A stretch of 60,259 nt of DNA, counting the filler, from Aduncisulcus paluster (taxonomy: Eukaryota), in the NCBI GenBank assembly GCA_024181965.1. It is 5 parts of 5 records of this genome, joined end to end, with 100 filler letters (N's around TTAATTAATTAA, not from the genome) between each part and the next. Parts side by side here need not be neighbours in the genome. Positions count along the whole stretch, not along the records: positions 50,421 to 60,259 come from BQXS01010825.1; 4 more parts are not named here. One strand, 5' to 3'. Shown here piece by piece: positions 1 through 60,259 of this stretch (position 1 is the stretch's first letter; each line of letters starts with the position of its first letter). The notes beneath the pieces are model-generated. The model had not been told where the DNA came from. It saw nothing but the letters and a program-made list of their open reading frames with translations, and did no database searches. The translations under genes were made by a program, and so were the position numbers.

Positions 1-440
1 TTCATTAAAATGGTGTTTTCATGCGTTGATTCCTCAATGGTCCGCTTAAAAGCCTCATGTTCCTCGGTTAAAGCAGAATGGGACTCATCGATAGAGGAAC
101 ACTTGTCTTTGCACTCTTCAAAGGCTGTTTTTGTATCGATTAGCTCCGTCTGTAATGCCTTGACCTGCTGTCTTAATTTTTCTTCGAGAGATTTCTTGGA
201 ATCAAGGCTTTGTTTAAGAGCAGCATTATCTGCATGCATCTTATCAAAAGCCTCCTTCTCACTTTTAATAAATTGTTGTTGTTTTATGTATTCATTACGA
301 AGACGAATAAATTCTTGCTGGAAAGCATAAAATTTCTCGCTCTGTAATCGATTTGTCTTCTGGAGTTGAAGACATTCCAATTGTGAATCTTTGAGTCTTT
401 TGGCTAAAAAGTCAGTATTAGTGGCAATTGATTCATCCAT
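1..440 (-). CDS. Coiled-coil protein, 3'-partial (runs off the window start)
   Basis: Manual translation from ATG at 440 gives MDESIATNTDFLAKRLKDSQLECLQLQKTNRLQSEKFYAFQQEFIRLRNEY..., with no stop seen before the window edge and E/K/Q/L heptad-like composition. It is missing from the ORF track because it has no stop in the window. Confidence 0.7.
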   Translation of the reverse strand, partial: MDESIATNTDFLAKRLKDSQLECLQLQKTNRLQSEKFYAFQQEFIRLRNEYIKQQQFIKSEKEAFDKMHADNAALKQSLDSKKSLEEKLRQQVKALQTELIDTKTAFEECKDKCSSIDESHSALTEEHEAFKRTIEESTHENTILM

Positions 441-716
441 ATTGGGATCCTCAAGAGCTATTCTCTCAAGAAGAAGTCAAGAATTTCTTTCCATCATGAA
501 TTGATTCCTTATTTTCCCACTTGTAATCGATAACTTATTTAAGATAGATTTTAAACTCTATTTTATTTATTGGTTTAATATTATCCTTCAAAATTGGGGA
601 GAAAACTGAAAGTCCAAAAAAATCTGGAATTTACAATCGAATGAAAGTATTATAAAATTAATTTGTTTATTTTGGACATTGAAGAATCCGTATTATATGT
701 AAAATTGGTAGATTTC

Positions 717-3700
717 TTATCCGCAAGTGGCGAACAATCTAAAGGCATTTGTACCAATTCTAGGTGGTTGTCCCATCACAATACTAGCAGAAGGTGTTTC
801 AACTGTGTCTGTAGATCCACGGGTAGCCGCGTGAACCAAGAAATTCGTGGTGGTTTCGAAACTCATCTTGAAGAGAGGAGAAGGAGAGAATCTGGCACCT
901 TGTCTTGTGAAAGGAACTACATGTCCGTTTATGGTCATCTTATCACCAATCAAACTGAGATGTCTATGATCAACAGAAATTGAGTAAGTACTAAAAATAG
1001 ATCCAATTTCCATAACCATCAGAGCTCTCCCAGCCTCAACTCCGTATTTCCTTATCATCTCAATGCAATTATTCGTATAAATTCTGTTGAGATCAAGCAC
1101 CTCGTCTCCAATCTCCCAGATTGAATCGATAGATGATCCCTCAGTCTGGAGAACAGCCTGTTTCTTGCTGGAATCGAATGGATGCATGTGTTGAGCAAGA
1201 GAGAAACATCTTGAAAGTCCAGGGACCTTTCTAATACTTACTTGTTCGACAACGTTTTCAACAATAGATGTCATCAAAAGCTTGTCAACATTGGCACGCA
1301 TACACAATTTGAAAGTAGCAATGGGAACTCCGTCTTGCATAATAAATTTAACATCGTGAATGGATTTCAGACGCGTCTCTATACATTTCTGTTCGGAAGG
1401 AGTAATGTCCTGTGCCCACTCAGCCTCCAATTCCTCTTCAGTCTTCTCTATCCGCTCTGACTTCAAGAAAGATTCAATGGGAAGTACTTGAAGTTGTTTG
1501 AGAGTGTGATATATGGACACAGTGGCACCTATTGAGGACGAAGGGTTGGTGAGGACACCAGTCTTGTCTTCATCATCAGATTCCTCGTCTTTTCCATCGT
1601 TTTCGTCCTCTTCTTCTTCATCCTTCTGGTCAGACGCTTGGGAGAGGAGAGCTGTCGCAGTTGTTTCTTCATCTGTTATACTGATACCTTTCTCCCGGCT
1701 CATGGAGACACTCTCACTCACCTCATCGGCACCATAGGCACGGAGAGCACGACGCTCAGAGCTCTTCTTGGCTTCTTTTCTCTTGGCAGGGTCTTCTTCA
1801 AGCTCTGCATTGTTAGTTCCCTCTTTGAGCTCTCTCTCTTTCTCTTCCTCCACTTCGTCGTTCACACCGCTATGTGTAGATATCATTGAGGATGCGTGCT
1901 TCCCACTTTGTCTGACCTCTTTGAGCACAGTTTTCTGTAAGAGAGAGAGGAAACGAATAATGAGACCAGCACGTAATTGCATCGGAGTCACTCCAACTCC
2001 CTTTTCCTTCAATTTCTTCAGAGATTCGAAGACGAGGCCGCATTCATAGACACGAATAGGGTTGGCTGACTCCTTCCTTGAAGCAATACTAACATTATCA
2101 ATAGGATCGAGAGACAAATACTCGGTAACATGTAAACCGTGTAATAGGCCTCGAAGAGAAATGGTTCCGAGATATCCGGCCAGTTTGGGAGCTAGGGAAG
2201 GATCGACATGGGGGAGCAAAGGAAGCTGCATGGAGGGGGTCTTTATATCCTCTGAAAGACTCTTCACAATTTCGTTTAGACGGGGAATACCCAGGGTGAC
2301 ATTGGCAGCTCCATGCCCAGCAAGATGAAAAGTATTCAATGTAAGCTGAGTTGAAGGTTCTCCTACACTTTCTGCAGCTACAACTCCTACAGCTTCTCCT
2401 GGTTGGATAGTTGATCTCAGGTACTTTAACAACATGACTGCCTTGAATACTTTGCGATCAATGCTGAGAGATGCCAGTTTCTTCTTGTTTTCTTTGATCC
2501 ACTCATTGAGTTTCTTCTCGTATGATTCACTGACGGCACCAAGACAACTCTGAGGGTTCAAAAACTCAAGTACAGGGTCAGGGTAACGCACAACAACCCC
2601 ATTATCCTCAACGGGCTTTCCTTTCTTCCTGTCTTTCTTGTCCTTCTTTTCTTTCTTCTCAATGGCCTTGAGAATAGCTTTCATCTCTTTCTGGTACTCT
2701 GAAGCACTGGAAGTGTCAAGGGAACCAAGAGCAGAATCGGGATTCAACTGCTCAGTAACACGACCAAAGTTTTCACTCAAAAAGTCAAAGTTTGTCAAGA
2801 ATCCCTGTTTTGTGGTATCAAGAGAATCTCCACCATATCTGACCTGCACAAGAAGACCCTGTTCGTCACGGACAGTAGCATCATAAGCAACGTGAACACT
2901 CTCAAGTCCCTTAATGAGACACCTCTGAAGGTATCCAGATGTAGCGGTCTTGACGGCGGTATCGACCAAACCTTCACGCCCAGCCATACAATGGAAATAA
3001 TAGCTTTGAGGTCTCAATCCGCTCAAAAATCTATCAGAAATGTACCCACCACTGATGGGATTCTGATCATATGGAAGGTACGAAGGCATAGTACGCCCAC
3101 TGGGCATGATTGGCACACGTCTTCCCTCAAGACTCTGTTGCCCAAGACAACATGTAATCTGAGAAAAGTTAACCTTACTTCCTTTGGCTCCAGTCACAAT
3201 CATCAGAGAGAAACAGTTCTTTGGGAAGGGACGGATCAGACCTTTCGGATACACTTCACCAATTACTTTGGTAGTAACACCATTGGTCATCTCGCTGTAT
3301 GCATTATCAAGCTTCTGGTCAAGCAGACTGTCAGTGGCCATACGTTCCTTCACGGCACGACGGTAGGCCTCTTCTCTCGCAAGAGATGTGGGAAGGGTGT
3401 CAACGAACTTTGTGAATTCTTCAGACACGTCAAGAATCGAGGAGATAGTCTTCTCTCTCTCAGCATTCCATCTCTCTGAGGCCTTCAACATCGTATGTCT
3501 GTGACGTTCTGTCGTCTCCAACAGCACAAGATCCTCCAGAGAACAGGTATGGCCGTGCATCTGGATGTAGGAAGTTCCCAGACGGGCGAGAGATGTCAAG
3601 AGGTTGTTAGCGGTGGCACCACCATAGAGTTCCTGGATTGAGTGCACGAGACCACCAGTAGCGGCAGCCAACTGACTTTTTTCAATGAGACCGGCAAGAA

Positions 3701-6221
3701 GGTGGCACTTCCTAATGAGGACAGATCCCTCAGGGTCAGAGTTGGATAAACCCCATTCGACTGGCCTGACCTTGTTCCTTGAAACCATGTTAAAGTCGCT
3801 GTTCCTTCCCTTGGTGATGTAAAGAAGCAGAACTGAGATAACCTGTTTACCTGTGTACAAGGGTTGAGGGTACATGATAGCAGGAGGAACCTCATTTACA
3901 GGAATCGTGCCTTGAACTTCTGACGGGTTTACATTCTGGCAAGCAATATAACAGAGTTGCATAAACTTCTCACGGGAGAGGAATGTGTCTTTCTTGGTCA
4001 ACAGAGTACCAGCGACAACGTGATCCTGAATAAGCCCACGGATGGGACTTCCAGCCGTGGGAGTAACATACATTTCGTTGTTACTCATAATGAACCTAGC
4101 CTCGGCCATAGCTTGGTGAGTCTGGGGCAAGTGCATGTTCATCTCATCTCCATCAAAGTCAGCATTATACGAAGCACAGTTACAATAGTGGAAACGGAGG
4201 GTACGCTGTTGAGGGAGAACATGCACACGATGAGCCATGATGGAGGCTTTGTGAAGAGTTGGCTGTCTGTTCATAAGGACATAATCGTTATTGTTCATAT
4301 GACGATACACGATCTTGGGAACGTCACCTTTGCCTTTTGCGACAACAGCAGGAGATGGAGAGAGCAAATTCTCAGCAAGTTTCTCCCTAATCTCTTTGTT
4401 CAGAAGACTAAGATCTTTCTTCCTTCCAAGCTCATCCTCAATAACATTAGCTCCAGGATATGTGTCTGAACCATTAATGACGAGACGTCTGAGTTCATCA
4501 ACATTATGAGATGTTACAGGCTCTGGGAAAGTGAGAGTCTTGGCAAAACGAAGAGGAACACCAATCTCATTCGCACCAATGTTGGGATCTGGGGAAATAA
4601 CAGATCTGGCAGCATAGTTAACACGCTTCCCCATCATATTCTGACGCAAAAGACCAGTTTTCTTATCCAAGAGCTGCTTAATACCCGGGGCAGCAGTCCT
4701 TCCACCAGTGGGGGGTCCTTGGGTGGAGTCAATGAGTGAATTAACATGCTGTTGGAGTTGAACGATCATTTGTAGCATTCTCTTACGGCGCTCTTCGTCA
4801 GATAAGGCAGCTAAACGACGAGCAAAACCCAAAGAAAGGGACTGAGCTCGACTCAACTTCTCTCCGGACGTTGTCTTCTGTTTCTTCTGTTTCTTCTTGT
4901 CAGAAGAAGAAGATGAGGAGGAGGAGGATTCAGACTCAGAGGATGACGATGAACTCTCTTCCTCTTCTTCTTCCTCTTCCTCTTCCTCTCCCTCTCCTTC
5001 TTTCGCTTTCTCCCCTTCCTCTTCATCGGGATTACTTGTTTTGCTGTTGATAATGTGATCTTGTAATTTACCAGAAGCAGAGAGCTGCAATTGCATAAGA
5101 GAATTGGCGGTACGTAAAATGTTGGAATATATCTCGTTTTGAGGATGGGCAGCCACAGCATCGCCCATGATAGCGGGGGGGCGGAATTGGTTAGGAGCAA
5201 CGGGAAGAAGGGATAAGAAGAACATTTGCGGGTTGGCAAGGCGGAAGCTGCCCTCGGATGTCTTGTGAATCTGACCAAACATCAAATCAACCAGATCTTT
5301 CTCTCTGATCCAAACCCCTTCGAGAATCTTCAGGATGGAATCAGGAGTAACATATTGTGTGCTTGTAATATCATGACCAATTGTTGTTTTATCCATTAAT
5401 GACTCAGACTCTTCATCTTCACTCGACTCAGAAGATTCTTGGTCATTATCTTCGCTTTCATTGGTTTCTTGATCCTTAGAATCGTCGTATTTCCTCCTTT
5501 TCCCAGTTTTAGATCTCTCAGCCTCGGCAGCTAGCTGTTTGGCAAGAGTGGTGGCATTAGAACGCTGCTGCATAGCAGATAAAGGTTTCTTAAATATTTT
5601 CCAGGAATGATCGTGAGAATAACGGGATATAAAGAGAGAACAATGAGGACAACGTGGTTTGCAGGCTGTGAAAAGAGCTTTTTCAAGCTTTGCCCGCAAA
5701 GCAATCGTAAAATTGTTGGAATGAACAGGTCCGCCATTCTTCTTAATAATTGAAATGGCCTTATCGCGTAAATTTGTAAATTCTGAATTATCAAGGAAAG
5801 TGTCATCGTTGGCGGAAAGCAATTTCGATACTTGACTGAGCAATCCAGCATCAAGACACAGAAAGGCTGTGATTAACCTTGAACGAGTATCTTCTGCAAT
5901 ACGAAAGGCATGACATTTTGGGCAAATACGATTAATAACAGTTTGAAGCAAAGGAAAAGTTGTTGGATTGTAGACAGGACATGGTAACTCGATATGACCA
6001 AAATGACCAGGACAAGCTTCCCTATTTTGTCCACAAGTAGCACAAAAGGCGCCAGCAACGGATCCCATACGCTTATCATAGAGACCGTCAGGAATAGGAG
6101 CACCACATGAATCAAACAAACCCAACGACTTAACTCCACACACAGAGATTTTTTTGATCAATTCGGGTTGCCAAAACCCAAAGTTGATCCCCTCTATATG
6201 ATGAAATGTTTGGCTCTTCAT
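717..6221 (-). CDS. RPA1: DNA-directed RNA polymerase I largest subunit (RPA1/RPA190)
   Basis: N-terminal Zn site CATC...CPGHFGHIEL; catalytic YNADFDGDEMN; Pol I-type NRQPTLHKASIMAH and LRFHYCNC; GKRVNYAARSVISPDP; HCMAGREGLVDTAVKTA; TQLTLNTFHLAG; DHRHLSLIGD. Confidence 0.96.
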   Translation of the reverse strand: MKSQTFHHIEGINFGFWQPELIKKISVCGVKSLGLFDSCGAPIPDGLYDKRMGSVAGAFCATCGQNREACPGHFGHIELPCPVYNPTTFPLLQTVINRICPKCHAFRIAEDTRSRLITAFLCLDAGLLSQVSKLLSANDDTFLDNSEFTNLRDKAISIIKKNGGPVHSNNFTIALRAKLEKALFTACKPRCPHCSLFISRYSHDHSWKIFKKPLSAMQQRSNATTLAKQLAAEAERSKTGKRRKYDDSKDQETNESEDNDQESSESSEDEESESLMDKTTIGHDITSTQYVTPDSILKILEGVWIREKDLVDLMFGQIHKTSEGSFRLANPQMFFLSLLPVAPNQFRPPAIMGDAVAAHPQNEIYSNILRTANSLMQLQLSASGKLQDHIINSKTSNPDEEEGEKAKEGEGEEEEEEEEEEESSSSSSESESSSSSSSSSDKKKQKKQKTTSGEKLSRAQSLSLGFARRLAALSDEERRKRMLQMIVQLQQHVNSLIDSTQGPPTGGRTAAPGIKQLLDKKTGLLRQNMMGKRVNYAARSVISPDPNIGANEIGVPLRFAKTLTFPEPVTSHNVDELRRLVINGSDTYPGANVIEDELGRKKDLSLLNKEIREKLAENLLSPSPAVVAKGKGDVPKIVYRHMNNNDYVLMNRQPTLHKASIMAHRVHVLPQQRTLRFHYCNCASYNADFDGDEMNMHLPQTHQAMAEARFIMSNNEMYVTPTAGSPIRGLIQDHVVAGTLLTKKDTFLSREKFMQLCYIACQNVNPSEVQGTIPVNEVPPAIMYPQPLYTGKQVISVLLLYITKGRNSDFNMVSRNKVRPVEWGLSNSDPEGSVLIRKCHLLAGLIEKSQLAAATGGLVHSIQELYGGATANNLLTSLARLGTSYIQMHGHTCSLEDLVLLETTERHRHTMLKASERWNAEREKTISSILDVSEEFTKFVDTLPTSLAREEAYRRAVKERMATDSLLDQKLDNAYSEMTNGVTTKVIGEVYPKGLIRPFPKNCFSLMIVTGAKGSKVNFSQITCCLGQQSLEGRRVPIMPSGRTMPSYLPYDQNPISGGYISDRFLSGLRPQSYYFHCMAGREGLVDTAVKTATSGYLQRCLIKGLESVHVAYDATVRDEQGLLVQVRYGGDSLDTTKQGFLTNFDFLSENFGRVTEQLNPDSALGSLDTSSASEYQKEMKAILKAIEKKEKKDKKDRKKGKPVEDNGVVVRYPDPVLEFLNPQSCLGAVSESYEKKLNEWIKENKKKLASLSIDRKVFKAVMLLKYLRSTIQPGEAVGVVAAESVGEPSTQLTLNTFHLAGHGAANVTLGIPRLNEIVKSLSEDIKTPSMQLPLLPHVDPSLAPKLAGYLGTISLRGLLHGLHVTEYLSLDPIDNVSIASRKESANPIRVYECGLVFESLKKLKEKGVGVTPMQLRAGLIIRFLSLLQKTVLKEVRQSGKHASSMISTHSGVNDEVEEEKERELKEGTNNAELEEDPAKRKEAKKSSERRALRAYGADEVSESVSMSREKGISITDEETTATALLSQASDQKDEEEEDENDGKDEESDDEDKTGVLTNPSSSIGATVSIYHTLKQLQVLPIESFLKSERIEKTEEELEAEWAQDITPSEQKCIETRLKSIHDVKFIMQDGVPIATFKLCMRANVDKLLMTSIVENVVEQVSIRKVPGLSRCFSLAQHMHPFDSSKKQAVLQTEGSSIDSIWEIGDEVLDLNRIYTNNCIEMIRKYGVEAGRALMVMEIGSIFSTYSISVDHRHLSLIGDKMTINGHVVPFTRQGARFSPSPLFKMSFETTTNFLVHAATRGSTDTVETPSASIVMGQPPRIGTNAFRLFATCG

Positions 6222-6660
6222 AATGATTGGGCCAAAAGTCTGTACATTGAAGTGATTGAGTGGATACCATTGTATCTAAAGCTAAAATAAAGAATTAGCA
6301 AAATATTTATTGATAAATAGGAAGTAAAAATACAAAATATGTATTTAAAATAAAGAAGTACCAATAAATTAATGAAATAGTAGGTCGGGAATCTATCTTC
6401 AAATTCTATTGGTACAATAATTTTTAAATGGGTAATATTTAATCAATATTTGTATTAAAATCTAATTTTTATTGCAATGAACATGATATTGGCCAAATGA
6501 GCGAGATAATAAAGATCGTCAAATGCACGAATTAATTCGTCCTTTCAACCATAAATTTAATAATGTATAATATCATGCTCAGATTCATCAAAGAAACGTG
6601 TTAATACTTTGATTATTCCCCTATTCATGTTTTTGATTGGATCATGGCGTTTTGCTTCTG
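6222..6660. promoter_or_regulatory. Probable bidirectional promoter region between RPA1 and LeuRS
   Basis: AT-rich ~440 bp between two divergent start codons. Positional inference only. Confidence 0.4.
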
Positions 6661-9472
6661 ATGTCAAAAGTAGAGAAATTAAAACAGTTGGAAAAGAAAT
6701 GGCAAGAGGCCTGGGAAGCTGAAAAGGCTTTTGAGGCTGATCCCGAAGATGGAAAAGAGAAGTTTTTTACAACCTTCCCATATCCATACATGAATGGACG
6801 TCTTCATTTGGGTCATTTGTTTTCTGCTTCTAAAGCTGAATATGTTACTGGTCATCAGAGTTTGATGGGAAAGAATGCTCTTTGGCCTTTTGGTTTCCAC
6901 GGAACTGGAATGCCTATTGTTGCTGCTGCTTTGAAACTCAAGGAAGAGATTGATGAATTTGGATGTCCTCCTGTTTTCCCTGAGGATGAGGAAACCGTTG
7001 TTCAAACTCCTCACACCAAGCCTGAAGAAGAGAAGGTTCCTGAAGATATTACTGGTAAAGCTCTTGGTCAATTTAAAACAAAGAAGAGTAAGCTTGCTGC
7101 AAAGACTGGAAATGCCCGCCAATGGACTATTCTTGAGAGTATGGGTGTTGATGTTGAGGAGATCCCAAAATTCGTTGAGGCCAAATATTGGTTACAATAT
7201 TTTCCTCCCATTGCTATGGAGGATATGAAGGCCTTTGGTGCTCGTGTAGATTGGCGTAGATCTTTTATTACAACTGATATGAATCCCTATTATGATTCTT
7301 TCATCAGATGGCATTTCACTACTTTGAAAGAACGTGGAAAGGTGAAATTCGGAAAGAGGATCAGTATTTATTCCCCCAAAGATAAACAAGAATGTGCTGA
7401 TCATGCCAGAGCTAAGGGAGAGGGTGTTGGACCCACTGAATACAGCATGATTCTTCTCAAGGTGAAAGATATCTCCATGTGTAAACCTCTTGCCCATTTG
7501 GCCGATAAGGATGTTTATCTTGGGGCTGGAACTCTCAGACCTGAGACTATGTATGGTCAGACAAATTGTTGGGCTCTTCCTACTGGTGAATACGGTGCCT
7601 ATGAGCTCGAAGATGGTCGTGTCATCATTGTTAGTGACTATGCCGGAAAGAATCTTGCTTTCCAAGACCATCAATGTAAAGGAGGTGAGTTTGGTGAGAC
7701 TCGTTGTCTTGGTCATTGCACTGGAAGTGATTTGTTTGGTGTTCCTCTCAGGGCCCCCCGCACATCCTATGACACTGTCTATGTTCTTCCTTTGCTCACC
7801 ATTAGCATGAGCAAAGGTACTGGTATTGTTACTTCTGTGCCTTCTGATGCTCCTGATGATTACGCTGCTCTCAAGGATCTCATGCGTAAGCCCTTGTTAA
7901 GAGAGAAGTTTGGACTCAAGGATGAGTGGGTGATGCCCTATGAAGTTGTCGAGATTATCGAGATCTCTGACCTCGGAAAGGATAAGGTCACCTCTACTCG
8001 CAGTGCTGTCTACATGTGTGACGAGGAACTCAAGGTTCAGAGTCAACACGACCACGCTAAGTTGGTTGTCGCCAAACAAGAATGTTATGAGAGTGGTTTC
8101 TACAAGGGAAAGATGATCATTGATGATGTTGTCACCGTGGCTGGCAAAGAGATCCCATTAAAGGGAATGGCCGTGTCTGATGCAAAAGAGGTTGTCCGTG
8201 ATGCCATGATCGAGGCAAAGGAATGTTTCATGTTCAGTGTTGCCGACAAGGAAGTTGTCAGTAGGAGTGGTGACCAGTGTGTGTGTGCTCTTGTTGACCA
8301 GTGGTATATCGACTATAGTGAATTGGAGTGGCAAAATGATGTTTTCAAGACCTTTAAGAGGGATCTTGATACTTTCTGTCCCGAGATTAGGAATTCTATG
8401 CGTCAAATTATCTCATGGCTTGGACCTAAGAGTGTCTCCCGTATCTTTGGTTTAGGAACCCGTATCCCATGGGACACTCAGTTCCTCATTGAATCCCTCT
8501 CCGATAGTACAATTTACATGGCATTCTACACTGTTTCTCACCTTCTTCAGGGTGGTGTTCTTGATGGGAAAGGCGATGGAAAGGGAACAATTGGTGTTGC
8601 CGCTGAAACTATGGACAATGCTGCTTGGGACGCTGTTATGCTCAAGAAACCACTCCCTGAAGGCCATCCTCTCACTTCTGAACAACTTGAGAAACTCCGT
8701 AGAGAGTTTAACTACTGGTACCCCGTTGATATTCGTGTGAGTGGAAAGGATTTGGTATACAATCACTTGGTCATGGCTCTCTATAACCATGTGGCCATCT
8801 GGGGTTGTGATGATCAAAGCAAGATGATAAAGGGAATTCGTGCCAACGGTCATCTCTTGCTCGATGGCGAGAAGATGTCCAAGCAGAAAGGAAACTTCCT
8901 TACTGCTAAACAGGCTATTGATCTGTATGGTGCTGATGCCGTAAGACTTACTTTAGCTACAAGTGGAGATGGTGTTGAAGATGCCAATTTCAAGACTGAT
9001 GAGGCCAAGGCTGCTGCTCTCAAGATGGCCGCTGTTCTTCAGTTTGCTGAGCACACTTGTGGATTGGAAGTTGCTGATGACGAGGAGGATGAGGAAGAAA
9101 TCCGTCATCGTGGTGTTGCCCTCAGACCTATTGACTCTCCTCTCACTTTGTTGGATGAGGTTTGTTTGTCTCAGATCAATTCCTGTATCCGTGAGACCAT
9201 TGCCGCATTTGACCGTTGTCTCTTTGCTCGTGGTGTGAAATATGCCATGTACGAGATGCTCAAGGTTCGTGATCAATACAGGAATCACTCTCTGGGAAAC
9301 ATGCACACTGGTGTTGCCCGTGAATGGTTACGTGTCCATGCCTTACTTATGGCTCCCATTACCAGTCATTACTCTGAGGAGATTCATCGTAATATCCTTG
9401 GTTTGGAGTCTGTTCAGAAGACTGTCTATCCTCTCGAATTCCCTGTCATGACCGCTGAAGATAAAGAGAAGG
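6661..9472 (+). CDS. LARS1: Leucyl-tRNA synthetase, cytosolic (eukaryote/archaeal type), 3'-truncated by contig end
   Basis: FPYPYMNGRLHLGH (HIGH motif), DWRRSFITTD, CP1 editing motifs TLRPETMYGQTNCW and KGTGIVTSVPSDAPDD, IESLSDSTIYMAFYT, KMSKQKGNF. First ATG is at 6661. Confidence 0.96.
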
Positions 9473-9572
9473 NNNNNNNNNNNNNNNNNNNNNNNNNNNN
9501 NNNNNNNNNNNNNNNNTTAATTAATTAANNNNNNNNNNNNNNNNNNNNNNNNNNNNNNNNNNNNNNNNNNNN
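9473..9572. other. Artificial contig spacer (N44-TTAATTAATTAA-N44)
   Basis: Six-frame stop linker flanked by Ns; genes on both sides are truncated. Confidence 0.97.
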
Positions 9573-11518
9573 AAACTGCCAAAGAACAGAAACATAAAGA
9601 GATGTTGCTTGAATATCAAGACCTTAACAGAGAGGTCCAAGCAACTATTCAAAGAAGAGTTCGTTCCGAAAGTGTGCACTCTGATCTTAGAGAAGAAGGA
9701 GAGGCAAGACAAGGGGAAGATTCTGTCCAAGTTCAGCTGGTTGATCAAGACAATGTCCTTCTCCATAACACAACAAGTTCCACAAATCCCCGTATCTCTA
9801 TCCATCATGAGGAGGTCTCTGATTCTACTTCCAATAGCACCACCCATGAAGGACCCCGTGACTCTCCCAGTGACAATGTCATGGATGTATCAAGTTCTCA
9901 GTCCACTGCAACTCACATTGATGCCCAACCCGATGTTGTTCCCATCCAGTTGGAGACTATACCCGAAGTATCTCTGCCTGTCCCCTCTGCTCTGTCCAAT
10001 GAACAAACATCCGAGGCAGATTATTATGCTGCCGACGGATCTCTTGGTTCTAATGAACTGAGTACCGATAATGACGCAATAAGCGATGGATCTGTGGAAG
10101 ATATGTCTGTCATGAGCGTATCCACAACTTTCTCTCTTCTTGTATCTCATTGGCAAATCCTATTGGTGGCTCCGTGGGGTGTCTCATGGGGCATTTTAAA
10201 GCTCAATAGTCTCGATCTATCTCCCAATATCTTCAATACTGGTCTCATGTGCATATGGCCAAATACCTTTACCCCCTTTTCCATGACACTCCTGAATATG
10301 TTCTATCCCATGGTCTGTTTAGTCTCTACATTCCTTGGAATGCCTTATATATTATCCAAAATGCACAATCTATTTACTTCTGTCGATTCTGCTATCCTTT
10401 TCTCAATATGTTGTGAACTGTTCCTCGTTATTTCAGCAAAAGCAGCCGCATCAGTGTTTCGTATTTTTAGAATCGGTTTGACTTCCGATGACTCTGAAGG
10501 TGACAGTCCATATTTCTGGATTTACGATACTAATATTCGATTGAGTGACTCTAAGTGGCTAATTTTAGTCTGGGCCAGTGGCGTTACTCTATTCTTCAAC
10601 CTTGTTCTTGCTCCCATTGTAATAGCATTGATGAACAGAAGACGAAAGAAACGTTCTGGGAATCAAATCCCAATCATTGAAGGTCTGAAAGATGGATTCA
10701 CATGGTTTATTGTTGGCTTGCTTGTATTTAGACAATTATTGCAGATATGTGTTGAAATTATCGATGGCGGAACTTTACAGATCCTTGCTATTGCTATTCT
10801 ATTGATCCTTGCGAGATTATTATTGTGGAAAGCCCTTCCATTTAAGAATGCCGGAGAAAATGATGCTATGATCTGGAGTTTTGATATCAATGCCTTATCA
10901 TACTTGACTGCCGGTTTGGGTAATGTGCTGACGTCTACAGCCGGCAAATGGGTTCTTTATCTGTTTATTGCGCTTTCAATTGTCTGTAACATTCTATATA
11001 TGGTAATTATGGTGGCTGTTTTGGGTAGACAATTATCCTCCCTAAAGTCACTTGCAATCGCCATTCAGAATGGAAAAGAGCGTCTCTTGGATATTCGTCA
11101 TGAAGAGGCAGAGAAAGAGAGGAAAAACCGGAGAGAACCGATATTATATATCCCTGATTCCATGCAAGTCATTCAGTTGGCTCCTTCATCGCCTTCGAGT
11201 GATCAATCCCTTAAACAAGTGCCAAGAACTCCATCGATACTCGATGATGAAACACTAATCACATTCGCTTCTTCTTCCACCAAACTCAAGAAGAAGAGAA
11301 TGCCAAAGGCAACAAAACACCTTACAATTGATTCTGATCTTGAAGCAAAACGGAAGAAATTGGCAGAACAATGGGCCAAAATCTCCACTAAACTCGATGA
11401 CGAAGAGTTGGAGAGACAAAAGAAAAAAGTTCAGCGCAAATTGAACAAAAAACATCGCCTTGGGGAAAAGAAAAGAAAGAAAAGGCAAGGCCTACTTCGA
11501 CCCTTTTTCTTTATTTGA
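9573..11518 (+). CDS. Multi-pass membrane protein, 5'-partial
   Basis: The frame is open from the contig edge (TAKEQKHKEM...). An acidic S/D-rich segment is followed by about 7-8 hydrophobic helices and a basic coiled C-tail. It resembles the membrane module of large protist surface proteins. Confidence 0.75.
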
Positions 11519-11940
11519 TTTAATGCCTTTTTCTTTACTATTTATTTGTTAATATTGCTTCTTTTCATCGCTATTCTTTATTTTTTGAAATTCATTCTTT
11601 TCATTATTGATTATCATATTGTTTTGTATAATTCCATCCATATTCCATTCTCGTTGAATAAATTTCAAAGTTTTCAAATTTGATATTTTCTCTTTCAATC
11701 TGATTGAACTGTTTTTGCGTTTCCACTCCTTTTCTCCGTAGTACAATAATAATTCAGGCGTTGTATGTTTATTTTATTGCGTTTGTTTAACTTTGTTCTT
11801 TTTCTGATCGGCCATATTCTTATTTCTTGTTATCTTTCTGTTCAAATCCATACAATATCATCTTATCAAATTTACGCTTTTAAAATATCTTATTTTCATT
11901 CAGAAGGCCAATTTTACTTTATATTTTATTTTGAATATTT

Positions 11941-13321
11941 ATGGGAGGTTGTCAATCAGCCCCTATCGAAGTATGTAGATAATCACTGGGTTTTTATTTA
12001 TATTGTGAAGGTTATTGGTTTATAATCATGTATTTTACAATTATTTTCTATCATTATTATGTATTTACAAATATTCATTTCTTTTTCTGCTATCTTTTCC
12101 ACTTTTCTAGGAGAGTGTCAGATCTCTGGAAAGAGTCCATGGCTTCTCTCGTAAACCACCACTATCCCGTGAAGATCCCGCCATATTAAAAATATCGATC
12201 GAAGAAGCGACCGGATCCGACGAACAACATCCTCCAGAATCCCCCAGTTTTGATGTTTCAGCTAGTGTCCGAAAGATGTTAGGAGGCGTTGGAACCGCGA
12301 CTGCCTCGAACATTTCACTCCCCTTCTGTTCTGTTTGTAATATTAAAGGTGTATATGTGAGTGTTGAGGACTCTTATGATCCTCAATATGAGGTAACTTT
12401 CACCCATTCCGATAAATCGACTTCTGTGAGGAGATATTGCTCTGATTCATCGATGAGACGTGGCGAATGGTACTTCCTATCGGTATCCGCTGATGATGTC
12501 ATTCATTGCACTATCCGAAAGAATTATCCTGATGGTACAATAGTCAATTCTCCTGGGTTTAGAGGATTATTCTTCGTCAGGAATGAAACACCAGCAGAAT
12601 TAAAGGAAAAGGAAGAAAGAAAAACAATAGAAACAGGTGTATGTTGTTTATTTGTATTATTATTTATAATATTTTTGATTTACCACCAATCAATTCATTT
12701 TTTTTTCATTTCTCAACTTGTGTGTCTTTTATTCCGGCAATGTAGAAAGGAATTAGAGCCGTATATGTACGGGAAGGAGACCGTTCCTCCCCCCCAGTTC
12801 CCTCAGGAGACCCCTCAATAATCAGGATAGATCGAGGCAAGATTTGTGGTCGAGATGAGAGTGAAGGCACTGGTTCAGTTTATTATGACAGGTCTGAACT
12901 GGCGAGAGAAATGGTCAAAGGAGTTCAAGATGTCCCTTTCTCGCATCTCACACTCCCCTTTGTCTCTTCCACCCATCTGGAAGGTGTCTATGTCTGCATT
13001 GACCAATTGGCAGGCCCTCCGCATCTTCTTCTGACCTTTATCAACACGAAAGGAGTGAAGATATTCAAGAAGTACATGTTTCTCCAGCCCACTGATTTCC
13101 TCGAGTGGTTCTATATGCCTGTCGACCTGGATGATATTGTGTCCTGCACGATTGAAGGGTGGGAGATTTGGGAGGACAGAGTCCGAGAGCGAGAAGAGTC
13201 GCAGCGAAGGAATTCTTTTGAAACATCCATGCTGTTGAAGTCAGATGTTAGAGTCTTAGAGAAGAGTGGCTATTCATGGCTCGAAGGAATCATATTTGTT
13301 AAAGCTTCTCCTCCACCCTGA
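11941..13321 (+). CDS. Three-exon protein with N-terminal MGGCQS acylation motif and two copies of the repeat module also found on the kinase at 53621 (exons 11941-11970, 12111-12638, 12746-13321)
   Basis: Introns 11971-12110 (GTATGT...CTAG) and 12639-12745 (GTATGT...GTAG) are both phase 0 and join open frames. Motifs SNISLPF..IKGVY..VTFT..EWYFL and SHLTLPF..LEGVYVC..LLLTF..KKYMF..EWFYMPVDL match the kinase repeats. Confidence 0.8.
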
Positions 13322-13875
13322 GCTCTGAGAGATATTCAAATGGGTTTATTTAAAGATTATTTTGATTGTCTCTTATTTATACTTTCTCACAGCTGAGTAT
13401 ATCATCTCAAAACATTGTTTTTAATATCTTTTTTTTTTTTTGTGTGTGTTTTTTTATCTATATATTCTTTCGATTTTCAATATCAATATATTTTATTATT
13501 ATTCCGATTGATTTGTTGGATTCTCAATTCTTCTAGATGTTGCTATATTCTATAAATAGAATATTCTATTTATAGAACAACATAAACACAAATTATCATT
13601 TTTTTATAGGAAATCTCAATCAATTCTATTCCATATCGGCGTGTACAAATTGATTGAATTTTAGACTGTTCAGAAAAAAAAAAAAAAAAACTTTTCTCAG
13701 ATTGTTTTTGGTTATACATCTTATATTATTCTTATATCACTCAAGAAATAAACAAAACTCCGGTTTCTATATTTTGCAATAGATCTATGACCTCTAACAT
13801 AATAAAAATAACTAAAAATATATTGAGAAAGTCTGTCTAAACTATATAAAAAAAATATAACATATTCTGAACTCC

Positions 13876-16800
13876 TCAGTAAGAGGCAATTCCTTTCAGC
13901 AATTCATCGAATCCCCGAATTCCTTCCCCCCCACCTTCCATGCTCTTCTTCAGCTGATCATGCCACTTTATACAAGCATCCATGTCATCTCTAAAGCTAT
14001 AATCGACTAAATTGATGCATTCCTTAATCAAATCACCCAATAATTTCTTTTCTTTCTGGGAAGGTTCACTCTTTGAAGGGACATTACAGAGACAAAACAC
14101 GGCTTCACATATGACATTCAGACAGTCCTCTTGCTCGGAATAAGCCATTTCTCCATCTTGATACTGAGAACTTGAGAGAATAGAATCCTCTTCTTCTTCA
14201 GATCCTGTGCTCATGCGATGGTCACTAACATCTCCAGACAATATATTGTGTTTCTTCTGTTGTTCTGAAGATTCTTGATCAAGCTTCTGTCTTTGCTTTG
14301 ATTCATGTTCTCTCTTCTTCCTCTTCTCTTCCCTTTGGAGACGAATACGACTATCAGTTTTCATTAAACCCCGTATGTGAGTCAAGTCCTCAATAAGCTT
14401 GTTCCAGACACACACTTTCAACAGATCGTCAATCAACTTACTGAAAGACATTCCAACCATCTCTGGGGACATCCTAACACCACCGGTCGAATGCTTTGGA
14501 TTGTCCCTTTCCTGTGATTGGGACTGAAGCGAGCTGTTCTGGAATAATTGCTGTTCCATCATATTTGACCGGACAGCATAGATCTTGTTATGGGCACGTT
14601 GAGCCAGGAGAATGGCTTCCTTATACTTTCTTCCACAAACACATGCACAGATACCAACACACACGCATGTCTGGCTGATTGGAGTATGATCTGTGACAAA
14701 CTCACTGAAACGCAGAGGGTGGACTTCATGCTGGCAGCAGGAGAGCAGAGAGATGAACAAGTGAAGGTTGGACAAAAGAAGAGATGTTAAAGAAGGTACA
14801 GGGGATGGTGAAAGAGGAGGCTTGTCAGTTTTTTCCTCTCCTACTTGCTTTCTTTTCTCATTCTCTTCTTCCTCATGCACACGAGCAGCCACTTTTATCA
14901 CTGAATCCATCTGAGGGGAATAATCACATACGTTACACAGTAGACTCGAGGAGAGAGGGGAGAAGATCAACGGGAGTGAATCAGAAAAGGAAGAAGAAGA
15001 GGAAGAGGAAGCATCGGTGAAGGTTTTCTGAATGGTCTCATCTTTTCTAATCCGATCAACGAGATCATATCTATTTTTAGACACCATAGCAATTGGATAT
15101 AACATCAATCTCAGCATATCTTCTTCGTTCCATCTCCATGGAGTCTCGGCTATCTCGTAAAGAATCTCACGTGTCAACCCCCCTTGTTCGTAGATCAGAG
15201 GAGCCAAGGGGGTCAGTAATAACCTATACGAGGACTCAATGGAGAGTGTTTTGCTGCACAAATGAGTGAGATGAAGGGCAAGTTGAGTGGAGGCAAGTAG
15301 ATCGTGGGCAAGCGATAGCGAGAATGTCAGCAGGGAGGCGATATGGGACCCATTCAAGAGAGTAGGGTGCTCATCAAGCTGAGATAGAAGACCAGATGAG
15401 AGTGATGTGAGTGTTCCTTGAAGATCCTCTCCAATTATGGGAACAGATAAGGATGAGGAAAGCAACAGAGATGTCAGGGAAGGTGGAGATTCATAGGCGA
15501 AGGATAACACTTTAGTTGGGGTTGTCTCTTCCACTCGAAGCTCTGGTTGACCATCTTGAGATATCTGATGTTTCATATCACCTTGACTACTGTTCGTGGC
15601 ATCACTGACCGATGAGTATGGATTGGCACTTCCTTCGTCATCAATTCTACGCGGTTCTTTCATTCCAGACTCAGGTCTTCCAGTGCGTTGGATACCACGA
15701 TATTGATCCTTTGCAGAAGTGACATCCAATTCATCGAGGAATTTTGGGTGCTCCCTCTTTCTCATTTTCTTCATATCGATGTCACCTATATCCTCCTCTT
15801 CACCTTCCTCAAGCTCTTCCTCTTCCATTTCGTCTCCCATAAGTGTGCTCATCTCTTTCCACACACCCTCACAGACACATCTAAGGAATTCACAGTGAGT
15901 CGTGTAAAGTTTGATGCGGTCTTCATTCACAGCCCTGGCGATCTGGTTCACAGAGACGATCCTAAAAGGACCCAAGCGTTCTATCTGTTCCTCAAAGAAC
16001 TCATGCGTGCATAACTCAAGGCATCTCTGACGTGAATCGAGACGAGTCATATTGGCAACAGTGGCTGTTCGAAGGATCTTTCTGCATGTTGAGAAGAGGA
16101 AAGGGAGAGAGGAGAAAGGGGGAGGAAGGAAAGTGACCGGGAGTGAATCTTGCGTCGATACCAAATTAGTCCTTGTCCCATAGCCCAAAAGCTCGAGAGA
16201 GGGCTCAGGATCAGTGATAACAGTGAGCAGCTTCTTACTCTCATCCAACAAACTCTGAATACCTTGCTTTTTATCCCCCAAGAATAGAGATCTACCCGCA
16301 GTGGCATTCAAATATGCCATATCTGTGGAATTAAAAGGTGGAAGGTGGGCACGTTTAGTCAGATCGGGGTAATACGAGAAAACCTGTGGAACCTTATGAA
16401 AACTCTCCTCATCTTCTTCTTGGAGATCCCCACCAACACGAGAATCATCCAATCTCCCCTTCAAGATACTAAATGGTTGAAGATATGATTCACTTATTGG
16501 TGCTTTCTGAGCTAATTCCTCTGGTTTCTTTGAGTGAGATGACACTTGAGATGTTGTTGGTGGGTTTATATTGATGCCAACAAGAGTATCATGGGCCCAG
16601 CAAAGAGCAGTGACGATCCCTGGGATACCACTGAGTTTTGTCTTTCTCTTCCTCTCGATATGTTCAGAGAACCCATCTGAAAAAGAGAGAATGGAGGAGA
16701 CTTCACATCCTTCCTGTTGTACATGTGAATCCATCATTCCCATACTACTCTTCTTTCTGTCTCTATAATGAGGATCATACGATACCCTTGAGAAAGGGTC

Positions 16801-18111
16801 AATGATATCATATTTGTTTGGGAATATAGTAGAAGAGGAAGCTGTTGAAGAGGAACCATCAGAACCACCATAAGATGATACAGTGTGGATGGATGTAGCA
16901 GCATACGAAGAGCCAGAAGATGAAGAGTGGTACGAACCAACTCCAGTGCGATTGGAAGAAGAGGAGGAGACAGATGTGGCCATGCTAGCAGGGTATTTCA
17001 TCCTACTGCCTTCTTCATCCCCTCCAGATATCTTTGTCTTGTGCCAGGAGTCCATGATACATTTTGACATCCCAGACCATCCTTGTTCGAGATCCCAGAA
17101 CCCTCCACTTCCCTGTAATCCACTCATTGGACGTCCTTCTTGATATTTACAGCACTTGTAAAGGTCCCAAATGTCAATACAGCCAGTGGTAGTCCCACAT
17201 GCCATAATGGAAGGGAGGGAAGGATGGAAACAGATGTCAGAGATGGCTCCGGATGACTCACTGGAACACACTTGGGCAGGTCTCGCAGTCGATCGAATGT
17301 CCCAGAGGAGCACATGTCCCTTTTCAGTTCCAGAGACAAAGAAATGAGGCATGAGAGGGGCAAACTTCACAACAGTTGGGGTATTACCGTGCGTTATTGT
17401 CTTTACACTTACTTGGTGCTTACATACACGGGTATCAATGAGAGCGACGGCACCTGCACAGCAAGAGAGGCAGAGAGAAGGGTCAAGGGGTGAGAAGTCA
17501 GCATAGGTAAAAGGTACATGCGGTAAGGAGTGAATAGCCGGTGGTATTAACGATAATGTAGTCATAGATCCGGTTCGAATGCGCTGTTCTGTCACTGGCT
17601 TTGTACTCCCTGATTTTAAGTCGAAGATACCAATTCCATCTTCACTCACACAAACTCCAGAAGCTCCAATTGAGTTAATAGCGATGAAACTAATATCTCC
17701 CGCAAGTTTTTGAGTCTGAAGAGTGAGAGAAGGGCTCACAGCGACATCTTGAAGGTGGGAGACATGATGAATTGATGATTCAGAAGGAAACAATTCATCT
17801 AAAATATTATTATATACTGAAATTTCTGATTTTTTGGAAGTCATTAATGTCGTGGAACACATCGCAATATGGCTAGGTTCTTCAGGAAGAGACAAAGTTC
17901 CAACTTGTTTCACAACGGGCCGAATTGAAGACGAAGAAGATATTGAATAGATAAATAAGTCTGATTTATAATTGCATGCAGTGATTGTCGATAAATCATT
18001 CCGCAAAAAGGTCGAGATACAATTGAAAGGAGGGACATAAACATCTACGGGATTAAATAAACAATGAGAATCATTAATATCCCTCCAACAGGATATTGAA
18101 CTTGGTATCAT
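13876..18111 (-). CDS. Large WD40-repeat protein (1411 aa), orthology unclear
   Basis: WD40 repeats FFVSGTEKGHVLLWDIRS and IMACGTTTGCIDIWDL in the N-terminal third, followed by Ser-rich inserts and a predicted helical C-terminal region. Confidence 0.75.
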   Translation of the reverse strand: MIPSSISCWRDINDSHCLFNPVDVYVPPFNCISTFLRNDLSTITACNYKSDLFIYSISSSSSIRPVVKQVGTLSLPEEPSHIAMCSTTLMTSKKSEISVYNNILDELFPSESSIHHVSHLQDVAVSPSLTLQTQKLAGDISFIAINSIGASGVCVSEDGIGIFDLKSGSTKPVTEQRIRTGSMTTLSLIPPAIHSLPHVPFTYADFSPLDPSLCLSCCAGAVALIDTRVCKHQVSVKTITHGNTPTVVKFAPLMPHFFVSGTEKGHVLLWDIRSTARPAQVCSSESSGAISDICFHPSLPSIMACGTTTGCIDIWDLYKCCKYQEGRPMSGLQGSGGFWDLEQGWSGMSKCIMDSWHKTKISGGDEEGSRMKYPASMATSVSSSSSNRTGVGSYHSSSSGSSYAATSIHTVSSYGGSDGSSSTASSSTIFPNKYDIIDPFSRVSYDPHYRDRKKSSMGMMDSHVQQEGCEVSSILSFSDGFSEHIERKRKTKLSGIPGIVTALCWAHDTLVGININPPTTSQVSSHSKKPEELAQKAPISESYLQPFSILKGRLDDSRVGGDLQEEDEESFHKVPQVFSYYPDLTKRAHLPPFNSTDMAYLNATAGRSLFLGDKKQGIQSLLDESKKLLTVITDPEPSLELLGYGTRTNLVSTQDSLPVTFLPPPFSSLPFLFSTCRKILRTATVANMTRLDSRQRCLELCTHEFFEEQIERLGPFRIVSVNQIARAVNEDRIKLYTTHCEFLRCVCEGVWKEMSTLMGDEMEEEELEEGEEEDIGDIDMKKMRKREHPKFLDELDVTSAKDQYRGIQRTGRPESGMKEPRRIDDEGSANPYSSVSDATNSSQGDMKHQISQDGQPELRVEETTPTKVLSFAYESPPSLTSLLLSSSLSVPIIGEDLQGTLTSLSSGLLSQLDEHPTLLNGSHIASLLTFSLSLAHDLLASTQLALHLTHLCSKTLSIESSYRLLLTPLAPLIYEQGGLTREILYEIAETPWRWNEEDMLRLMLYPIAMVSKNRYDLVDRIRKDETIQKTFTDASSSSSSSFSDSLPLIFSPLSSSLLCNVCDYSPQMDSVIKVAARVHEEEENEKRKQVGEEKTDKPPLSPSPVPSLTSLLLSNLHLFISLLSCCQHEVHPLRFSEFVTDHTPISQTCVCVGICACVCGRKYKEAILLAQRAHNKIYAVRSNMMEQQLFQNSSLQSQSQERDNPKHSTGGVRMSPEMVGMSFSKLIDDLLKVCVWNKLIEDLTHIRGLMKTDSRIRLQREEKRKKREHESKQRQKLDQESSEQQKKHNILSGDVSDHRMSTGSEEEEDSILSSSQYQDGEMAYSEQEDCLNVICEAVFCLCNVPSKSEPSQKEKKLLGDLIKECINLVDYSFRDDMDACIKWHDQLKKSMEGGGEGIRGFDELLKGIASY

Positions 18112-18234
18112 TAATTATCTTTGTTATTATTTTGTGAAAAAAGGGGTATTCCCGAGAAAACGACATTTTCATTTTTTGTGAGTGTCGGAATGTGGCAATT
18201 AAATAATTCATGTTTGTGGTGGATTGAGTCAACC

Positions 18235-18726
18235 ATGGTTCAAAAAAAGATAAAAAAAACTATAAAGAGGAAAAAAAAGAAGTTATCTGCCGATAAAATT
18301 ATAAAATCATCTGAATTGAGGGTATCTGAAAAGAAATTGGCTAAGAAGGAAGATAAAGCGATTAAAGAGATTGAAGAACTCATTAAAGATGAATCTGAGA
18401 AGATGACTAAAGAAAAAGACGCTAAAATAGAATCATTGAAGGAAATAGACGGTACTGATGTTGAAGATCTTGAGATGATTGAAGGAGTTTATAAAGCATT
18501 GAAGGAACATAAAAAGTCAAAAAAGAAATTATCAAAGAAGGAAAAAGAGTTAAAAGATACTGAGTTAAAGAAAAAGAGAGGATTAGATCCCTTGAAAGGT
18601 CTTCCTAAGAGTGGGAAAAGAGCATATACTGATGATGGATTGCCGATATATACAGAAGAAGAACTCAAAATTGGACAAGGTGGCGATACTCCTTTGTGCC
18701 CATTTGATTGCGACTGCTGTTTCTGA
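18235..18726 (+). CDS. DUF1764-family protein
   Basis: Lys-rich body with the family's characteristic C-terminus YTDDGLPIYTEEELKIGQGGDTPLCPFDCDCCF; likely ATG at 18235. Confidence 0.85.
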   Translation: MVQKKIKKTIKRKKKKLSADKIIKSSELRVSEKKLAKKEDKAIKEIEELIKDESEKMTKEKDAKIESLKEIDGTDVEDLEMIEGVYKALKEHKKSKKKLSKKEKELKDTELKKKRGLDPLKGLPKSGKRAYTDDGLPIYTEEELKIGQGGDTPLCPFDCDCCF

Positions 18727-18872
18727 GCTTTTGGCTTAAACCGTTTCAAATTTATTTATAGATCGTTGATTTTATTTTGCTTTTGCATTTTAAATAAAAT
18801 TTATGCATCATTTTCCCTCATTTATGTTTTTTTCACCTCCCAAACTTGTCAATGCCTTCTTTGTAACCTACA

Positions 18873-21800
18873 ATGTATATTCGCAATCTAATTCTTGAAG
18901 GATTCAAGAGTTATTCAAAAAAGACGGTTGTAGGAAACCTCAGCCGTCATTTAAATTGTATCACAGGTATGTTTCCGGATTACCTAATTTATATGTGTAA
19001 ATACAGCGTTGCATCTAATATTATTTGTAAATTTTTCTTTTTTAGGGCGAAATGGAAGTGGAAAGTCCAATATTTTTGATGCTTTATGCTTTGTTCTTGG
19101 TCTATCAAAAATCAAACAAATGAGAGCTGATGGCCTACGCGGTTTAGTTTACAATCATGGAAGTACCGGTGTTCAAACAGCTACAGTTTCTCTAGTCCTT
19201 GATAATTCTGATAATTCATCATCTCCCCTGGAATACAAAGGGTGTGATGAGATCACCGTAGTGCGTCAAATTATATTAAAAAGTAACAAATCTCAAACTA
19301 AATGTTTAATCAATGGCAAAGTCAAATCAACAACGGAATTAAAACGTTTTTTCGCAACTGTTCACCTCGATATCGAACATCCCAATTTCCTTATCCTTCA
19401 AGGAACTATCAGACGTATTAAAGACATGAAACCCCTTGAATTGCTTGATTATTTGCAAGAAACAGCAGGAACTAGACAATTTATTGAGGAGAAAGAAAAA
19501 GCCACTCGGGATCTTGAGAAGAAAGAGAAAAAGCTTAAAAGTATTGATGAAATGATAGAACAGCAAATGCAACCCGAATTAGAAAAATTACGAACCCATT
19601 TGGAAGCCCAAAAACGTTTAAAATCCCTTCGACTCGATCTCCAAAGACTCAAAGATAGAAATTTTGCCAGAAGATTCATTGACCTTCAATCTCAGCTCAG
19701 AAACCCCAATAAGTATGCCGAACAATTAAAAAAGCTTGAATTACAAGAGACTTCCATCATAGCTGAGCTTGACAATATTGAATCCATTCTTGAAGAACTT
19801 AGAAGTGAATTGACTGAATCGTTATTGAAAGAAGTGTCGAAGCTGGAGAAACAGATTGAAGATAAGGAAGATGCCCGCGATTCCATGCAAGATCGCCTGA
19901 AGAGGAAAACGGATACATTGAAGCGTCAGAATAGTTCCCTTCATTCATTTTCTTCTAGATCCACAGAGCTCGAGGAAATATTAGCTTCTAAAATGGAATC
20001 CTTGTCTTTTTTAAACACATCTATCTCCTCTCTCAAACACTCGCTTCGCTTAGCCATTGAAAGTGAAAATGTGGCAGATAAGACCCTCCGAGAGCTGATT
20101 GGAGAAATAGGAACTTCAAAGAGCAAGAAGAGCAAGATAAAGAGAAGAGGGAAAAAGTCAAGGAAAGAGGAGGAAGAAGACGAAGAGAGAAGAAGAAGAA
20201 GAAGAAGAAGAAGAAGAAGGACAGACAGTTGTCGATGTATTTGCTGCTTTGCAACGGGATATTGACAAGTTAAGACGTACTATATCGTCTCTGAAAAAGA
20301 AGAAAGAGAAGAGAGATGTAAGGTTAGCTGCAATCTCACAATCAATCAGCACTCAAAAGAAACAAGTCCAGAAAATGAAAGAAACCAAGGTTAAACGGGA
20401 TTCCATAAATGCCCAGATCGCAGAACTTGAGCAGTCCTTGGCCGAGTCTAAGTCAACCACTGAAGATGCTCTCCTTGTGCCCTCTTCTCTGCCTGCTCTC
20501 CTCTCTGAAAGATCAAAGCACCAACGTTCTTCCGCTCAGCTTAGAAGTTCCCTTGATCGTCATTACACTCGTTATAACAAGTCTGCGGTCTCTGGCTCTC
20601 CATCTCACATTGTGTACGGCATTCTTGCCGAGCTCATTGAATGTAAATATCCGGATAATCCCGCCTTTAATCGTGTACTTGAGATTGTTGCTGGTGGTGC
20701 TCTTGAAGCCATTGTTACAAACACCCAAGAGACTGCATCATTACTCGTAGATAAAGGAAAGATGAGCAGACGAACGACTATCCTTCCCTTGAATTCTCTT
20801 CACGTCAAGAAGGCCACTCAGAAAGCCTCTTCTTCTTCTTCCTCATCCAATCCACTCCCGTGTTTAGCATCTAACCTTGTGAGTTACCCTCCTCATCTCA
20901 AACCTGTGGTCGATTATGTATTCGGACGTGTTCTTGTGATCGAAAAGGAAAGTGACGCGAAATTACAGAGATACGCAAGGGTACCAGCGTTTATCACCCT
21001 ATCAGGAACTGAGATTCGAAGAGATGGATTTGTGAAAGGAGGATCAAGGCCATCTGAGGGAAGAGGATCTGGTCATATTATGTCAAGATTCTTGCAACTC
21101 CGACGTGAGAGGAAACTCTTGGAAGAATCACAGGAAAAGATAGAAAAAGAGCAAAGGAGAATCGAACAGAAACGTGAAAGAGAAGTAGAAAAGGAAAAGA
21201 AGGAAGCGAAACTTGCAGAACTTCGCCATTCTTTGGCCTTGTTGGAATCTCCTGATCTCATTGAAATATCTGAACTTATTGAAGAACAAAAACATCTTGA
21301 GAAAGAAAATGAGAAAGATTCCCATAAATTGATAGAATTAGACCAAGAATTGATATCCAAGGAATCTGAGGCGAAATCTCTTGAAAAAGTTGTCAATGCG
21401 TCCACTGAAGAGAAAAAGCAGTTAATTGAAGAAGCAAGAGCAAATAGATTTAAAAAGGGCGACGAGAAACGGAGAATTGAAGCCGATTTGAAGAAAAAAG
21501 TGGCACAAGAAGAAGTATTGAAAGAAGAGATTACTTCTCTTGAGTTAGAGTCAACAAAAGTCAAGGATAAATTGAATGAAATCGATGATTCCATCAAGAC
21601 CCTTTCGAAAGAAATTGAATCACTTGAAAAATCCAAACAAGACATTCAGAATGAGCTTGATATCTTAGTCCCTGAACACTCCTCGCTTGTTCAGAACAAG
21701 CAAGGAAATGAGAAAGAAGCTGCCAACCACGAACAAAGGAAGAGCAAACTGAAAGGAGAATTGGGAGAAATGAAAACAAGAATGGCCGATCTTAAGGAGA

Positions 21801-22069
21801 AAAAGAAAGGCGAGGAAGGTGAGAGGAAGAAAATGGAACTTGAAATGCGCGGAATCATGAAACGTGTTCCTATTTTGGGTAATGAGAAAGTTTTTGAAGG
21901 AGAAGGAAAATTTGCCGATCTTTCTTCCCAGACTAAAACCGACCAAGCCACTGAGTTGGAAGAACTCAAACGAGTGCAGTGTGAGTTCGTGCGACTCGTT
22001 AAGGAATATGGAGGTGAAAATCGTCAAACCCAAAAATCCAAGAAAGACGGAAAGAAGAAGAAGAAAGAT
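18873..22069 (+). CDS. SMC2: Condensin subunit SMC2 (intron 18967-19045; apparent +1 frameshift near 20188; 3'-truncated)
   Basis: MYIRNLILEGFKSY; splicing restores Walker A ITGRNGSGKSNIFDALCFVLG; SMC2-type HPNFLILQGTIRRIKDMKPLELL..ETAGT; coiled coil; hinge LEIVAGGAL...RRTTILPLN...DYVFGRVLV. Confidence 0.9.
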
Positions 22070-22169
22070 NNNNNNNNNNNNNNNNNNNNNNNNNNNNNNN
22101 NNNNNNNNNNNNNTTAATTAATTAANNNNNNNNNNNNNNNNNNNNNNNNNNNNNNNNNNNNNNNNNNNN
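22070..22169. other. Artificial contig spacer
   Basis: N44-TTAATTAATTAA-N44. Confidence 0.97.
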
Positions 22170-22850
22170 GCTCCTAATCCTGGAGCGCGGGACACCACCG
22201 CTTTGAATGTAGTAACGTAATTGATAAATGAAGTGATAGACATGTCGTGTTCCATATGGATGACCGATAATTCCGTGTGTAGGTCAAATGACGAGGAAGG
22301 GGCATCTAATTCAATGAGCTTTTTCTTAAATTCGGCTAGCTCAGACTCATTAGAAATTGTTTTTATACCTGTTACGAGTTGTAGTGCGGCCAAAAGAGGA
22401 GGATCGAAAAGTCGATGCCATTGAGTTGGTCTGATAACAGAGGGATCAGCTTTGTAAGCCTCGTAACGAGTAAAAAATTCGGTCAAATTTTTCAAAGAAT
22501 ACTCCTTTAAAGTAGGAACTTCGACACGAGATGAGGTAATATTGGTCGTGGGGCTTGGCATAACAATAATATTATTGTTGGTTTAATAACCTTTATGATG
22601 ATGGTGGAGCAAATTTACTAGTTTGAGAATAAAAGAATGCGCGAAGAAAGGTAAAATATAGTCTGTAAAGAAACACAAAAACTTTCAAATATGATCTTCG
22701 GTAATAGGATGGTAATAGACATTCTGATATCGAAGTAAATATATTAATTAAAATCGTATTATAAAATATATATTAAATATTCAATAATAATACTCCTTAA
22801 AGAAAATAATAAAAACGTCTGCTTTTGGCAACAGCCGTGTTATTCTAACA
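22170..22850 (-). mobile_element. Putative LTR-retrotransposon 5' end with gag-like ORF (22561 to contig edge)
   Basis: ORF MPSPTT...VPTLKEYSLKNLTEFFTRYEAY...SITSFINYVTTFKAVV resembles a retrotransposon capsid. The minus strand from 22850 begins TGTTAGAATA, a typical LTR start. It sits at a contig end, as repeats often do. No pol gene or second LTR is visible. Confidence 0.45.
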
Positions 22851-22922
22851 AATGATAAAATTGATGAAATTGCCATAAAAATACGGAAAGATGAAGAATT
22901 TGAAGAAGTTGAAAGGGAAGAA

Positions 22923-25900
22923 ATGGTGGTTTCTTCCTCTTCTTCCTCATCTATATTAAAATCTGTTTCTTCTGTTAACTTCTATAATGACCTTTTTGAA
23001 GGACATGACACCGAATCAAAGCAATACAAATTATTTCAAATTATTTTTGACCTTGTTATTCCTCTTTTTGTTCATGATTATAAGCCAACAACGGAGATTA
23101 TTACTGAATTGGAAAAGAAAAGATCTTTGATACAATCCATGATATTTGACGCTAAAGAAGAGAATGAAGATGAAAGATCTGAATTGAAAGATGATTTTCC
23201 TTTTTCTTCTTCATTCAAGCTTCACAATGATACCCACTTTCTCCAGACTTCGCATTTCATTCAAACACCATCCACAGTCTCCAATATAAATACTCTCCTT
23301 CCAGCGATTCTGACTGGATGTCCCATTTCCTTGCTTGGTGAAGCCATGTGTGGGAAAAGTTCCCTTGCAAATCACATTGGAAAGCTAAGAAGAAATCTGT
23401 TTGGCACCAAGTCAAAGATCGAGAGGTTTCAGTGCAACCAAAATTCTGAAAAAGAAGCTATTTTTGGATCTCTTTCTCTCTCAAATTCATTTTCTTACGA
23501 GCTAGGTCCACTCACAAGAGCTATGCATATGGGTCACATATTTATTCTGGAAGACGCTCATTTACTGGAACCTTCGATCCTTCAGCAAATCTCGAATGCT
23601 CTTTCGGTATTTCCTGGCCAACAAGTCCCTTTACCCAACAATAATTCCAAAGTTGTTGTTAGGCATGTCGATTTTATGTTCGTTTGTACAAGCCGTAAAC
23701 CGTTATCAAATGTATTACCATATGTTCCAATCTTGAATATGAACTTATTCAACGAGGCTGATATCATTTCAGTATGTGAATATTATTCGAAATGTGAAAC
23801 TGGGCATAAATATCACCATTTAATTTCTAGACTGTTTTCAACAATGATGAAACAGAACAAAAACCTTTCATTCTCATTCAAAGATGTCAATACACTTCTT
23901 AACAGACTTTCCTATCTCTGTAAAGTGACTAAATTCTATGAGAATTGTGATGTTCCTCACGTTTCCGAGAAACGAACCTTTTTCATTCAGAATGTTGTTC
24001 CTGCGCGCCTTTTTGCACAGCTACTTATCTCAAAGATTCCTCAAACAAAACGAACAGATATATTACCAGATATTTATAGAATTATCGACTCAGTGTGTAA
24101 TTTATCCAGTTCAGATTCAAAATTCAAGGACCAATTTATGAAGACCGAACAATGGATATCTTCTCCTGTTATTGTTGAAAAACATACCAAAATGATCAAG
24201 AAGGGTCATTTATCGATTCCATTAAGTGCCAAAAAGCTTGCCACCCTCACTATTCATCCAAGAATCCTTCAATTAATCTTCCTCCTTGAGTGCACTTCAC
24301 CAATAGAACATGTTCTACTCGTTGGAGAGACAAGTTATAAGTCCAAAGCACTGGCAGATTGGCTGAATCACATTCCAACCAGAGATCATAACATTCCTGT
24401 GTTCGAATTCTCAAGAGAAAGTGAGATATCTTCTATTTTAGGTTCTGAACAACTTCATACACTTCTCCAAATAGATGAAACTTGTGAAATGATGAAAAAA
24501 CAGTTGCAAAATATTGGAGAAGAAAGTTTAACATCAGGAAACCATGTGATATATGAATATATTGACGAATTAAAGAGATTGAAACGTTGTAAGCGTCGTG
24601 ATATTCGTCGTCACAAATCTGATCCATCTTCAAACCAATCCATTGGATTTAACCAATATTGTATGAATTTTGTACCATCGTCCTTGCTGACTCGTGCTGC
24701 GATTGGAAGACCAGCCATTATCAAGAACATTGCTCTCCCACCTGCTTCTGTTGTGGAAAGTTTATGTCCTTTATTGCACCCAGATGGTCCACTATTTGAC
24801 ATTCCAAAGTGTAAATTCTTTTACAATACGAATGGAACACCCAAATCGACAAAACATTGCATGAACACTGCTTCCAGAAGAGATAGATTTTTATTATATG
24901 CCACATGCCATCCAAGGAATTATGATAAACTTTCTCCGGCGATTAAAACAAGAATGACAGTAATTCATGTTGAACCATATTCTTATGATGATATTTCAAT
25001 AGTTATTGAGAATCAGTTTGAAGCCTCGATTGCAAAAATAAGAAAGAAGAACAGTTCCAAAATGTTCGAATTTAAGACATCGATATTTGATCAAGCTAAG
25101 CCCAAATTAGTCGACATTTATGAAAAAGCTTCACATCATATTTCTATTCCTTTCAGATCACTTATTCTTTGGATCGATTCAACAGTCGCTCTTCTTGCTG
25201 AAGGAAATGAAGACGAATCAAAATTATTCGAAGAAGAAGAAGAGGAAGGAAGAGAAGAAAAAAGGGAAGAATTAATTGAAAGAAAATATCCAGATGATGG
25301 AAGAGAGCCCAATATTTCAAGAATTGATATCAGTATTTCGATTTCCTTTGTTCGATCTATTTTAGATGGAATTGATTTTGAAAGTAGAAAGATTCTCTTG
25401 AAAATGCTACTCCAAGAAAATATGCTTCCCAAATCATTTTTGGACATTATTCCTGATCAATTAACCCCTGATAAAGACACACTCCATTCACAATCAGTAT
25501 CCAATGCATTGCAATCATCTTCATATTCACTTCTAGAATCAGTTTCTTCATTGTCATTTGAAGATTATTTCTCGTTAAACATCATTGAGAAGGAATTCAA
25601 TCGATATGTGCATGTTGAAAGCAGAGTTTCTCATTTGGCATTCGATTTCCCAGTTTCTGAATCATATTCTATTCCCAATTTGGATGAGTTTATTTTTGTC
25701 CCAACAATGATTCACATGATGGATGCATTCCTCACTGCTGTAGCCTGTAATTATCCCGTTTTCATCGAATCAGCTCCAGGAATTGGAAAATCTGCTTGTG
25801 CTCAAGTTGTGGCTTCTATTCTTGGTCTTGGTTTCACTCGCTTCAATTTTTCCAATTCCACTTCCCTTGAGGATTTATTTGGAAGATACCAAAGCTTCAA

Positions 25901-28900
25901 GGAGAAGACACGCCATGGTGAAGAAGTTGTACAATTTAGACGTGGAGAAGGGGCGTTGTTGGCTGCCATTGGTAAGTCAAACAAATCAACAACCACAAGT
26001 TCAAGCCCAACTAAAATCATATTATTTGATGAGACAAACCTCGCTCCACCCGAAGTTCTCGATGTGTTACTTCCTATGTGCACAATGTCAAAAAGAACTG
26101 TCACGTGCCCTGATGGTTCCATCATTGATTGTTCCCATGTGCTCATATTTGCAACATTGAATCCTGCAAATATTTCCGGATCAAGAAATCCTATTCCAAT
26201 GTCACTCCAGCAATCTGTATTCTATCTTAATGTTCCTCAATATTCTACCATTGAGTTATTCAATATTGCAAAGGCCAAAATCAGTGAACTGAAAAGCCTT
26301 ACCGAAATCGATCCGGTTTCTAAATTGATTCGTGCCCATGCCACAGCTATGAAGGTAACTAAAAAACAAGGAAAAACTGATTATTCTTCGCTCCGAGAGA
26401 TTATCAAAGTTATTGAGATATTTAATGCGGCGAATGATGCCAATGCCCCATTAGATTTTACATTTATCCTCGATCTTGTTTATTTCTCAAGATTTGACCC
26501 AAGCATGAGGAATGAACTAATGAGAGAAGCCCATATTTCCTCTTCTGCTTCTCAACTATGCAATTCTCTCTTGCAACCCTATCGAGTTCTTTCTAAAGAT
26601 GGAAGAATCAGCCTTCATTTTGGTCGTGCGAGAATTGATTGTACTGATTGGATCTCAAATAGAGATCTTGCCAAGTTTGCCACATTCAAAATTGGTGAAC
26701 ATATCCCCATTCCTCACTCCCTTTCATCCCAACAACTGGTCGTGATGGAAAAGATGGCGAGCATCATACCAACGAAACGAGCCATCCTTTTGCTTGGAAG
26801 CAGTGGTTCTGGCAAGTCTTTCTTGGTGGAGACTATGGCACATGTGTGTCAAAAGAAGCTAAGGGTTATCCAATTGAACAGCGAATCTGAGATTGGTTCT
26901 ATTGTTGGAAGATTGGAGCCAACACCACCAGAAGGACAGGAAAAGATAACAAATCTGATCGTGGAAGCCATTCAAATTGTATTATCCCCATTCTCTCGTT
27001 TGGACAGATCTCTAAAATCGGATGCTCAAAAAAAGATAAGAATTTTGCTTAAATATATTCCAGATTTGTTGCATGAAAATATGACAACAAGAAAGACCAC
27101 CCTATTGAATTGTGTTGGAATATTCCCTGAGTTCAGGCGATCTCTTGAGGCATGTGAAACGTTCATTCAACAATCAAAGGCCAATTTCCAATTCGTTGAG
27201 TCTATTCTCATTGATGCGATGGAACAAGGTGACTTCTTCCTCCTTGATAATCTCCAAGCAGCCCCTTCAGATGTTTGTGAGAGATTGAACTCGTTGATTG
27301 AGGAAAAACAAAGATTGTATTTGTTTGAAAAGGATTCAAAGACTATTTATGTGGAAAATCCACAGAAACCTGGAGAAAAACCTATTCACAAAGATTTTCG
27401 ACTCTTCATGACCGCAGATCCTTCACGAACAGGGGCCCATGCCATTCCACCTAGTTTCATGTCTCGATGCATTGCAATTTCGACTTCCAAGCTTGTTCCA
27501 GACTTATCAATAACTTCCTCTGATTCGATATCTGAGGGTTCTGCTTCTTCCCGGTCAACATTGACATCAGTTTCGAATGACCAATTTATGAGTAGTCATG
27601 AACAGTTTGTTGCTAAAAACCTGGTAGAAATTGCAGCGAGATCAATGTATGTTAGAGATGGGATATTTGCAAATAACAAACAACTTTCTCTTGATTATGG
27701 ATCAGCTCTTGCATGTGCCTTTGCCAATATCAACAAATTGTGGTGTCTTTCTCCACCATCAGATTGCACGACCCAATTTAGTGTTCGATCATTCTTCCAC
27801 ACTTTACAATCTTTTGATATCATAATGAGAAAACAAAGATCTCTTCCTGAATCTGAAAGAAGTGATCCTGTCGAAGTTTTAAGATTTGTTTTGTCACACC
27901 ACTACATTTCAATGAGTGAAGAAATGGACTACCAAAAAAAGGCAACAAAACATATCCTTGAGGATGTTGTAAAGAATTATAACTCCTTGAAATCTGTTCA
28001 ATTTGAAGAAAAACACGATGTATTCATGGAATTTGACAAAAATATTGCCAATTTTGAGATTCATTGTTTATCCAATTTGCATGGTTTAAAACAGAAAAAA
28101 GATAAAAATACTGAGGGGGAAAAGGATCAAGATGAATCAAAATCTGTTAAGGTTTTATTTTCTTCCCCCCGTTGGGATTTTGAAATGTTTTGTTCAACAA
28201 CATCAATATTGGAATATCTCCAAGATCAAGATAATGAGGAAAAATATGAATATGTCCATTTAATTCGAAATGGTGAATCCCATGAGGCTTCTTCGAACCC
28301 ATATTCTTCGTCCCGTCAAAGGCATTCCAAACCAACCAATGATATGCTTGATCAACAGAAGAATCATGACATTTTCCAGCGTTTTGAAAAAGTTATGAAA
28401 CATTCCACCCCGACGGTGTCTTTTGAGGATACTATTTCTAAAATTAGAGATATTATGATCAGCATGTTAAACAGTCTTCTTCACCAATCCATCCCACTTG
28501 AAGAGTTCATTTTACGTTTCAATGAAATGAAAGTATCAGCAGTATCATTTGTTAACATTTCCAATAGCAATGCCCATATCAAGAAAATGAATGAAAGATT
28601 TTCAATGTTGGTCTGCCAAATGTTGTATCCTTTATTCACTCTCATTGAATATTCATTGAGGAAATATCAGGAAATATATACCCCATTGTCATCTATTTCA
28701 GAACATAACCCTGATCATTATGAGTTGGAAGATTCTGAAGAGCCAGAAGAGGAAGGACAAGTTGTTAAATTCAAAGATACCCATAGAGAAGAAAGATCAT
28801 TAAACCCCCTGAATCTAGACAAATCATCGGCCCTCCAATGGCGTGTTGATTCATATACTCGCCAATTCATTACCAATTCTACATCTTCTTCTTCCTCTTG

Positions 28901-31900
28901 TTTACTTCCATCAACTTCCTTCATGTATCCGACTATCCTTCTTGCTTCAGTCCAGTACGCATTTAGGATTTTTCAAAATCATCAAATGCAAGAGGGAGAC
29001 AAGTTCATAATTGAAAAGACTTTTCTTCAATTGATGATTGATCAAGAGTTCCTCAAATTGGTATGTATTGATAATCTCTCAGATGCTCAAATTTGCTCTT
29101 TATTGATGGCTTTTTATGTGGGAACCAATGACTTTAAAACTGTAAAAAGCACTGATCTTGAACTCACGAGCAAGACTTTATCAATAATGCTCAAAATCAC
29201 ACCTTCTTTACGAATTCTTGGCAAATATGGAATAATATCAGTCTCAATTGTTAATGTAGACAAGAGTGATGATCCCAATGAGAGAAATGGAAATCCCGAG
29301 GCTGGTCAACTGTTTATTTACCTTGACAAACATAAAATCACAAGGATAGCTTTCCAGAGATCGCATGAGTTTGGAGGAGATGGATTGATTTGTGATTATA
29401 AAGATCCTCAGTTTAAATCGTTGCGCTTGACCCCGGTTGATTTTATAAGATGTGTTTCAGTAAGTTTGTCCCAACAAGTTAAAAAGCAGAAGAAATCAAA
29501 GAAATTCGAGTCAAAGATTCTCAAATTGTCCATCCCCGCTTCTTCCATTTCTAAAGAAGCAGTTAAGCAACTTCCAAAACAATCTGTTCAAAAAATTCCT
29601 AAGTATGATTTGTATTTCCAACAAATTCCTCAAAATTTCTTCAAATTTGATCAAAGAACAAAACTCGCAAAATCTGATTTCTTGTCAATTGTTTCTCTCA
29701 TGTTTCTTGTTCCTCGTGAGAATATGATCTTCTTTGATCCTTTCCTCAAGAGTTCTCTGATCCATCCAATGCATTCTGAGATATTTTTGAATATTTCAGA
29801 GATATACAACGATTTATCCATCAATTTAACTGATATCTCCATGTCAGCAACTTCATTTGCTCAGAATTTATCTAGATGTGTCCACGATTTGCATTTATTT
29901 GATGATATTGTGTTTCCACAATACCGTATGACCTTTAATATATACCAAAAACGTGATAATATCATTGGTCCATTATGTACACACAAAGATAAAACATTTC
30001 AAGAGATAGTTTCAACTCTTTTTGGCCCAATAGAATCTGCTGAACGTATTTCTCAAATTAATCAATTGGATGAGATAATTCTCAACATTCATAAATGGAC
30101 GGTTGAGAAAATAGGAATTCATTGCTCCTCATTCGAAACTCTTGTAAAATTGTTCCAGAAATTGAAACAAGAATCGAATGAAGAAGGGCTTGAAAAATTG
30201 AAAGTGTCAGAAGAAACAAAAAAGTTGAAAACATGTATGGCCATTTTGAAAGAGAAAATTTCCGAACTTCAAATCGAGCTCAAACATTCAAGATCATTCC
30301 AGAGATTGAAAGAAATTTCTGAAAAATTGTCTAAAAAAGTTGAAAAACTTATGGAAGAAGAAAATGAAGGAATGTGTGATAATATCGCCGGAAAAATCCA
30401 AGAATTAATGTTGAAATATGAAGAAGTGAAAGATAACTTGGAAATTTTAATGATGAAATTCTCAACATTCATAAATGGACGGTTGAGAAAATAGGAATTC
30501 ATTGCTCCTCATTCGAAACTCTTGTAAAATTGTTCCAGAAATTGAAACAAGAATCGAATGAAGAAGGGCTTGAAAAATTGAAAGTGTCAGAAGAAACAAA
30601 AAAGTTGAAAACATGTATGGCCATTTTGAAAGAGAAAATTTCCGAACTTCAAATCGAGCTCAAACATTCAAGATCATTCCAGAGATTGAAAGAAATTTCT
30701 GAAAAATTGTCTAAAAAAGTTGAAAAACTTATGGAAGAAGAAAATGAAGGAATGTGTGATAATATCGCCGGAAAAATCCAAGAATTAATGTTGAAATATG
30801 AAGAAGTGAAAGATAACTTGGAAATTTTAATGATGAAATTCTCNNNNNNNNNNNNNNNNNNNNATGAGATAATTCTCAACATTCATAAATGGACGGTTGA
30901 GAAAATAGGAATTCATTGCTCCTCATTCGAAACTCTTGTAAAATTGTTCCAGAAATTGAAACAAGAATCGAATGAAGAAGGGCTTGAAAAATTGAAAGTG
31001 TCAGAAGAAACAAAAAAGTTGAAAACATGTATGGCCATTTTGAAAGAGAAAATTTCCGAACTTCAAATCGAGCTCAAACATTCAAGATCATTCCAGAAAT
31101 TGAAACAAGAATCGAATGAAGAAGGGCTTGAAAAATTGAAAGTGTCAGAAGAAACAAAAAAGTTGAAAACATGTATGGCCATTTTGAAAGAGAAAATTTC
31201 CGAACTTCAAATCGAGCTCAAACATTCAAGATCATTCCAGAGATTGAAAGAAATTTCTGAAAAATTGTCTAAAAAAGTTGAAAAACTTATGGAAGAAGAA
31301 AATGAAGGAATGTGTGATAATATCGCCGGAAAAATCCAAGAATTAATGTTGAAATATGAAGAAGTGAAAGATAACTTGGAAATTTTAATGATGAAATTCT
31401 CAAATTCGCACCACAACACCCCCAAAGGTGAATCTGATCTTGGAATTTTATGGAAAGCAATGATTTCTAAGATTAAATCTTCGAAACCCAAGAAAATAGC
31501 CCTTTTCACTCGATTCAGAAGATTATTTAATGTTCAATATTATATTTCCAAATTGACCCCCTTAAACCAGATTGATGATCCATTGCATTGTGAAGGTTCA
31601 TATTCCACGTTAAAGGCTCGAGAATATATGATGAAAACTATTAATATTCTAGAATCGATTGTTCCTCAAAAATCTTCAAATCTTCAAAAACTAAAATCCA
31701 ATTTGAATCATTTCATTGATTGTTTAATGGATGAAATTCGTAATGATGATCTTGTTCGGGCTTGTGACGCAATTCTAACTTGGCTTAAACTATGGTCTTT
31801 GAAAGGATTTCTTGATGAATTGAAGAAATATGATTTTTCGAAATCAGTTTTGAATCACTTTCAATCATTCCTTTCTCTAGCAAAAGAAATTAGAATTCAT

Positions 31901-34900
31901 GACACCTCCATCATGTCATGTTCTTATGAGTTTATCATCAATCCTCCCTCCGATTTGAATATTCGGAATATGCTTGGATTCTTTTCAAAACCCTTATTTG
32001 AAAATCCAAAGGCCAAATTTATCCCCAAAAGACTCGGATTAGGAGATTTTGATTCAAATATAGATTCTAATATAAATTATTTGAAGAATTTATATATAGA
32101 ATACTCGGATATACTTGCAAAAAAATTGAAATTTGAGGAATCTGACCCTTGTTCAATGTCAAATCCAAAACATAATACGCTTATTCAGCTATTCTGTATT
32201 GAAACCGATGTTCCTTTTGAAAATGTTAATGTTGATCCATCCAAATTCGAACCTGTCAGTTTCCCACTAACATATATTGTTTTGCGGGCTATTTCAAAGC
32301 AATATCACACCGATCTTTCTATTTCTACTCTTCCAAAAAGTCACACCGATCCACCTCTTCCGTTATTCGTTAAAGACTTTGCACGATCAGTTTTACTCGA
32401 ATCTATTGAGGCTTCTCCAACAAAGTCAACATGTATGGATAGAATCAGTGGAAATAGCGATGTTCTTTTGCTTTTCTCTTTGTTCAAAGGCCAGGCATTT
32501 GTGAAATCGAAAGATTTATTTATTTATGAGTTGATAAATCAATTATCTGAAGCTCCAAAGAAATCTTTATCAAAATTGGAGAGAGATAATGGAAAGTTTA
32601 ATCACCTTGTAAGGAACTTTTTATCACATGAATCTGGAAGAATGTTCTTCAGAATGCGAGAAAATTTGGAATATATAATTAGAAATCCCCAAATTCTTGA
32701 TGATATTAACCCTTACGGGAAACCCACAAAATCCCTAGATGAAGATCAAATGCAAGATATGGTTATATTTTCTCCCCTTGCGGCATACATCAGACAATTC
32801 AAAGAATATCTAGTGGAAAATGAAAGGGAACACCGTTGTTATATGGAGCGTCTCGATCAAAAGTTGAAGGAATTATTAACAATTTCCCAAGTTCAGAGAA
32901 AAGTAATCCAAGAATTTCAAGAATCTGTAAAATCCAATTTTGAAATATGGTCAAAAGAATTATATGACCGAGAAAAGGAAAGATTTGATGAAGATCGCAC
33001 GCAGAGAGAGTGGATGAATATTATCGGATCTTTGAAGGCTATCAAGGATGTTTGGGATGGAATGAAAGAAGAACTCGGAACATATTCATTCAATGTTACG
33101 TGTAATGTTGATAAAGATGGAAAATTTAATGCTCATGCATCAGTCATTTCCTTGGGAAGGATGAAAAAGGCTTTCAATACAGTTAAATCATTTCTCTCGT
33201 TCCTTTCCAGATCTCGTGCAAAGCTCCAGTCTGTTATAACTCTTTCAAGTGATCCGTTTTGTACTCTTAAAACGATTCCATCTATTCTAGAAACTCTCTC
33301 ACGACATTTCCGTGACATTCCTAAGCGTGAATACCGTTTCCTATGTATTCATGTGAAGGAAAGATGTAGCAAAATCACTGTCCAATTTAAGAAATCCAAT
33401 GTCACCTTTGAAAACAAGGCTGGAGATATTCCAAACCTTATTTTCATAATTCCCGTGAATATGAAGAATACTGAGTTTCCAGAAGTATCCCCCAAATCTG
33501 CGGAATTATGTTGGATCACTGTTCCTCCCTTTTATTTTGAAAGTGACTCATTATCATCAATTGAGACTGTAGAACCCAAACAACTTTCTGTTCCTCTTGA
33601 GTTTTATCCAATTTTGGAAAGACAATCATTGCTCGATTACTATTCTAAATTCATCAAAACTTTTGAAATCTATGAGAGTTTCACGAAAGATTGTGAGTTA
33701 CATCTTCCCTATGATATTGGCAATATTGAAAAATGTGAAAATACTCTAAGACATCTTACCAGTGAAAAAGGGAAGCTTGAAAACATTGTACGTAATCTTT
33801 CAACAGCAAGAGATAGCATAAAAGATCCTTCAGAGCATCAATTTGAAGTATTTCAATTGAAATCTTCAAAATCATCCCCAATTCATATCGATACATCAAA
33901 AATAGAGTCAAAGATTCAGGTTATCGACGGCAAATTTAATTGTAAATCAGTATTAATTCCCATAATTGAACCTATATTTAGCTGCTATCGATTCCTTGAG
34001 GAAGAATCACTCTGTTCGATTTTAATACACAATTCACAAGATTACTCAAATATCACATTTTCCCATCAACCTAGATCCGATTCAATGATCTCTCTTGATG
34101 AAGAGGAAAAAGAAGAGGATGAAAAAGAGAAGGAATCTGTTACTATTGACCCAGAAAGATTTTTCTCTCTTTCTCAAAATTTATCAAAAAGGTCCAAATC
34201 AAATAACATTGAAATTTTAATTCAGTTCAATGGATGTGAAGTTCCTGCAATAGATTCTGAGAAACTAATTGAGGAATATCATGCTCTAAAAATAGAATTC
34301 CCTGATCATACATCTGCTATTCTTCCAATTAAGATTCAGTCGAAAATAGTTCCAAATATTGTTTCGCTTTGCTTTGAATCTTCCTCAAAAACGTTTGGAA
34401 TGAAAGATAACAAAATTATGTTTGAAGGCGATTTGCCATTGAAATTCAAAATCTCTCGGCCTGAGGGATATTTGCCCGATATTTTTAGATTTTACGCTGA
34501 TGTTTCTCCAAATATTGGGAATTTCTATCCTCAATGCGTGTGGACAGTTAAGACTGATATTGTTTCCATAAAACCTAAACAAGAGTTAAAATATGGAAAA
34601 TATTTATACATTAATTCCATTTCTTCTTGTTCTCTTCCCAATATGTCCATTAAAGGTGCGATCTCAAAGTCAAAGAGGATAGTTTTATGTGGGATATATG
34701 AAAAAAAAGGATATTACAACTATAAATTTGAGGAATTGAAAAAAATATCGTGTTCAACTTATAGTGGATATAAATGGTTTAAGTTATTTATGTATAATGG
34801 ATTGGATGAAGATCATAAGTTTATGATACGTGCTGAATCTAAAGATCTTAAACCAGCAATATACATGTTCAAAACAGATTTTGTTAAGAAAGGTGAATGG

Positions 34901-37900
34901 ATAGAATTTAAGCTAGAAATTTATGTTCCTTTCACTTATTCCTCAACCATGAAACAGTATAATTTGAAGTTTCATATTGAGTATGGAAATAGTGATCCCA
35001 TTCATTTTGATATTCCTGTCATTTCAGAACCCCATTCTGGATCAAATCCTATGAATTGGACACCTCGACACCATTTTGATTTAGAAAAGGAGAAATCCAA
35101 TCTTTTGTCTCATCTTTTGCAAACCGAAAAGAAATCCTCATCTCCTAAATCCAAACAATCTGATTTCTCTGGAGCTTCCCATCCTCATTCTTCTCAAAAG
35201 AAGTATTTTAGGAACAAAAAAGAAATATCAAAAGAAGAATTTGAATCTGAATCCTCAAAAATTTCTCCATGTGATTCGAGTGGTTTTTCCAAATATCCCA
35301 AACTTGAACTCGCCAAACAAAGAGATTATTCCCTTCCAAATCCATCCATTTCCATTCAAAAGCTCGAAGAGAAACGATCACCAAAATTATTGAGAAACAT
35401 TCAAGGAATTTATGAATTTTGGAATGAATTGGACCATTTCATTGGAAAGATTGATGAGTATGTTTCATGTATCCAGATCTTTGATTCAGATGAAGAAAAG
35501 AAGAAATATATTGACCAACTTGAGGAATTGTTTTTGTATATTCAACAAATATGGGTTCGTTCATCTGTTGCTCAATGCCCCATAAAATCAATCCTTGACC
35601 AAAAGATTGCAACCTCAAAGAAAAAAGTTGATGGAATTGTTTCAAAGAGTTCACCTAGTCATGTACAGAAAAACTCTATTCTTTCCCCTTGCAAGCGTAT
35701 TTCCTCTGGATTAATTGAACTCTCCAAGTCAAATAATGCAAGTTCTGATGTTGTTGATCCAACAAACCACAAAGATAATTCCATATCTTCCTCTAACTCC
35801 CAAGGTCCATCAAAAAGTCGTATTAATTCCAACATTCGCATGGATGGTTCAATTAGTTCCAAAGTTGTCGGTGGAAGTTTATCAATTCGAAGCTCTCAAC
35901 TGTCAAGATCTCTCGGAGGAGATTCAAAAACGCGATCAATTCACGCGAAAGACACAAAATTATTCAGGATATCAAGACCTTTCAAACCTTCTGAAAGTGA
36001 AAAAGAAGCCCTTAAGATGTTTGATCAAAGTCAGTGTTTTTCTCTTGATGTATTGCAAAAATTGACAAAAGAACAAGAGGAAATAATTCGTGACTCGAAA
36101 GATATTTCACTCAAAACCACAGTCAATGAAAGTGTTTCCATAATTCGAAGTGATTCTTCCTCCAAGAATCCGCAAACTCCCGATGAATATTATGCTCGAA
36201 CATTATCAATTCTCAGTGAAGTTCAGACTTCAGAGGAAGATGGAGTTCCTTGGATTGTCAAACGTTCCTTGGATCAAACAGATATCAAAGGCAAAAAGGA
36301 ATTAGTTTCTTTGATCTCTTTTAATGATGATGATGATGAAATTGAGGCAGATAGTTTTGAGAATGTTCGTTCTATCATGAAATATGTCCAACCGATGGTG
36401 GACAAATTGGTTGGACATGTCTGTCAGCAAAGAAAAGATGGCAAAATAACATTCGATTCAACTGATGTTGTGTTGGCAATTGATACTCACAAGTTTCTCA
36501 AAGACGAAATCCACTCTGTTGTGCTGATGGTTTTCATATATTCATGTGTTTTACATCATCTTGAGCAACGATATTCAATTGTTTTGTTCGGGGATCATTA
36601 CCATCAGTTTGTTGTGAAGTCTATCCATGAACCCCATTCAGATGAAGCCTTACAACGTTTTATCGATGCTTTCACTGCTGCAAACTGTCTGATCACATTC
36701 CCTCTCGATTGTTTCAGTTTTATTGAGACAAAATGTGGATTTGGCAAGATTGGAGAAGAAGAAGAAAAAATGGGAAAAGAAGAGGGAAGAAGAAGGAAAA
36801 TGTGACTGGGAATCCTCCTCAAACTCCGGTTTTTCCACCATTCTAATTAGTTCGTGTCTGTCTCTTCATGTCGTAAATTCAAATTGCCATTTTGGGGGGG
36901 AATACGATTGGAATAAGATATTTACTGGGAATTCTCTTGACATAATTGTTGTTAATCTTCTCCAAGAAGAAAAGAATAGGTCTCATCTTGAAGCATGTCT
37001 CTCAAAAATCCCAGCTAAATCTGAAACTTCCCGTCGAATCCGATATCATTCGCTTGATATCAGTGATATTCGTAAAATGTTCTTTGAAAAAACGGATTTA
37101 ACAAGATTCCAGAAATGTGATCCTTTGAGTAGAATTTTATGTTATTCGATACATCGTGAACTCAAACCAAAGATCGAAATTGAAGCAATTTCAAAGGATT
37201 TGATTGATACTTTCATTGAATCATGTGCCAGCGATTTGTCGAAAGGAATTTCCATATCTTCTCCAATATTTTCTAAATTTAACCATAAAACCATGTCTAG
37301 AATTAGCAAAGATGTGGATATCTCATTTATAAATAGCGATTTATCAGTGATCAAGCCAGTGTTACCATTAATTAGAAGTGATGTGCTTATCCTACCCAAA
37401 GAAGAAGATCTTCACCAAATAACTATAGAAATGACACTTCAAGATCCAATCAAAGCTCTCCCTTCAAGATTATTTCAGCTCTCTCCAGCTCACATGNNNN
37501 NNNNNNNNNNNNNNNNATATCTTCTCCAATATTTTCTAAATTTAACCATAAAACCATGTCTAGAATTAGCAAAGATGTGGATATCTCATTTATAAATAGC
37601 GATTTATCAGTGATCAAGCCAGTGTTACCATTAATTAGAAGTGATGTGCTTATCCTACCCAAAGAAGAAGATCTTCACCAAATAACTATAGAAATGACAC
37701 TTCAAGATCCAATCAAAGCTCTCCCTTCAAGATTATTTCAGCTCTCTCCAGCTCACATGATCTTCTTGAACACTCAAGCTGCTCAACTTGGAAATTCTAT
37801 TAAACCAAACAAGGCCACATCCATGATTTCTTCAAATTCAGGGACTGAGATTGATTTCCACAAGTTATTTATGGCTCTGATGGGAAGTATGGAGACGAAG

Positions 37901-40549
37901 ATTTTCAAACGTAAGGCTGGAAATAAGATTAGAGTTTATTCGATTTCCCTGGTTCTTGATTTATCTCCCAGTACAGTTTGTTCAACAAATCTCTATCATA
38001 CTATTTTTACTTTCATCTTTGCACTGAACCTTCTTTCACGTCTCACCATCCCCCATGTTGATGTGATCATTTGCAGTGACAGACCCTATCTTGTACACAA
38101 AGATGCAAAACCAGAGACCATTCTAAAACCATCCTCAGATCTATGGCTCGCCCTAGGGTATGCAGTGTCTGTTGCAACAATGTATGGTGGCGATTCACTC
38201 GCCAAAGGAATGTTAATGGCACTCACTTTGCAATCATATCGAACATGTCCCAGTGTACTATATTCTCCAGTTTCTCAGAAGTCAATCTGGTGTTTTACCG
38301 ATGGAAATATTGGACCTCTACCCCGTTGTCTCATTCATTCTTGTCAACATCGAGCTTATATTGTTGACATTGATGTGATTGGGATTGGACTTGGAATTCA
38401 AGGATCTATATGTCTTGAATATGCATTCCAAAGATGCTGTTACTCTGTGAATCCCGAAGAACTCGGAGAAGCTATCGATTGCATGTATAATCCGAAAACG
38501 AACAAATACAAAAAACCGCATTTCATGATTAGATGTTCAGAATTTCAAGATATTGGGGATATCAAGAAGATAATTTCATGTAAACCTCGGAATTCATACT
38601 TGGCAGATTCTGTTAAAAGGCATTGTAGATCTGTTAATACTTGGTTTGGAGGAGATAGATTAAATCACAAAGCCTTTTCAAAGGATGCCATTGGCGAGGG
38701 AGGTTCCGGAAATATCGAAGATGCTGATGCTTATCGAGATGGTGCTTTCGAGGGTTTCTCGATTCTTGTCTGTATGTTTTATTCCAATTCCGATCGTTCC
38801 AGTGTTGATGCAAATATCTCTGAAGATGTTTTTAGAAATGGTTTGAAAGGCGGTGCTTCTCCTTTCAAATCAATGCAAAGGAAAGGATTTTCAGTCACTA
38901 TTGTAAAAACCTATTCATCTGCCATCAAAGAGCTTGACAAAGGTTCTCATTGTGTTTGTATGGTGTTATCGAGTGCCGGGTTCCAAGACAGCGTATCTGA
39001 TGGAAAATATGCCCAAGAATTCATTCGTTGTTTGAATTTGTATTGGCAACAGGGTGGATGTTTGTTCTTGTTTGGAGAGAACGATCCTTTCTTCTTTGAA
39101 GTTAACATGTTTCTGGCTCAAGCCAAATTTGAAACAGAAAGAGGAATCAGATCATGTGGATTCAAATTATACGGAAATTGGGAAGGAGCCAAAAGATCCA
39201 AAACATGGATTGAAGACAAAGGAGCATCAAGTTCTATGCTCTCGAGAGGTACATTCTGTGCACAAACATCAATTCGTGTTGGAAGGAGACAAATTCCAGC
39301 AGTTCGAGGGGGATTGCGAAGAATTTTCGAAGGCAATACGATTGCAATGTTCAGTGAACATTCTGAGGAGAAAATGTATCCTTTTGTTCCATTTGCCATN
39401 NNNNNNNNNNNNNNNNNNNTTGGAGAGAACGATCCTTTCTTCTTTGAAGTTAACATGTTTCTGGCTCAAGCCAAATTTGAAACAGAAAGAGGAATCAGAT
39501 CATGTGGATTCAAATTATACGGAAAGTGGGAAGGAGCCAAAAGATCCAAAACATGGATTGAAGACAAAGGAGCATCAAGTTCTATGCTCTCGAGAGGTAC
39601 ATTCTGTGCACAAACATCAATTCGTGTTGGAAGGAGACAAATTCCAGCAGTTCGAGGGGGATTGCGAAGAATTTTCGAAGGCATTACGATTGCAATGTTC
39701 AGTGAACATTCTGAGGAGAAAATGTATCCTTTTGTTCCATTTGCCATGAACACGAGTTCGGATACTTCCAAGCAATCACCCACAATTGCTTATTACATAG
39801 CGAATCCCGAAAGGACAAAACAAGGAAGCATCATTATTGACACAGCTTTCACAAAACTCTTCCAAGATTATGGTGAAGATGGAACTGCAAGGTGGATTAT
39901 TAATGCAGTTGGATTTTTGGCCGATAGATTCATTGAACGAGATTATGATTCATCATGTGAGAGTTCAAGCATTCTGAAACCTCTTGGATTTCGCCACAAT
40001 CTATTTGCCACCTTTTCAAAGTTTACTCCAAAGGCATCAATTGGTCATGCACGTGTGCATTCTATCTTGATGCTTGATCATTCTGGTTCAATGAGAGGAA
40101 GTATGGGTAATTTACAAGATGCAGTGAATTCTTATTGTCATGAAAGAAGGAGAATGGGTGGAGATGAATATCTGACCGTTATTATGTTCCAAAGTTCTGC
40201 AACCTTACTTTACAGACAAATCAGATTATCATCAATCTCTCATGTTCAATTACCCAGGGCTGGAGGAGGTACAAGTTTTGCTCCTGCAATTCAGATGGGA
40301 AGGAGTATGATTTTATCAAACTTTTCCAATGTGTTTATTTTATTCACCGATGGAGATAATGGCGATCACCCAAGTACCCTGTCTGAAGTAAGATGTCTCA
40401 AGGGGCATAATCATGTTCTTCATACGATTGGAATTGGTGGAGAAGGCCATTTGCGAGAATATGCAAGTCAAACTGGTGGAAGATATCAATGTGGAAGTGC
40501 TACGGGACTTATTAGTATATTTACCAGTCTGGCCCAATTTGTTTGTTAA
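22923..40549 (+). CDS. Giant midasin-like AAA+ ATPase with multiple vWA domains, ~5,360 aa after removing assembly duplications and one +1 frameshift; probably 5'-incomplete
   Basis: Four AAA modules (GEAMCGKSS at 23337, GETSYKSK at 24324, ESAPGIGKS/ILFDETN at 25767, GSSGSGKS/FLLDNL..ERLNSLIE at 26796); long helical linker; vWA-type segments DVVLAIDT, YSISLVLDLSPS..FTDG and MLDHSGSM..GGGTSF..FTDG. The ORF-track pieces join in frame once 938, 1, 263 and 348 nt are removed (16,077 nt). Confidence 0.8.
30078..31400 (+). repeat. Identical 380-bp tandem copies plus a 144-bp partial copy around a 20-N gap (likely assembly artefact)
   Basis: CTCAACATTC occurs at 30081, 30461 and 30875. Junctions fall on microhomologies AATTCTCAA and TTCCAGA, and the 380-bp period breaks the frame. 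Confidence 0.85.
37254..37759 (+). repeat. 243-bp duplication flanking a 20-N gap (unmerged overlap)
   Basis: 37254-37496 reappears at 37517-37759. Confidence 0.9.
39072..39747 (+). repeat. 328-bp duplication flanking a 20-N gap (unmerged overlap, two mismatches)
   Basis: 39072-39399 reappears at 39420-39747; the copies differ at AAT/AAG and AAT/ATT. Confidence 0.9.
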
Positions 40550-41083
40550 ACAAAAAATACAGTGTCTCACATCTCGAAGAAGAAATTTAAAATAAATAAA
40601 TAGCGATAAATTAGGATTTTATTGAACCTTTGCCCCATGAATTTGTATATAATCCTTTTATCAAGGAGATAATCCCCTGCACCAATGGATAAATTTATCG
40701 CATAGTTTCCATTTTTTAACTCGGGGGGGTTTATTCAATTGTGATTAGCATATTGTCATGGTCCATGGATGACAGAATATAAATCTTTATTATTTATTTT
40801 ATTTTATAATTATAATCTGATATTATAATTAACATTTATACTTCGTTATAATGTCTTAACTCGATGTTCGGAAGGTCAAGCTTTTTGTGTTTTGAAAACT
40901 AGAGTTTTTGTATCTCTATTTGGCGCGAACATGGAACAAAGAATAAATTTGCTTACAGCCATATGTCGTTATCTCTGAGATAGAAACGGTAGCAATTTAT
41001 TGAAAGTAAACGGAAGGACATCAGGTCTATAAATAGAACACTGAGAAACCTACACTTCCACCCCAGAACTGAGGTTCCTTCTG

Positions 41084-41457
41084 AGTGTGGTGACCATTCT
41101 CAGGGACATTCTAAAAATAGATTGGTTCGCTCGAGATCTGTTTATTAATAAATTGGACCGCATTATAGTTAGTTTGGCCACATTTTGATCAAAATCCTAT
41201 CAAACTAAAGTTTATTGTATAATTGACGCCAAAATTTTTCTGTTAAAATGGTACAAACAAGAAGCCAATTGAAAAACGCCAACACAGGTGAAAATGATGA
41301 AGAATTTGAAATTGTTGGTGATTTACCAACTGAACGCCATGATAGTGATGCCAGTGTGGTGACCATTCTCAGGGACATTCTAAAAATAGATTGGTTCGCT
41401 CGAGATCTGTTTATTAATAAATTGGACCGCATTATAGTTAGTTTGGCCACATTTTGA
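41084..41457 (+). repeat. 105-bp direct repeat (41084-41188 and 41353-41457) flanking a short ORF start MVQTRSQ; possible retroelement fragment
   Basis: Exact repeat AGTGTGGTGACC...CACATTTTGA at the contig end; TATAAATA near 41028; MxxTRSQ is a common Gag N-terminus. Confidence 0.5.
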
Positions 41458-41557
41458 NNNNNNNNNNNNNNNNNNNNNNNNNNNNNNNNNNNNNNNNNNN
41501 NTTAATTAATTAANNNNNNNNNNNNNNNNNNNNNNNNNNNNNNNNNNNNNNNNNNNN
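41458..41557. other. Artificial contig spacer
   Basis: N44-TTAATTAATTAA-N44. Confidence 0.97.
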
Positions 41558-42954
41558 ACCCAAGGAAGCAGAGAGGAGATTGAGCATGACTCACAGACAC
41601 AAGAAAGGTCAGGGGAGAGGGTGAGGGCAGCGAGAGGAGTGAAGGGAAGGGAACGAAGAACCTGACTCATCTCATTGATACTCAGACCACACCGTCCAGG
41701 AGAAGCGATCACGACAAAACCAGGGTAGAACATAATGGATCCAAGAAGACCTTGAGCAGTACGTGGGGAGAAAGAGAATTGTTTCAGAGGGAATGTGACA
41801 ATGGGTGTCTCAGAAATATGGGTGAGATCAAGGTCACTGCAGGCCACAACGACCTGAGGAGCAGTAAGATCAATCTTGGCTTTGGTCATCACAGATGAAA
41901 GCTCTGACTTGAAATCAGGGAATCTCTGCATAATTTCATACCGAGAATCAGGTTTCACGGTGGAGTAAAACTTCTTGATTTCATCAGACTCAGCAATTGG
42001 CTTCATAACATCATCAACGGCAACACTAAATTCCTTGGCCTTTTCAGGATTAGCAAGGGATGGAGAATGCTCTCCAAGAAGAGTGATCATGAGGTGATTC
42101 ATCTTCTTGCCAGCCATCGTAGCAACCTCTTTCACTTCAGCATGGTTCAAGGCAGTCTTGGAAATACCAGCGGCAAGATTGGTGATTAATGAGAGCCCAA
42201 AAACCTCCAAACCGGCATCAGATGCAGCTTGAGCCTCAGGAACACTGGACATTCCAAAGGCACCAACACCCATTTCTTTGAGAGCAGTAATTTCGGCAGG
42301 AGTCTCATAAGAGGGGCCACTCATCCAAGCATATACACCTTCATGGCAGGTAAAATCAATTTCAGCACAAATCTTCCGGCATTTAGCAGCCATTTCCTCA
42401 GAATAGAGATTTTTTTCTTCAAATGATTTGAATCCAAATTGGTGGGTAGAACACTCAAGAGGTGACCATCTAGCCATATTAACGTGATCGGTTATGATCA
42501 TAACATGTCCTGGAGGTCCACGGGCACCTCCAGCGGCATTTGTAAGAACATATGTTTTACATCCACATAGGGCAGCAAGACGAGGCAATAAAGTGACAGT
42601 GGTTCCAGTGTAACCTTCATATGAATGGAAACGACCAGAAAAACAGAGAACTTTGTTATCACCAAGCTTTCCACAGATGAGTTTACCAGTATGACCAGAA
42701 ACAGTGGGAAGGGGCATATGAGGTATATCTTTGTATGGAATGGCAATAGAACCACCACGATCTATTATCTCTTTTTCACTGAGACCCTTGAATTCATCAC
42801 CAGAAGCAGGCTTAAAGGCAGCAGGAACAAAACCAGCTAATCCTGACCCAAGGACAAGGGCAATATCAAAAGAACCAACTCTTTCAAGGATATAATTTGA
42901 AGCAGATTTTAAATTCTTTAGAAAATTCATTTTTCTATAATGTGTTGTAACCAT
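41558..42954 (-). CDS. PNP: Purine nucleoside phosphorylase (trimeric, inosine/guanosine type) with long C-terminal extension; 3'-truncated
   Basis: LVLGSGL, GRFHSYEG, LTNAAGG, GPSYETPAE, GMSSVPE, SLITNLAAG (Asn typical of 6-oxopurine specificity), NHAEV. Start is at 42954 or 42930. Confidence 0.92.
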
Positions 42955-43323
42955 AAAGGAATTTTATTTTTTTTCATGTCTATCTGGGATGCATGGCTAA
43001 TCACCTTATTGTTCTTCAAATTTCAAACGTGCTGAAGATAAACGAAGTTCAATGTTCAAGAAAAACCACTATTATATCTTTTAAACTTGTTGAAATTCAG
43101 CGAACACAATCTTTCGAACATCTATGGATTGATGCAAAAAAGAAATTATAAATCTCTATCGGATTTTTATTTATTTAAGAAAATTCTTTTTGAAATAATG
43201 ATATGACTAAAAATGAAACCTCATATATACTGTTTTGCCAACAATACACGAATTTAACAAGTATTCACACCTGTGAACGAATGCTTCCTTCTGCTTTTTA
43301 AATATAAATAATATCAATTATAT

Positions 43324-44844
43324 ATGCAAAACGGTTTTTTAGCGAGAGCTCTATCCGAAAGTGGGATTGGAGATGAAGATCACGTTGACGCTTCAGGTGG
43401 TAGTATTGGTATTTTTGGAATGCCTGATACTGATGAGAGATACGTAGAAGCAGAGGATGGTGGGATTCCTTTCGATCCTATGGGATATCAATACGGTCAA
43501 TATCCACAATATCAATATCCACAATATCAATATCCAAATAGAGAATACCCTCAACAAATTTATACACAAACATATCCACAGCAGCAATATCCATATTATT
43601 ATTCTATTCCAGATGAACCACCCGATTTTCCTGAAGAACATGATTATCGAGATGATTCAACATATTATCAAAATAAGAGACGATTTTCTGGGCGTGAATC
43701 CCACACTTCCTCTCCGATTGACATTGTTAGACAGCTTCCAAGATATTCTGGACCTGTTCAAGAGTATGGAGGTTCAACAGATGATGATTCCGATGTTTCT
43801 ATTGTCAGAATTTCTCCTTATTCAAGGCATTCAGTGGTCCAAAGTCAACCCAGAGTATCAAAATATCCCCAAACATCAAGACCTAATATTGAAGATGTTT
43901 CGCATGCCACTGCTGCCATACAAAGAATGTCAAAGGCTGATAAAGAAGAACGGCAAGAAATGACAGAGTTAGGAAGGGCATTGGCTGGAATGAAACGCAG
44001 GTCTACTGGTCAAATATCGGAGGAGCTTTCTGCTGAATCTGAAATGTTGCCAAGTGAAAAAATAGGTCAAGGATCGTCCACCGGCGATTCTATTCCTGTC
44101 TTTTCGAATCCAAAACCCTCAGTAGCCTCCTTTCCTTCTTCTTCACGAGTTATGGCTGTGCAACCTTCTCAGCCCCTTCCCTCCGTTTCTTCCCTCCCAT
44201 TCTTTGGTAGTATGACTCCTATATCGATGACTCCTGGTGTTTCTCATATATCTCCCCTCTCCACTCGTTTTATTGCCTCGATGCCATCTCTTGCTATTCC
44301 CCACGTCCCTGTCGTTTCTCCCCAGTCAGCTGTACATATTTCCACGATGGAAGATCTTGACGTTATGCTTTCTTTCCTTCTCCAGGCCGTTGACACAATC
44401 GTTCGCAAAAAAAGAGATGGGAAAATATCAACCGCAAGTGCTCATCGCTTTAATATAGTCAGTCTTGCATATCTAAAGGAACTCGGAGGATCCCTTGAAA
44501 GTTCAGAAGCTCAGAGTCATGGATCAGCAGTACAGGGTGGCTTAACTCCTTCGGGAAGGCCTGGGGTGCCTGTTCCACCACCTTCCCAAGCTAAACCGAC
44601 CATTTCGACTTCATACCAAAGTCTAAGGCGTTTTGTATCGTTAATGGAGAAATCAACCGTCGATACAACAAAGAAAGCGGTCAGATCAACATTTTCTCAA
44701 TACCAAGTTGATGTGATGGATTGTTTTGTCAACAGTGGTGTTTTTCGAGTACTTCCTGAGACATGTGATGTTGTATCTCGGTGTTGTAGGGTTTCAAGCA
44801 AACAATTTCGCAGGTTTTTGAACAATAAGAGAGCAAGAAAGTAA
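43324..44844 (+). CDS. Putative transcription factor with divergent C-terminal homeodomain
   Basis: Q/Y/P-rich (QYPQY repeats) and S/P-rich regions; C-terminus RSTFSQYQVDVM...SRCCRVSSKQFRRFLNNKRARK follows the homeodomain pattern. Confidence 0.6.
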   Translation: MQNGFLARALSESGIGDEDHVDASGGSIGIFGMPDTDERYVEAEDGGIPFDPMGYQYGQYPQYQYPQYQYPNREYPQQIYTQTYPQQQYPYYYSIPDEPPDFPEEHDYRDDSTYYQNKRRFSGRESHTSSPIDIVRQLPRYSGPVQEYGGSTDDDSDVSIVRISPYSRHSVVQSQPRVSKYPQTSRPNIEDVSHATAAIQRMSKADKEERQEMTELGRALAGMKRRSTGQISEELSAESEMLPSEKIGQGSSTGDSIPVFSNPKPSVASFPSSSRVMAVQPSQPLPSVSSLPFFGSMTPISMTPGVSHISPLSTRFIASMPSLAIPHVPVVSPQSAVHISTMEDLDVMLSFLLQAVDTIVRKKRDGKISTASAHRFNIVSLAYLKELGGSLESSEAQSHGSAVQGGLTPSGRPGVPVPPPSQAKPTISTSYQSLRRFVSLMEKSTVDTTKKAVRSTFSQYQVDVMDCFVNSGVFRVLPETCDVVSRCCRVSSKQFRRFLNNKRARK

Positions 44845-45109
44845 TTTGAGTAATGATATGTGTGGAGATCGTCTCTTATAATATTTTTAAATTAAAGGTT
44901 TTAATATAAATAAATAATATGAATAATAATGATATTTTATTCACAATTCATGATGACTCATCATGAAGTTCGCGAAACTCTGGTAGGAACTTCTGGGTTT
45001 TCCTGAAGCACGTTTCTATTTAAATTTTTTTTAATTCGTAATCTTTGTAATATTATTTGAATGTAACTAAATGGCTGAATTTTTTCGATTTTGAATTAAT
45101 TTTGGAGAG

Positions 45110-45290
45110 GTGACATAAGATCTTTGAATTCAATTCAGTTGCTGTATTACTTGCGGCAAGTTGCTGATGCTTGTAAAAATGACGGAGATGCTTTACCAAA
45201 GGCTTACGAGTGACTCGTAACGAGTCACTATTGATACTACCAATCTTCAGACGTTTTTGATTTGCTCTGACATAGCTAATATCTTATGTT
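45110..45290. ncRNA. Candidate structured non-coding RNA
   Basis: Island with more GC than its AT-rich flanks, between convergent genes, with no sizeable ORF. Terminal complementarity ACATAAGAT/ATCTTATGT and internal inverted repeats ACTTGC-G-GCAAGT and AGTGACTCG-TAA-CGAGTCACT. Confidence 0.25.
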
Positions 45291-45345
45291 TTATTGATGG
45301 TTAATTTATTTGTATGACTTGTTGATAGATGTTTGAGTCAAAAAT

Positions 45346-47592
45346 TTAATTTTTGATTGATTTTCTCACAATTCGAGCACAATTTTCAATCAGATCTTTG
45401 GTGATTCCATCAACATCCAAAATCCATGAAGGAGGATCCGTGATAAACATGTATTGCTCATCTCCATGATTATTACATATTGAATATGAATACGCATGAA
45501 GACATATCTTTTGATGAATAAACCAGTCCCGCCTTTCTTTTGGGACATGTAAAAGACCTTTGTTATCGGGGATTAAAGAGGGGATCGGAATTAAAGAGGG
45601 CGGGATGACATAATGTGGATCATCATAACCAGACATATCTTTCTCAGAATATCTAAAAATAGATTTGACATAATCCCGACGGCATTCCCTTTCTTTCATC
45701 ATTAAATGGCATGTTGGACATCCATCCATAATAATCTCTTGGCCCCAAACATCACAATCGAGAGGAACACAACGAACATTTGAAGACAGATCATCTGAAG
45801 CCAAAGGAGACAGAGTTTCTATCATTGTTTCTAAAGCTCTTTCTTGAGAAACAGGATATTTTAAGGATGTAGGATATTGATTGACGCTTGTAACTGTATA
45901 GATTGGATCGCTTACAATTGGACAGCCGAGATGTCTAAAATGTGAACGCAGTTGGTGAGTCCTCCCAGTGATTGGCATACAAACACACTGTGAAGATGAT
46001 ATAAACACTCGATGTTGCGTAATCAATTTCCCAGAAGCACAACATTGAATAACTCTTTTCTCTTGTCTCACACAAACGGCTAAACATTTGAATATTGTAA
46101 CACTTACCTTTTCTTCATCTTTTAATAATTGTCCACGGGAATCTTTTCCTCTTTTTTCTTGATATTTTTCCCCAGACGTATCAACACGACACACATCTCG
46201 ACCACTTGATGACGGCAAGGAAGAAAGATCGAAAGCTTTCAAGCCAGAAGAAGTGCAAGGAAGCATGGAGATGAAAGGATAAGATTTGGGAATTGAAAGA
46301 TTGATATTTGTATCTATAGATTTCTTCTCAACATCTAAAATTGGAACAGAAAGTGTTTTTTGACCCTGGACCAATGTTTTTTTCCATCCTTGAAGATGAG
46401 GACGAGATCCAACACAAATAACCTCACATTTTCTGTCTGTATGAATAATAGACAAAGGGGTAGAAATTAGAATAGAGGGCAAGTAAGATGGAAGATTAAT
46501 CCATTCTTCACCAACATATGTCCATTTTTCTATCTCTTTCTCCTTTTCTTCTTCCTCACCCAAATATACCATGGGATCATAAATAGCTGTATTAACTTCT
46601 TTAAGCCAGTTAATACTCTTGGATCCCCAGAGGCTAATAATAGAATGTTGAGAAAGTCCACAGATAGCCATCGGATTCCCCCAGACCTTGCACACATATA
46701 CCTTGCGACATCGATGGCGCTTTAAGAGCTGATGAAAGCTGTCTGCGGCATGCGCTGTTCGTCCAAACACCACACAGCCGGACGTTAGTTTGTCAAGACG
46801 ATGGCAAATATATAATTTTTCGCCAAGTTCATTTTCACACCAAGAGTGGAGTGAATTGAAATTGTACCGGCCACATGAGTGTGTTGGCATGGCAGAGGGC
46901 TTATTTGCAGCAAAAAACATTGACTTTTCTGGAACATAAGAATCAAAATTGATGGGATCCGGCAGAGATGGGAGAGCTTCAGCTTCAGAACGTGTTCTTG
47001 CAAGCTTAGCTTCCATTTTTATCAATCTTCTTTCGTCTTCTACAGTTTTAGCTTTAATTTGTTTTAATGTTTCAACTCTATTCAAACTCTTTTTGATGGC
47101 CTTATTCATATGTTGGATAAGTCTTTTTAATTCAACATTCTTCTTTTTTTCTTTTTTTATCCTCTCATCTTCAGATTTAGAATCGTATTTTTTCTCATAA
47201 AATATTATTGATGGCAATTTCGTGGCTGGTGGTTCGTGTTTGTGGATAAGATGGGATACCAGGACATTATCTGTCGTAAATACATAATCAGTTGGGACTT
47301 TATGGCCACTAACACGAATTCTCCCGAATAAAATGGCATTTTTATAGTATTCTTTGGAATACATTGAAAACTCTTCAAGAAACACGTCAAGAATCGTTTT
47401 TCCGATCCATCTTCGTTTCGTAAAAACAGTAAAACGATGATGATATGGTTTGAAACAAGTAAATTCATCATATTTCTTATAGATTGGGAAAGTTTTATCT
47501 TCTAGAATTGGAGATACACCACATAATGGCTTTTTCTTGAGTTGATGATCTAACTCCTCTTTGCTATATCTTTTCTTTTCAATTGATTCCAT
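45346..47592 (-). CDS. RluA-family pseudouridine synthase (RPUSD2/Pus8-Pus9-like)
   Basis: KRRWIGKTILDVF..EF, HKHEPP, NKPSAMPTHSCGRY, catalytic HRLDKLTSG, PITGRTHQLRSH..GCPIVSDPIY, ICLHAYSY. Confidence 0.92.
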   Translation of the reverse strand: MESIEKKRYSKEELDHQLKKKPLCGVSPILEDKTFPIYKKYDEFTCFKPYHHRFTVFTKRRWIGKTILDVFLEEFSMYSKEYYKNAILFGRIRVSGHKVPTDYVFTTDNVLVSHLIHKHEPPATKLPSIIFYEKKYDSKSEDERIKKEKKKNVELKRLIQHMNKAIKKSLNRVETLKQIKAKTVEDERRLIKMEAKLARTRSEAEALPSLPDPINFDSYVPEKSMFFAANKPSAMPTHSCGRYNFNSLHSWCENELGEKLYICHRLDKLTSGCVVFGRTAHAADSFHQLLKRHRCRKVYVCKVWGNPMAICGLSQHSIISLWGSKSINWLKEVNTAIYDPMVYLGEEEEKEKEIEKWTYVGEEWINLPSYLPSILISTPLSIIHTDRKCEVICVGSRPHLQGWKKTLVQGQKTLSVPILDVEKKSIDTNINLSIPKSYPFISMLPCTSSGLKAFDLSSLPSSSGRDVCRVDTSGEKYQEKRGKDSRGQLLKDEEKVSVTIFKCLAVCVRQEKRVIQCCASGKLITQHRVFISSSQCVCMPITGRTHQLRSHFRHLGCPIVSDPIYTVTSVNQYPTSLKYPVSQERALETMIETLSPLASDDLSSNVRCVPLDCDVWGQEIIMDGCPTCHLMMKERECRRDYVKSIFRYSEKDMSGYDDPHYVIPPSLIPIPSLIPDNKGLLHVPKERRDWFIHQKICLHAYSYSICNNHGDEQYMFITDPPSWILDVDGITKDLIENCARIVRKSIKN

Positions 47593-47761
47593 AGAAAAAA
47601 AATTAATTTAAAAATAAAATCTATTTCACTTCAATGCCTCGAAAAAATAAATAAATAAAAATGTGCGAGCGTAAAATCCCACAATAAAGACCATTTATTG
47701 GAAAATAGTAATATTAATAATAATAAATTTTGAAAATATGCTTGAAAATATGATCAATTCA

Positions 47762-48238
47762 TTACAGAGGCCACCTTTTAATTGTGAAGAATATGCACAA
47801 GAAATCAAGAATCAAATACACTCCTGAACTGACATAAAAAAATATAGTCCCTTGATCATTTGAAAGGGGAAAGAATGTTAAAAATGCAATAATTACACCA
47901 AATGAAACAAAACTTCCAATAAGGAAAGATACACTTGAAGCTGTCTACGTTACCAATTATACAATATTATAAAATTAAATCAAATGGTAAATAAATTTTA
48001 CGCAATTTTAAAGAAAACAATTTAAACCAAAACATACATCATGGAACTTGTTGGCTAAAACACCATATCTAATCCTAATCAAATCAACAAATAATGCAAT
48101 AGGACAAAATAACATCAGAACATTTGTATCTCCGCTCTTAATGGAATTTATCACAACGATTAATAGAGATATGAATTCAAAGAAATATACATTTATCGAA
48201 AGTGTTAATAATAACTGCAATATTGGATCTTGAATCAT
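47762..48238 (-). CDS. Two-exon 127-aa tetraspan protein, TMEM216/TMEM17 (Transmemb_17)-like; intron 47945-48037
   Basis: A GTATGT...GTAG phase-0 intron joins MIQDPILQLLL...DLIRIRYGVLANKFHD to TASSVSFLIGSF...FFTIKRWPL*. There are four hydrophobic segments, and LQxLL and xIRxxxGxxxN resemble the family motifs. Confidence 0.6.
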
Positions 48239-48263
48239 TTTAATGTGAAATATTTATACTAAA

Positions 48264-50320
48264 ATGAAATATATTGATGTGACCGGCACAAAACGCAAAA
48301 TGATCATTTTGTCCCAAATGACAATAATTAGGGAAAAAGAAATACTTTCAAAATTTATTAATGCTACTATAAAATTCATATCAGAAATTCCTTTTTCGAC
48401 TAAAGCTTTTTCTCATGCTTGCTCAGAAATGCTTGTGTATATCGAAAAAGAAGAATTAATATTACAAAAAGAGAAAGAAATATGTCAAGAAACATCTATA
48501 TTATTTTGTAAAAGTAGCATTGATGCATTTTTGAAGGATTCGTTAGCCTATTGTGGCATATCAAATTGCGCCGCCATCATCCAGCGTTATTTTCCAAAAA
48601 TATTTGAAAATGAAGATATAAAACTTGAATATCTACTTGAATGCCCAAAAGGTGGTGCATTTTTATCAATATTATATGATAGAGCTCGGACCGGGTGTAA
48701 TCGTTCTCGAAAAGTGATGTTACGCATTATTTATATAACTCAACGACCTTTTTCAAGAATGCTTGGGAAGTGGATTCTTAGAGGAGAACTATATGATCCA
48801 CATAATGAGTTTTTTATCAAAGATAGGCTCGTTGGAATTTCTCCGACTCCTTTTGCTTCAGCTTACACTTCTAAATCACGCTCCGTTGCTCATATATCAT
48901 CTATATCCCTATTATCTTCCTCTATTTCCTCTTCGTCTGAACGTTGGGTTGTCGTTCCGTCTCTTCTTCCTCCTTTCCTTCCTTTGACATTGTGTGAACA
49001 GGTATTGAAATTGGGACGTCGTGCCATGGTTTTACGGTGCATTCAAGACCTCAAAAGGACTGGAGGTGCAAGGGAACTCACCTCTATGTCTCTGCCGTAC
49101 CATGACCCCTACACTCTTGCCCACTATCTTGGAGAAGAGGTTCAAGAGGAAGAGGATGAAAGCTACGAGGAGGAGAGTTGGGATTCATCGAGCTCAGATT
49201 CCAAAGTTGTTTTTAGTGGGTTGGCCGTCGGAGATGAAGAGGAAAAGAACGAAATGTCTAGTATTGATCACCTCGAAAATGAATTTGAACGTTTGTTTGA
49301 ATGGGAACGAAAAGAGGAAGAGATTCGTAGGATTGAAGAGGCCAGACAAGAACATAAACGACTCGAAGAAGAGAGGTTACGACTCCGTCGAGAAGAGGTC
49401 CGAGCTTCATGGGGATATTATCAAAAACTATTTGAAAAGGATGATTTTGATAGTGGAGATTCCATTGATGTAGAAAATGAAGATTGGGGTGTTAAATCTC
49501 CTCTAATAACCAAAAGGATCGAATCAATCGTATCACTCTTGCCGCCTCCATTATTTTCCCATGTGTATCATCCACCCTCTTCTTCACGAATCTCCTCTTT
49601 TGTAGATGTTGCGATCAGAATTATCAATAAGGATATTTGGACAGAATTGATGGGAGAAAGACAGCAACAGATTAAAGGTGAAGAAGGAGAAGAAGAAGAA
49701 GAAGAAAACGATAAAAGTTTGTTGATAAACTCACTTGTTAAAGATGGAGAAAGGATCCCAAAGCTTGGTCATCAGAGAAGTGGGCTTTCTATTATTGTTT
49801 CTGGTGTTGAGGGGGAGAGTGCTAACCTAATGCGACATCCCTCTTCATCTTATCTCTCGCCCTCGTTTCGAGGTCCTTGCTTGGCTAGCGTATCAAGTAT
49901 GCGACCAATAGCGAGTCTTTCCCCTTCATCTCCTCTTTTGTCTTTTCTTTGTGGAATGTTTGACTTGGTTTTGATGGTAAGAGGAGATCTTTGGGGGTCA
50001 TGGATTGATAAATGTCTAAACACTCATGAGTATGGGTCCTTTGAGACTCCATCAACATCAATTAAACAAACTCAGCCCAATTCTACCTCCTCTTCTTCCT
50101 CTTCTCTTTCTTTGCCTCAATTCTCACCCTTATCTCCTTCTGCACCTTCCTTGCTTTCCCTGACTTTTCTTCTATCATCTGTTCTTTCTTTTCTCTCTTC
50201 CTTCGGATCTATTCCTTCTCATACCCTTTCTGTGTGCAAATGTTGTAAATTGGTCTGGGTTGAACCAGAGTATGAAATCATTCAATCTGCAAATTCCATT
50301 GAAGGATCTAAGCAAAGAAA
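48264..50320 (+). CDS. Gamma-tubulin complex component (Spc97/Spc98, GCP family), 3'-truncated
   Basis: GRIP1 motif KGGAFLSILYDRARTG...PFSRMLGKWILRGELYDPHNEFFI, LPPFLPLTLCEQVLKLGR and GRIP2 start LVLMVRGDLW. GCP subtype not assignable by eye. Confidence 0.82.
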
Positions 50321-50420
50321 NNNNNNNNNNNNNNNNNNNNNNNNNNNNNNNNNNNNNNNNNNNNTTAATTAATTAANNNNNNNNNNNNNNNNNNNNNNNN
50401 NNNNNNNNNNNNNNNNNNNN
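50321..50420. other. Artificial contig spacer
   Basis: N44-TTAATTAATTAA-N44. Confidence 0.97.
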
Positions 50421-50421
50421 C

Positions 50422-51738
50422 TTCAAGACCACCGGAACTGTCCTTGACGAGTGTTTCCCCTACCCTGAGGAGACCTACCTTCTCGGAATTGTCCCTGCCT
50501 GTCCCACCACCTGTACCGATGGTTCTTCCCTTGTTCACTACAAGTCTACCGAGACCTTCGCTGTGACTGGTGTTGACAACATCATGGCTGAGATTTACAA
50601 CAATGGTCCCGTTGAGGTTTCCTTCAACGTCTACTACGACTTCGAGGTTTACACCAGTGGTATCTACGAGCACACCTGGGGTCCCTACATGGGAGGCCAC
50701 GCTGTTAAGGCTGTTGGTTGGGGTGTTGAAGACGGTACTGACTACTGGATCATCGCCAACTCCTGGGGAGCTGACTGGGGAGAAGACGGTTACTTCCGTA
50801 TTGTTAAGGGTGTTAACGAGTGTGGCATTGAGGGTAATGTTACCGCTGGTACTCCCGACCTTGACCACATCGGTGCCTCTGACGCCGCTCTCCTCCAAGA
50901 TGCTGAGAAGATTGCTGAGCACAACGCCAGCAACTCCAAGTGGACTGCCAAGATGTACGACCGTTTCCAGGGCCTGACTATTTCTGAAGCCCAGAAACTC
51001 CTCCGTACTTCCACTGAGCGTCCTGTTCTCCCCGTCAAGCGTCACTTCATGTCTGCTGATGCTCTTCCCGACTCCTTTGAATCCACCACTGCCTGGCCTG
51101 GACTTATTGGAGGTATCCGTGACCAAGGTGAATGTGGTTCTTGCTGGGCTTTCAGTTCTTCTGAAGTTCTTTCTGACCGTTGCGCCATTGCTCGTGGTTC
51201 CAACTTCGTTGAGCTTTCCCCTGAGTACCTTGTCTCTTGTGACACAGCTAACGATGGCTGTAATGGAGGTAACCTTGACTTCGTGTGGGCTTTCTTGAAG
51301 AACACTGGAGATGTCACCGAAGAATGCTTCCCTTACGCTGATGTCACTTATAATGACGGTGAGGAGCTTCCTTGTCCTACTACTTGTGATGATGGCTCTG
51401 CTTTGACCTTCTACAAGGCTTCCAACTTCTACAACGTTGACTCTAACGAGACTTCCATCGCCACCGAGATCATGAACAACGGTCCTGTTTCTGCTGCCTT
51501 TAACGTCTACCAAGACTTCTACTCCTACACCAGTGGTATCTACGAGCACACCTGGGGTTGGTACATGGGAGGTCATGCCATCAAGATTGTTGGTTGGGGT
51601 ATTGAGAGCACCACCAAGTACTGGACTGTTGCCAACTCTTGGGGAGCTGACTGGGGAGAAGATGGTTTCTTCCGTATAGTCAAGGGTGACAACGAGTGTG
51701 GTATTGAATCCGCCGTTGTTGCTGGTCTCTGTGCCTAA
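50422..51738 (+). CDS. Cathepsin B-like (C1A) cysteine protease with at least two tandem protease domains; 5'-partial
   Basis: First partial domain has GGHAVK..ANSWG..NECGIE. An internal propeptide (WTAKMYDRF.GLT) follows, then a full domain with IRDQGECGSCWAF, GCNGG, GGHAIK, ANSWG. Strong C/T-ending codon bias. Confidence 0.93.
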   Translation, partial: FKTTGTVLDECFPYPEETYLLGIVPACPTTCTDGSSLVHYKSTETFAVTGVDNIMAEIYNNGPVEVSFNVYYDFEVYTSGIYEHTWGPYMGGHAVKAVGWGVEDGTDYWIIANSWGADWGEDGYFRIVKGVNECGIEGNVTAGTPDLDHIGASDAALLQDAEKIAEHNASNSKWTAKMYDRFQGLTISEAQKLLRTSTERPVLPVKRHFMSADALPDSFESTTAWPGLIGGIRDQGECGSCWAFSSSEVLSDRCAIARGSNFVELSPEYLVSCDTANDGCNGGNLDFVWAFLKNTGDVTEECFPYADVTYNDGEELPCPTTCDDGSALTFYKASNFYNVDSNETSIATEIMNNGPVSAAFNVYQDFYSYTSGIYEHTWGWYMGGHAIKIVGWGIESTTKYWTVANSWGADWGEDGFFRIVKGDNECGIESAVVAGLCA

Positions 51739-52092
51739 GCTTCAAGCTTAACAAGTTGTGTTATTGTGATTTGATGTGAATGTTCGTGTTTTACTCACTT
51801 TTTTTTTATTAATAACCTGGTTCTCTCTCTCGTTTCTTAAAAAAAAGAACAGTTCTTCGATAACCTGTTCTACTGTATTGTCAATGTGACGTTTCTAAGA
51901 ATGCATTTTCTTGTAATCTATTTTAATTTTAAAATAAATCTAATTGATATCTAGAACAATTATAATAATTTTCTGATGTTGAAATGAAGAAATAACTGCA
52001 AATAAGTTGTGATTACCAAAACATGTTTTGTACTACGGTTGGGTGAATTAAAACTAAACATTTATTTTAAAAAATATATTTAATCTAATTAT

Positions 52093-53253
52093 ATGGACGG
52101 ATCACTTAAAACAGTTGTTATTGACCCAGGTTCTTCTTGTGTAAAGGTTGGGTTTTCTTCAGACAATACCCCCGTGAGTATATTTAATAATGTTACTGGA
52201 AAATCGAAACATCCATTAATTTCCTCAGGAATGGGTGGAAAAGATGTATATGTTGGCGATGAGGTTCTCTCCCAGCAGAGAATTCTTGATATTAAACGTC
52301 CTGTTCAACGAGGCGTTATTGTTGATGAAGAATTACTTGTCCAAACATTTGTACATTCATATGAAAAGAGTTTAAAAGTTGATCCAATCTCCCACCCACT
52401 CCTTCTTGCTCTTCCTTCCCTTATTGGGAAAACTGTGAAAGAAGATCTTACTCAACTTCTATTTGAAGAGCTATCTGTGCCTTCCTTATCGATGTGTCTT
52501 GGTCCAGCCCTGTCAGTCTTTGCAACTGGGCGTACATCTGGTGTGGTTGTCGATATTGGTGGTGGATGCACTGAAATCATACCAATGGTCGATGGAGTTC
52601 CGCTATCTCAGTCATATTGTAAGGTTCAGATGGGAGGAATGGATCTAACGGAGAGACTCGCCAGAGATATCATAGCCTCCACTGAACGTCTTGATTTCCC
52701 TTCTCTATCTTCTTCTCCTTCCTTATTCGACATTTATTCCAAGATGAAAGAAGATAGTTGTTATGTATCAATGAATTTTGAGGCAGAACTCCGTGCAACT
52801 GCACATTCAAAAGATCACTCTGCTATCCACCGTTCCCACGTGTTCAAGCTACCCGATGGAAAAGAAATAACGATGGACAAAGAGCGATTCCTCTGTTCCG
52901 AAGGTCTATTTCATCCCTCAATCCTTGGTAAAGAGAGTGCCGGTATTCCAGAGCTTGTTGCTGGTGTCGTGAGTGAAGTAGGTGTTGATGTAAGAAGCAG
53001 AATGTGGTCTAGCGTTATTCTGAGTGGTGGAACGACACTTTTACCACGCTTTAATGAACGTATGGACACTGAACTGTCTGAACTGAGTAATGGAAAGAAA
53101 GTTAGCATCGTGGCCAATGAGAATCGACTCATTTTGAATTGGATGGGTGGATCTCTTGTTGCTTCTCTGCCAACTTTCAGAGATTTATTCGTGTCAAAGG
53201 AAGAATACGAAGAAATAGGGCCCAGTATTTGTCTAAAGAAAGGTTTCTTCTGA
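52093..53253 (+). CDS. Actin-related protein (divergent, not conventional actin)
   Basis: VVIDPGSSCVKVGF, VYVGDE, GRTSGVVVDIGGG, FKLPDG, ERFLCSEGLFHPS, ILSGGTT, WMGGSLVASL, SKEEYEEIGPSI. Confidence 0.9.
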   Translation: MDGSLKTVVIDPGSSCVKVGFSSDNTPVSIFNNVTGKSKHPLISSGMGGKDVYVGDEVLSQQRILDIKRPVQRGVIVDEELLVQTFVHSYEKSLKVDPISHPLLLALPSLIGKTVKEDLTQLLFEELSVPSLSMCLGPALSVFATGRTSGVVVDIGGGCTEIIPMVDGVPLSQSYCKVQMGGMDLTERLARDIIASTERLDFPSLSSSPSLFDIYSKMKEDSCYVSMNFEAELRATAHSKDHSAIHRSHVFKLPDGKEITMDKERFLCSEGLFHPSILGKESAGIPELVAGVVSEVGVDVRSRMWSSVILSGGTTLLPRFNERMDTELSELSNGKKVSIVANENRLILNWMGGSLVASLPTFRDLFVSKEEYEEIGPSICLKKGFF

Positions 53254-53620
53254 ATCTGAGGCTCAGATTCAGCTGTGATTGATGGAAAGTAGATCAATAA
53301 AATAAAATCATTCTTAACAAACAACCATCTATTTATATCCCAATAAATCCCCCCAATGTATGAAATTATACACTATACACGCCATTCCGGCATTCATTTT
53401 CCTATCTCTGGAGGTCAACAATATTATCAAATATAGATGTTTTTTAGTTCACAAATTTATACATTTATATCACTCTCATGACATGGACTTCCTTGGTTAT
53501 ATTCTCAATATCGATATAATTGGAGTTTGAAACGAATTGTCCATTTTCTCCGAGTTAAGAACAATACCCATTTTTTTGAGGGGATATTTTTATTTGTAAA
53601 TTGCGGTGAAATATTATAAA

Positions 53621-56600
53621 ATGCCTCCAGGTAAAGCAAAAGAAGCACCAACAACTTCTAGTGTTTCAGAAGGCTCTCCTGCTATGGATAAGAGAAGTGG
53701 AGAGGAAACATCCGAAGAATCACCATTTACAAGTTCTAGTAGTTCAACAGATGTTGGTGTATGTTGTAATTATTTGTTTTGTTTCCTTCTAATTTCCAAA
53801 TTAGTTCTTACTCTAAAATGACAACTTTTGAACCAACAATGATTTTTTATACAAACTTTTTATAAATAGATTTATTCTGATACAATTGAGGCTCAGCCAA
53901 TTTCTCGAGCTGATCCATTTCTAGGGTTCGGTCGTACTGATATTATTCCTATCCCTCGGGATGATCCGACCCTTATTTTTGCTGAATTCGAAGATATTAA
54001 ATTGGAACATGACAAACCTGTGGGATTCCGTTTTCCAAAACCATCCTCCACAAAAGGGGCGTATATATCATTTAGGTATAATTTGCCTTCTCCCCAACTT
54101 ATTTTCAAGTTTACTTCTTCTTCAGGGGAAAAAACAACCAAACATTATACATTTTCTAGATTTAAAAGACATGAATGGTTCTATCTTCCAATCGATCTCC
54201 CTGATATTGATAGATTTGTGATGATTGTCGAAGATTCTGGAGAAAAAGCTATTAGAATCGACTCCCTTGCTTTTGTTCGAGAAGAAACACCCGAAGAATC
54301 AACTGCTCATAAATCTAAAGAAACAGCTCTTGAGAAGCTCTGGTCTGAAGCTATAGTTGTGACACCTAAATTTATAAATGAAGGAGATAGATATTCTATT
54401 TCTATTCCTCGTGATGATCCAACAATCATTGATCCTGCATATGAAATGGTGAATGGGAGTGACAATTTATATAGTAAGGAATTTCATGAATATGATAAGA
54501 GTTCAAGAGCGCAAGAAATGTTAAAGGGGGAATGTGATGTCACCTTATCTCATCTTTCCATACCTTTTCTTTCACCAAGTGCTATGAAAGGTGCTTATAT
54601 CTATGTGGTTAAAAAGTCATATATGCATGAATATGCCAGTTCACCCTCTCTTCTCTTCACTTTCACTCTTTCTAATGGTGAGAAGATACCCAAGAAATAT
54701 GAATTTTCAAAACAACCTGAACATTGGGATGAATGGCACTTCCTTCATATTGATTTATCAAATGTTGTTTTATGTGAGATTCAAGGGAAAGGAATGTGGA
54801 AAGAGAAAAACAGTCGGGTCTTTAACATCAAATCTCTTGTTTTCATCCGAGAAGAAACCTCCGAGGAACGTACTGCTCGTGAAGTGCATGAACGTTGCTG
54901 GGCAGAAACTGTATGTTTTTTATTATTTGTTTGTTCTATTTAAGTGAAACCTTTAATTTATTCACCAATCTTATGACTTTTGTGATTCTTTATTTCGTAT
55001 TTTTATTTCAATGATCATTGCTACGAATTTTAGCCAATTTCTAAGCCAGAATTCATGAACCCAGGAGATGCCAGTTTTATTCCTATTCCTCGTGATGATC
55101 CAGATATTATTAATCCTTCATTTGATTTGGTGAAGGCAAAAGATGATTCAAATAGGAAGGAATCTAGGCATTATGATCAGAGTTCTAAAGCACAGAAAAT
55201 GTTAAAAGGAGATTATTCTTTTGTTAATTTTTCTCATCTTTCCATACCTTTCCCATCACCTAGTCCCATGAAAGGTGCATATATCTGTGTTCATGAGGAT
55301 TATAGTTCACCCTCTCTTCTCTTCACCTTAACTCTTTCTAATGGTACAAAGACATTCAAGAAGTATGAATTTTCAGAACCTAAACATGAATATGAATGGC
55401 ACTTCCTCCCTATTGATTTAGAAAATGTTGTTTTGTGTGAAATTGAAGGGAAAGGAACATGGGAAAAGAAGAATAGTCGATATTTTCGTATCGAATCTCT
55501 TGTGTTCCTCAAAAGACACATATACACGAGAGAAGTTACTTTTGTTCATGAAGGAAGATATTCATGTATTCCGATCCCAAGAGACGCACCAAATATTATT
55601 GATCCTGAATTTGGAGGGATTGAGGCAAGGAATGGCACTCGTGATAGGGTGAATAGGAGTGAAAATGCCAAAAGAATGATTAAAGGGGAGGGTTTAAGAA
55701 ATTATTTCACCCATATTTCCATCCCTTTCAAATCTCCTTCCACTCCCATTAAAGGTGCTTATATATGTTTGCCAAGTTCGAGTCATGGTGCATTTCCAGA
55801 ACATCTCATCTTTACTTTCACTTCTTCTACAGGGAAAATACGATCCATTAAGTATGAATTTCCTTCCTTTGCAATGGAAAGATGGTATTTCCTTCCAGTT
55901 GATCTTTCCGATGTTGTTTTGTGCGAGATTGAAGGGGAATCTAAACGGAAAGGAGAGGAAAGATTTGAATTTTTTCTTGAATCTCTTGCTTTTGTTCAAG
56001 AAGAAACTCCTGAAGAAGAGCATACCCGAAAATCGACTGAAGTTCTGATATCAAAAATGTGGACTGAAGCTGTACGTTTGATATTTCTTTGTTTTTATCT
56101 TTGTTCTTTATTTCTTTATGTTTATTGATAACAATATATTTATCCAAATTATTTCCATTTATTTAGTCAACTATAATACCTGAGTTTATTGCAGAAGGAG
56201 ATGATGATTCCCCTCCAATTCCTCGAGATGATCCACGTGTTATCAATCCTTCATTTGAATTGGTAAAGGGAAAGAATGATTCAATGAGTAAGGAATCTGA
56301 GAAATATGATATGAGTTCTAGAGCACAGAAAATGTTAATAGGGGAAGATTATGTTTACTTATCCCATCTTTCCATACCTTTCCCATCACCTAGTCATATG
56401 AAAGGTGCTTATATCTGTGTTCAAAAAGATGATTGTTCACCTCAACTTCTCTTTACTTTCACTCTTTCTGATGGTACAAGGACATCTAAGAAGTATAAAT
56501 TCAGAAAAATTGATGAAAATCGTGAATCGAAATGGTATACCGAATATGAATATGAATGGCTCTTGCTCCCAATTGATTTACCAAATGTTATCTTATGTGA

Positions 56601-58488
56601 GATTCAAGGGAAAGGAACATGGAAAGAGAAAAACAGTCGTGATTTTGAAATTTACTCCCTTATTTTCATCACAGGTGATGATATTCCTCCTCTCCCATCT
56701 GATTCTTCCAAACTTGTCAAACATGACTCCTTCACTCTCACTTCCTCTGCAACCATCACTCCTCAGTGCATCATTGGTCAGGGCGGATTTGGTGAAGTTA
56801 TTCTTGTCAAGGTTGAAGGTATTCCCATTCCTTGTGTTCTGAAGAAGATGCTTCGGAAAGCTGATGAAAAAGTTGTCAAGACATGTCGCAAGGAATTTAG
56901 AGTTCAAAGAAAGTTGTTTAACAACCCCAAATGTTTCAATCGTATATCACGTCCTTTGTATATTCTTGATCTTCTTGATGCAGATTTGAAGGGAGTTTAT
57001 GGATTCCTTATGGAGTTTTGTATTGGAGGCAGTGTGAGTTCATTTGCAAAGAAATGGTGTGTTGTTGATAAGTCTGAAAGTCAAGGGGAAGAAGGAGAGG
57101 AAGAAGAATGCTCTTCTTCAGAAGAAGATAGTGATGATCACATAGATTTTGATCCCATGACATTAAACCCTGTGAAAGTGAGTGCCTTGTGTGTTGGAAT
57201 GATTGAATGTCTTGATGATGTGTTCACTGCCAAACCAAAACTTACTCATCGAGATATTAAACCTGACAACTTCCTTATTCGTGTTGATCCCAAAGATGGA
57301 GAATGTACTGTTGTTCTCTCTGATCTTGGATTGGTCCAGATCTTAGATTCCATATCATCTTCAACAACTACCAAATCAGGTTTGATTCAACCTATTCATC
57401 TTGATACGAAAAAGGAAACTCAAAATCAAACCCCATCTAAATGTGGAACTCTTGTGTATAATTCTTATGAAACACTTCGAGATGGCAAGCAATCTCAGAA
57501 GAGTGATGGATATTCTCTTGGAATGTCTATTCTCGCTTTATTCTTTTCTGAACATCCCTATGTTTCATTGCCATTATTCAGAGAAGTTGTTAGAAAACAC
57601 TTGGGAGATGATTTTAGGATCATGAAAACTCTTATTGATCTGATGGAAAATAGCATGTCTCCAAGACTTCTCCGATCTCCCTTGTTTAGATCTTTGAAGA
57701 CCCTTGAAGGAGGTAAATTCCAACCTGTTCATGAATGTTTGAATGAAGTGTTCACAGGACTCACCCAACTCGATGTTGACAAACGTATGAGTGTGCATGA
57801 AGCTCGCAAGAAGGTGCAAAGCATCAAACATTTACTGCCAGAGATTGGGGAAGGGTTTAAATGTCCATATGTTGAGGATATTATCAAGGAACAAAAACGT
57901 AAACATTTTGGTTCTGGAACTATTATTGGTGGTCCAATGAGTCATTCAGAAGTACAGGAATCTACAATTAAATCACATGATATTATTGATGGTAGAGATC
58001 ATGATGAGAGTGAAAAAGAGAGTGAAGAAAAAAGTGGAAGAGATAAGGAACATGAAACTCAATCAATGTCTTCAAAACTTCAAACTACATTGGATCAGAG
58101 CCCTGAAAAGGACAACAGAGATATGCCTTCTTATATGTTACATCAAGATGAGCTTGAAGGCGAAACAAGTGGTTCACATTCCATAATTACATTAACAGAT
58201 TCCATAAAAGCTTCAAAACTTCAAAGTACAGAGAAAGATACCAGAGATGTTCCTCGATATTTATTACATGAACCTGATAGAGGAACAAGTAATCATTCAG
58301 AAGTTCAAAATCCTATTATTTCTCCATGTGATATTGTTATAACGAAAACTTCTTCCAATACTTCTTCTTCTCCAAGAATTATCCAGGGGCCAGAAGATGT
58401 TTTTGACTATGATAAAGATCATGATGAGAGTGAGGAAAGGGAAAGAGATGGAATTTGTTCCAAATTATGCTGTTTCTGTGGCTTTTGA
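53621..58488 (+). CDS. Four-exon ~1,512-aa protein kinase with five N-terminal ~150-aa repeat modules (exons 53621-53758, 53870-54910, 55034-56071, 56167-58488)
   Basis: Phase-0 introns 53759-53869, 54911-55033 and 56072-56166 join the ORF-track fragments in frame. Repeat consensus IPRDDP..SHLSIPF..KGAYI..LLFTFT..KKYEF..EWxFLPIDL..CEI.G. Kinase motifs GQGGFG, VLKK, HRDIKPDN, DLG, GTLVYNSYE. Cys-rich end CSKLCCFCGF. Confidence 0.87.
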
Positions 58489-59283
58489 AAAATGGAATTA
58501 TTGGTGGTCCAGTGAGTGATTATGAAGAATCAAGTTATTCAATCCCAGTAACGAGTGAATATGATTATGATTCTTTGAGTATCTCTTCAACCAAGCAGAG
58601 TTCTATTGAATCTCGGGATTATCTTGAATCGAGAGGATTGGATAGGGAGAAAGAAGAATAATGGATATATTGATGAGTTAGAATACTGGATCATAGAGAT
58701 ATTCGCTTGTATTGGGGGATTTGAAGATGATCATCTTCATTGGGACAAAGTGGAGTTAATATGCATGAATGGAGAGAAAGGTGAATAGATCTAGATTATT
58801 GAATAAATGAGTCTTGGAACAGACCTTAAAATAGATTGAAATCAGCCTGAAATGCCGCCAAAGAAAGGATGTGGGAAACCTTAATCTGACATCAAGAGAG
58901 CAATCTACCTCGAGAGACATTCATATCATAGAAAGCGATGTTGTTAAAGGGATTGCAAAAAGCCTGGAATTGTAAAAACCTTGGATTATGACCGTTTACT
59001 AATTGATGAGAAACTGAAGAGAAAAGTTTGATTTTAACCACTGAGAGATGAAAATAATGGAAAAATAACGGCATTACAGAAATAGCTTAATTTGGGAGAA
59101 TAAATACTCTACTAAGTTCAATTAATGTTCTAATATCAAAGGATTTCTGTGATTGTATTAAAAACATGATTTCTGACTTGATATTGCCAAGAGAATAGGT
59201 TCAAGTAATCAATACAACCAGAGGTATATATAATACATATGATGTAATAGCATTATTAATATTAATATTTTTTATCCGAATTA

Positions 59284-60259
59284 TTATTCACTAATGCTAT
59301 CACTAACAAATTCATGAGGATGTAAAGTCGGATCTGGATGAGCTTCTTGGACTTCTCCTTCTCCTCTTGCAAAAGTAAGCTCTTCAACACGAGTACTAAA
59401 TGTCACACGACTGCCCTCTTTGGGGCGAGATTTATAGCCTCCCTTTGAACGAGGAGCTTCGGCAAGAGCTGCTCTCAAAGTATCATCGAGACCGGCTGCT
59501 CCAGTTCCCCGGCCCGGTTGACCGGTTGATGTCCCCTGTTGCCTTTCTCTTGCAGCTCCTGACTCACCCTGAAGTGACAACAGCATATCTTCGGTGGTTC
59601 TGATGTCATTATCATCGATAAATCCACTCCTGTTCTTTAAGAAATCAGACACAGTATCAGATCCGAGTGAAGAGTAATGATTTGTACCATAATACTCACT
59701 GCCCATCGTCACACCCGAAGATGCATGCGAATCATGAGGAACTGTGGTATCGATCACTTCTTGAGCAGATACAGATCTGATACCAGCCTCGTCTTCTTCT
59801 CCCTGTTGTCCAGAGATGTAATCATGATGCTCTTCATCCACATCTCCGTGATGTTGCATGAATCCTTCGAGATCAACCCCCTCGAGTCCCAATTCATCGA
59901 GGAGCATCTTCATCTCGGTGGCATTCTCCTCATTCTCCTCATCGCCAAGCATGAGTCCCACATCATCGGGATTGACAGTGTGCTTGTGCAAATGTTCCTC
60001 GCCTGGCTTGACAAGGAGCATTTGTTGAAGAGACTTCTCTTCTTGGATCTCAGAGTCAGTCCTTTTCATCTTGCCTGCAGTCAACGAGGAGGAGGAGGAG
60101 GAGTCACCAGTTATCGAGGTGGACGTTGGACCTTGACGCAAGAAATGAGCATAATTGCTTGCCTTTTCTTCTTCTGTCAAAGGATGATCGTGTCTCCTTT
60201 CCCCTTCCATCTCAGCCCTGTCTCTTTCCTGTCTCTCCCTATAACGCATAATGTCTTCA
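59284..60259 (-). CDS. Hypothetical acidic/disordered protein, 5'-partial (C-terminal part of a larger gene)
   Basis: At least 321 aa; the frame stays open to the window end; no recognisable motif. Confidence 0.7.
   Translation of the reverse strand, partial: EDIMRYRERQERDRAEMEGERRHDHPLTEEEKASNYAHFLRQGPTSTSITGDSSSSSSLTAGKMKRTDSEIQEEKSLQQMLLVKPGEEHLHKHTVNPDDVGLMLGDEENEENATEMKMLLDELGLEGVDLEGFMQHHGDVDEEHHDYISGQQGEEDEAGIRSVSAQEVIDTTVPHDSHASSGVTMGSEYYGTNHYSSLGSDTVSDFLKNRSGFIDDNDIRTTEDMLLSLQGESGAARERQQGTSTGQPGRGTGAAGLDDTLRAALAEAPRSKGGYKSRPKEGSRVTFSTRVEELTFARGEGEVQEAHPDPTLHPHEFVSDSISE

Follow-up and report, generated by a model that had tools for sequence, protein, structure and literature searches.

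Does the stretch at 22923..40549 of the window, by which we mean the whole 60,259 nucleotides of DNA that were analysed, hold a single giant gene of Aduncisulcus paluster and, if so, is its product the midasin of ribosome biogenesis or something else? The sequence-only reading had rejoined four pieces of open reading frame into one protein of ~5,360 residues. This is upheld by a Logan contig from DNA run X1, which spans window positions 22822-40591 as a single piece of 16,223 nt, and by the 5,359 codons of the repaired reading frame. The contig passes directly from 30152 to 31091, from 37253 to 37517 and from 39178 to 39527 (938, 263 and 348 nt omitted, respectively) and adds AA after position 36785, where the window carries a 2-nt deletion. 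Each omitted stretch contains a 20-N gap bordered by duplicate DNA that is 99-100% identical. The four ORF pieces are the product of three unmerged overlaps at these gaps together with the one deletion. An interpretation of the pieces as exons was ruled out, the breaks being assembly artefacts (duplicates at N gaps, deletion). Taking out the three artefacts listed below and inserting 2 nt after 36785 yields 2410+1898+1+156+554+340 = 5,359 residues free of stops.

22637..22834, + strand: possible first exon of 14 nt (ATG at 22637) with a GT..AG intron of 184 nt (22651-22834)
22923..40549, + strand: coding region as it stands in the window (true ORF 5,359 codons)
30153..31090, no strand: assembly artefact, near-identical copies either side of the N gap 30844-30863
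37254..37516, no strand: assembly artefact, exact 243-nt duplicate plus 20 N
39179..39526, no strand: assembly artefact, 328-nt duplicate plus 20 N

In the first artefact, a 380-nt offset between the copies creates a false stop at 30494. Since X1 is perhaps the source sample of the window's own assembly, the contig may be a second assembly of the same data and counts as an independent assembly, not as independent data. A 48-residue unit at 31008-31295 is present in two copies in the window and in one in the contig, so that the true length is either 5,359 or 5,407 residues. The public model ADUPG1_007858 represents the same gene and is cut off at the frameshift; P0016, a public A. paluster gene model, is 100% identical to the protein. 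The candidate 5′ exon and intron come from inspection of the sequence and are implied by the P0016 N-terminus (MREES...), residues 5-60 of P0016 mapping onto 22833-23000. A. paluster is a free-living flagellate. The sole RNA-labelled run yielded a handful of small contigs.

It is very improbable that we are dealing with a decaying copy, or one borne by a mobile element, instead of a working cellular gene. A very-high-depth repeat does adjoin the 5′ end (9307 vs 1266 in the 22800-23396 bin), the opposite strand carries an unannotated ORF immediately upstream (22118-22561), and PMC6431247 mentions midasin homology in a Burro-like element, a giant planarian retrotransposon. However, the 16-kb ORF is unbroken after assembly repair, conservation between paralogues follows the domains, full-length relatives exist in other genera, and Pfam searches gave no reverse transcriptase, integrase or Gag match within or next to the gene.

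The head of the protein as assembled consists of four AAA_5 modules with the odd/even alternation typical of midasin.

23211..24236, + strand: AAA_5 module 1, residues 97-438 (Pfam AAA_5 E 1.3e-9)
24237..25637, + strand: degenerate AAA module 2, residues 439-905 (AAA4-class HMM 15 bits)
25638..26687, + strand: AAA_5 module 3, residues 906-1255 (Pfam AAA_5 E 2.2e-9; AAA5 HMM 52 bits)
26688..27722, + strand: AAA_5 module 4, residues 1256-1600 (Pfam AAA_5 E 2.6e-18; AAA6 HMM 70 bits)

As first read from the sequence, the third module alone keeps an intact Walker B DE (IILFDET, by Pfam and the motif table), next to the Walker A motif SAPGIGKS; it is AAA5-like and corresponds to module 5 of the family described below. 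Module 1 (Walker A GEAMCGKS; Walker B IFILED, E-D) aligns with module 3 of six-module relatives (P0052 907-1499), and module 4 (GSSGSGKS; FFLLDN, D-N as in canonical AAA6) is family module 6. Module 2, family module 4, is dead, with GETSYKSK and with IIKNIA at the Walker B position, a dead motif common to Kipferlia and Tritrichomonas; it had no match in a Pfam search, and its counterpart in a paralogue scores 31 bits with the AAA4-class HMM. ATP hydrolysis is predicted in one module alone, the P-loop being kept in two others. A ring of six modules is the known arrangement of midasin-class ATPases. Four modules alone, out of the family's six, cannot make such a ring: part of the N-terminus is missing, or the protein works by another mechanism.

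Between the head and the C-terminal domains lie ~2,500 residues which, to judge from the alignments, are evolving fast.

27723..30152, + strand: first part of the middle region, residues 1601-2410, weakly conserved
31091..36367, + strand: remainder of the middle region, residues 2411-4169, including the stretch earlier called beta-rich

Identity to the paralogue ranges from 18 to 58% per 100 residues in the first part and from 18 to 34% in the remainder, where residues ~2560-2900 are without counterpart in the paralogue. Neither part had a match in Pfam and PDB searches. As to the long helical linker read earlier, an obvious coiled-coil-like stretch closes the first part. The Ig-like, beta-rich segments proposed earlier were not borne out, the AlphaFold model of 33848-35440 having a mean pLDDT of 30.

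The final ~1,200 residues are again conserved, identity to the paralogue peaking in the head (55-80%) and in this cargo (45-67%).

36368..37178, + strand: vWA1, residues 4170-4440, broken in the window by the 2-nt deletion after 36785
37799..38641, + strand: lead-in and vWA2 of M-domain type, residues 4560-4840 (DLSPS, TDG)
38669..39178, + strand: ThuA/GATase1-fold domain, first part, residues 4850-5019
39527..40024, + strand: ThuA/GATase1-fold domain, second part, residues 5020-5185
40025..40549, + strand: vWA3, classical, residues 5186-5359, followed by the stop codon (Pfam VWA_2 E 1.4e-6, VWA E 1.4e-4)

The three vWA domains and the GATase-like domain had all been proposed from the sequence, and vWA1 is the least secure of them. 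Its MIDAS is degenerate (DTHKF, and STILISS where TDG is expected), its counterparts reading DLSRT in Kipferlia and DCSST in T. foetus; the assignment draws on the family alignment, on 3.7 bits with the M-domain HMM and on an hhalign comparison with the canonical M-domain (E 0.002), while Pfam gave no match. The midasin-like character of vWA2 holds up better, its lead-in being nearly identical in the paralogue and spaced from DLSPS as in the canonical KIWLRR...DxSxS. Lead-in and vWA2 match the Pneumocystis midasin M-domain with E 3.6e-4. With the canonical M-domain HMM the similarity in the gene itself is marginal (2.9 and 3.7 bits, the latter for vWA1; whole-sequence E 2.4e-4, over 6 targets), as it is with hhalign (E 0.009), and the same HMM finds the relatives' vWA2 in Kipferlia (iE 4e-7), in a T. 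musculus-like protein (9e-6) and in T. foetus (2e-5). For the fold comparisons the homologous segment of the paralogue was modelled (6-row alignment, mean pLDDT 57). In this model vWA2 matches vWA domains with Z 12-14.8, the Rea1 MIDAS domain (Z 13.4) being no closer than others. The GATase-like domain was recovered as a ThuA-like fold (1t0b, Z 13.9; GATase1-like 3rht, Z 12.8; IFT52 N-terminal domain, Z 12.3), with no Pfam family match. It carries an invariant motif, N-x-P-x3-E-x-N-x-F-L, at what we take to be the position of the amidotransferase nucleophile Cys, and is predicted to lack that nucleophile. The final vWA3 has the intact MIDAS expected of it (DHSGS, GGGTS, TDGD).

The gene has company within its genome and beyond. 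At least three paralogues are present in A. paluster, that is, at least two besides this one: P0017 shows 57% identity in the head and 37-45% overall, and the fragments P0056 and P0065/P0076 are 34-40% identical to the protein and 22-30% to canonical or Kipferlia midasins. An exhaustive HMMER search of 1.84 billion representatives returned P0016 and P0017 as the sole close matches, then Kipferlia P0052 (E 3e-77), then a midasin continuum (1,717 matches at E<=1e-3). The cargo is common to P0052, T. foetus P0183 and P0219, whose cluster includes a T. musculus protein; residues 4170-5298 match P0052 5268-6350 with E 3e-68, and the ThuA-fold part matches family relatives with E 3e-41 and 3e-29. 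The Kipferlia protein and both Tritrichomonas proteins have the entire cargo together with six AAA modules. A family private to A. paluster is therefore ruled out. The locus had been put forward as an undescribed system, and no earlier description of the family was found in the searchable literature.

Could the family nevertheless be the extremely diverged MDN1 orthologue of metamonads, duplicated in Aduncisulcus, with extra domains after the M-domain and still stripping assembly factors from pre-60S particles? There is much that is shared with midasin (Rea1/Mdn1/MDN1; PDB 6i26, 6or5, 6qta, 8ql1), the pre-60S remodeller: alternating odd/even AAA_5 modules, a D-N Walker B in the last module, giant size with a long non-AAA middle, and the vWA lead-in KI[WF]x[RK][RK]...DxSxS with equal spacing. 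The PDB sequence matches are midasins alone (5/5 distinct sequences, E 2e-47), as are all named relatives outside the family, and UniRef labels the Kipferlia member 'Midasin'. The six modules of the Kipferlia and Tritrichomonas members alternate and end in an AAA5-6-like pair, vWA2 is of M-domain type, and none of the 30 matches whose names were looked up is a canonical metamonad midasin. Yet the protein fails on the defining canonical features that were tested. The A. paluster protein has four modules, one of them live, no D/E-rich tract, and an M-type vWA that is internal, after vWA1 and before the ThuA-fold domain and vWA3. Similarity to the linker or tail of yeast-type midasin was found in 0/4 family members, whereas divergent canonical midasins used as controls (Babesia, Galdieria, Percolomonas, Hyaloperonospora, Trichuris, olive) showed it for the tail in 6/6 cases and for the linker in 5/6. 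The 1:1 correspondence of modules with canonical midasin, present in the Babesia and Percolomonas controls, is absent, and there are several paralogues. In the AAA-domain phylogeny the last, best-conserved AAA pair groups with rotifer and Flectonema giants outside the canonical clade (17 rows, SH-aLRT 99-100), in a clade that unites long branches of odd composition; union of the family with canonical midasins was rejected by an AU test (p 1.2e-5), on a clade defined after inspection of the tree. Garbarino and Gibbons are said to have reported, in 2002, a canonical midasin in Giardia, which counts against orthology. We therefore regard a true MDN1 as unlikely.

One of these giants, a Rotaria protein of 7,479 residues, is described in PMC7943196 as having 'partial similarity to midasin' and an unknown function. 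The rotifer proteins compared (P0055, P0061, P0116, P0102, P0204) likewise have multiple C-terminal vWA domains, two of them of M-domain type, and in Rotaria a C-terminal vWA resembles vWA3 (E 4e-13). They differ in having six modules and an N-terminal extension of ~700 residues, and no match to the family's ThuA-fold domain or vWA2 at E<=1e-3. Cargo varies among the clade relatives, Rotaria P0207 having four vWA domains and Flectonema P0182 an ADP-ribosyltransferase match (PF01129, E 3e-5).

Such variable cargo, the fast-evolving middle and the several diverged paralogues would suit a eukaryotic counterpart of bacterial NTPase-vWA conflict systems, an immune or antagonistic machine with middle and cargo diversifying by an arms race; according to published comparative work, bacterial MoxR-vWA systems act in conflict. 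Against this, Pfam and domain searches found no effector domain in the protein, its neighbours are ordinary housekeeping genes, and its cargo is kept from fornicates to parabasalids, which points to a housekeeping partner. A role in conflict seems to us still less probable than MDN1 orthology. Of the earlier proposal, the separation from ribosome-biogenesis midasin stands, on the missing canonical features, the paralogues and the tree, while 'defence' gained no support.

We favour instead, with moderate confidence, one intact nuclear A. paluster gene for a midasin-related, non-canonical AAA+ giant that would remodel a probably non-ribosomal target, as part of a metamonad family of such giants inside a wider non-canonical midasin-like clade. 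Among its closest known analogues are bacterial MoxR-class AAA+ proteins with vWA partners (NorQ/NorD, CbbQ/CbbO, BatA/BatB), which share the AAA_5/AAA_3 class and the logic of an ATPase with a MIDAS gripper; the vWA domains of NorD (9qh8_G, Z 13.7) and BatB (3ibs, Z 12.7) are fold matches of the vWA2 model. These are separate small proteins forming homo-hexamers, whereas in A. paluster everything is fused into one chain with a giant spacer. The ThuA-fold domain resembles non-catalytic ThuA/GATase1-like domains (1t0b, 3rht, 2gk3) and the IFT52 GIFT domain (5fms, 8bd7) in fold (Z 12-14 over 200-219 aligned residues; Foldseek E 2e-5 to 1.5e-4) but shares no sequence-level family match with them, and is distinct in its setting, an AAA+ giant in which it has a vWA domain on each side. 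By analogy with IFT52 it would dock partners and not act as an amidotransferase. We think that the target is not the pre-60S ribosome. On the pattern of midasin and the MoxR-vWA pairs, the head would move the long middle part by turning over ATP, and vWA2 and vWA3 would grip an acidic residue on the target through their MIDAS sites, so that the target would be pulled from a larger assembly.

The giant gene is laid out in the assembly as four successive ORFs (ORF listing) and is interrupted by three runs of 20 N, each flanked by duplicated DNA:

22923-40549, plus strand, giant gene
30844-30863, 37497-37516 and 39400-39419, the three 20-N runs
30070, 30450, 30864 and 31008, copies of a repeated 300-nt unit
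37254-37496 and 37517-37759, duplicate, 100% identity
39072-39371 and 39420-39719, duplicate, 99% identity
31008-31295, two tandem copies of a 144-nt (48-residue) unit, QKLKQESNEEGLEKLKVSEETKKLKTCMAILKEKISELQIELKHSRSF

Translation gives the identical peptide on both sides of each gap. We compared the region 22800-40700 with contigs from two public runs, X1, which is DNA and possibly derives from the source sample, and X2, which we guessed to be RNA and which contributed a few small contigs. A single X1 contig of 16,223 nt spans window 22822-40591, omits the duplicated stretches precisely (938, 263 and 348 nt) and contains two additional A residues behind 36785. From these joints and the extra AA it follows that a 2-nt deletion in a purine run accounts for one of the four breaks and unmerged overlaps for the other three. 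After correction all pieces share one frame (2410 + 1898 + 1 + 156 + 554 + 340 = 5,359 residues), which bears out the sequence-only reading that the four ORFs encode one protein. Since the two extra A after 36785 restore the frame, a 31-nt GT..AG intron at 36687-36717 could be ruled out as the cause of the frame change. The 48-residue unit occurs once in the X1 contig; as tandem repeats are sometimes collapsed in k-mer assemblies, it may be present once or twice.

The same protein is listed at NCBI as "hypothetical protein ADUPG1_007858 [Aduncisulcus paluster]" (here P0016; 4,619 aa, 100% identical by protein search). Its end coincides with the frameshift in the window, and a public gene model cut off in this way may mislead surveys of ribosome-biogenesis genes. 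The N-terminal residues of P0016 imply a putative 14-nt first exon at 22637 followed by a 184-nt intron. At 22800-22850 the contigs are about seven times as deep as over the giant gene (9307 vs 1266), which identifies this stretch as a repeat adjoining the 5′ end of the gene; it may reflect the insertion of a mobile element at that point, or a scaffold join. The genes in the neighbourhood are ordinary nuclear ones, encoding the RNA polymerase largest subunit, a class I tRNA synthetase, a WD40 protein, an SMC-like protein, a phosphorylase, a pseudouridine synthase, a gamma-tubulin complex component, actin and a kinase. We regard a mobile or decaying copy as hardly credible. A conflict-type machine appears quite unlikely. 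The giant protein has no transmembrane-like segment.

Some further features of the window were recorded. An ORF on the minus strand directly upstream of the giant gene (22118-22561, 147 codons) has no Pfam match and looked to us presumably Gag-like. The SMC-like gene (19009-22117, plus strand) encodes SMC_N followed by SMC_hinge in two overlapping frames, 19009-20265 and 20249-22117, and reaches an N block without a C-terminal head; it probably represents another assembly frameshift, in a gene that is truncated or interrupted. A block of 44 N, 12 bases and again 44 N occurs four times in identical form (9473-9572, 22070-22169, 41458-41557 and 50321-50420), each time at or just past the end of a long ORF and in a layout unlike that of the 20-N gaps of the giant gene; it may represent masking, a scaffolding mark or an element that was withheld.

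The ATPase head places the protein in the MoxR/dynein/midasin clade, with the Pfam AAA_5 profile scoring 132 bits against a cut-off of 22. Three modules match AAA_5 singly (residues 137-257, 947-1095 and 1284-1516) and a fourth, degenerate module sits between the first two of these matches. The motifs agree with the earlier proposal of four AAA modules of which only the third keeps an intact DE Walker B; judged by these motifs, ATP hydrolysis can be expected of module 3 alone.

Nucleotide-binding motifs of the four AAA modules of the giant protein
Module 1: Walker A GEAMCGKS; Walker B region IFILED
Module 2: Walker A GETSYKSK; Walker B region IIKNIA
Module 3: Walker A SAPGIGKS; Walker B region IILFDET
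Module 4: Walker A GSSGSGKS; Walker B region FFLLDN

All sequence matches in the PDB are midasins (five of five distinct sequences, E 2e-47). A word-indexed search with the head returned 11 matches among 6,523 candidates in the near length class, midasin-like wherever they are named, and 36 among 451 in the longer class, including P0016 and P0017. With HMMER, residues 441-1600 matched 1,717 of 1.84 billion representatives at E<=1e-3; P0016 and P0017 alone are close, the next match has an E of 3e-77 and a continuum follows. Names were looked up for 30 proteins, most of the 150 listed matches being without one; judged by name only, VWA8, an animal protein with AAA_5 and vWA, is absent among these 30 and among the named rows of the head search.

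P0017 (ADUPG1_008580, 4,676 aa, partial) is a second A. paluster protein. It aligns over almost the full length, with 57% identity in the head, 45% for residues 38-2556 of the giant protein and 37% for residues 2897-5172; residues ~2560-2900 have no counterpart. Counted per 100 residues, identity is highest in the head (55-80%), falls to 18-34% in the middle and rises again to 45-67% over the last 1,000 residues. Together with the fragments listed below, P0017 indicates that A. paluster has at least three paralogues. The fragments show 34-40% identity with the giant protein and only 22-30% with Kipferlia or canonical midasins, and P0065 and P0076 are 99% identical where they overlap.

Further relatives of the giant protein
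P0052: 6,414 aa; Kipferlia bialata KIPB_000761; auto-named Midasin in UniRef
P0183: 5,566 aa; Tritrichomonas foetus TRFO_17377
P0219: 5,802 aa; in a cluster with a Tritrichomonas musculus protein; found in a search with the paralogue's cargo
P0056, P0065 and P0076: partial A. paluster proteins

The automatic name of the Kipferlia relative, too, may mislead surveys of ribosome-biogenesis genes. In the searchable literature we found no description of this metamonad family.

Canonical midasin has six tandem AAA_5 modules, as do the Kipferlia, T. foetus and T. musculus-like relatives, whereas the giant gene as assembled has four. Alignment and a common dead motif in module 4 of the six-module relatives, module 2 of the giant protein (RPAIIKNIALP, TPLILRNVALP or KSLILKNIAQP across the family), equate modules 1-4 of the giant protein with modules 3-6 of its relatives. 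The counterparts of their modules 1-2 may have been lost, may lie on an exon that is missing here or may have a gene of their own. A tblastn search of the window with modules 1-2 of Kipferlia and T. foetus recovered the known modules and no further AAA-coding DNA, and the ORFs at 19009-22117, considered as the missing modules, were rejected as belonging to the SMC-like gene. P0017 is N-terminally open and has an acidic extension of 228 residues.

How far the individual modules correspond to those of canonical midasin was assessed with class HMMs for AAA1 to AAA6, built from 16 canonical midasins. Every module of two divergent controls, Percolomonas and Babesia, was assigned to its cognate class by a wide margin (e.g. 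487 vs 128 bits). The modules of the giant protein matched only weakly, scoring 25 bits with AAA1, 15 with AAA4, 52 with AAA5 (AAA3 35) and 70 with AAA6 (AAA4 61). The alternation of odd and even modules typical of canonical midasin is thus kept, but a one-to-one orthology of modules was not found. In the 16 canonical midasins the Walker B of AAA6 reads D-N and that of AAA1 E-D. Module 4 of the giant protein has D-N as in canonical AAA6; the E-D of module 1 was dropped as an AAA1 signature because Kipferlia and Tritrichomonas have D-E in module 3, its homologue.

With such likenesses, the giant protein could be thought of as a hyper-diverged true MDN1. Several comparisons make this unlikely. 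In BLASTP against a yeast-type midasin, the yeast-type tail was recognized in all six divergent canonical controls (E 1e-46 to 1e-83) and in none of four metamonad family members, and the linker in five of the six controls and again in none of the four. A PDB search with 30866-36685 gave no match. Two canonical midasins each contain 11 windows with at least 30% D+E, the signature of the D/E-rich domain that precedes the M-domain, while the giant protein has none, its maximum being 27% in one window inside module 2. The M-domain of canonical midasin is well conserved and comes last, in contrast to the M-type vWA2 of the giant protein, which is internal and weakly similar. Finally, canonical midasin is a single essential copy that groups with midasins, while the giant protein has further copies in A. 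paluster and falls outside the canonical clade. Canonical MDN1/Rea1 acts on pre-60S particles and binds Ytm1/WDR12 and Rsa4/NLE1 through their UBL domains. A canonical midasin is reportedly present in Giardia.

The phylogenetic position was derived from the last AAA pair. In every six-module protein, an HMM of this pair scores the final pair much higher than the rest, which indicates that the six-module proteins share a six-module ancestor with midasin. Two trees were rooted on canonical AAA3-4 pairs, leaving aside Babesia and P0151. The first (LG+G4, 39 rows) was built without P0048 and P0008, which are too short; the second (LG+C20+F+G4, PMSF, 35 rows) omitted three middle pairs and P0050, the best pair of which fell with the outgroup. 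Both trees recover a canonical clade of 13 rows (SH-aLRT 96 and 82) and a separate non-canonical clade of 17 rows (SH-aLRT 99 and 100). The latter consists of a group of five metamonad and two metagenome proteins (7 rows, SH-aLRT 99), and of a second group, in which Flectonema neradi P0182 is found with a rotifer-type group of Brachionus, Adineta, Rotaria and five unnamed ENA/Logan/JGI proteins. A tree constrained to unite the metamonad with the canonical rows is worse by 95 log-likelihood units (AU p 1.2e-5), a value to be read with the facts that the group was named after the tree had been seen, that the searches were quick and that the branches are long and compositionally odd. Subject to this long-branch caveat, the protein does not group with canonical midasins, in agreement with the earlier suggestion that it is not the ribosome-biogenesis midasin.

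The two metagenome proteins (P0184 and P0121, JGI) may come from uncultured relatives; a segment search of the stored hits found no match between their cargo regions and that of the giant protein. Five giant ENA and Logan matches that might have been bacterial midasin-like giants (P0055, P0110, P0173, P0120 and P0070) group with Rotaria, Adineta and Brachionus and are treated here as rotifer-type.

What distinguishes the metamonad family is its C-terminal cargo. Residues 4170-5298 of the giant protein align with residues 5268-6350 of Kipferlia P0052 (25% identity, E 3e-68), and all aligned members have the same order of vWA1, a spacer, a lead-in with vWA2, a ThuA-fold domain and a terminal vWA. 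Among the stored hits the ThuA-fold segment matches three proteins only, P0017, P0052 (E 3e-41) and P0183 (E 3e-29). The vWA2 segment matches the same three and, weakly, the M-domain of a Pneumocystis midasin (E 3.6e-4), and that of vWA3 additionally matches the C-termini of the Rotaria giants (E 4e-13). The cargo is a hallmark of the metamonad family.

The three vWA domains differ in the state of their MIDAS. In vWA1 it reads DLSRT in Kipferlia and DCSST in T. foetus, and is degenerate in the giant protein (DTHKF), where the motifs are lost. The vWA2 motifs across the family are DLSPS, DLSDS or DCSIS plus TDG; the giant protein has DLSPS and TDG without a clear Thr. In vWA3 (Pfam VWA_2, 29.4 bits vs a cut-off of 27) all MIDAS motifs are present, that is, a von Willebrand A domain with DxSxS...T...D.

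The lead-in of vWA2, IKPNKATSMISSNSG.EIDFHKLFMALMGSMETKIFKRKAGNKIRVYSISLVLDLSPS, is almost invariant between the two A. paluster paralogues. Its KIF.RK stands at the same distance from DxSxS as KIWLRR does in 32 canonical tails. A canonical M-domain HMM detects vWA2 with its lead-in in Kipferlia (18.4 bits, iE 4e-7), in the T. musculus-like protein (9e-6) and in T. foetus (2e-5); for the giant protein and P0017 the signal is marginal (2.9 and 3.7 bits, with whole-sequence E values of 2.4e-4 and 2e-3 over 6 targets). With hhalign, vWA2 (E 0.009) and vWA1 (E 0.002) both align in register with the canonical M-domain, the ThuA-fold control giving 0.24. In all six aligned rows, vWA1, vWA2 and the ThuA-fold domain lie outside any Pfam family, BLASTP of the cargo against three midasin matches gave nothing significant, and a PDB sequence search with the cargo and middle region gave nothing useful.

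Since vWA2 and the ThuA-fold domain are broken by a gap in the window copy, residues 4040-4676 of P0017 were folded instead, from an alignment of 6 rows including both window pieces. The model has a mean pLDDT of 57, with 60-79 in the vWA core and 67-89 in the second domain. Foldseek matched the vWA domain to CMG2 first (E 3e-6), with the human MDN1 MIDAS domain at rank 3 (E 5e-6) and that of Rea1 at rank 30; the second domain matched the N-terminal domain of IFT52 (E 2e-5), STM3548 and ThuA-like proteins. A search independent of Foldseek gave Z scores of 12-14.8 with vWA domains (NorD 13.7, Rea1 MIDAS 13.4, MDN1 MIDAS 12.5), and for model residues 350-620 it returned ThuA-like 1t0b (13.9), GATase1-like 3rht (12.8), STM3548 (12.6) and IFT52 (12.3). 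The GATase-like domain of the sequence-only reading is therefore right at the level of the fold (Z 12-14, paralogue model). An Atlas search with this part gave, as leads only, unnamed bacterial clusters (0.94) and DUF2194 and DUF4960 (0.90). For the so-called beta-rich stretch (33848-35440), the AlphaFold pLDDT of 30 is too low for any statement on its fold.

A class I glutamine amidotransferase-like fold would be an enzyme if it had the catalytic Cys-His-Glu triad. None of the Cys residues of the ThuA-fold domain is invariant among the 6 aligned rows. Invariance is seen in a D/E-N-x-P-F-x2-E-x-N-x-F-L motif (N, P, E, N, F and L) and in an I-x-E-G-x-T motif. From this pattern we infer a non-catalytic docking domain with no activity of its own.

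Taken as a whole, we favour the view, which we consider rather likely, that the giant gene is a working member of the metamonad branch of a non-canonical midasin-like lineage. The giant protein would then be an ATP-driven puller that grips a partner with its MIDAS-bearing end.

Beyond the metamonads, the C-terminal 1,200 residues of Rotaria sp. P0207/P0204 contain four vWA domains, two of them of M-domain type (51 bits each with the canonical HMM), which points to an M-domain duplication common to the rotifer giants and the metamonad family. The Flectonema neradi transcript P0182 encodes a midasin-like protein of 3,715 aa with six modules, and a Pfam ART hit (NAD:arginine ADP-ribosyltransferase, E 3e-5) lies behind its AAA head at residues 2735-2912. 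The cargo of the non-canonical clade seems exchangeable.

To our knowledge, midasin has been treated as a single, universal ribosome-assembly motor. That there is a second old midasin-type motor lineage beside MDN1, reduced in Aduncisulcus to a chain of four modules in which one ATPase site is live, is a rather unlikely proposal. If true, metamonads, rotifers and at least one euglenozoan-like protist have retained this lineage, in which M-domains are duplicated and the cargo is changeable, and the four-module chain either closes a ring with a separately encoded two-module partner or works otherwise than as a ring of six modules. The latter would break the class rule of hexameric ring action. 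Forms of six and of four modules occur, in which one to three sites are live, and these natural variants lend themselves to asking how many modules a ring requires, live or physically present. The conserved sister family has a cargo of its own (two M-type vWA domains, a ThuA-fold domain plus a third vWA), and this implies another job for one and the same pulling machine in anaerobic flagellates, among them the animal parasites Tritrichomonas.

Follow-up and report, generated by a model that had tools for sequence, protein, structure and literature searches.

Aduncisulcus paluster, a free-living fornicate relative of Giardia, carries at the locus described here a gene whose product joins five copies of a module of about 160-170 aa to a protein kinase domain (Table 1). 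The window, meaning the whole stretch of 60,259 nucleotides that was analyzed, consists of contigs chained through N spacers. All introns of the gene are GT..AG and phase 0 throughout, giving one frame of 1512 aa, of which residues 1-1509 are identical to database model P0009. Splice joints were checked against the contigs of run X1, taken by guess to be RNA, which reproduce joints 53758>53870 and 56071>56167 exactly and show a third, 54910>55046, whose acceptor is in frame and lies 12 nt downstream of the modeled 55034. The locus is a real four-exon gene, as the initial annotation had proposed. The X1 contig spanning intron 3 differs in letters, and a paralogue may be its source.

Table 1. 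Features of the gene and its homologue in the window
Feature	Position	Strand	Basis or content
Whole gene	53621..58488	+	Four exons, one 1512-aa frame, five modules and kinase
Exon 1: N-terminal leader rich in Ser/Glu, 46 codons	53621..53758	+	Joint 53758>53870 in run X1
Exon 2 (phase 0-0): M1, M2 and linker helix	53870..54910	+	Translated gene model
Module M1, divergent, about 30 residues around helix missing	53897..54298	+	HMM
Module M2 (type A)	54353..54868	+	HMM
Exon 3 (phase 0-0): M3 and M4	55034..56071	+	Gene model and run X1
Module M3 (type A), the module folded: galactose-binding-like sandwich	55040..55516	+	Structure prediction
Module M4, more divergent B-like type	55529..56017	+	HMM
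Exon 4: M5 and linker, then kinase, tail of low complexity and stop	56167..58488	+	Joint 56071>56167 in run X1
Module M5 (type A)	56173..56685	+	HMM
Orphan Ser/Thr-type kinase domain with acidic insert	56770..57810	+	GxGGFG, VLK, helix-C Glu, HRDIKPDN, DLG
Ser/Glu/Asp-rich tail, short internal repeats	57850..58454	+	Within exon 4
Captured 3'-flank element; frame yields Cys peptide, stop at 58488	58455..58499	+	38/45 identity
Family-type C-terminus (ends ESRGLDREKEE), out of frame behind stop	58500..58661	+	Beyond the gene's stop
Stand-alone two-module homologue, 377 aa, starts MGGC	11941..13321	+	Exons 11941-11970, 12111-12638, 12746-13321; P0170

Judged by hydropathy alone, the protein has no transmembrane helix or hydrophobic leader, since the maximum over 19-residue windows is only 1.47 and falls within the kinase domain. 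A relative with the architecture LRR-Cys-TM-modules-kinase (P0086) was shown by computation to place its modules and kinase on the cytosolic side, and the intracellular location and lack of a signal peptide claimed earlier agree with both results. The protein encoded at 11941, which had been assigned to the same family, is indeed a homologue; physical linkage of the two genes was rejected because they lie on separate contigs, joined in the window only through spacers.

Kinase domain, C-terminus, and family

The kinase domain matches Pkinase/PF00069 above cut-off (E 1.7e-15) and has the Gly loop, beta-3 Lys, helix-C Glu, HRD..N, and D-x-G elements; HRD and DLG occur in 29/29 paralogue kinases and the Lys and Glu patterns in 27/29. 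By its motifs, the domain appears intact, in keeping with its first identification as a kinase. Its family label fared differently. The best PDB matches to the kinase profile are weak and mixed (RIPK1, E 1.1e-7; HRI, 1.7e-7; CDPK, 2.9e-7), and the best 60 of 214 include no RLK/Pelle/IRAK chain. True RLK/Pelle members match solved ones far more strongly. The description as a receptor-like cytoplasmic kinase is therefore unsupported. Neither did an ankyrin or Nek match emerge for the gene from Pfam or among the same best 60 of 214 PDB matches. Of 55 proteins with a kinase, 53 have it C-terminal to the modules, behind a linker of widely varying length and sequence, and the kinase clade includes LRR-Cys-TM kinases (P0086, L192, and L198) as well as proteins with other N-termini.

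The terminus CSKLCCFCGF, reported previously, can be read in the genomic sequence. The element that encodes it (58455-58499) resembles non-coding DNA at L048 and L050 (38/45 each) and L051 (34/40), copies that lie 212-227 nt past the stop codon closing the nearest long open reading frame upstream. In model P0009, by contrast, 58478-58548 is removed as an intron and the protein closes with the family-type terminus; run X1 does not list that joint, which is no proof of its absence. Two of six matches to the Cys-tail pattern are coding and the other four non-coding, and of the 23 kinases in the clade whose stop is visible, only the window's own has a Cys terminus. Both carriers have the same 54-nt Cys-coding stretch letter for letter, whereas the 400 nt around it agree at 87%. 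Sequence comparison thus indicates that the peptide is confined to two paralogues and derived from a non-coding 3' element, and a palmitoyl anchor is not supported as a family trait.

The family is large and lineage specific, as had been anticipated. In the genome the module motif has 852 occurrences (control 9) and the kinase motif 277 (control 0); the modules stand in tandem arrays of 1-12. Many two-module proteins in the family lack a kinase. Searches of GTDB genomes, IMG/VR, and JGI metagenomes with module profile A1 gave 42, 50, and 71 pattern matches, respectively, none confirmed, and neither these collections nor the PDB yielded a confirmed relative outside the species. An insect repeat protein (P0237, 14 short stretches) was treated as spurious and left out before profile building. 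A search of mostly open-access literature gave no paper describing the family. Internal stops interrupt 5 of 130 kinase matches, and the C107 array exemplifies copies with stops or frame breaks; the frame break in the kinase of the C66 paralogue coincides with an assembly gap and is no sign of a pseudogene.

Fold and sequence affinities of the modules

All five of the modules originally described were recovered by HMM. M3, submitted to structure prediction and a structure search, yielded a galactose-binding-like beta-sandwich (pLDDT 94), which bears out the fold first suggested. The model aligned with Doc1 (1gqp; Z 12.9, rmsd 3.0, 143 residues), human APC10 (Z 11.7, rmsd 3.2, 137 residues), and the CBM32 domain 7jnb (Z 12.3, rmsd 3.0, 135 residues), so that in the predicted structure DOC and CBM32 are tied. 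The nearest ESM Atlas cluster is the lectin PP2 (0.85), a low-recognition match and a lead only. Among solved tandem structures none has the predicted geometry of the module pairs (TM-score at most 0.28, with an rmsd near 15), and a complex prediction for the kinase with M5, computed without alignments, scored 0.00 and carries no verdict. In viral fold searches the matches were confined to generic jelly-roll domains of tails and to F5/8C domains, with 7-17% identity, so a viral origin of the module is unsupported.

Sequence searches bore out the view that the module is not a well-characterized domain. The window modules had no Pfam match even at E<=1. At E<=10, 79 modules and 30 divergent proteins gave no galactose-binding-like family except CEP104_N, in one protein (E 0.053); a PF00754/PF22633-type profile matched none of these three sets, and neither module profile A1 nor A3 matched any PDB sequence at E<=10.

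Profile comparison with DOC domains from the same genome was more informative. A 200-module profile matched 11 such domains in HHalign at 89.7% (E 1.8e-6), against 0.3% for 14 bacterial F5/8C, 0.5% for 2 CEP104_N, and 0.3% for 1 PITH sequence. A DOC HMM gave at least 5 bits in 31/200 modules and in 0/200 reversed modules, and an F5/8C HMM (14 sequences) in 0/200 modules. The DOC set is genuine (APC10 E 4e-23) and includes the near-duplicates L084, L093, and L098; in three of its proteins a Pfam BTB match lies downstream of the DOC domain. The link is weak, covering 57 columns and reaching some 20 bits at best (E near 5e-4 for 20,000 sequences), and its scoring was uneven: APC10 itself scored -2.7, two of the ten remaining DOC sequences fell below 5 bits, and one reversed DOC control reached 6.6 bits. 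Shared composition may help the match, because both sets come from one genome. Homologue searches with these DOC domains returned same-species proteins only. PF03256 (DOC) matches 0/79 modules at E<=10, a WQS-type motif is found in 11/670 modules versus 10/11 DOC domains, and a GGxDxR-type motif in 0/670 versus 7/11. The evidence leans toward a module nearest in sequence to this genome's DOC-BTB proteins through a weak but controlled link. The discoidin-like reading accordingly stands for the fold, while the nearest sequence relatives appear to be protein-binding DOC/APC10 domains and not sugar-binding CBM32/discoidin.

Selection on the modules and the kinase

Estimates of omega by module region were 0.25 in core strands, 0.33 in bottom turns, and 0.95/0.81 in top loops, and the kinase gave 0.32 (9 pairs); the module core and the kinase are under purifying selection. 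Whole-loop omega is about 1, with dS elevated in the loops too. At recurrent hot sites, omega in a held-out test was 1.84 [1.33-2.61] and exceeded 1 in 500/500 splits, and cross-type maximum likelihood gave 2.2 and 3.8, although tree-based omega can be inflated by gene conversion among paralogues. Seven of 12 hot sites are common to both module types. Recurrent surface sites of the module show evidence of positive selection, and the picture of variable loops on a conserved core holds. A five-site omega of 4.8 was set aside, the sites having been picked post hoc.

Module hot sites 85-87 align with the 80s loop of APC10, and 148, 150, and 152 follow its 140s loop, the latter placement coming from a low-confidence global alignment. 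These are the degron loops of APC10, at the face that reads the D-box (PMC5717348). Hot sites are often occupied by aromatic or polar residues. CBM32 domains bind sugars at the end equivalent to the selected face, and the location of selection therefore cannot discriminate peptide from glycan.

An intracellular lectin array, in which the modules would bind glycans (e.g., bacterial or viral sugars leaking from food vacuoles) and so activate the kinase, is unlikely. The structural tie with CBM32, the PP2 lead, the character of the hot-site residues, and the tandem arrangement, which suits avid glycan binding, would all be in keeping with it, but the modules give no profile signal to the bacterial F5/8C domains even though the DOC profile detects these at 90.8%, and an Asp-Gly..Trp pattern occurs in 11/670 modules versus 5/14 F5/8C domains.

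We consider it equally improbable that the modules address the kinases to the cell's own structures, with loops shaped by relaxed constraint and rapid gene turnover and not by an arms race. The model for this is Giardia, where Nek kinases with TALM-ankyrin repeats and the kinase-free sister family Protein 21.1 are both expanded (PMC3218828). Whole-loop omega, the varied N-termini within one kinase clade, and the broken copies are what such endogenous targeting might produce; the consistency of the held-out test, the hot sites shared by both module types, and catalytic motifs that are intact in 27-29 of 29 kinases, where Giardia Neks are mostly inactive, argue against it. Least probable, and very unlikely, is a membrane-anchored relay kinase whose C-terminal Cys cluster would be palmitoylated and which would work downstream of LRR receptors, as plant RLCKs do: same-clade LRR-Cys-TM kinases, the identical Cys stretch in diverged surroundings, MG starts in 20/249 relatives, and CaaX-like ends in at least three would suit it, but the Cys tail is rare, mostly matches non-coding DNA, and is not a CaaX motif, and the kinase has no close tie to RLK/Pelle.

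A proposed role and its relation to known systems

The explanation we prefer, whose chances we put as evenly balanced, is that an N-terminal array of DOC-derived modules, themselves subject to diversifying selection, directs a cytosolic Ser/Thr kinase to protein targets that vary. The sensor role first suggested is still a conjecture. The module would have originated from the DOC domain found in the lineage's own DOC-BTB ubiquitin-ligase adaptors, lost the pocket motifs of DOC, and spread in the form of tandem pairs, perhaps aided by symmetric phase-0 exons. Each module may use the face that reads the D-box in APC10 to bind a peptide or protein, five modules conferring avidity or breadth, and the array might either bring targets to the tethered kinase or cluster kinases for trans-activation, with kinase-free two-module proteins as possible adaptors or decoys. 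The least certain step is that the partners are foreign and fast changing (proteins of viruses, prey bacteria, or symbionts), which would account for the diversifying selection. More tentatively, and on balance doubtfully, the DOC domain may have been turned into >800 variable, exon-shuffled binders which, with about 280 kinases, would constitute a cell-autonomous immune recognition directed at foreign proteins and having no relation to NLRs, TLRs, or RLKs.

Recognition of foreign molecules in unicellular eukaryotes is largely an open question, and this family is a concrete, testable candidate that combines cytosolic location, kinase coupling, conserved cores, and positively selected predicted binding faces. 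The modules are predicted to be small, soluble, and free of cysteine bridges, making the ligand question experimentally accessible. If the proposal is true, the DOC fold can act as a variable-binder scaffold.

DOC domains are a handful of single-copy ligase domains with mostly unknown ligands (PMC9001736, PMC13018541); substrate choice by HECTD3 is set by variable DOC loops (PMC13018541), and none of the tested peptides bound the HERC2 DOC domain (PMC9001736). The module resembles the DOC/APC10 group (APC10/Doc1, CUL7/9, HERC2, and HECTD3) in fold, including the N-terminal extension (137-143/159 aligned), in its weak reciprocal profile match to the genome's own DOC-BTB proteins, and in varying at the face equivalent to the degron-binding one. 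Unlike DOC domains, the modules lack the PF03256 match and the two motifs, form tandem arrays in hundreds of copies, and are joined to kinases instead of ubiquitin ligases. With CBM32/F5/8 type C domains they share the fold (Z 11-12.3) and tandem use, but they have no profile signal to that family, are cytosolic, and have an unmatched pair geometry. The kinase recalls plant RLCKs in lacking a signal peptide and transmembrane helix and in having LRR-TM relatives in its clade, whereas it is not close to RLK/Pelle/IRAK by sequence and a lipid anchor is not a family trait. Like the Giardia Nek/TALM-ankyrin system, the family is a lineage-specific fornicate expansion that couples a kinase to a variable repeat array and has kinase-free sisters; it differs in a kinase that is not a Nek by best matches, lies C-terminal to the array, and keeps its catalytic residues, in a beta-sandwich in place of ankyrin, and in positive selection at binding-face sites. 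It represents a second, independent fornicate expansion of repeat-array kinases beside Giardia's Neks, here in a free-living species.

Gene model and surroundings

The introns of the kinase gene are all GT..AG and phase 0, and its four exons join into a frame of 1512 residues. Residues 1-1509 are identical to P0009, a database entry labeled as a hypothetical protein of Aduncisulcus paluster, the organism that excerpts of PMC9933649 describe as a free-living microaerophilic fornicate flagellate. Sequencing run X1, which we guess to be RNA, has contigs in which introns 1 and 3 are spliced out exactly and intron 2 ends at an in-frame acceptor 12 nt downstream of the annotated one; the contig spanning intron 3 may derive from a paralogue. 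Because these contigs skip the introns and the frame matches P0009, the exons proposed in the initial annotation constitute one gene rather than separate transcripts, and its observation that modules and a kinase share that gene stands. Hydropathy in the product peaks at 1.47, with no hydrophobic stretch higher.

The gene lies on the piece at 50421-60259, directly downstream of an actin-like protein gene (Pfam), and its homologue at 11941 lies on a different piece. The spacers mark joins of separate contigs, so neighborhood across them is without meaning. The nucleoside phosphorylase resembles 69 prokaryotic loci, mostly at 33-44% identity, and is a possible case of lateral transfer.

Features of the window (the ordinary genes were assigned by Pfam)
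Position	Strand	Feature
717-6275		RNA polymerase large subunit
6637-9471		Class I tRNA synthetase
9473-9572		N spacer
11941-13321		Divergent two-module protein, N-terminus MGGC; possible myristoyl/palmitoyl anchor
18988-22066		SMC
22070-22169		N spacer
22791-40549		Midasin-like AAA+VWA protein
41458-41557		N spacer
41560-42963	-	Nucleoside phosphorylase (PF01048)
50321-50420		N spacer
52084-53253		Actin-like protein
53621-58488	+	Five-module kinase gene

Fold, origin and distribution of the module

The product carries five module copies of about 160-170 aa, the first shortened, for which neither Pfam nor a PDB sequence search returned a match. An AlphaFold2 model from a 79-sequence alignment (pLDDT 94.4, pTM 0.88), compared by Foldseek and VIA, predicts a galactose-binding-domain-like fold, in agreement with the earlier guess of a galactose-binding or discoidin-like fold. 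The top structural matches are tied: yeast Doc1 (Z 12.9, rmsd 3.0, 143 aligned) and the ZmpB CBM32 (Z 12.3, rmsd 3.0, 135 aligned), with human APC10 (11.7), the HECTD3 DOC domain (11.3) and IFT25 (11.2) lower. The prediction for a stand-alone two-module protein (pTM 0.86) shows a linker helix, suggesting that the pair is fixed; its geometry has no match among solved tandems.

Sequence profiles point to a weak link with DOC domains. The genome holds 11 ANAPC10/DOC matches above cut-off, comprising one APC10 and about ten DOC-domain proteins, and a profile of these domains matches APC10 at E 4e-23, as well as CUL7, CUL9, HECTD3 and HERC2. A module profile, assembled from 200 divergent copies with the DOC domains left out, matched those domains in HHalign at 89.7% over 57 columns (E 1.8e-6); the controls reached 0.3% (14 bacterial F5/8C domains), 0.5% (CEP104_N) and 0.3% (PITH). 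The DOC model scores 31 of the 200 modules at >=5 bits and none when reversed; the F5/8C model scores none. At its strongest the link reaches about 20 bits, no score is obtained for APC10, the DOC set comes from one genome throughout with three near-duplicate sequences, and the DOC hallmark motifs are absent from the modules. The module is tentatively read as a derivative of DOC rather than a member of that family.

Three of the DOC proteins (loci L083-L087 and L093-L098) have a BTB domain after the DOC domain (Pfam), and the C-terminal parts of the others are similar to these; the set is an expanded group of putative cullin-3 substrate adaptors. Some presumably end in a region resembling MIB/HERC2.

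The family is large. A module query of the assembly gave 1442 first-look candidates, and all 150 that were scored matched. DNA patterns encoding KGAYIC and HRD[IV]KPDNF occur 852 and 277 times (controls, 9 and 0), counts from a 23,235-contig assembly that duplicates may inflate and divergent copies escape. All 120 listed of 202 homologues bear the same species label. HMMER against 1.84 billion representatives gave 180 matches at E<=0.001, of which 150 were listed: naming covered the 23 already labeled and 10 low-ranking ones that were looked up (nine from this species, one a spurious insect repeat protein), with 117 listed and 30 unlisted matches outside it. The prokaryote, viral and metagenome collections yielded no confirmed member, and a listing-level literature search found no paper describing the module-kinase family.

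Proteins carry 1 to 12 modules, and kinase-free two-module proteins are common. Among 249 sequences, a count that takes in APC10 as well as the gene's model and its twin, the kinase motif is found in 55, with modules upstream of it in 53; 20 relatives start with MG, and three have a CaaX-like C-terminal motif. A phase-0 intron recurs at the same site in 12 of 40 linkers scored (25 have none, 3 are unresolved), and arrays could therefore grow by duplication of symmetric exons. In P0086 and locus L192, the modules are preceded by an LRR-Cys-rich part and followed by the kinase; those of P0086 come after a predicted TM helix and would therefore be cytosolic. Locus L099 (G000:C107:1-8000) has ten consecutive modules ahead of a kinase across three reading frames, whether through introns, frameshifts or assembly errors. 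Locus L184:1-1806 (G000:C11098), which precedes a clade kinase, has module-like motifs but gets no score from the module profile and may represent another divergent subfamily. Database models P0125, P0018, P0115, P0090 and P0240 fuse modules with PARP, AAA, thioredoxin, MSP or importin-beta-like domains and may be merged gene models.

Kinase and Cys tail

The kinase domain has all catalytic motifs, and 27-29 of 29 paralogues retain them. Its best PDB profile matches (RIPK1, HRI and CDPK) reach only about 1e-7, and the best 60 of 214 include no RLK/Pelle, IRAK or Nek chain; by sequence the kinase is an orphan, and the receptor-like cytoplasmic kinase label is not supported. The linker from last module to kinase ranges in length from about 20 to more than 100 residues, and N-termini of other kinds occur in several clade kinases, which would favor a tethered targeting role over a fixed regulatory lid. 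At L183, L185 and L188, 850-2550 residues without Pfam match or module precede a clade kinase.

The palmitoyl anchor proposed for the Cys-cluster terminus did not hold for the family. The corresponding DNA pattern occurs at six places. In this gene and in one close paralogue it belongs to the reading frame; the other four occurrences are non-coding, and three of these sit 212-227 nt past the stop codon of the closest long ORF. Downstream of the gene's own stop, the family-type terminus is present out of frame, and the paralogue's copy is disrupted further; only this gene's kinase, among 23 in the clade with a visible stop, ends in a Cys cluster. Acylation of such a tail is not the way the family works. 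Because the stretch is identical in its two carriers, it may recently have been co-opted for acylation.

Loop diversification and proposed mechanism

Selection was estimated on 103 modules from loci chosen by likeness to the fifth module or the kinase, not at random. Across 38 disjoint pairs, dN/dS was 0.30 in strands, 0.43 in bottom turns and 0.98-1.12 in top loops (kinase, 0.32 in 9 pairs); maximum likelihood gave 0.25, 0.33 and 0.95/0.81. As a guard against circularity, one half of the pairs served to pick the 12 fastest sites with few gaps and the other half to score them; omega was 1.84 [1.33-2.61], exceeding 1 in 500/500 splits, values subject to gene conversion and raised dS in loops. 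For sites picked in one module type and evaluated in the other, omega was 2.2 and 3.8 (lnL gains over omega=1 of 10.6 and 23.7, kappa fixed), and 7 of 12 hot sites were common to both types, where about 1 was expected.

In the mechanism we consider most likely, at roughly even confidence, DOC-derived, diversifying modules would act as binders that recruit targets to an active kinase. Two readings rank behind it, each improbable to the same degree: a lectin array, and an endogenous targeting system like that of the Giardia Neks, an analogy drawn from excerpts of PMC3218828.

Hot sites 85-87 fall on the APC10 80s loop when aligned, and sites 148, 150 and 152 come after the 140s loop in a low-confidence alignment; both loops bind the D-box, according to excerpts of PMC5717348. 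For the HERC2 DOC domain, excerpts of PMC9001736 report that none of the tested peptides bound, and for HECTD3, those of PMC13018541 report that substrate use is set by non-conserved loop residues in this region.
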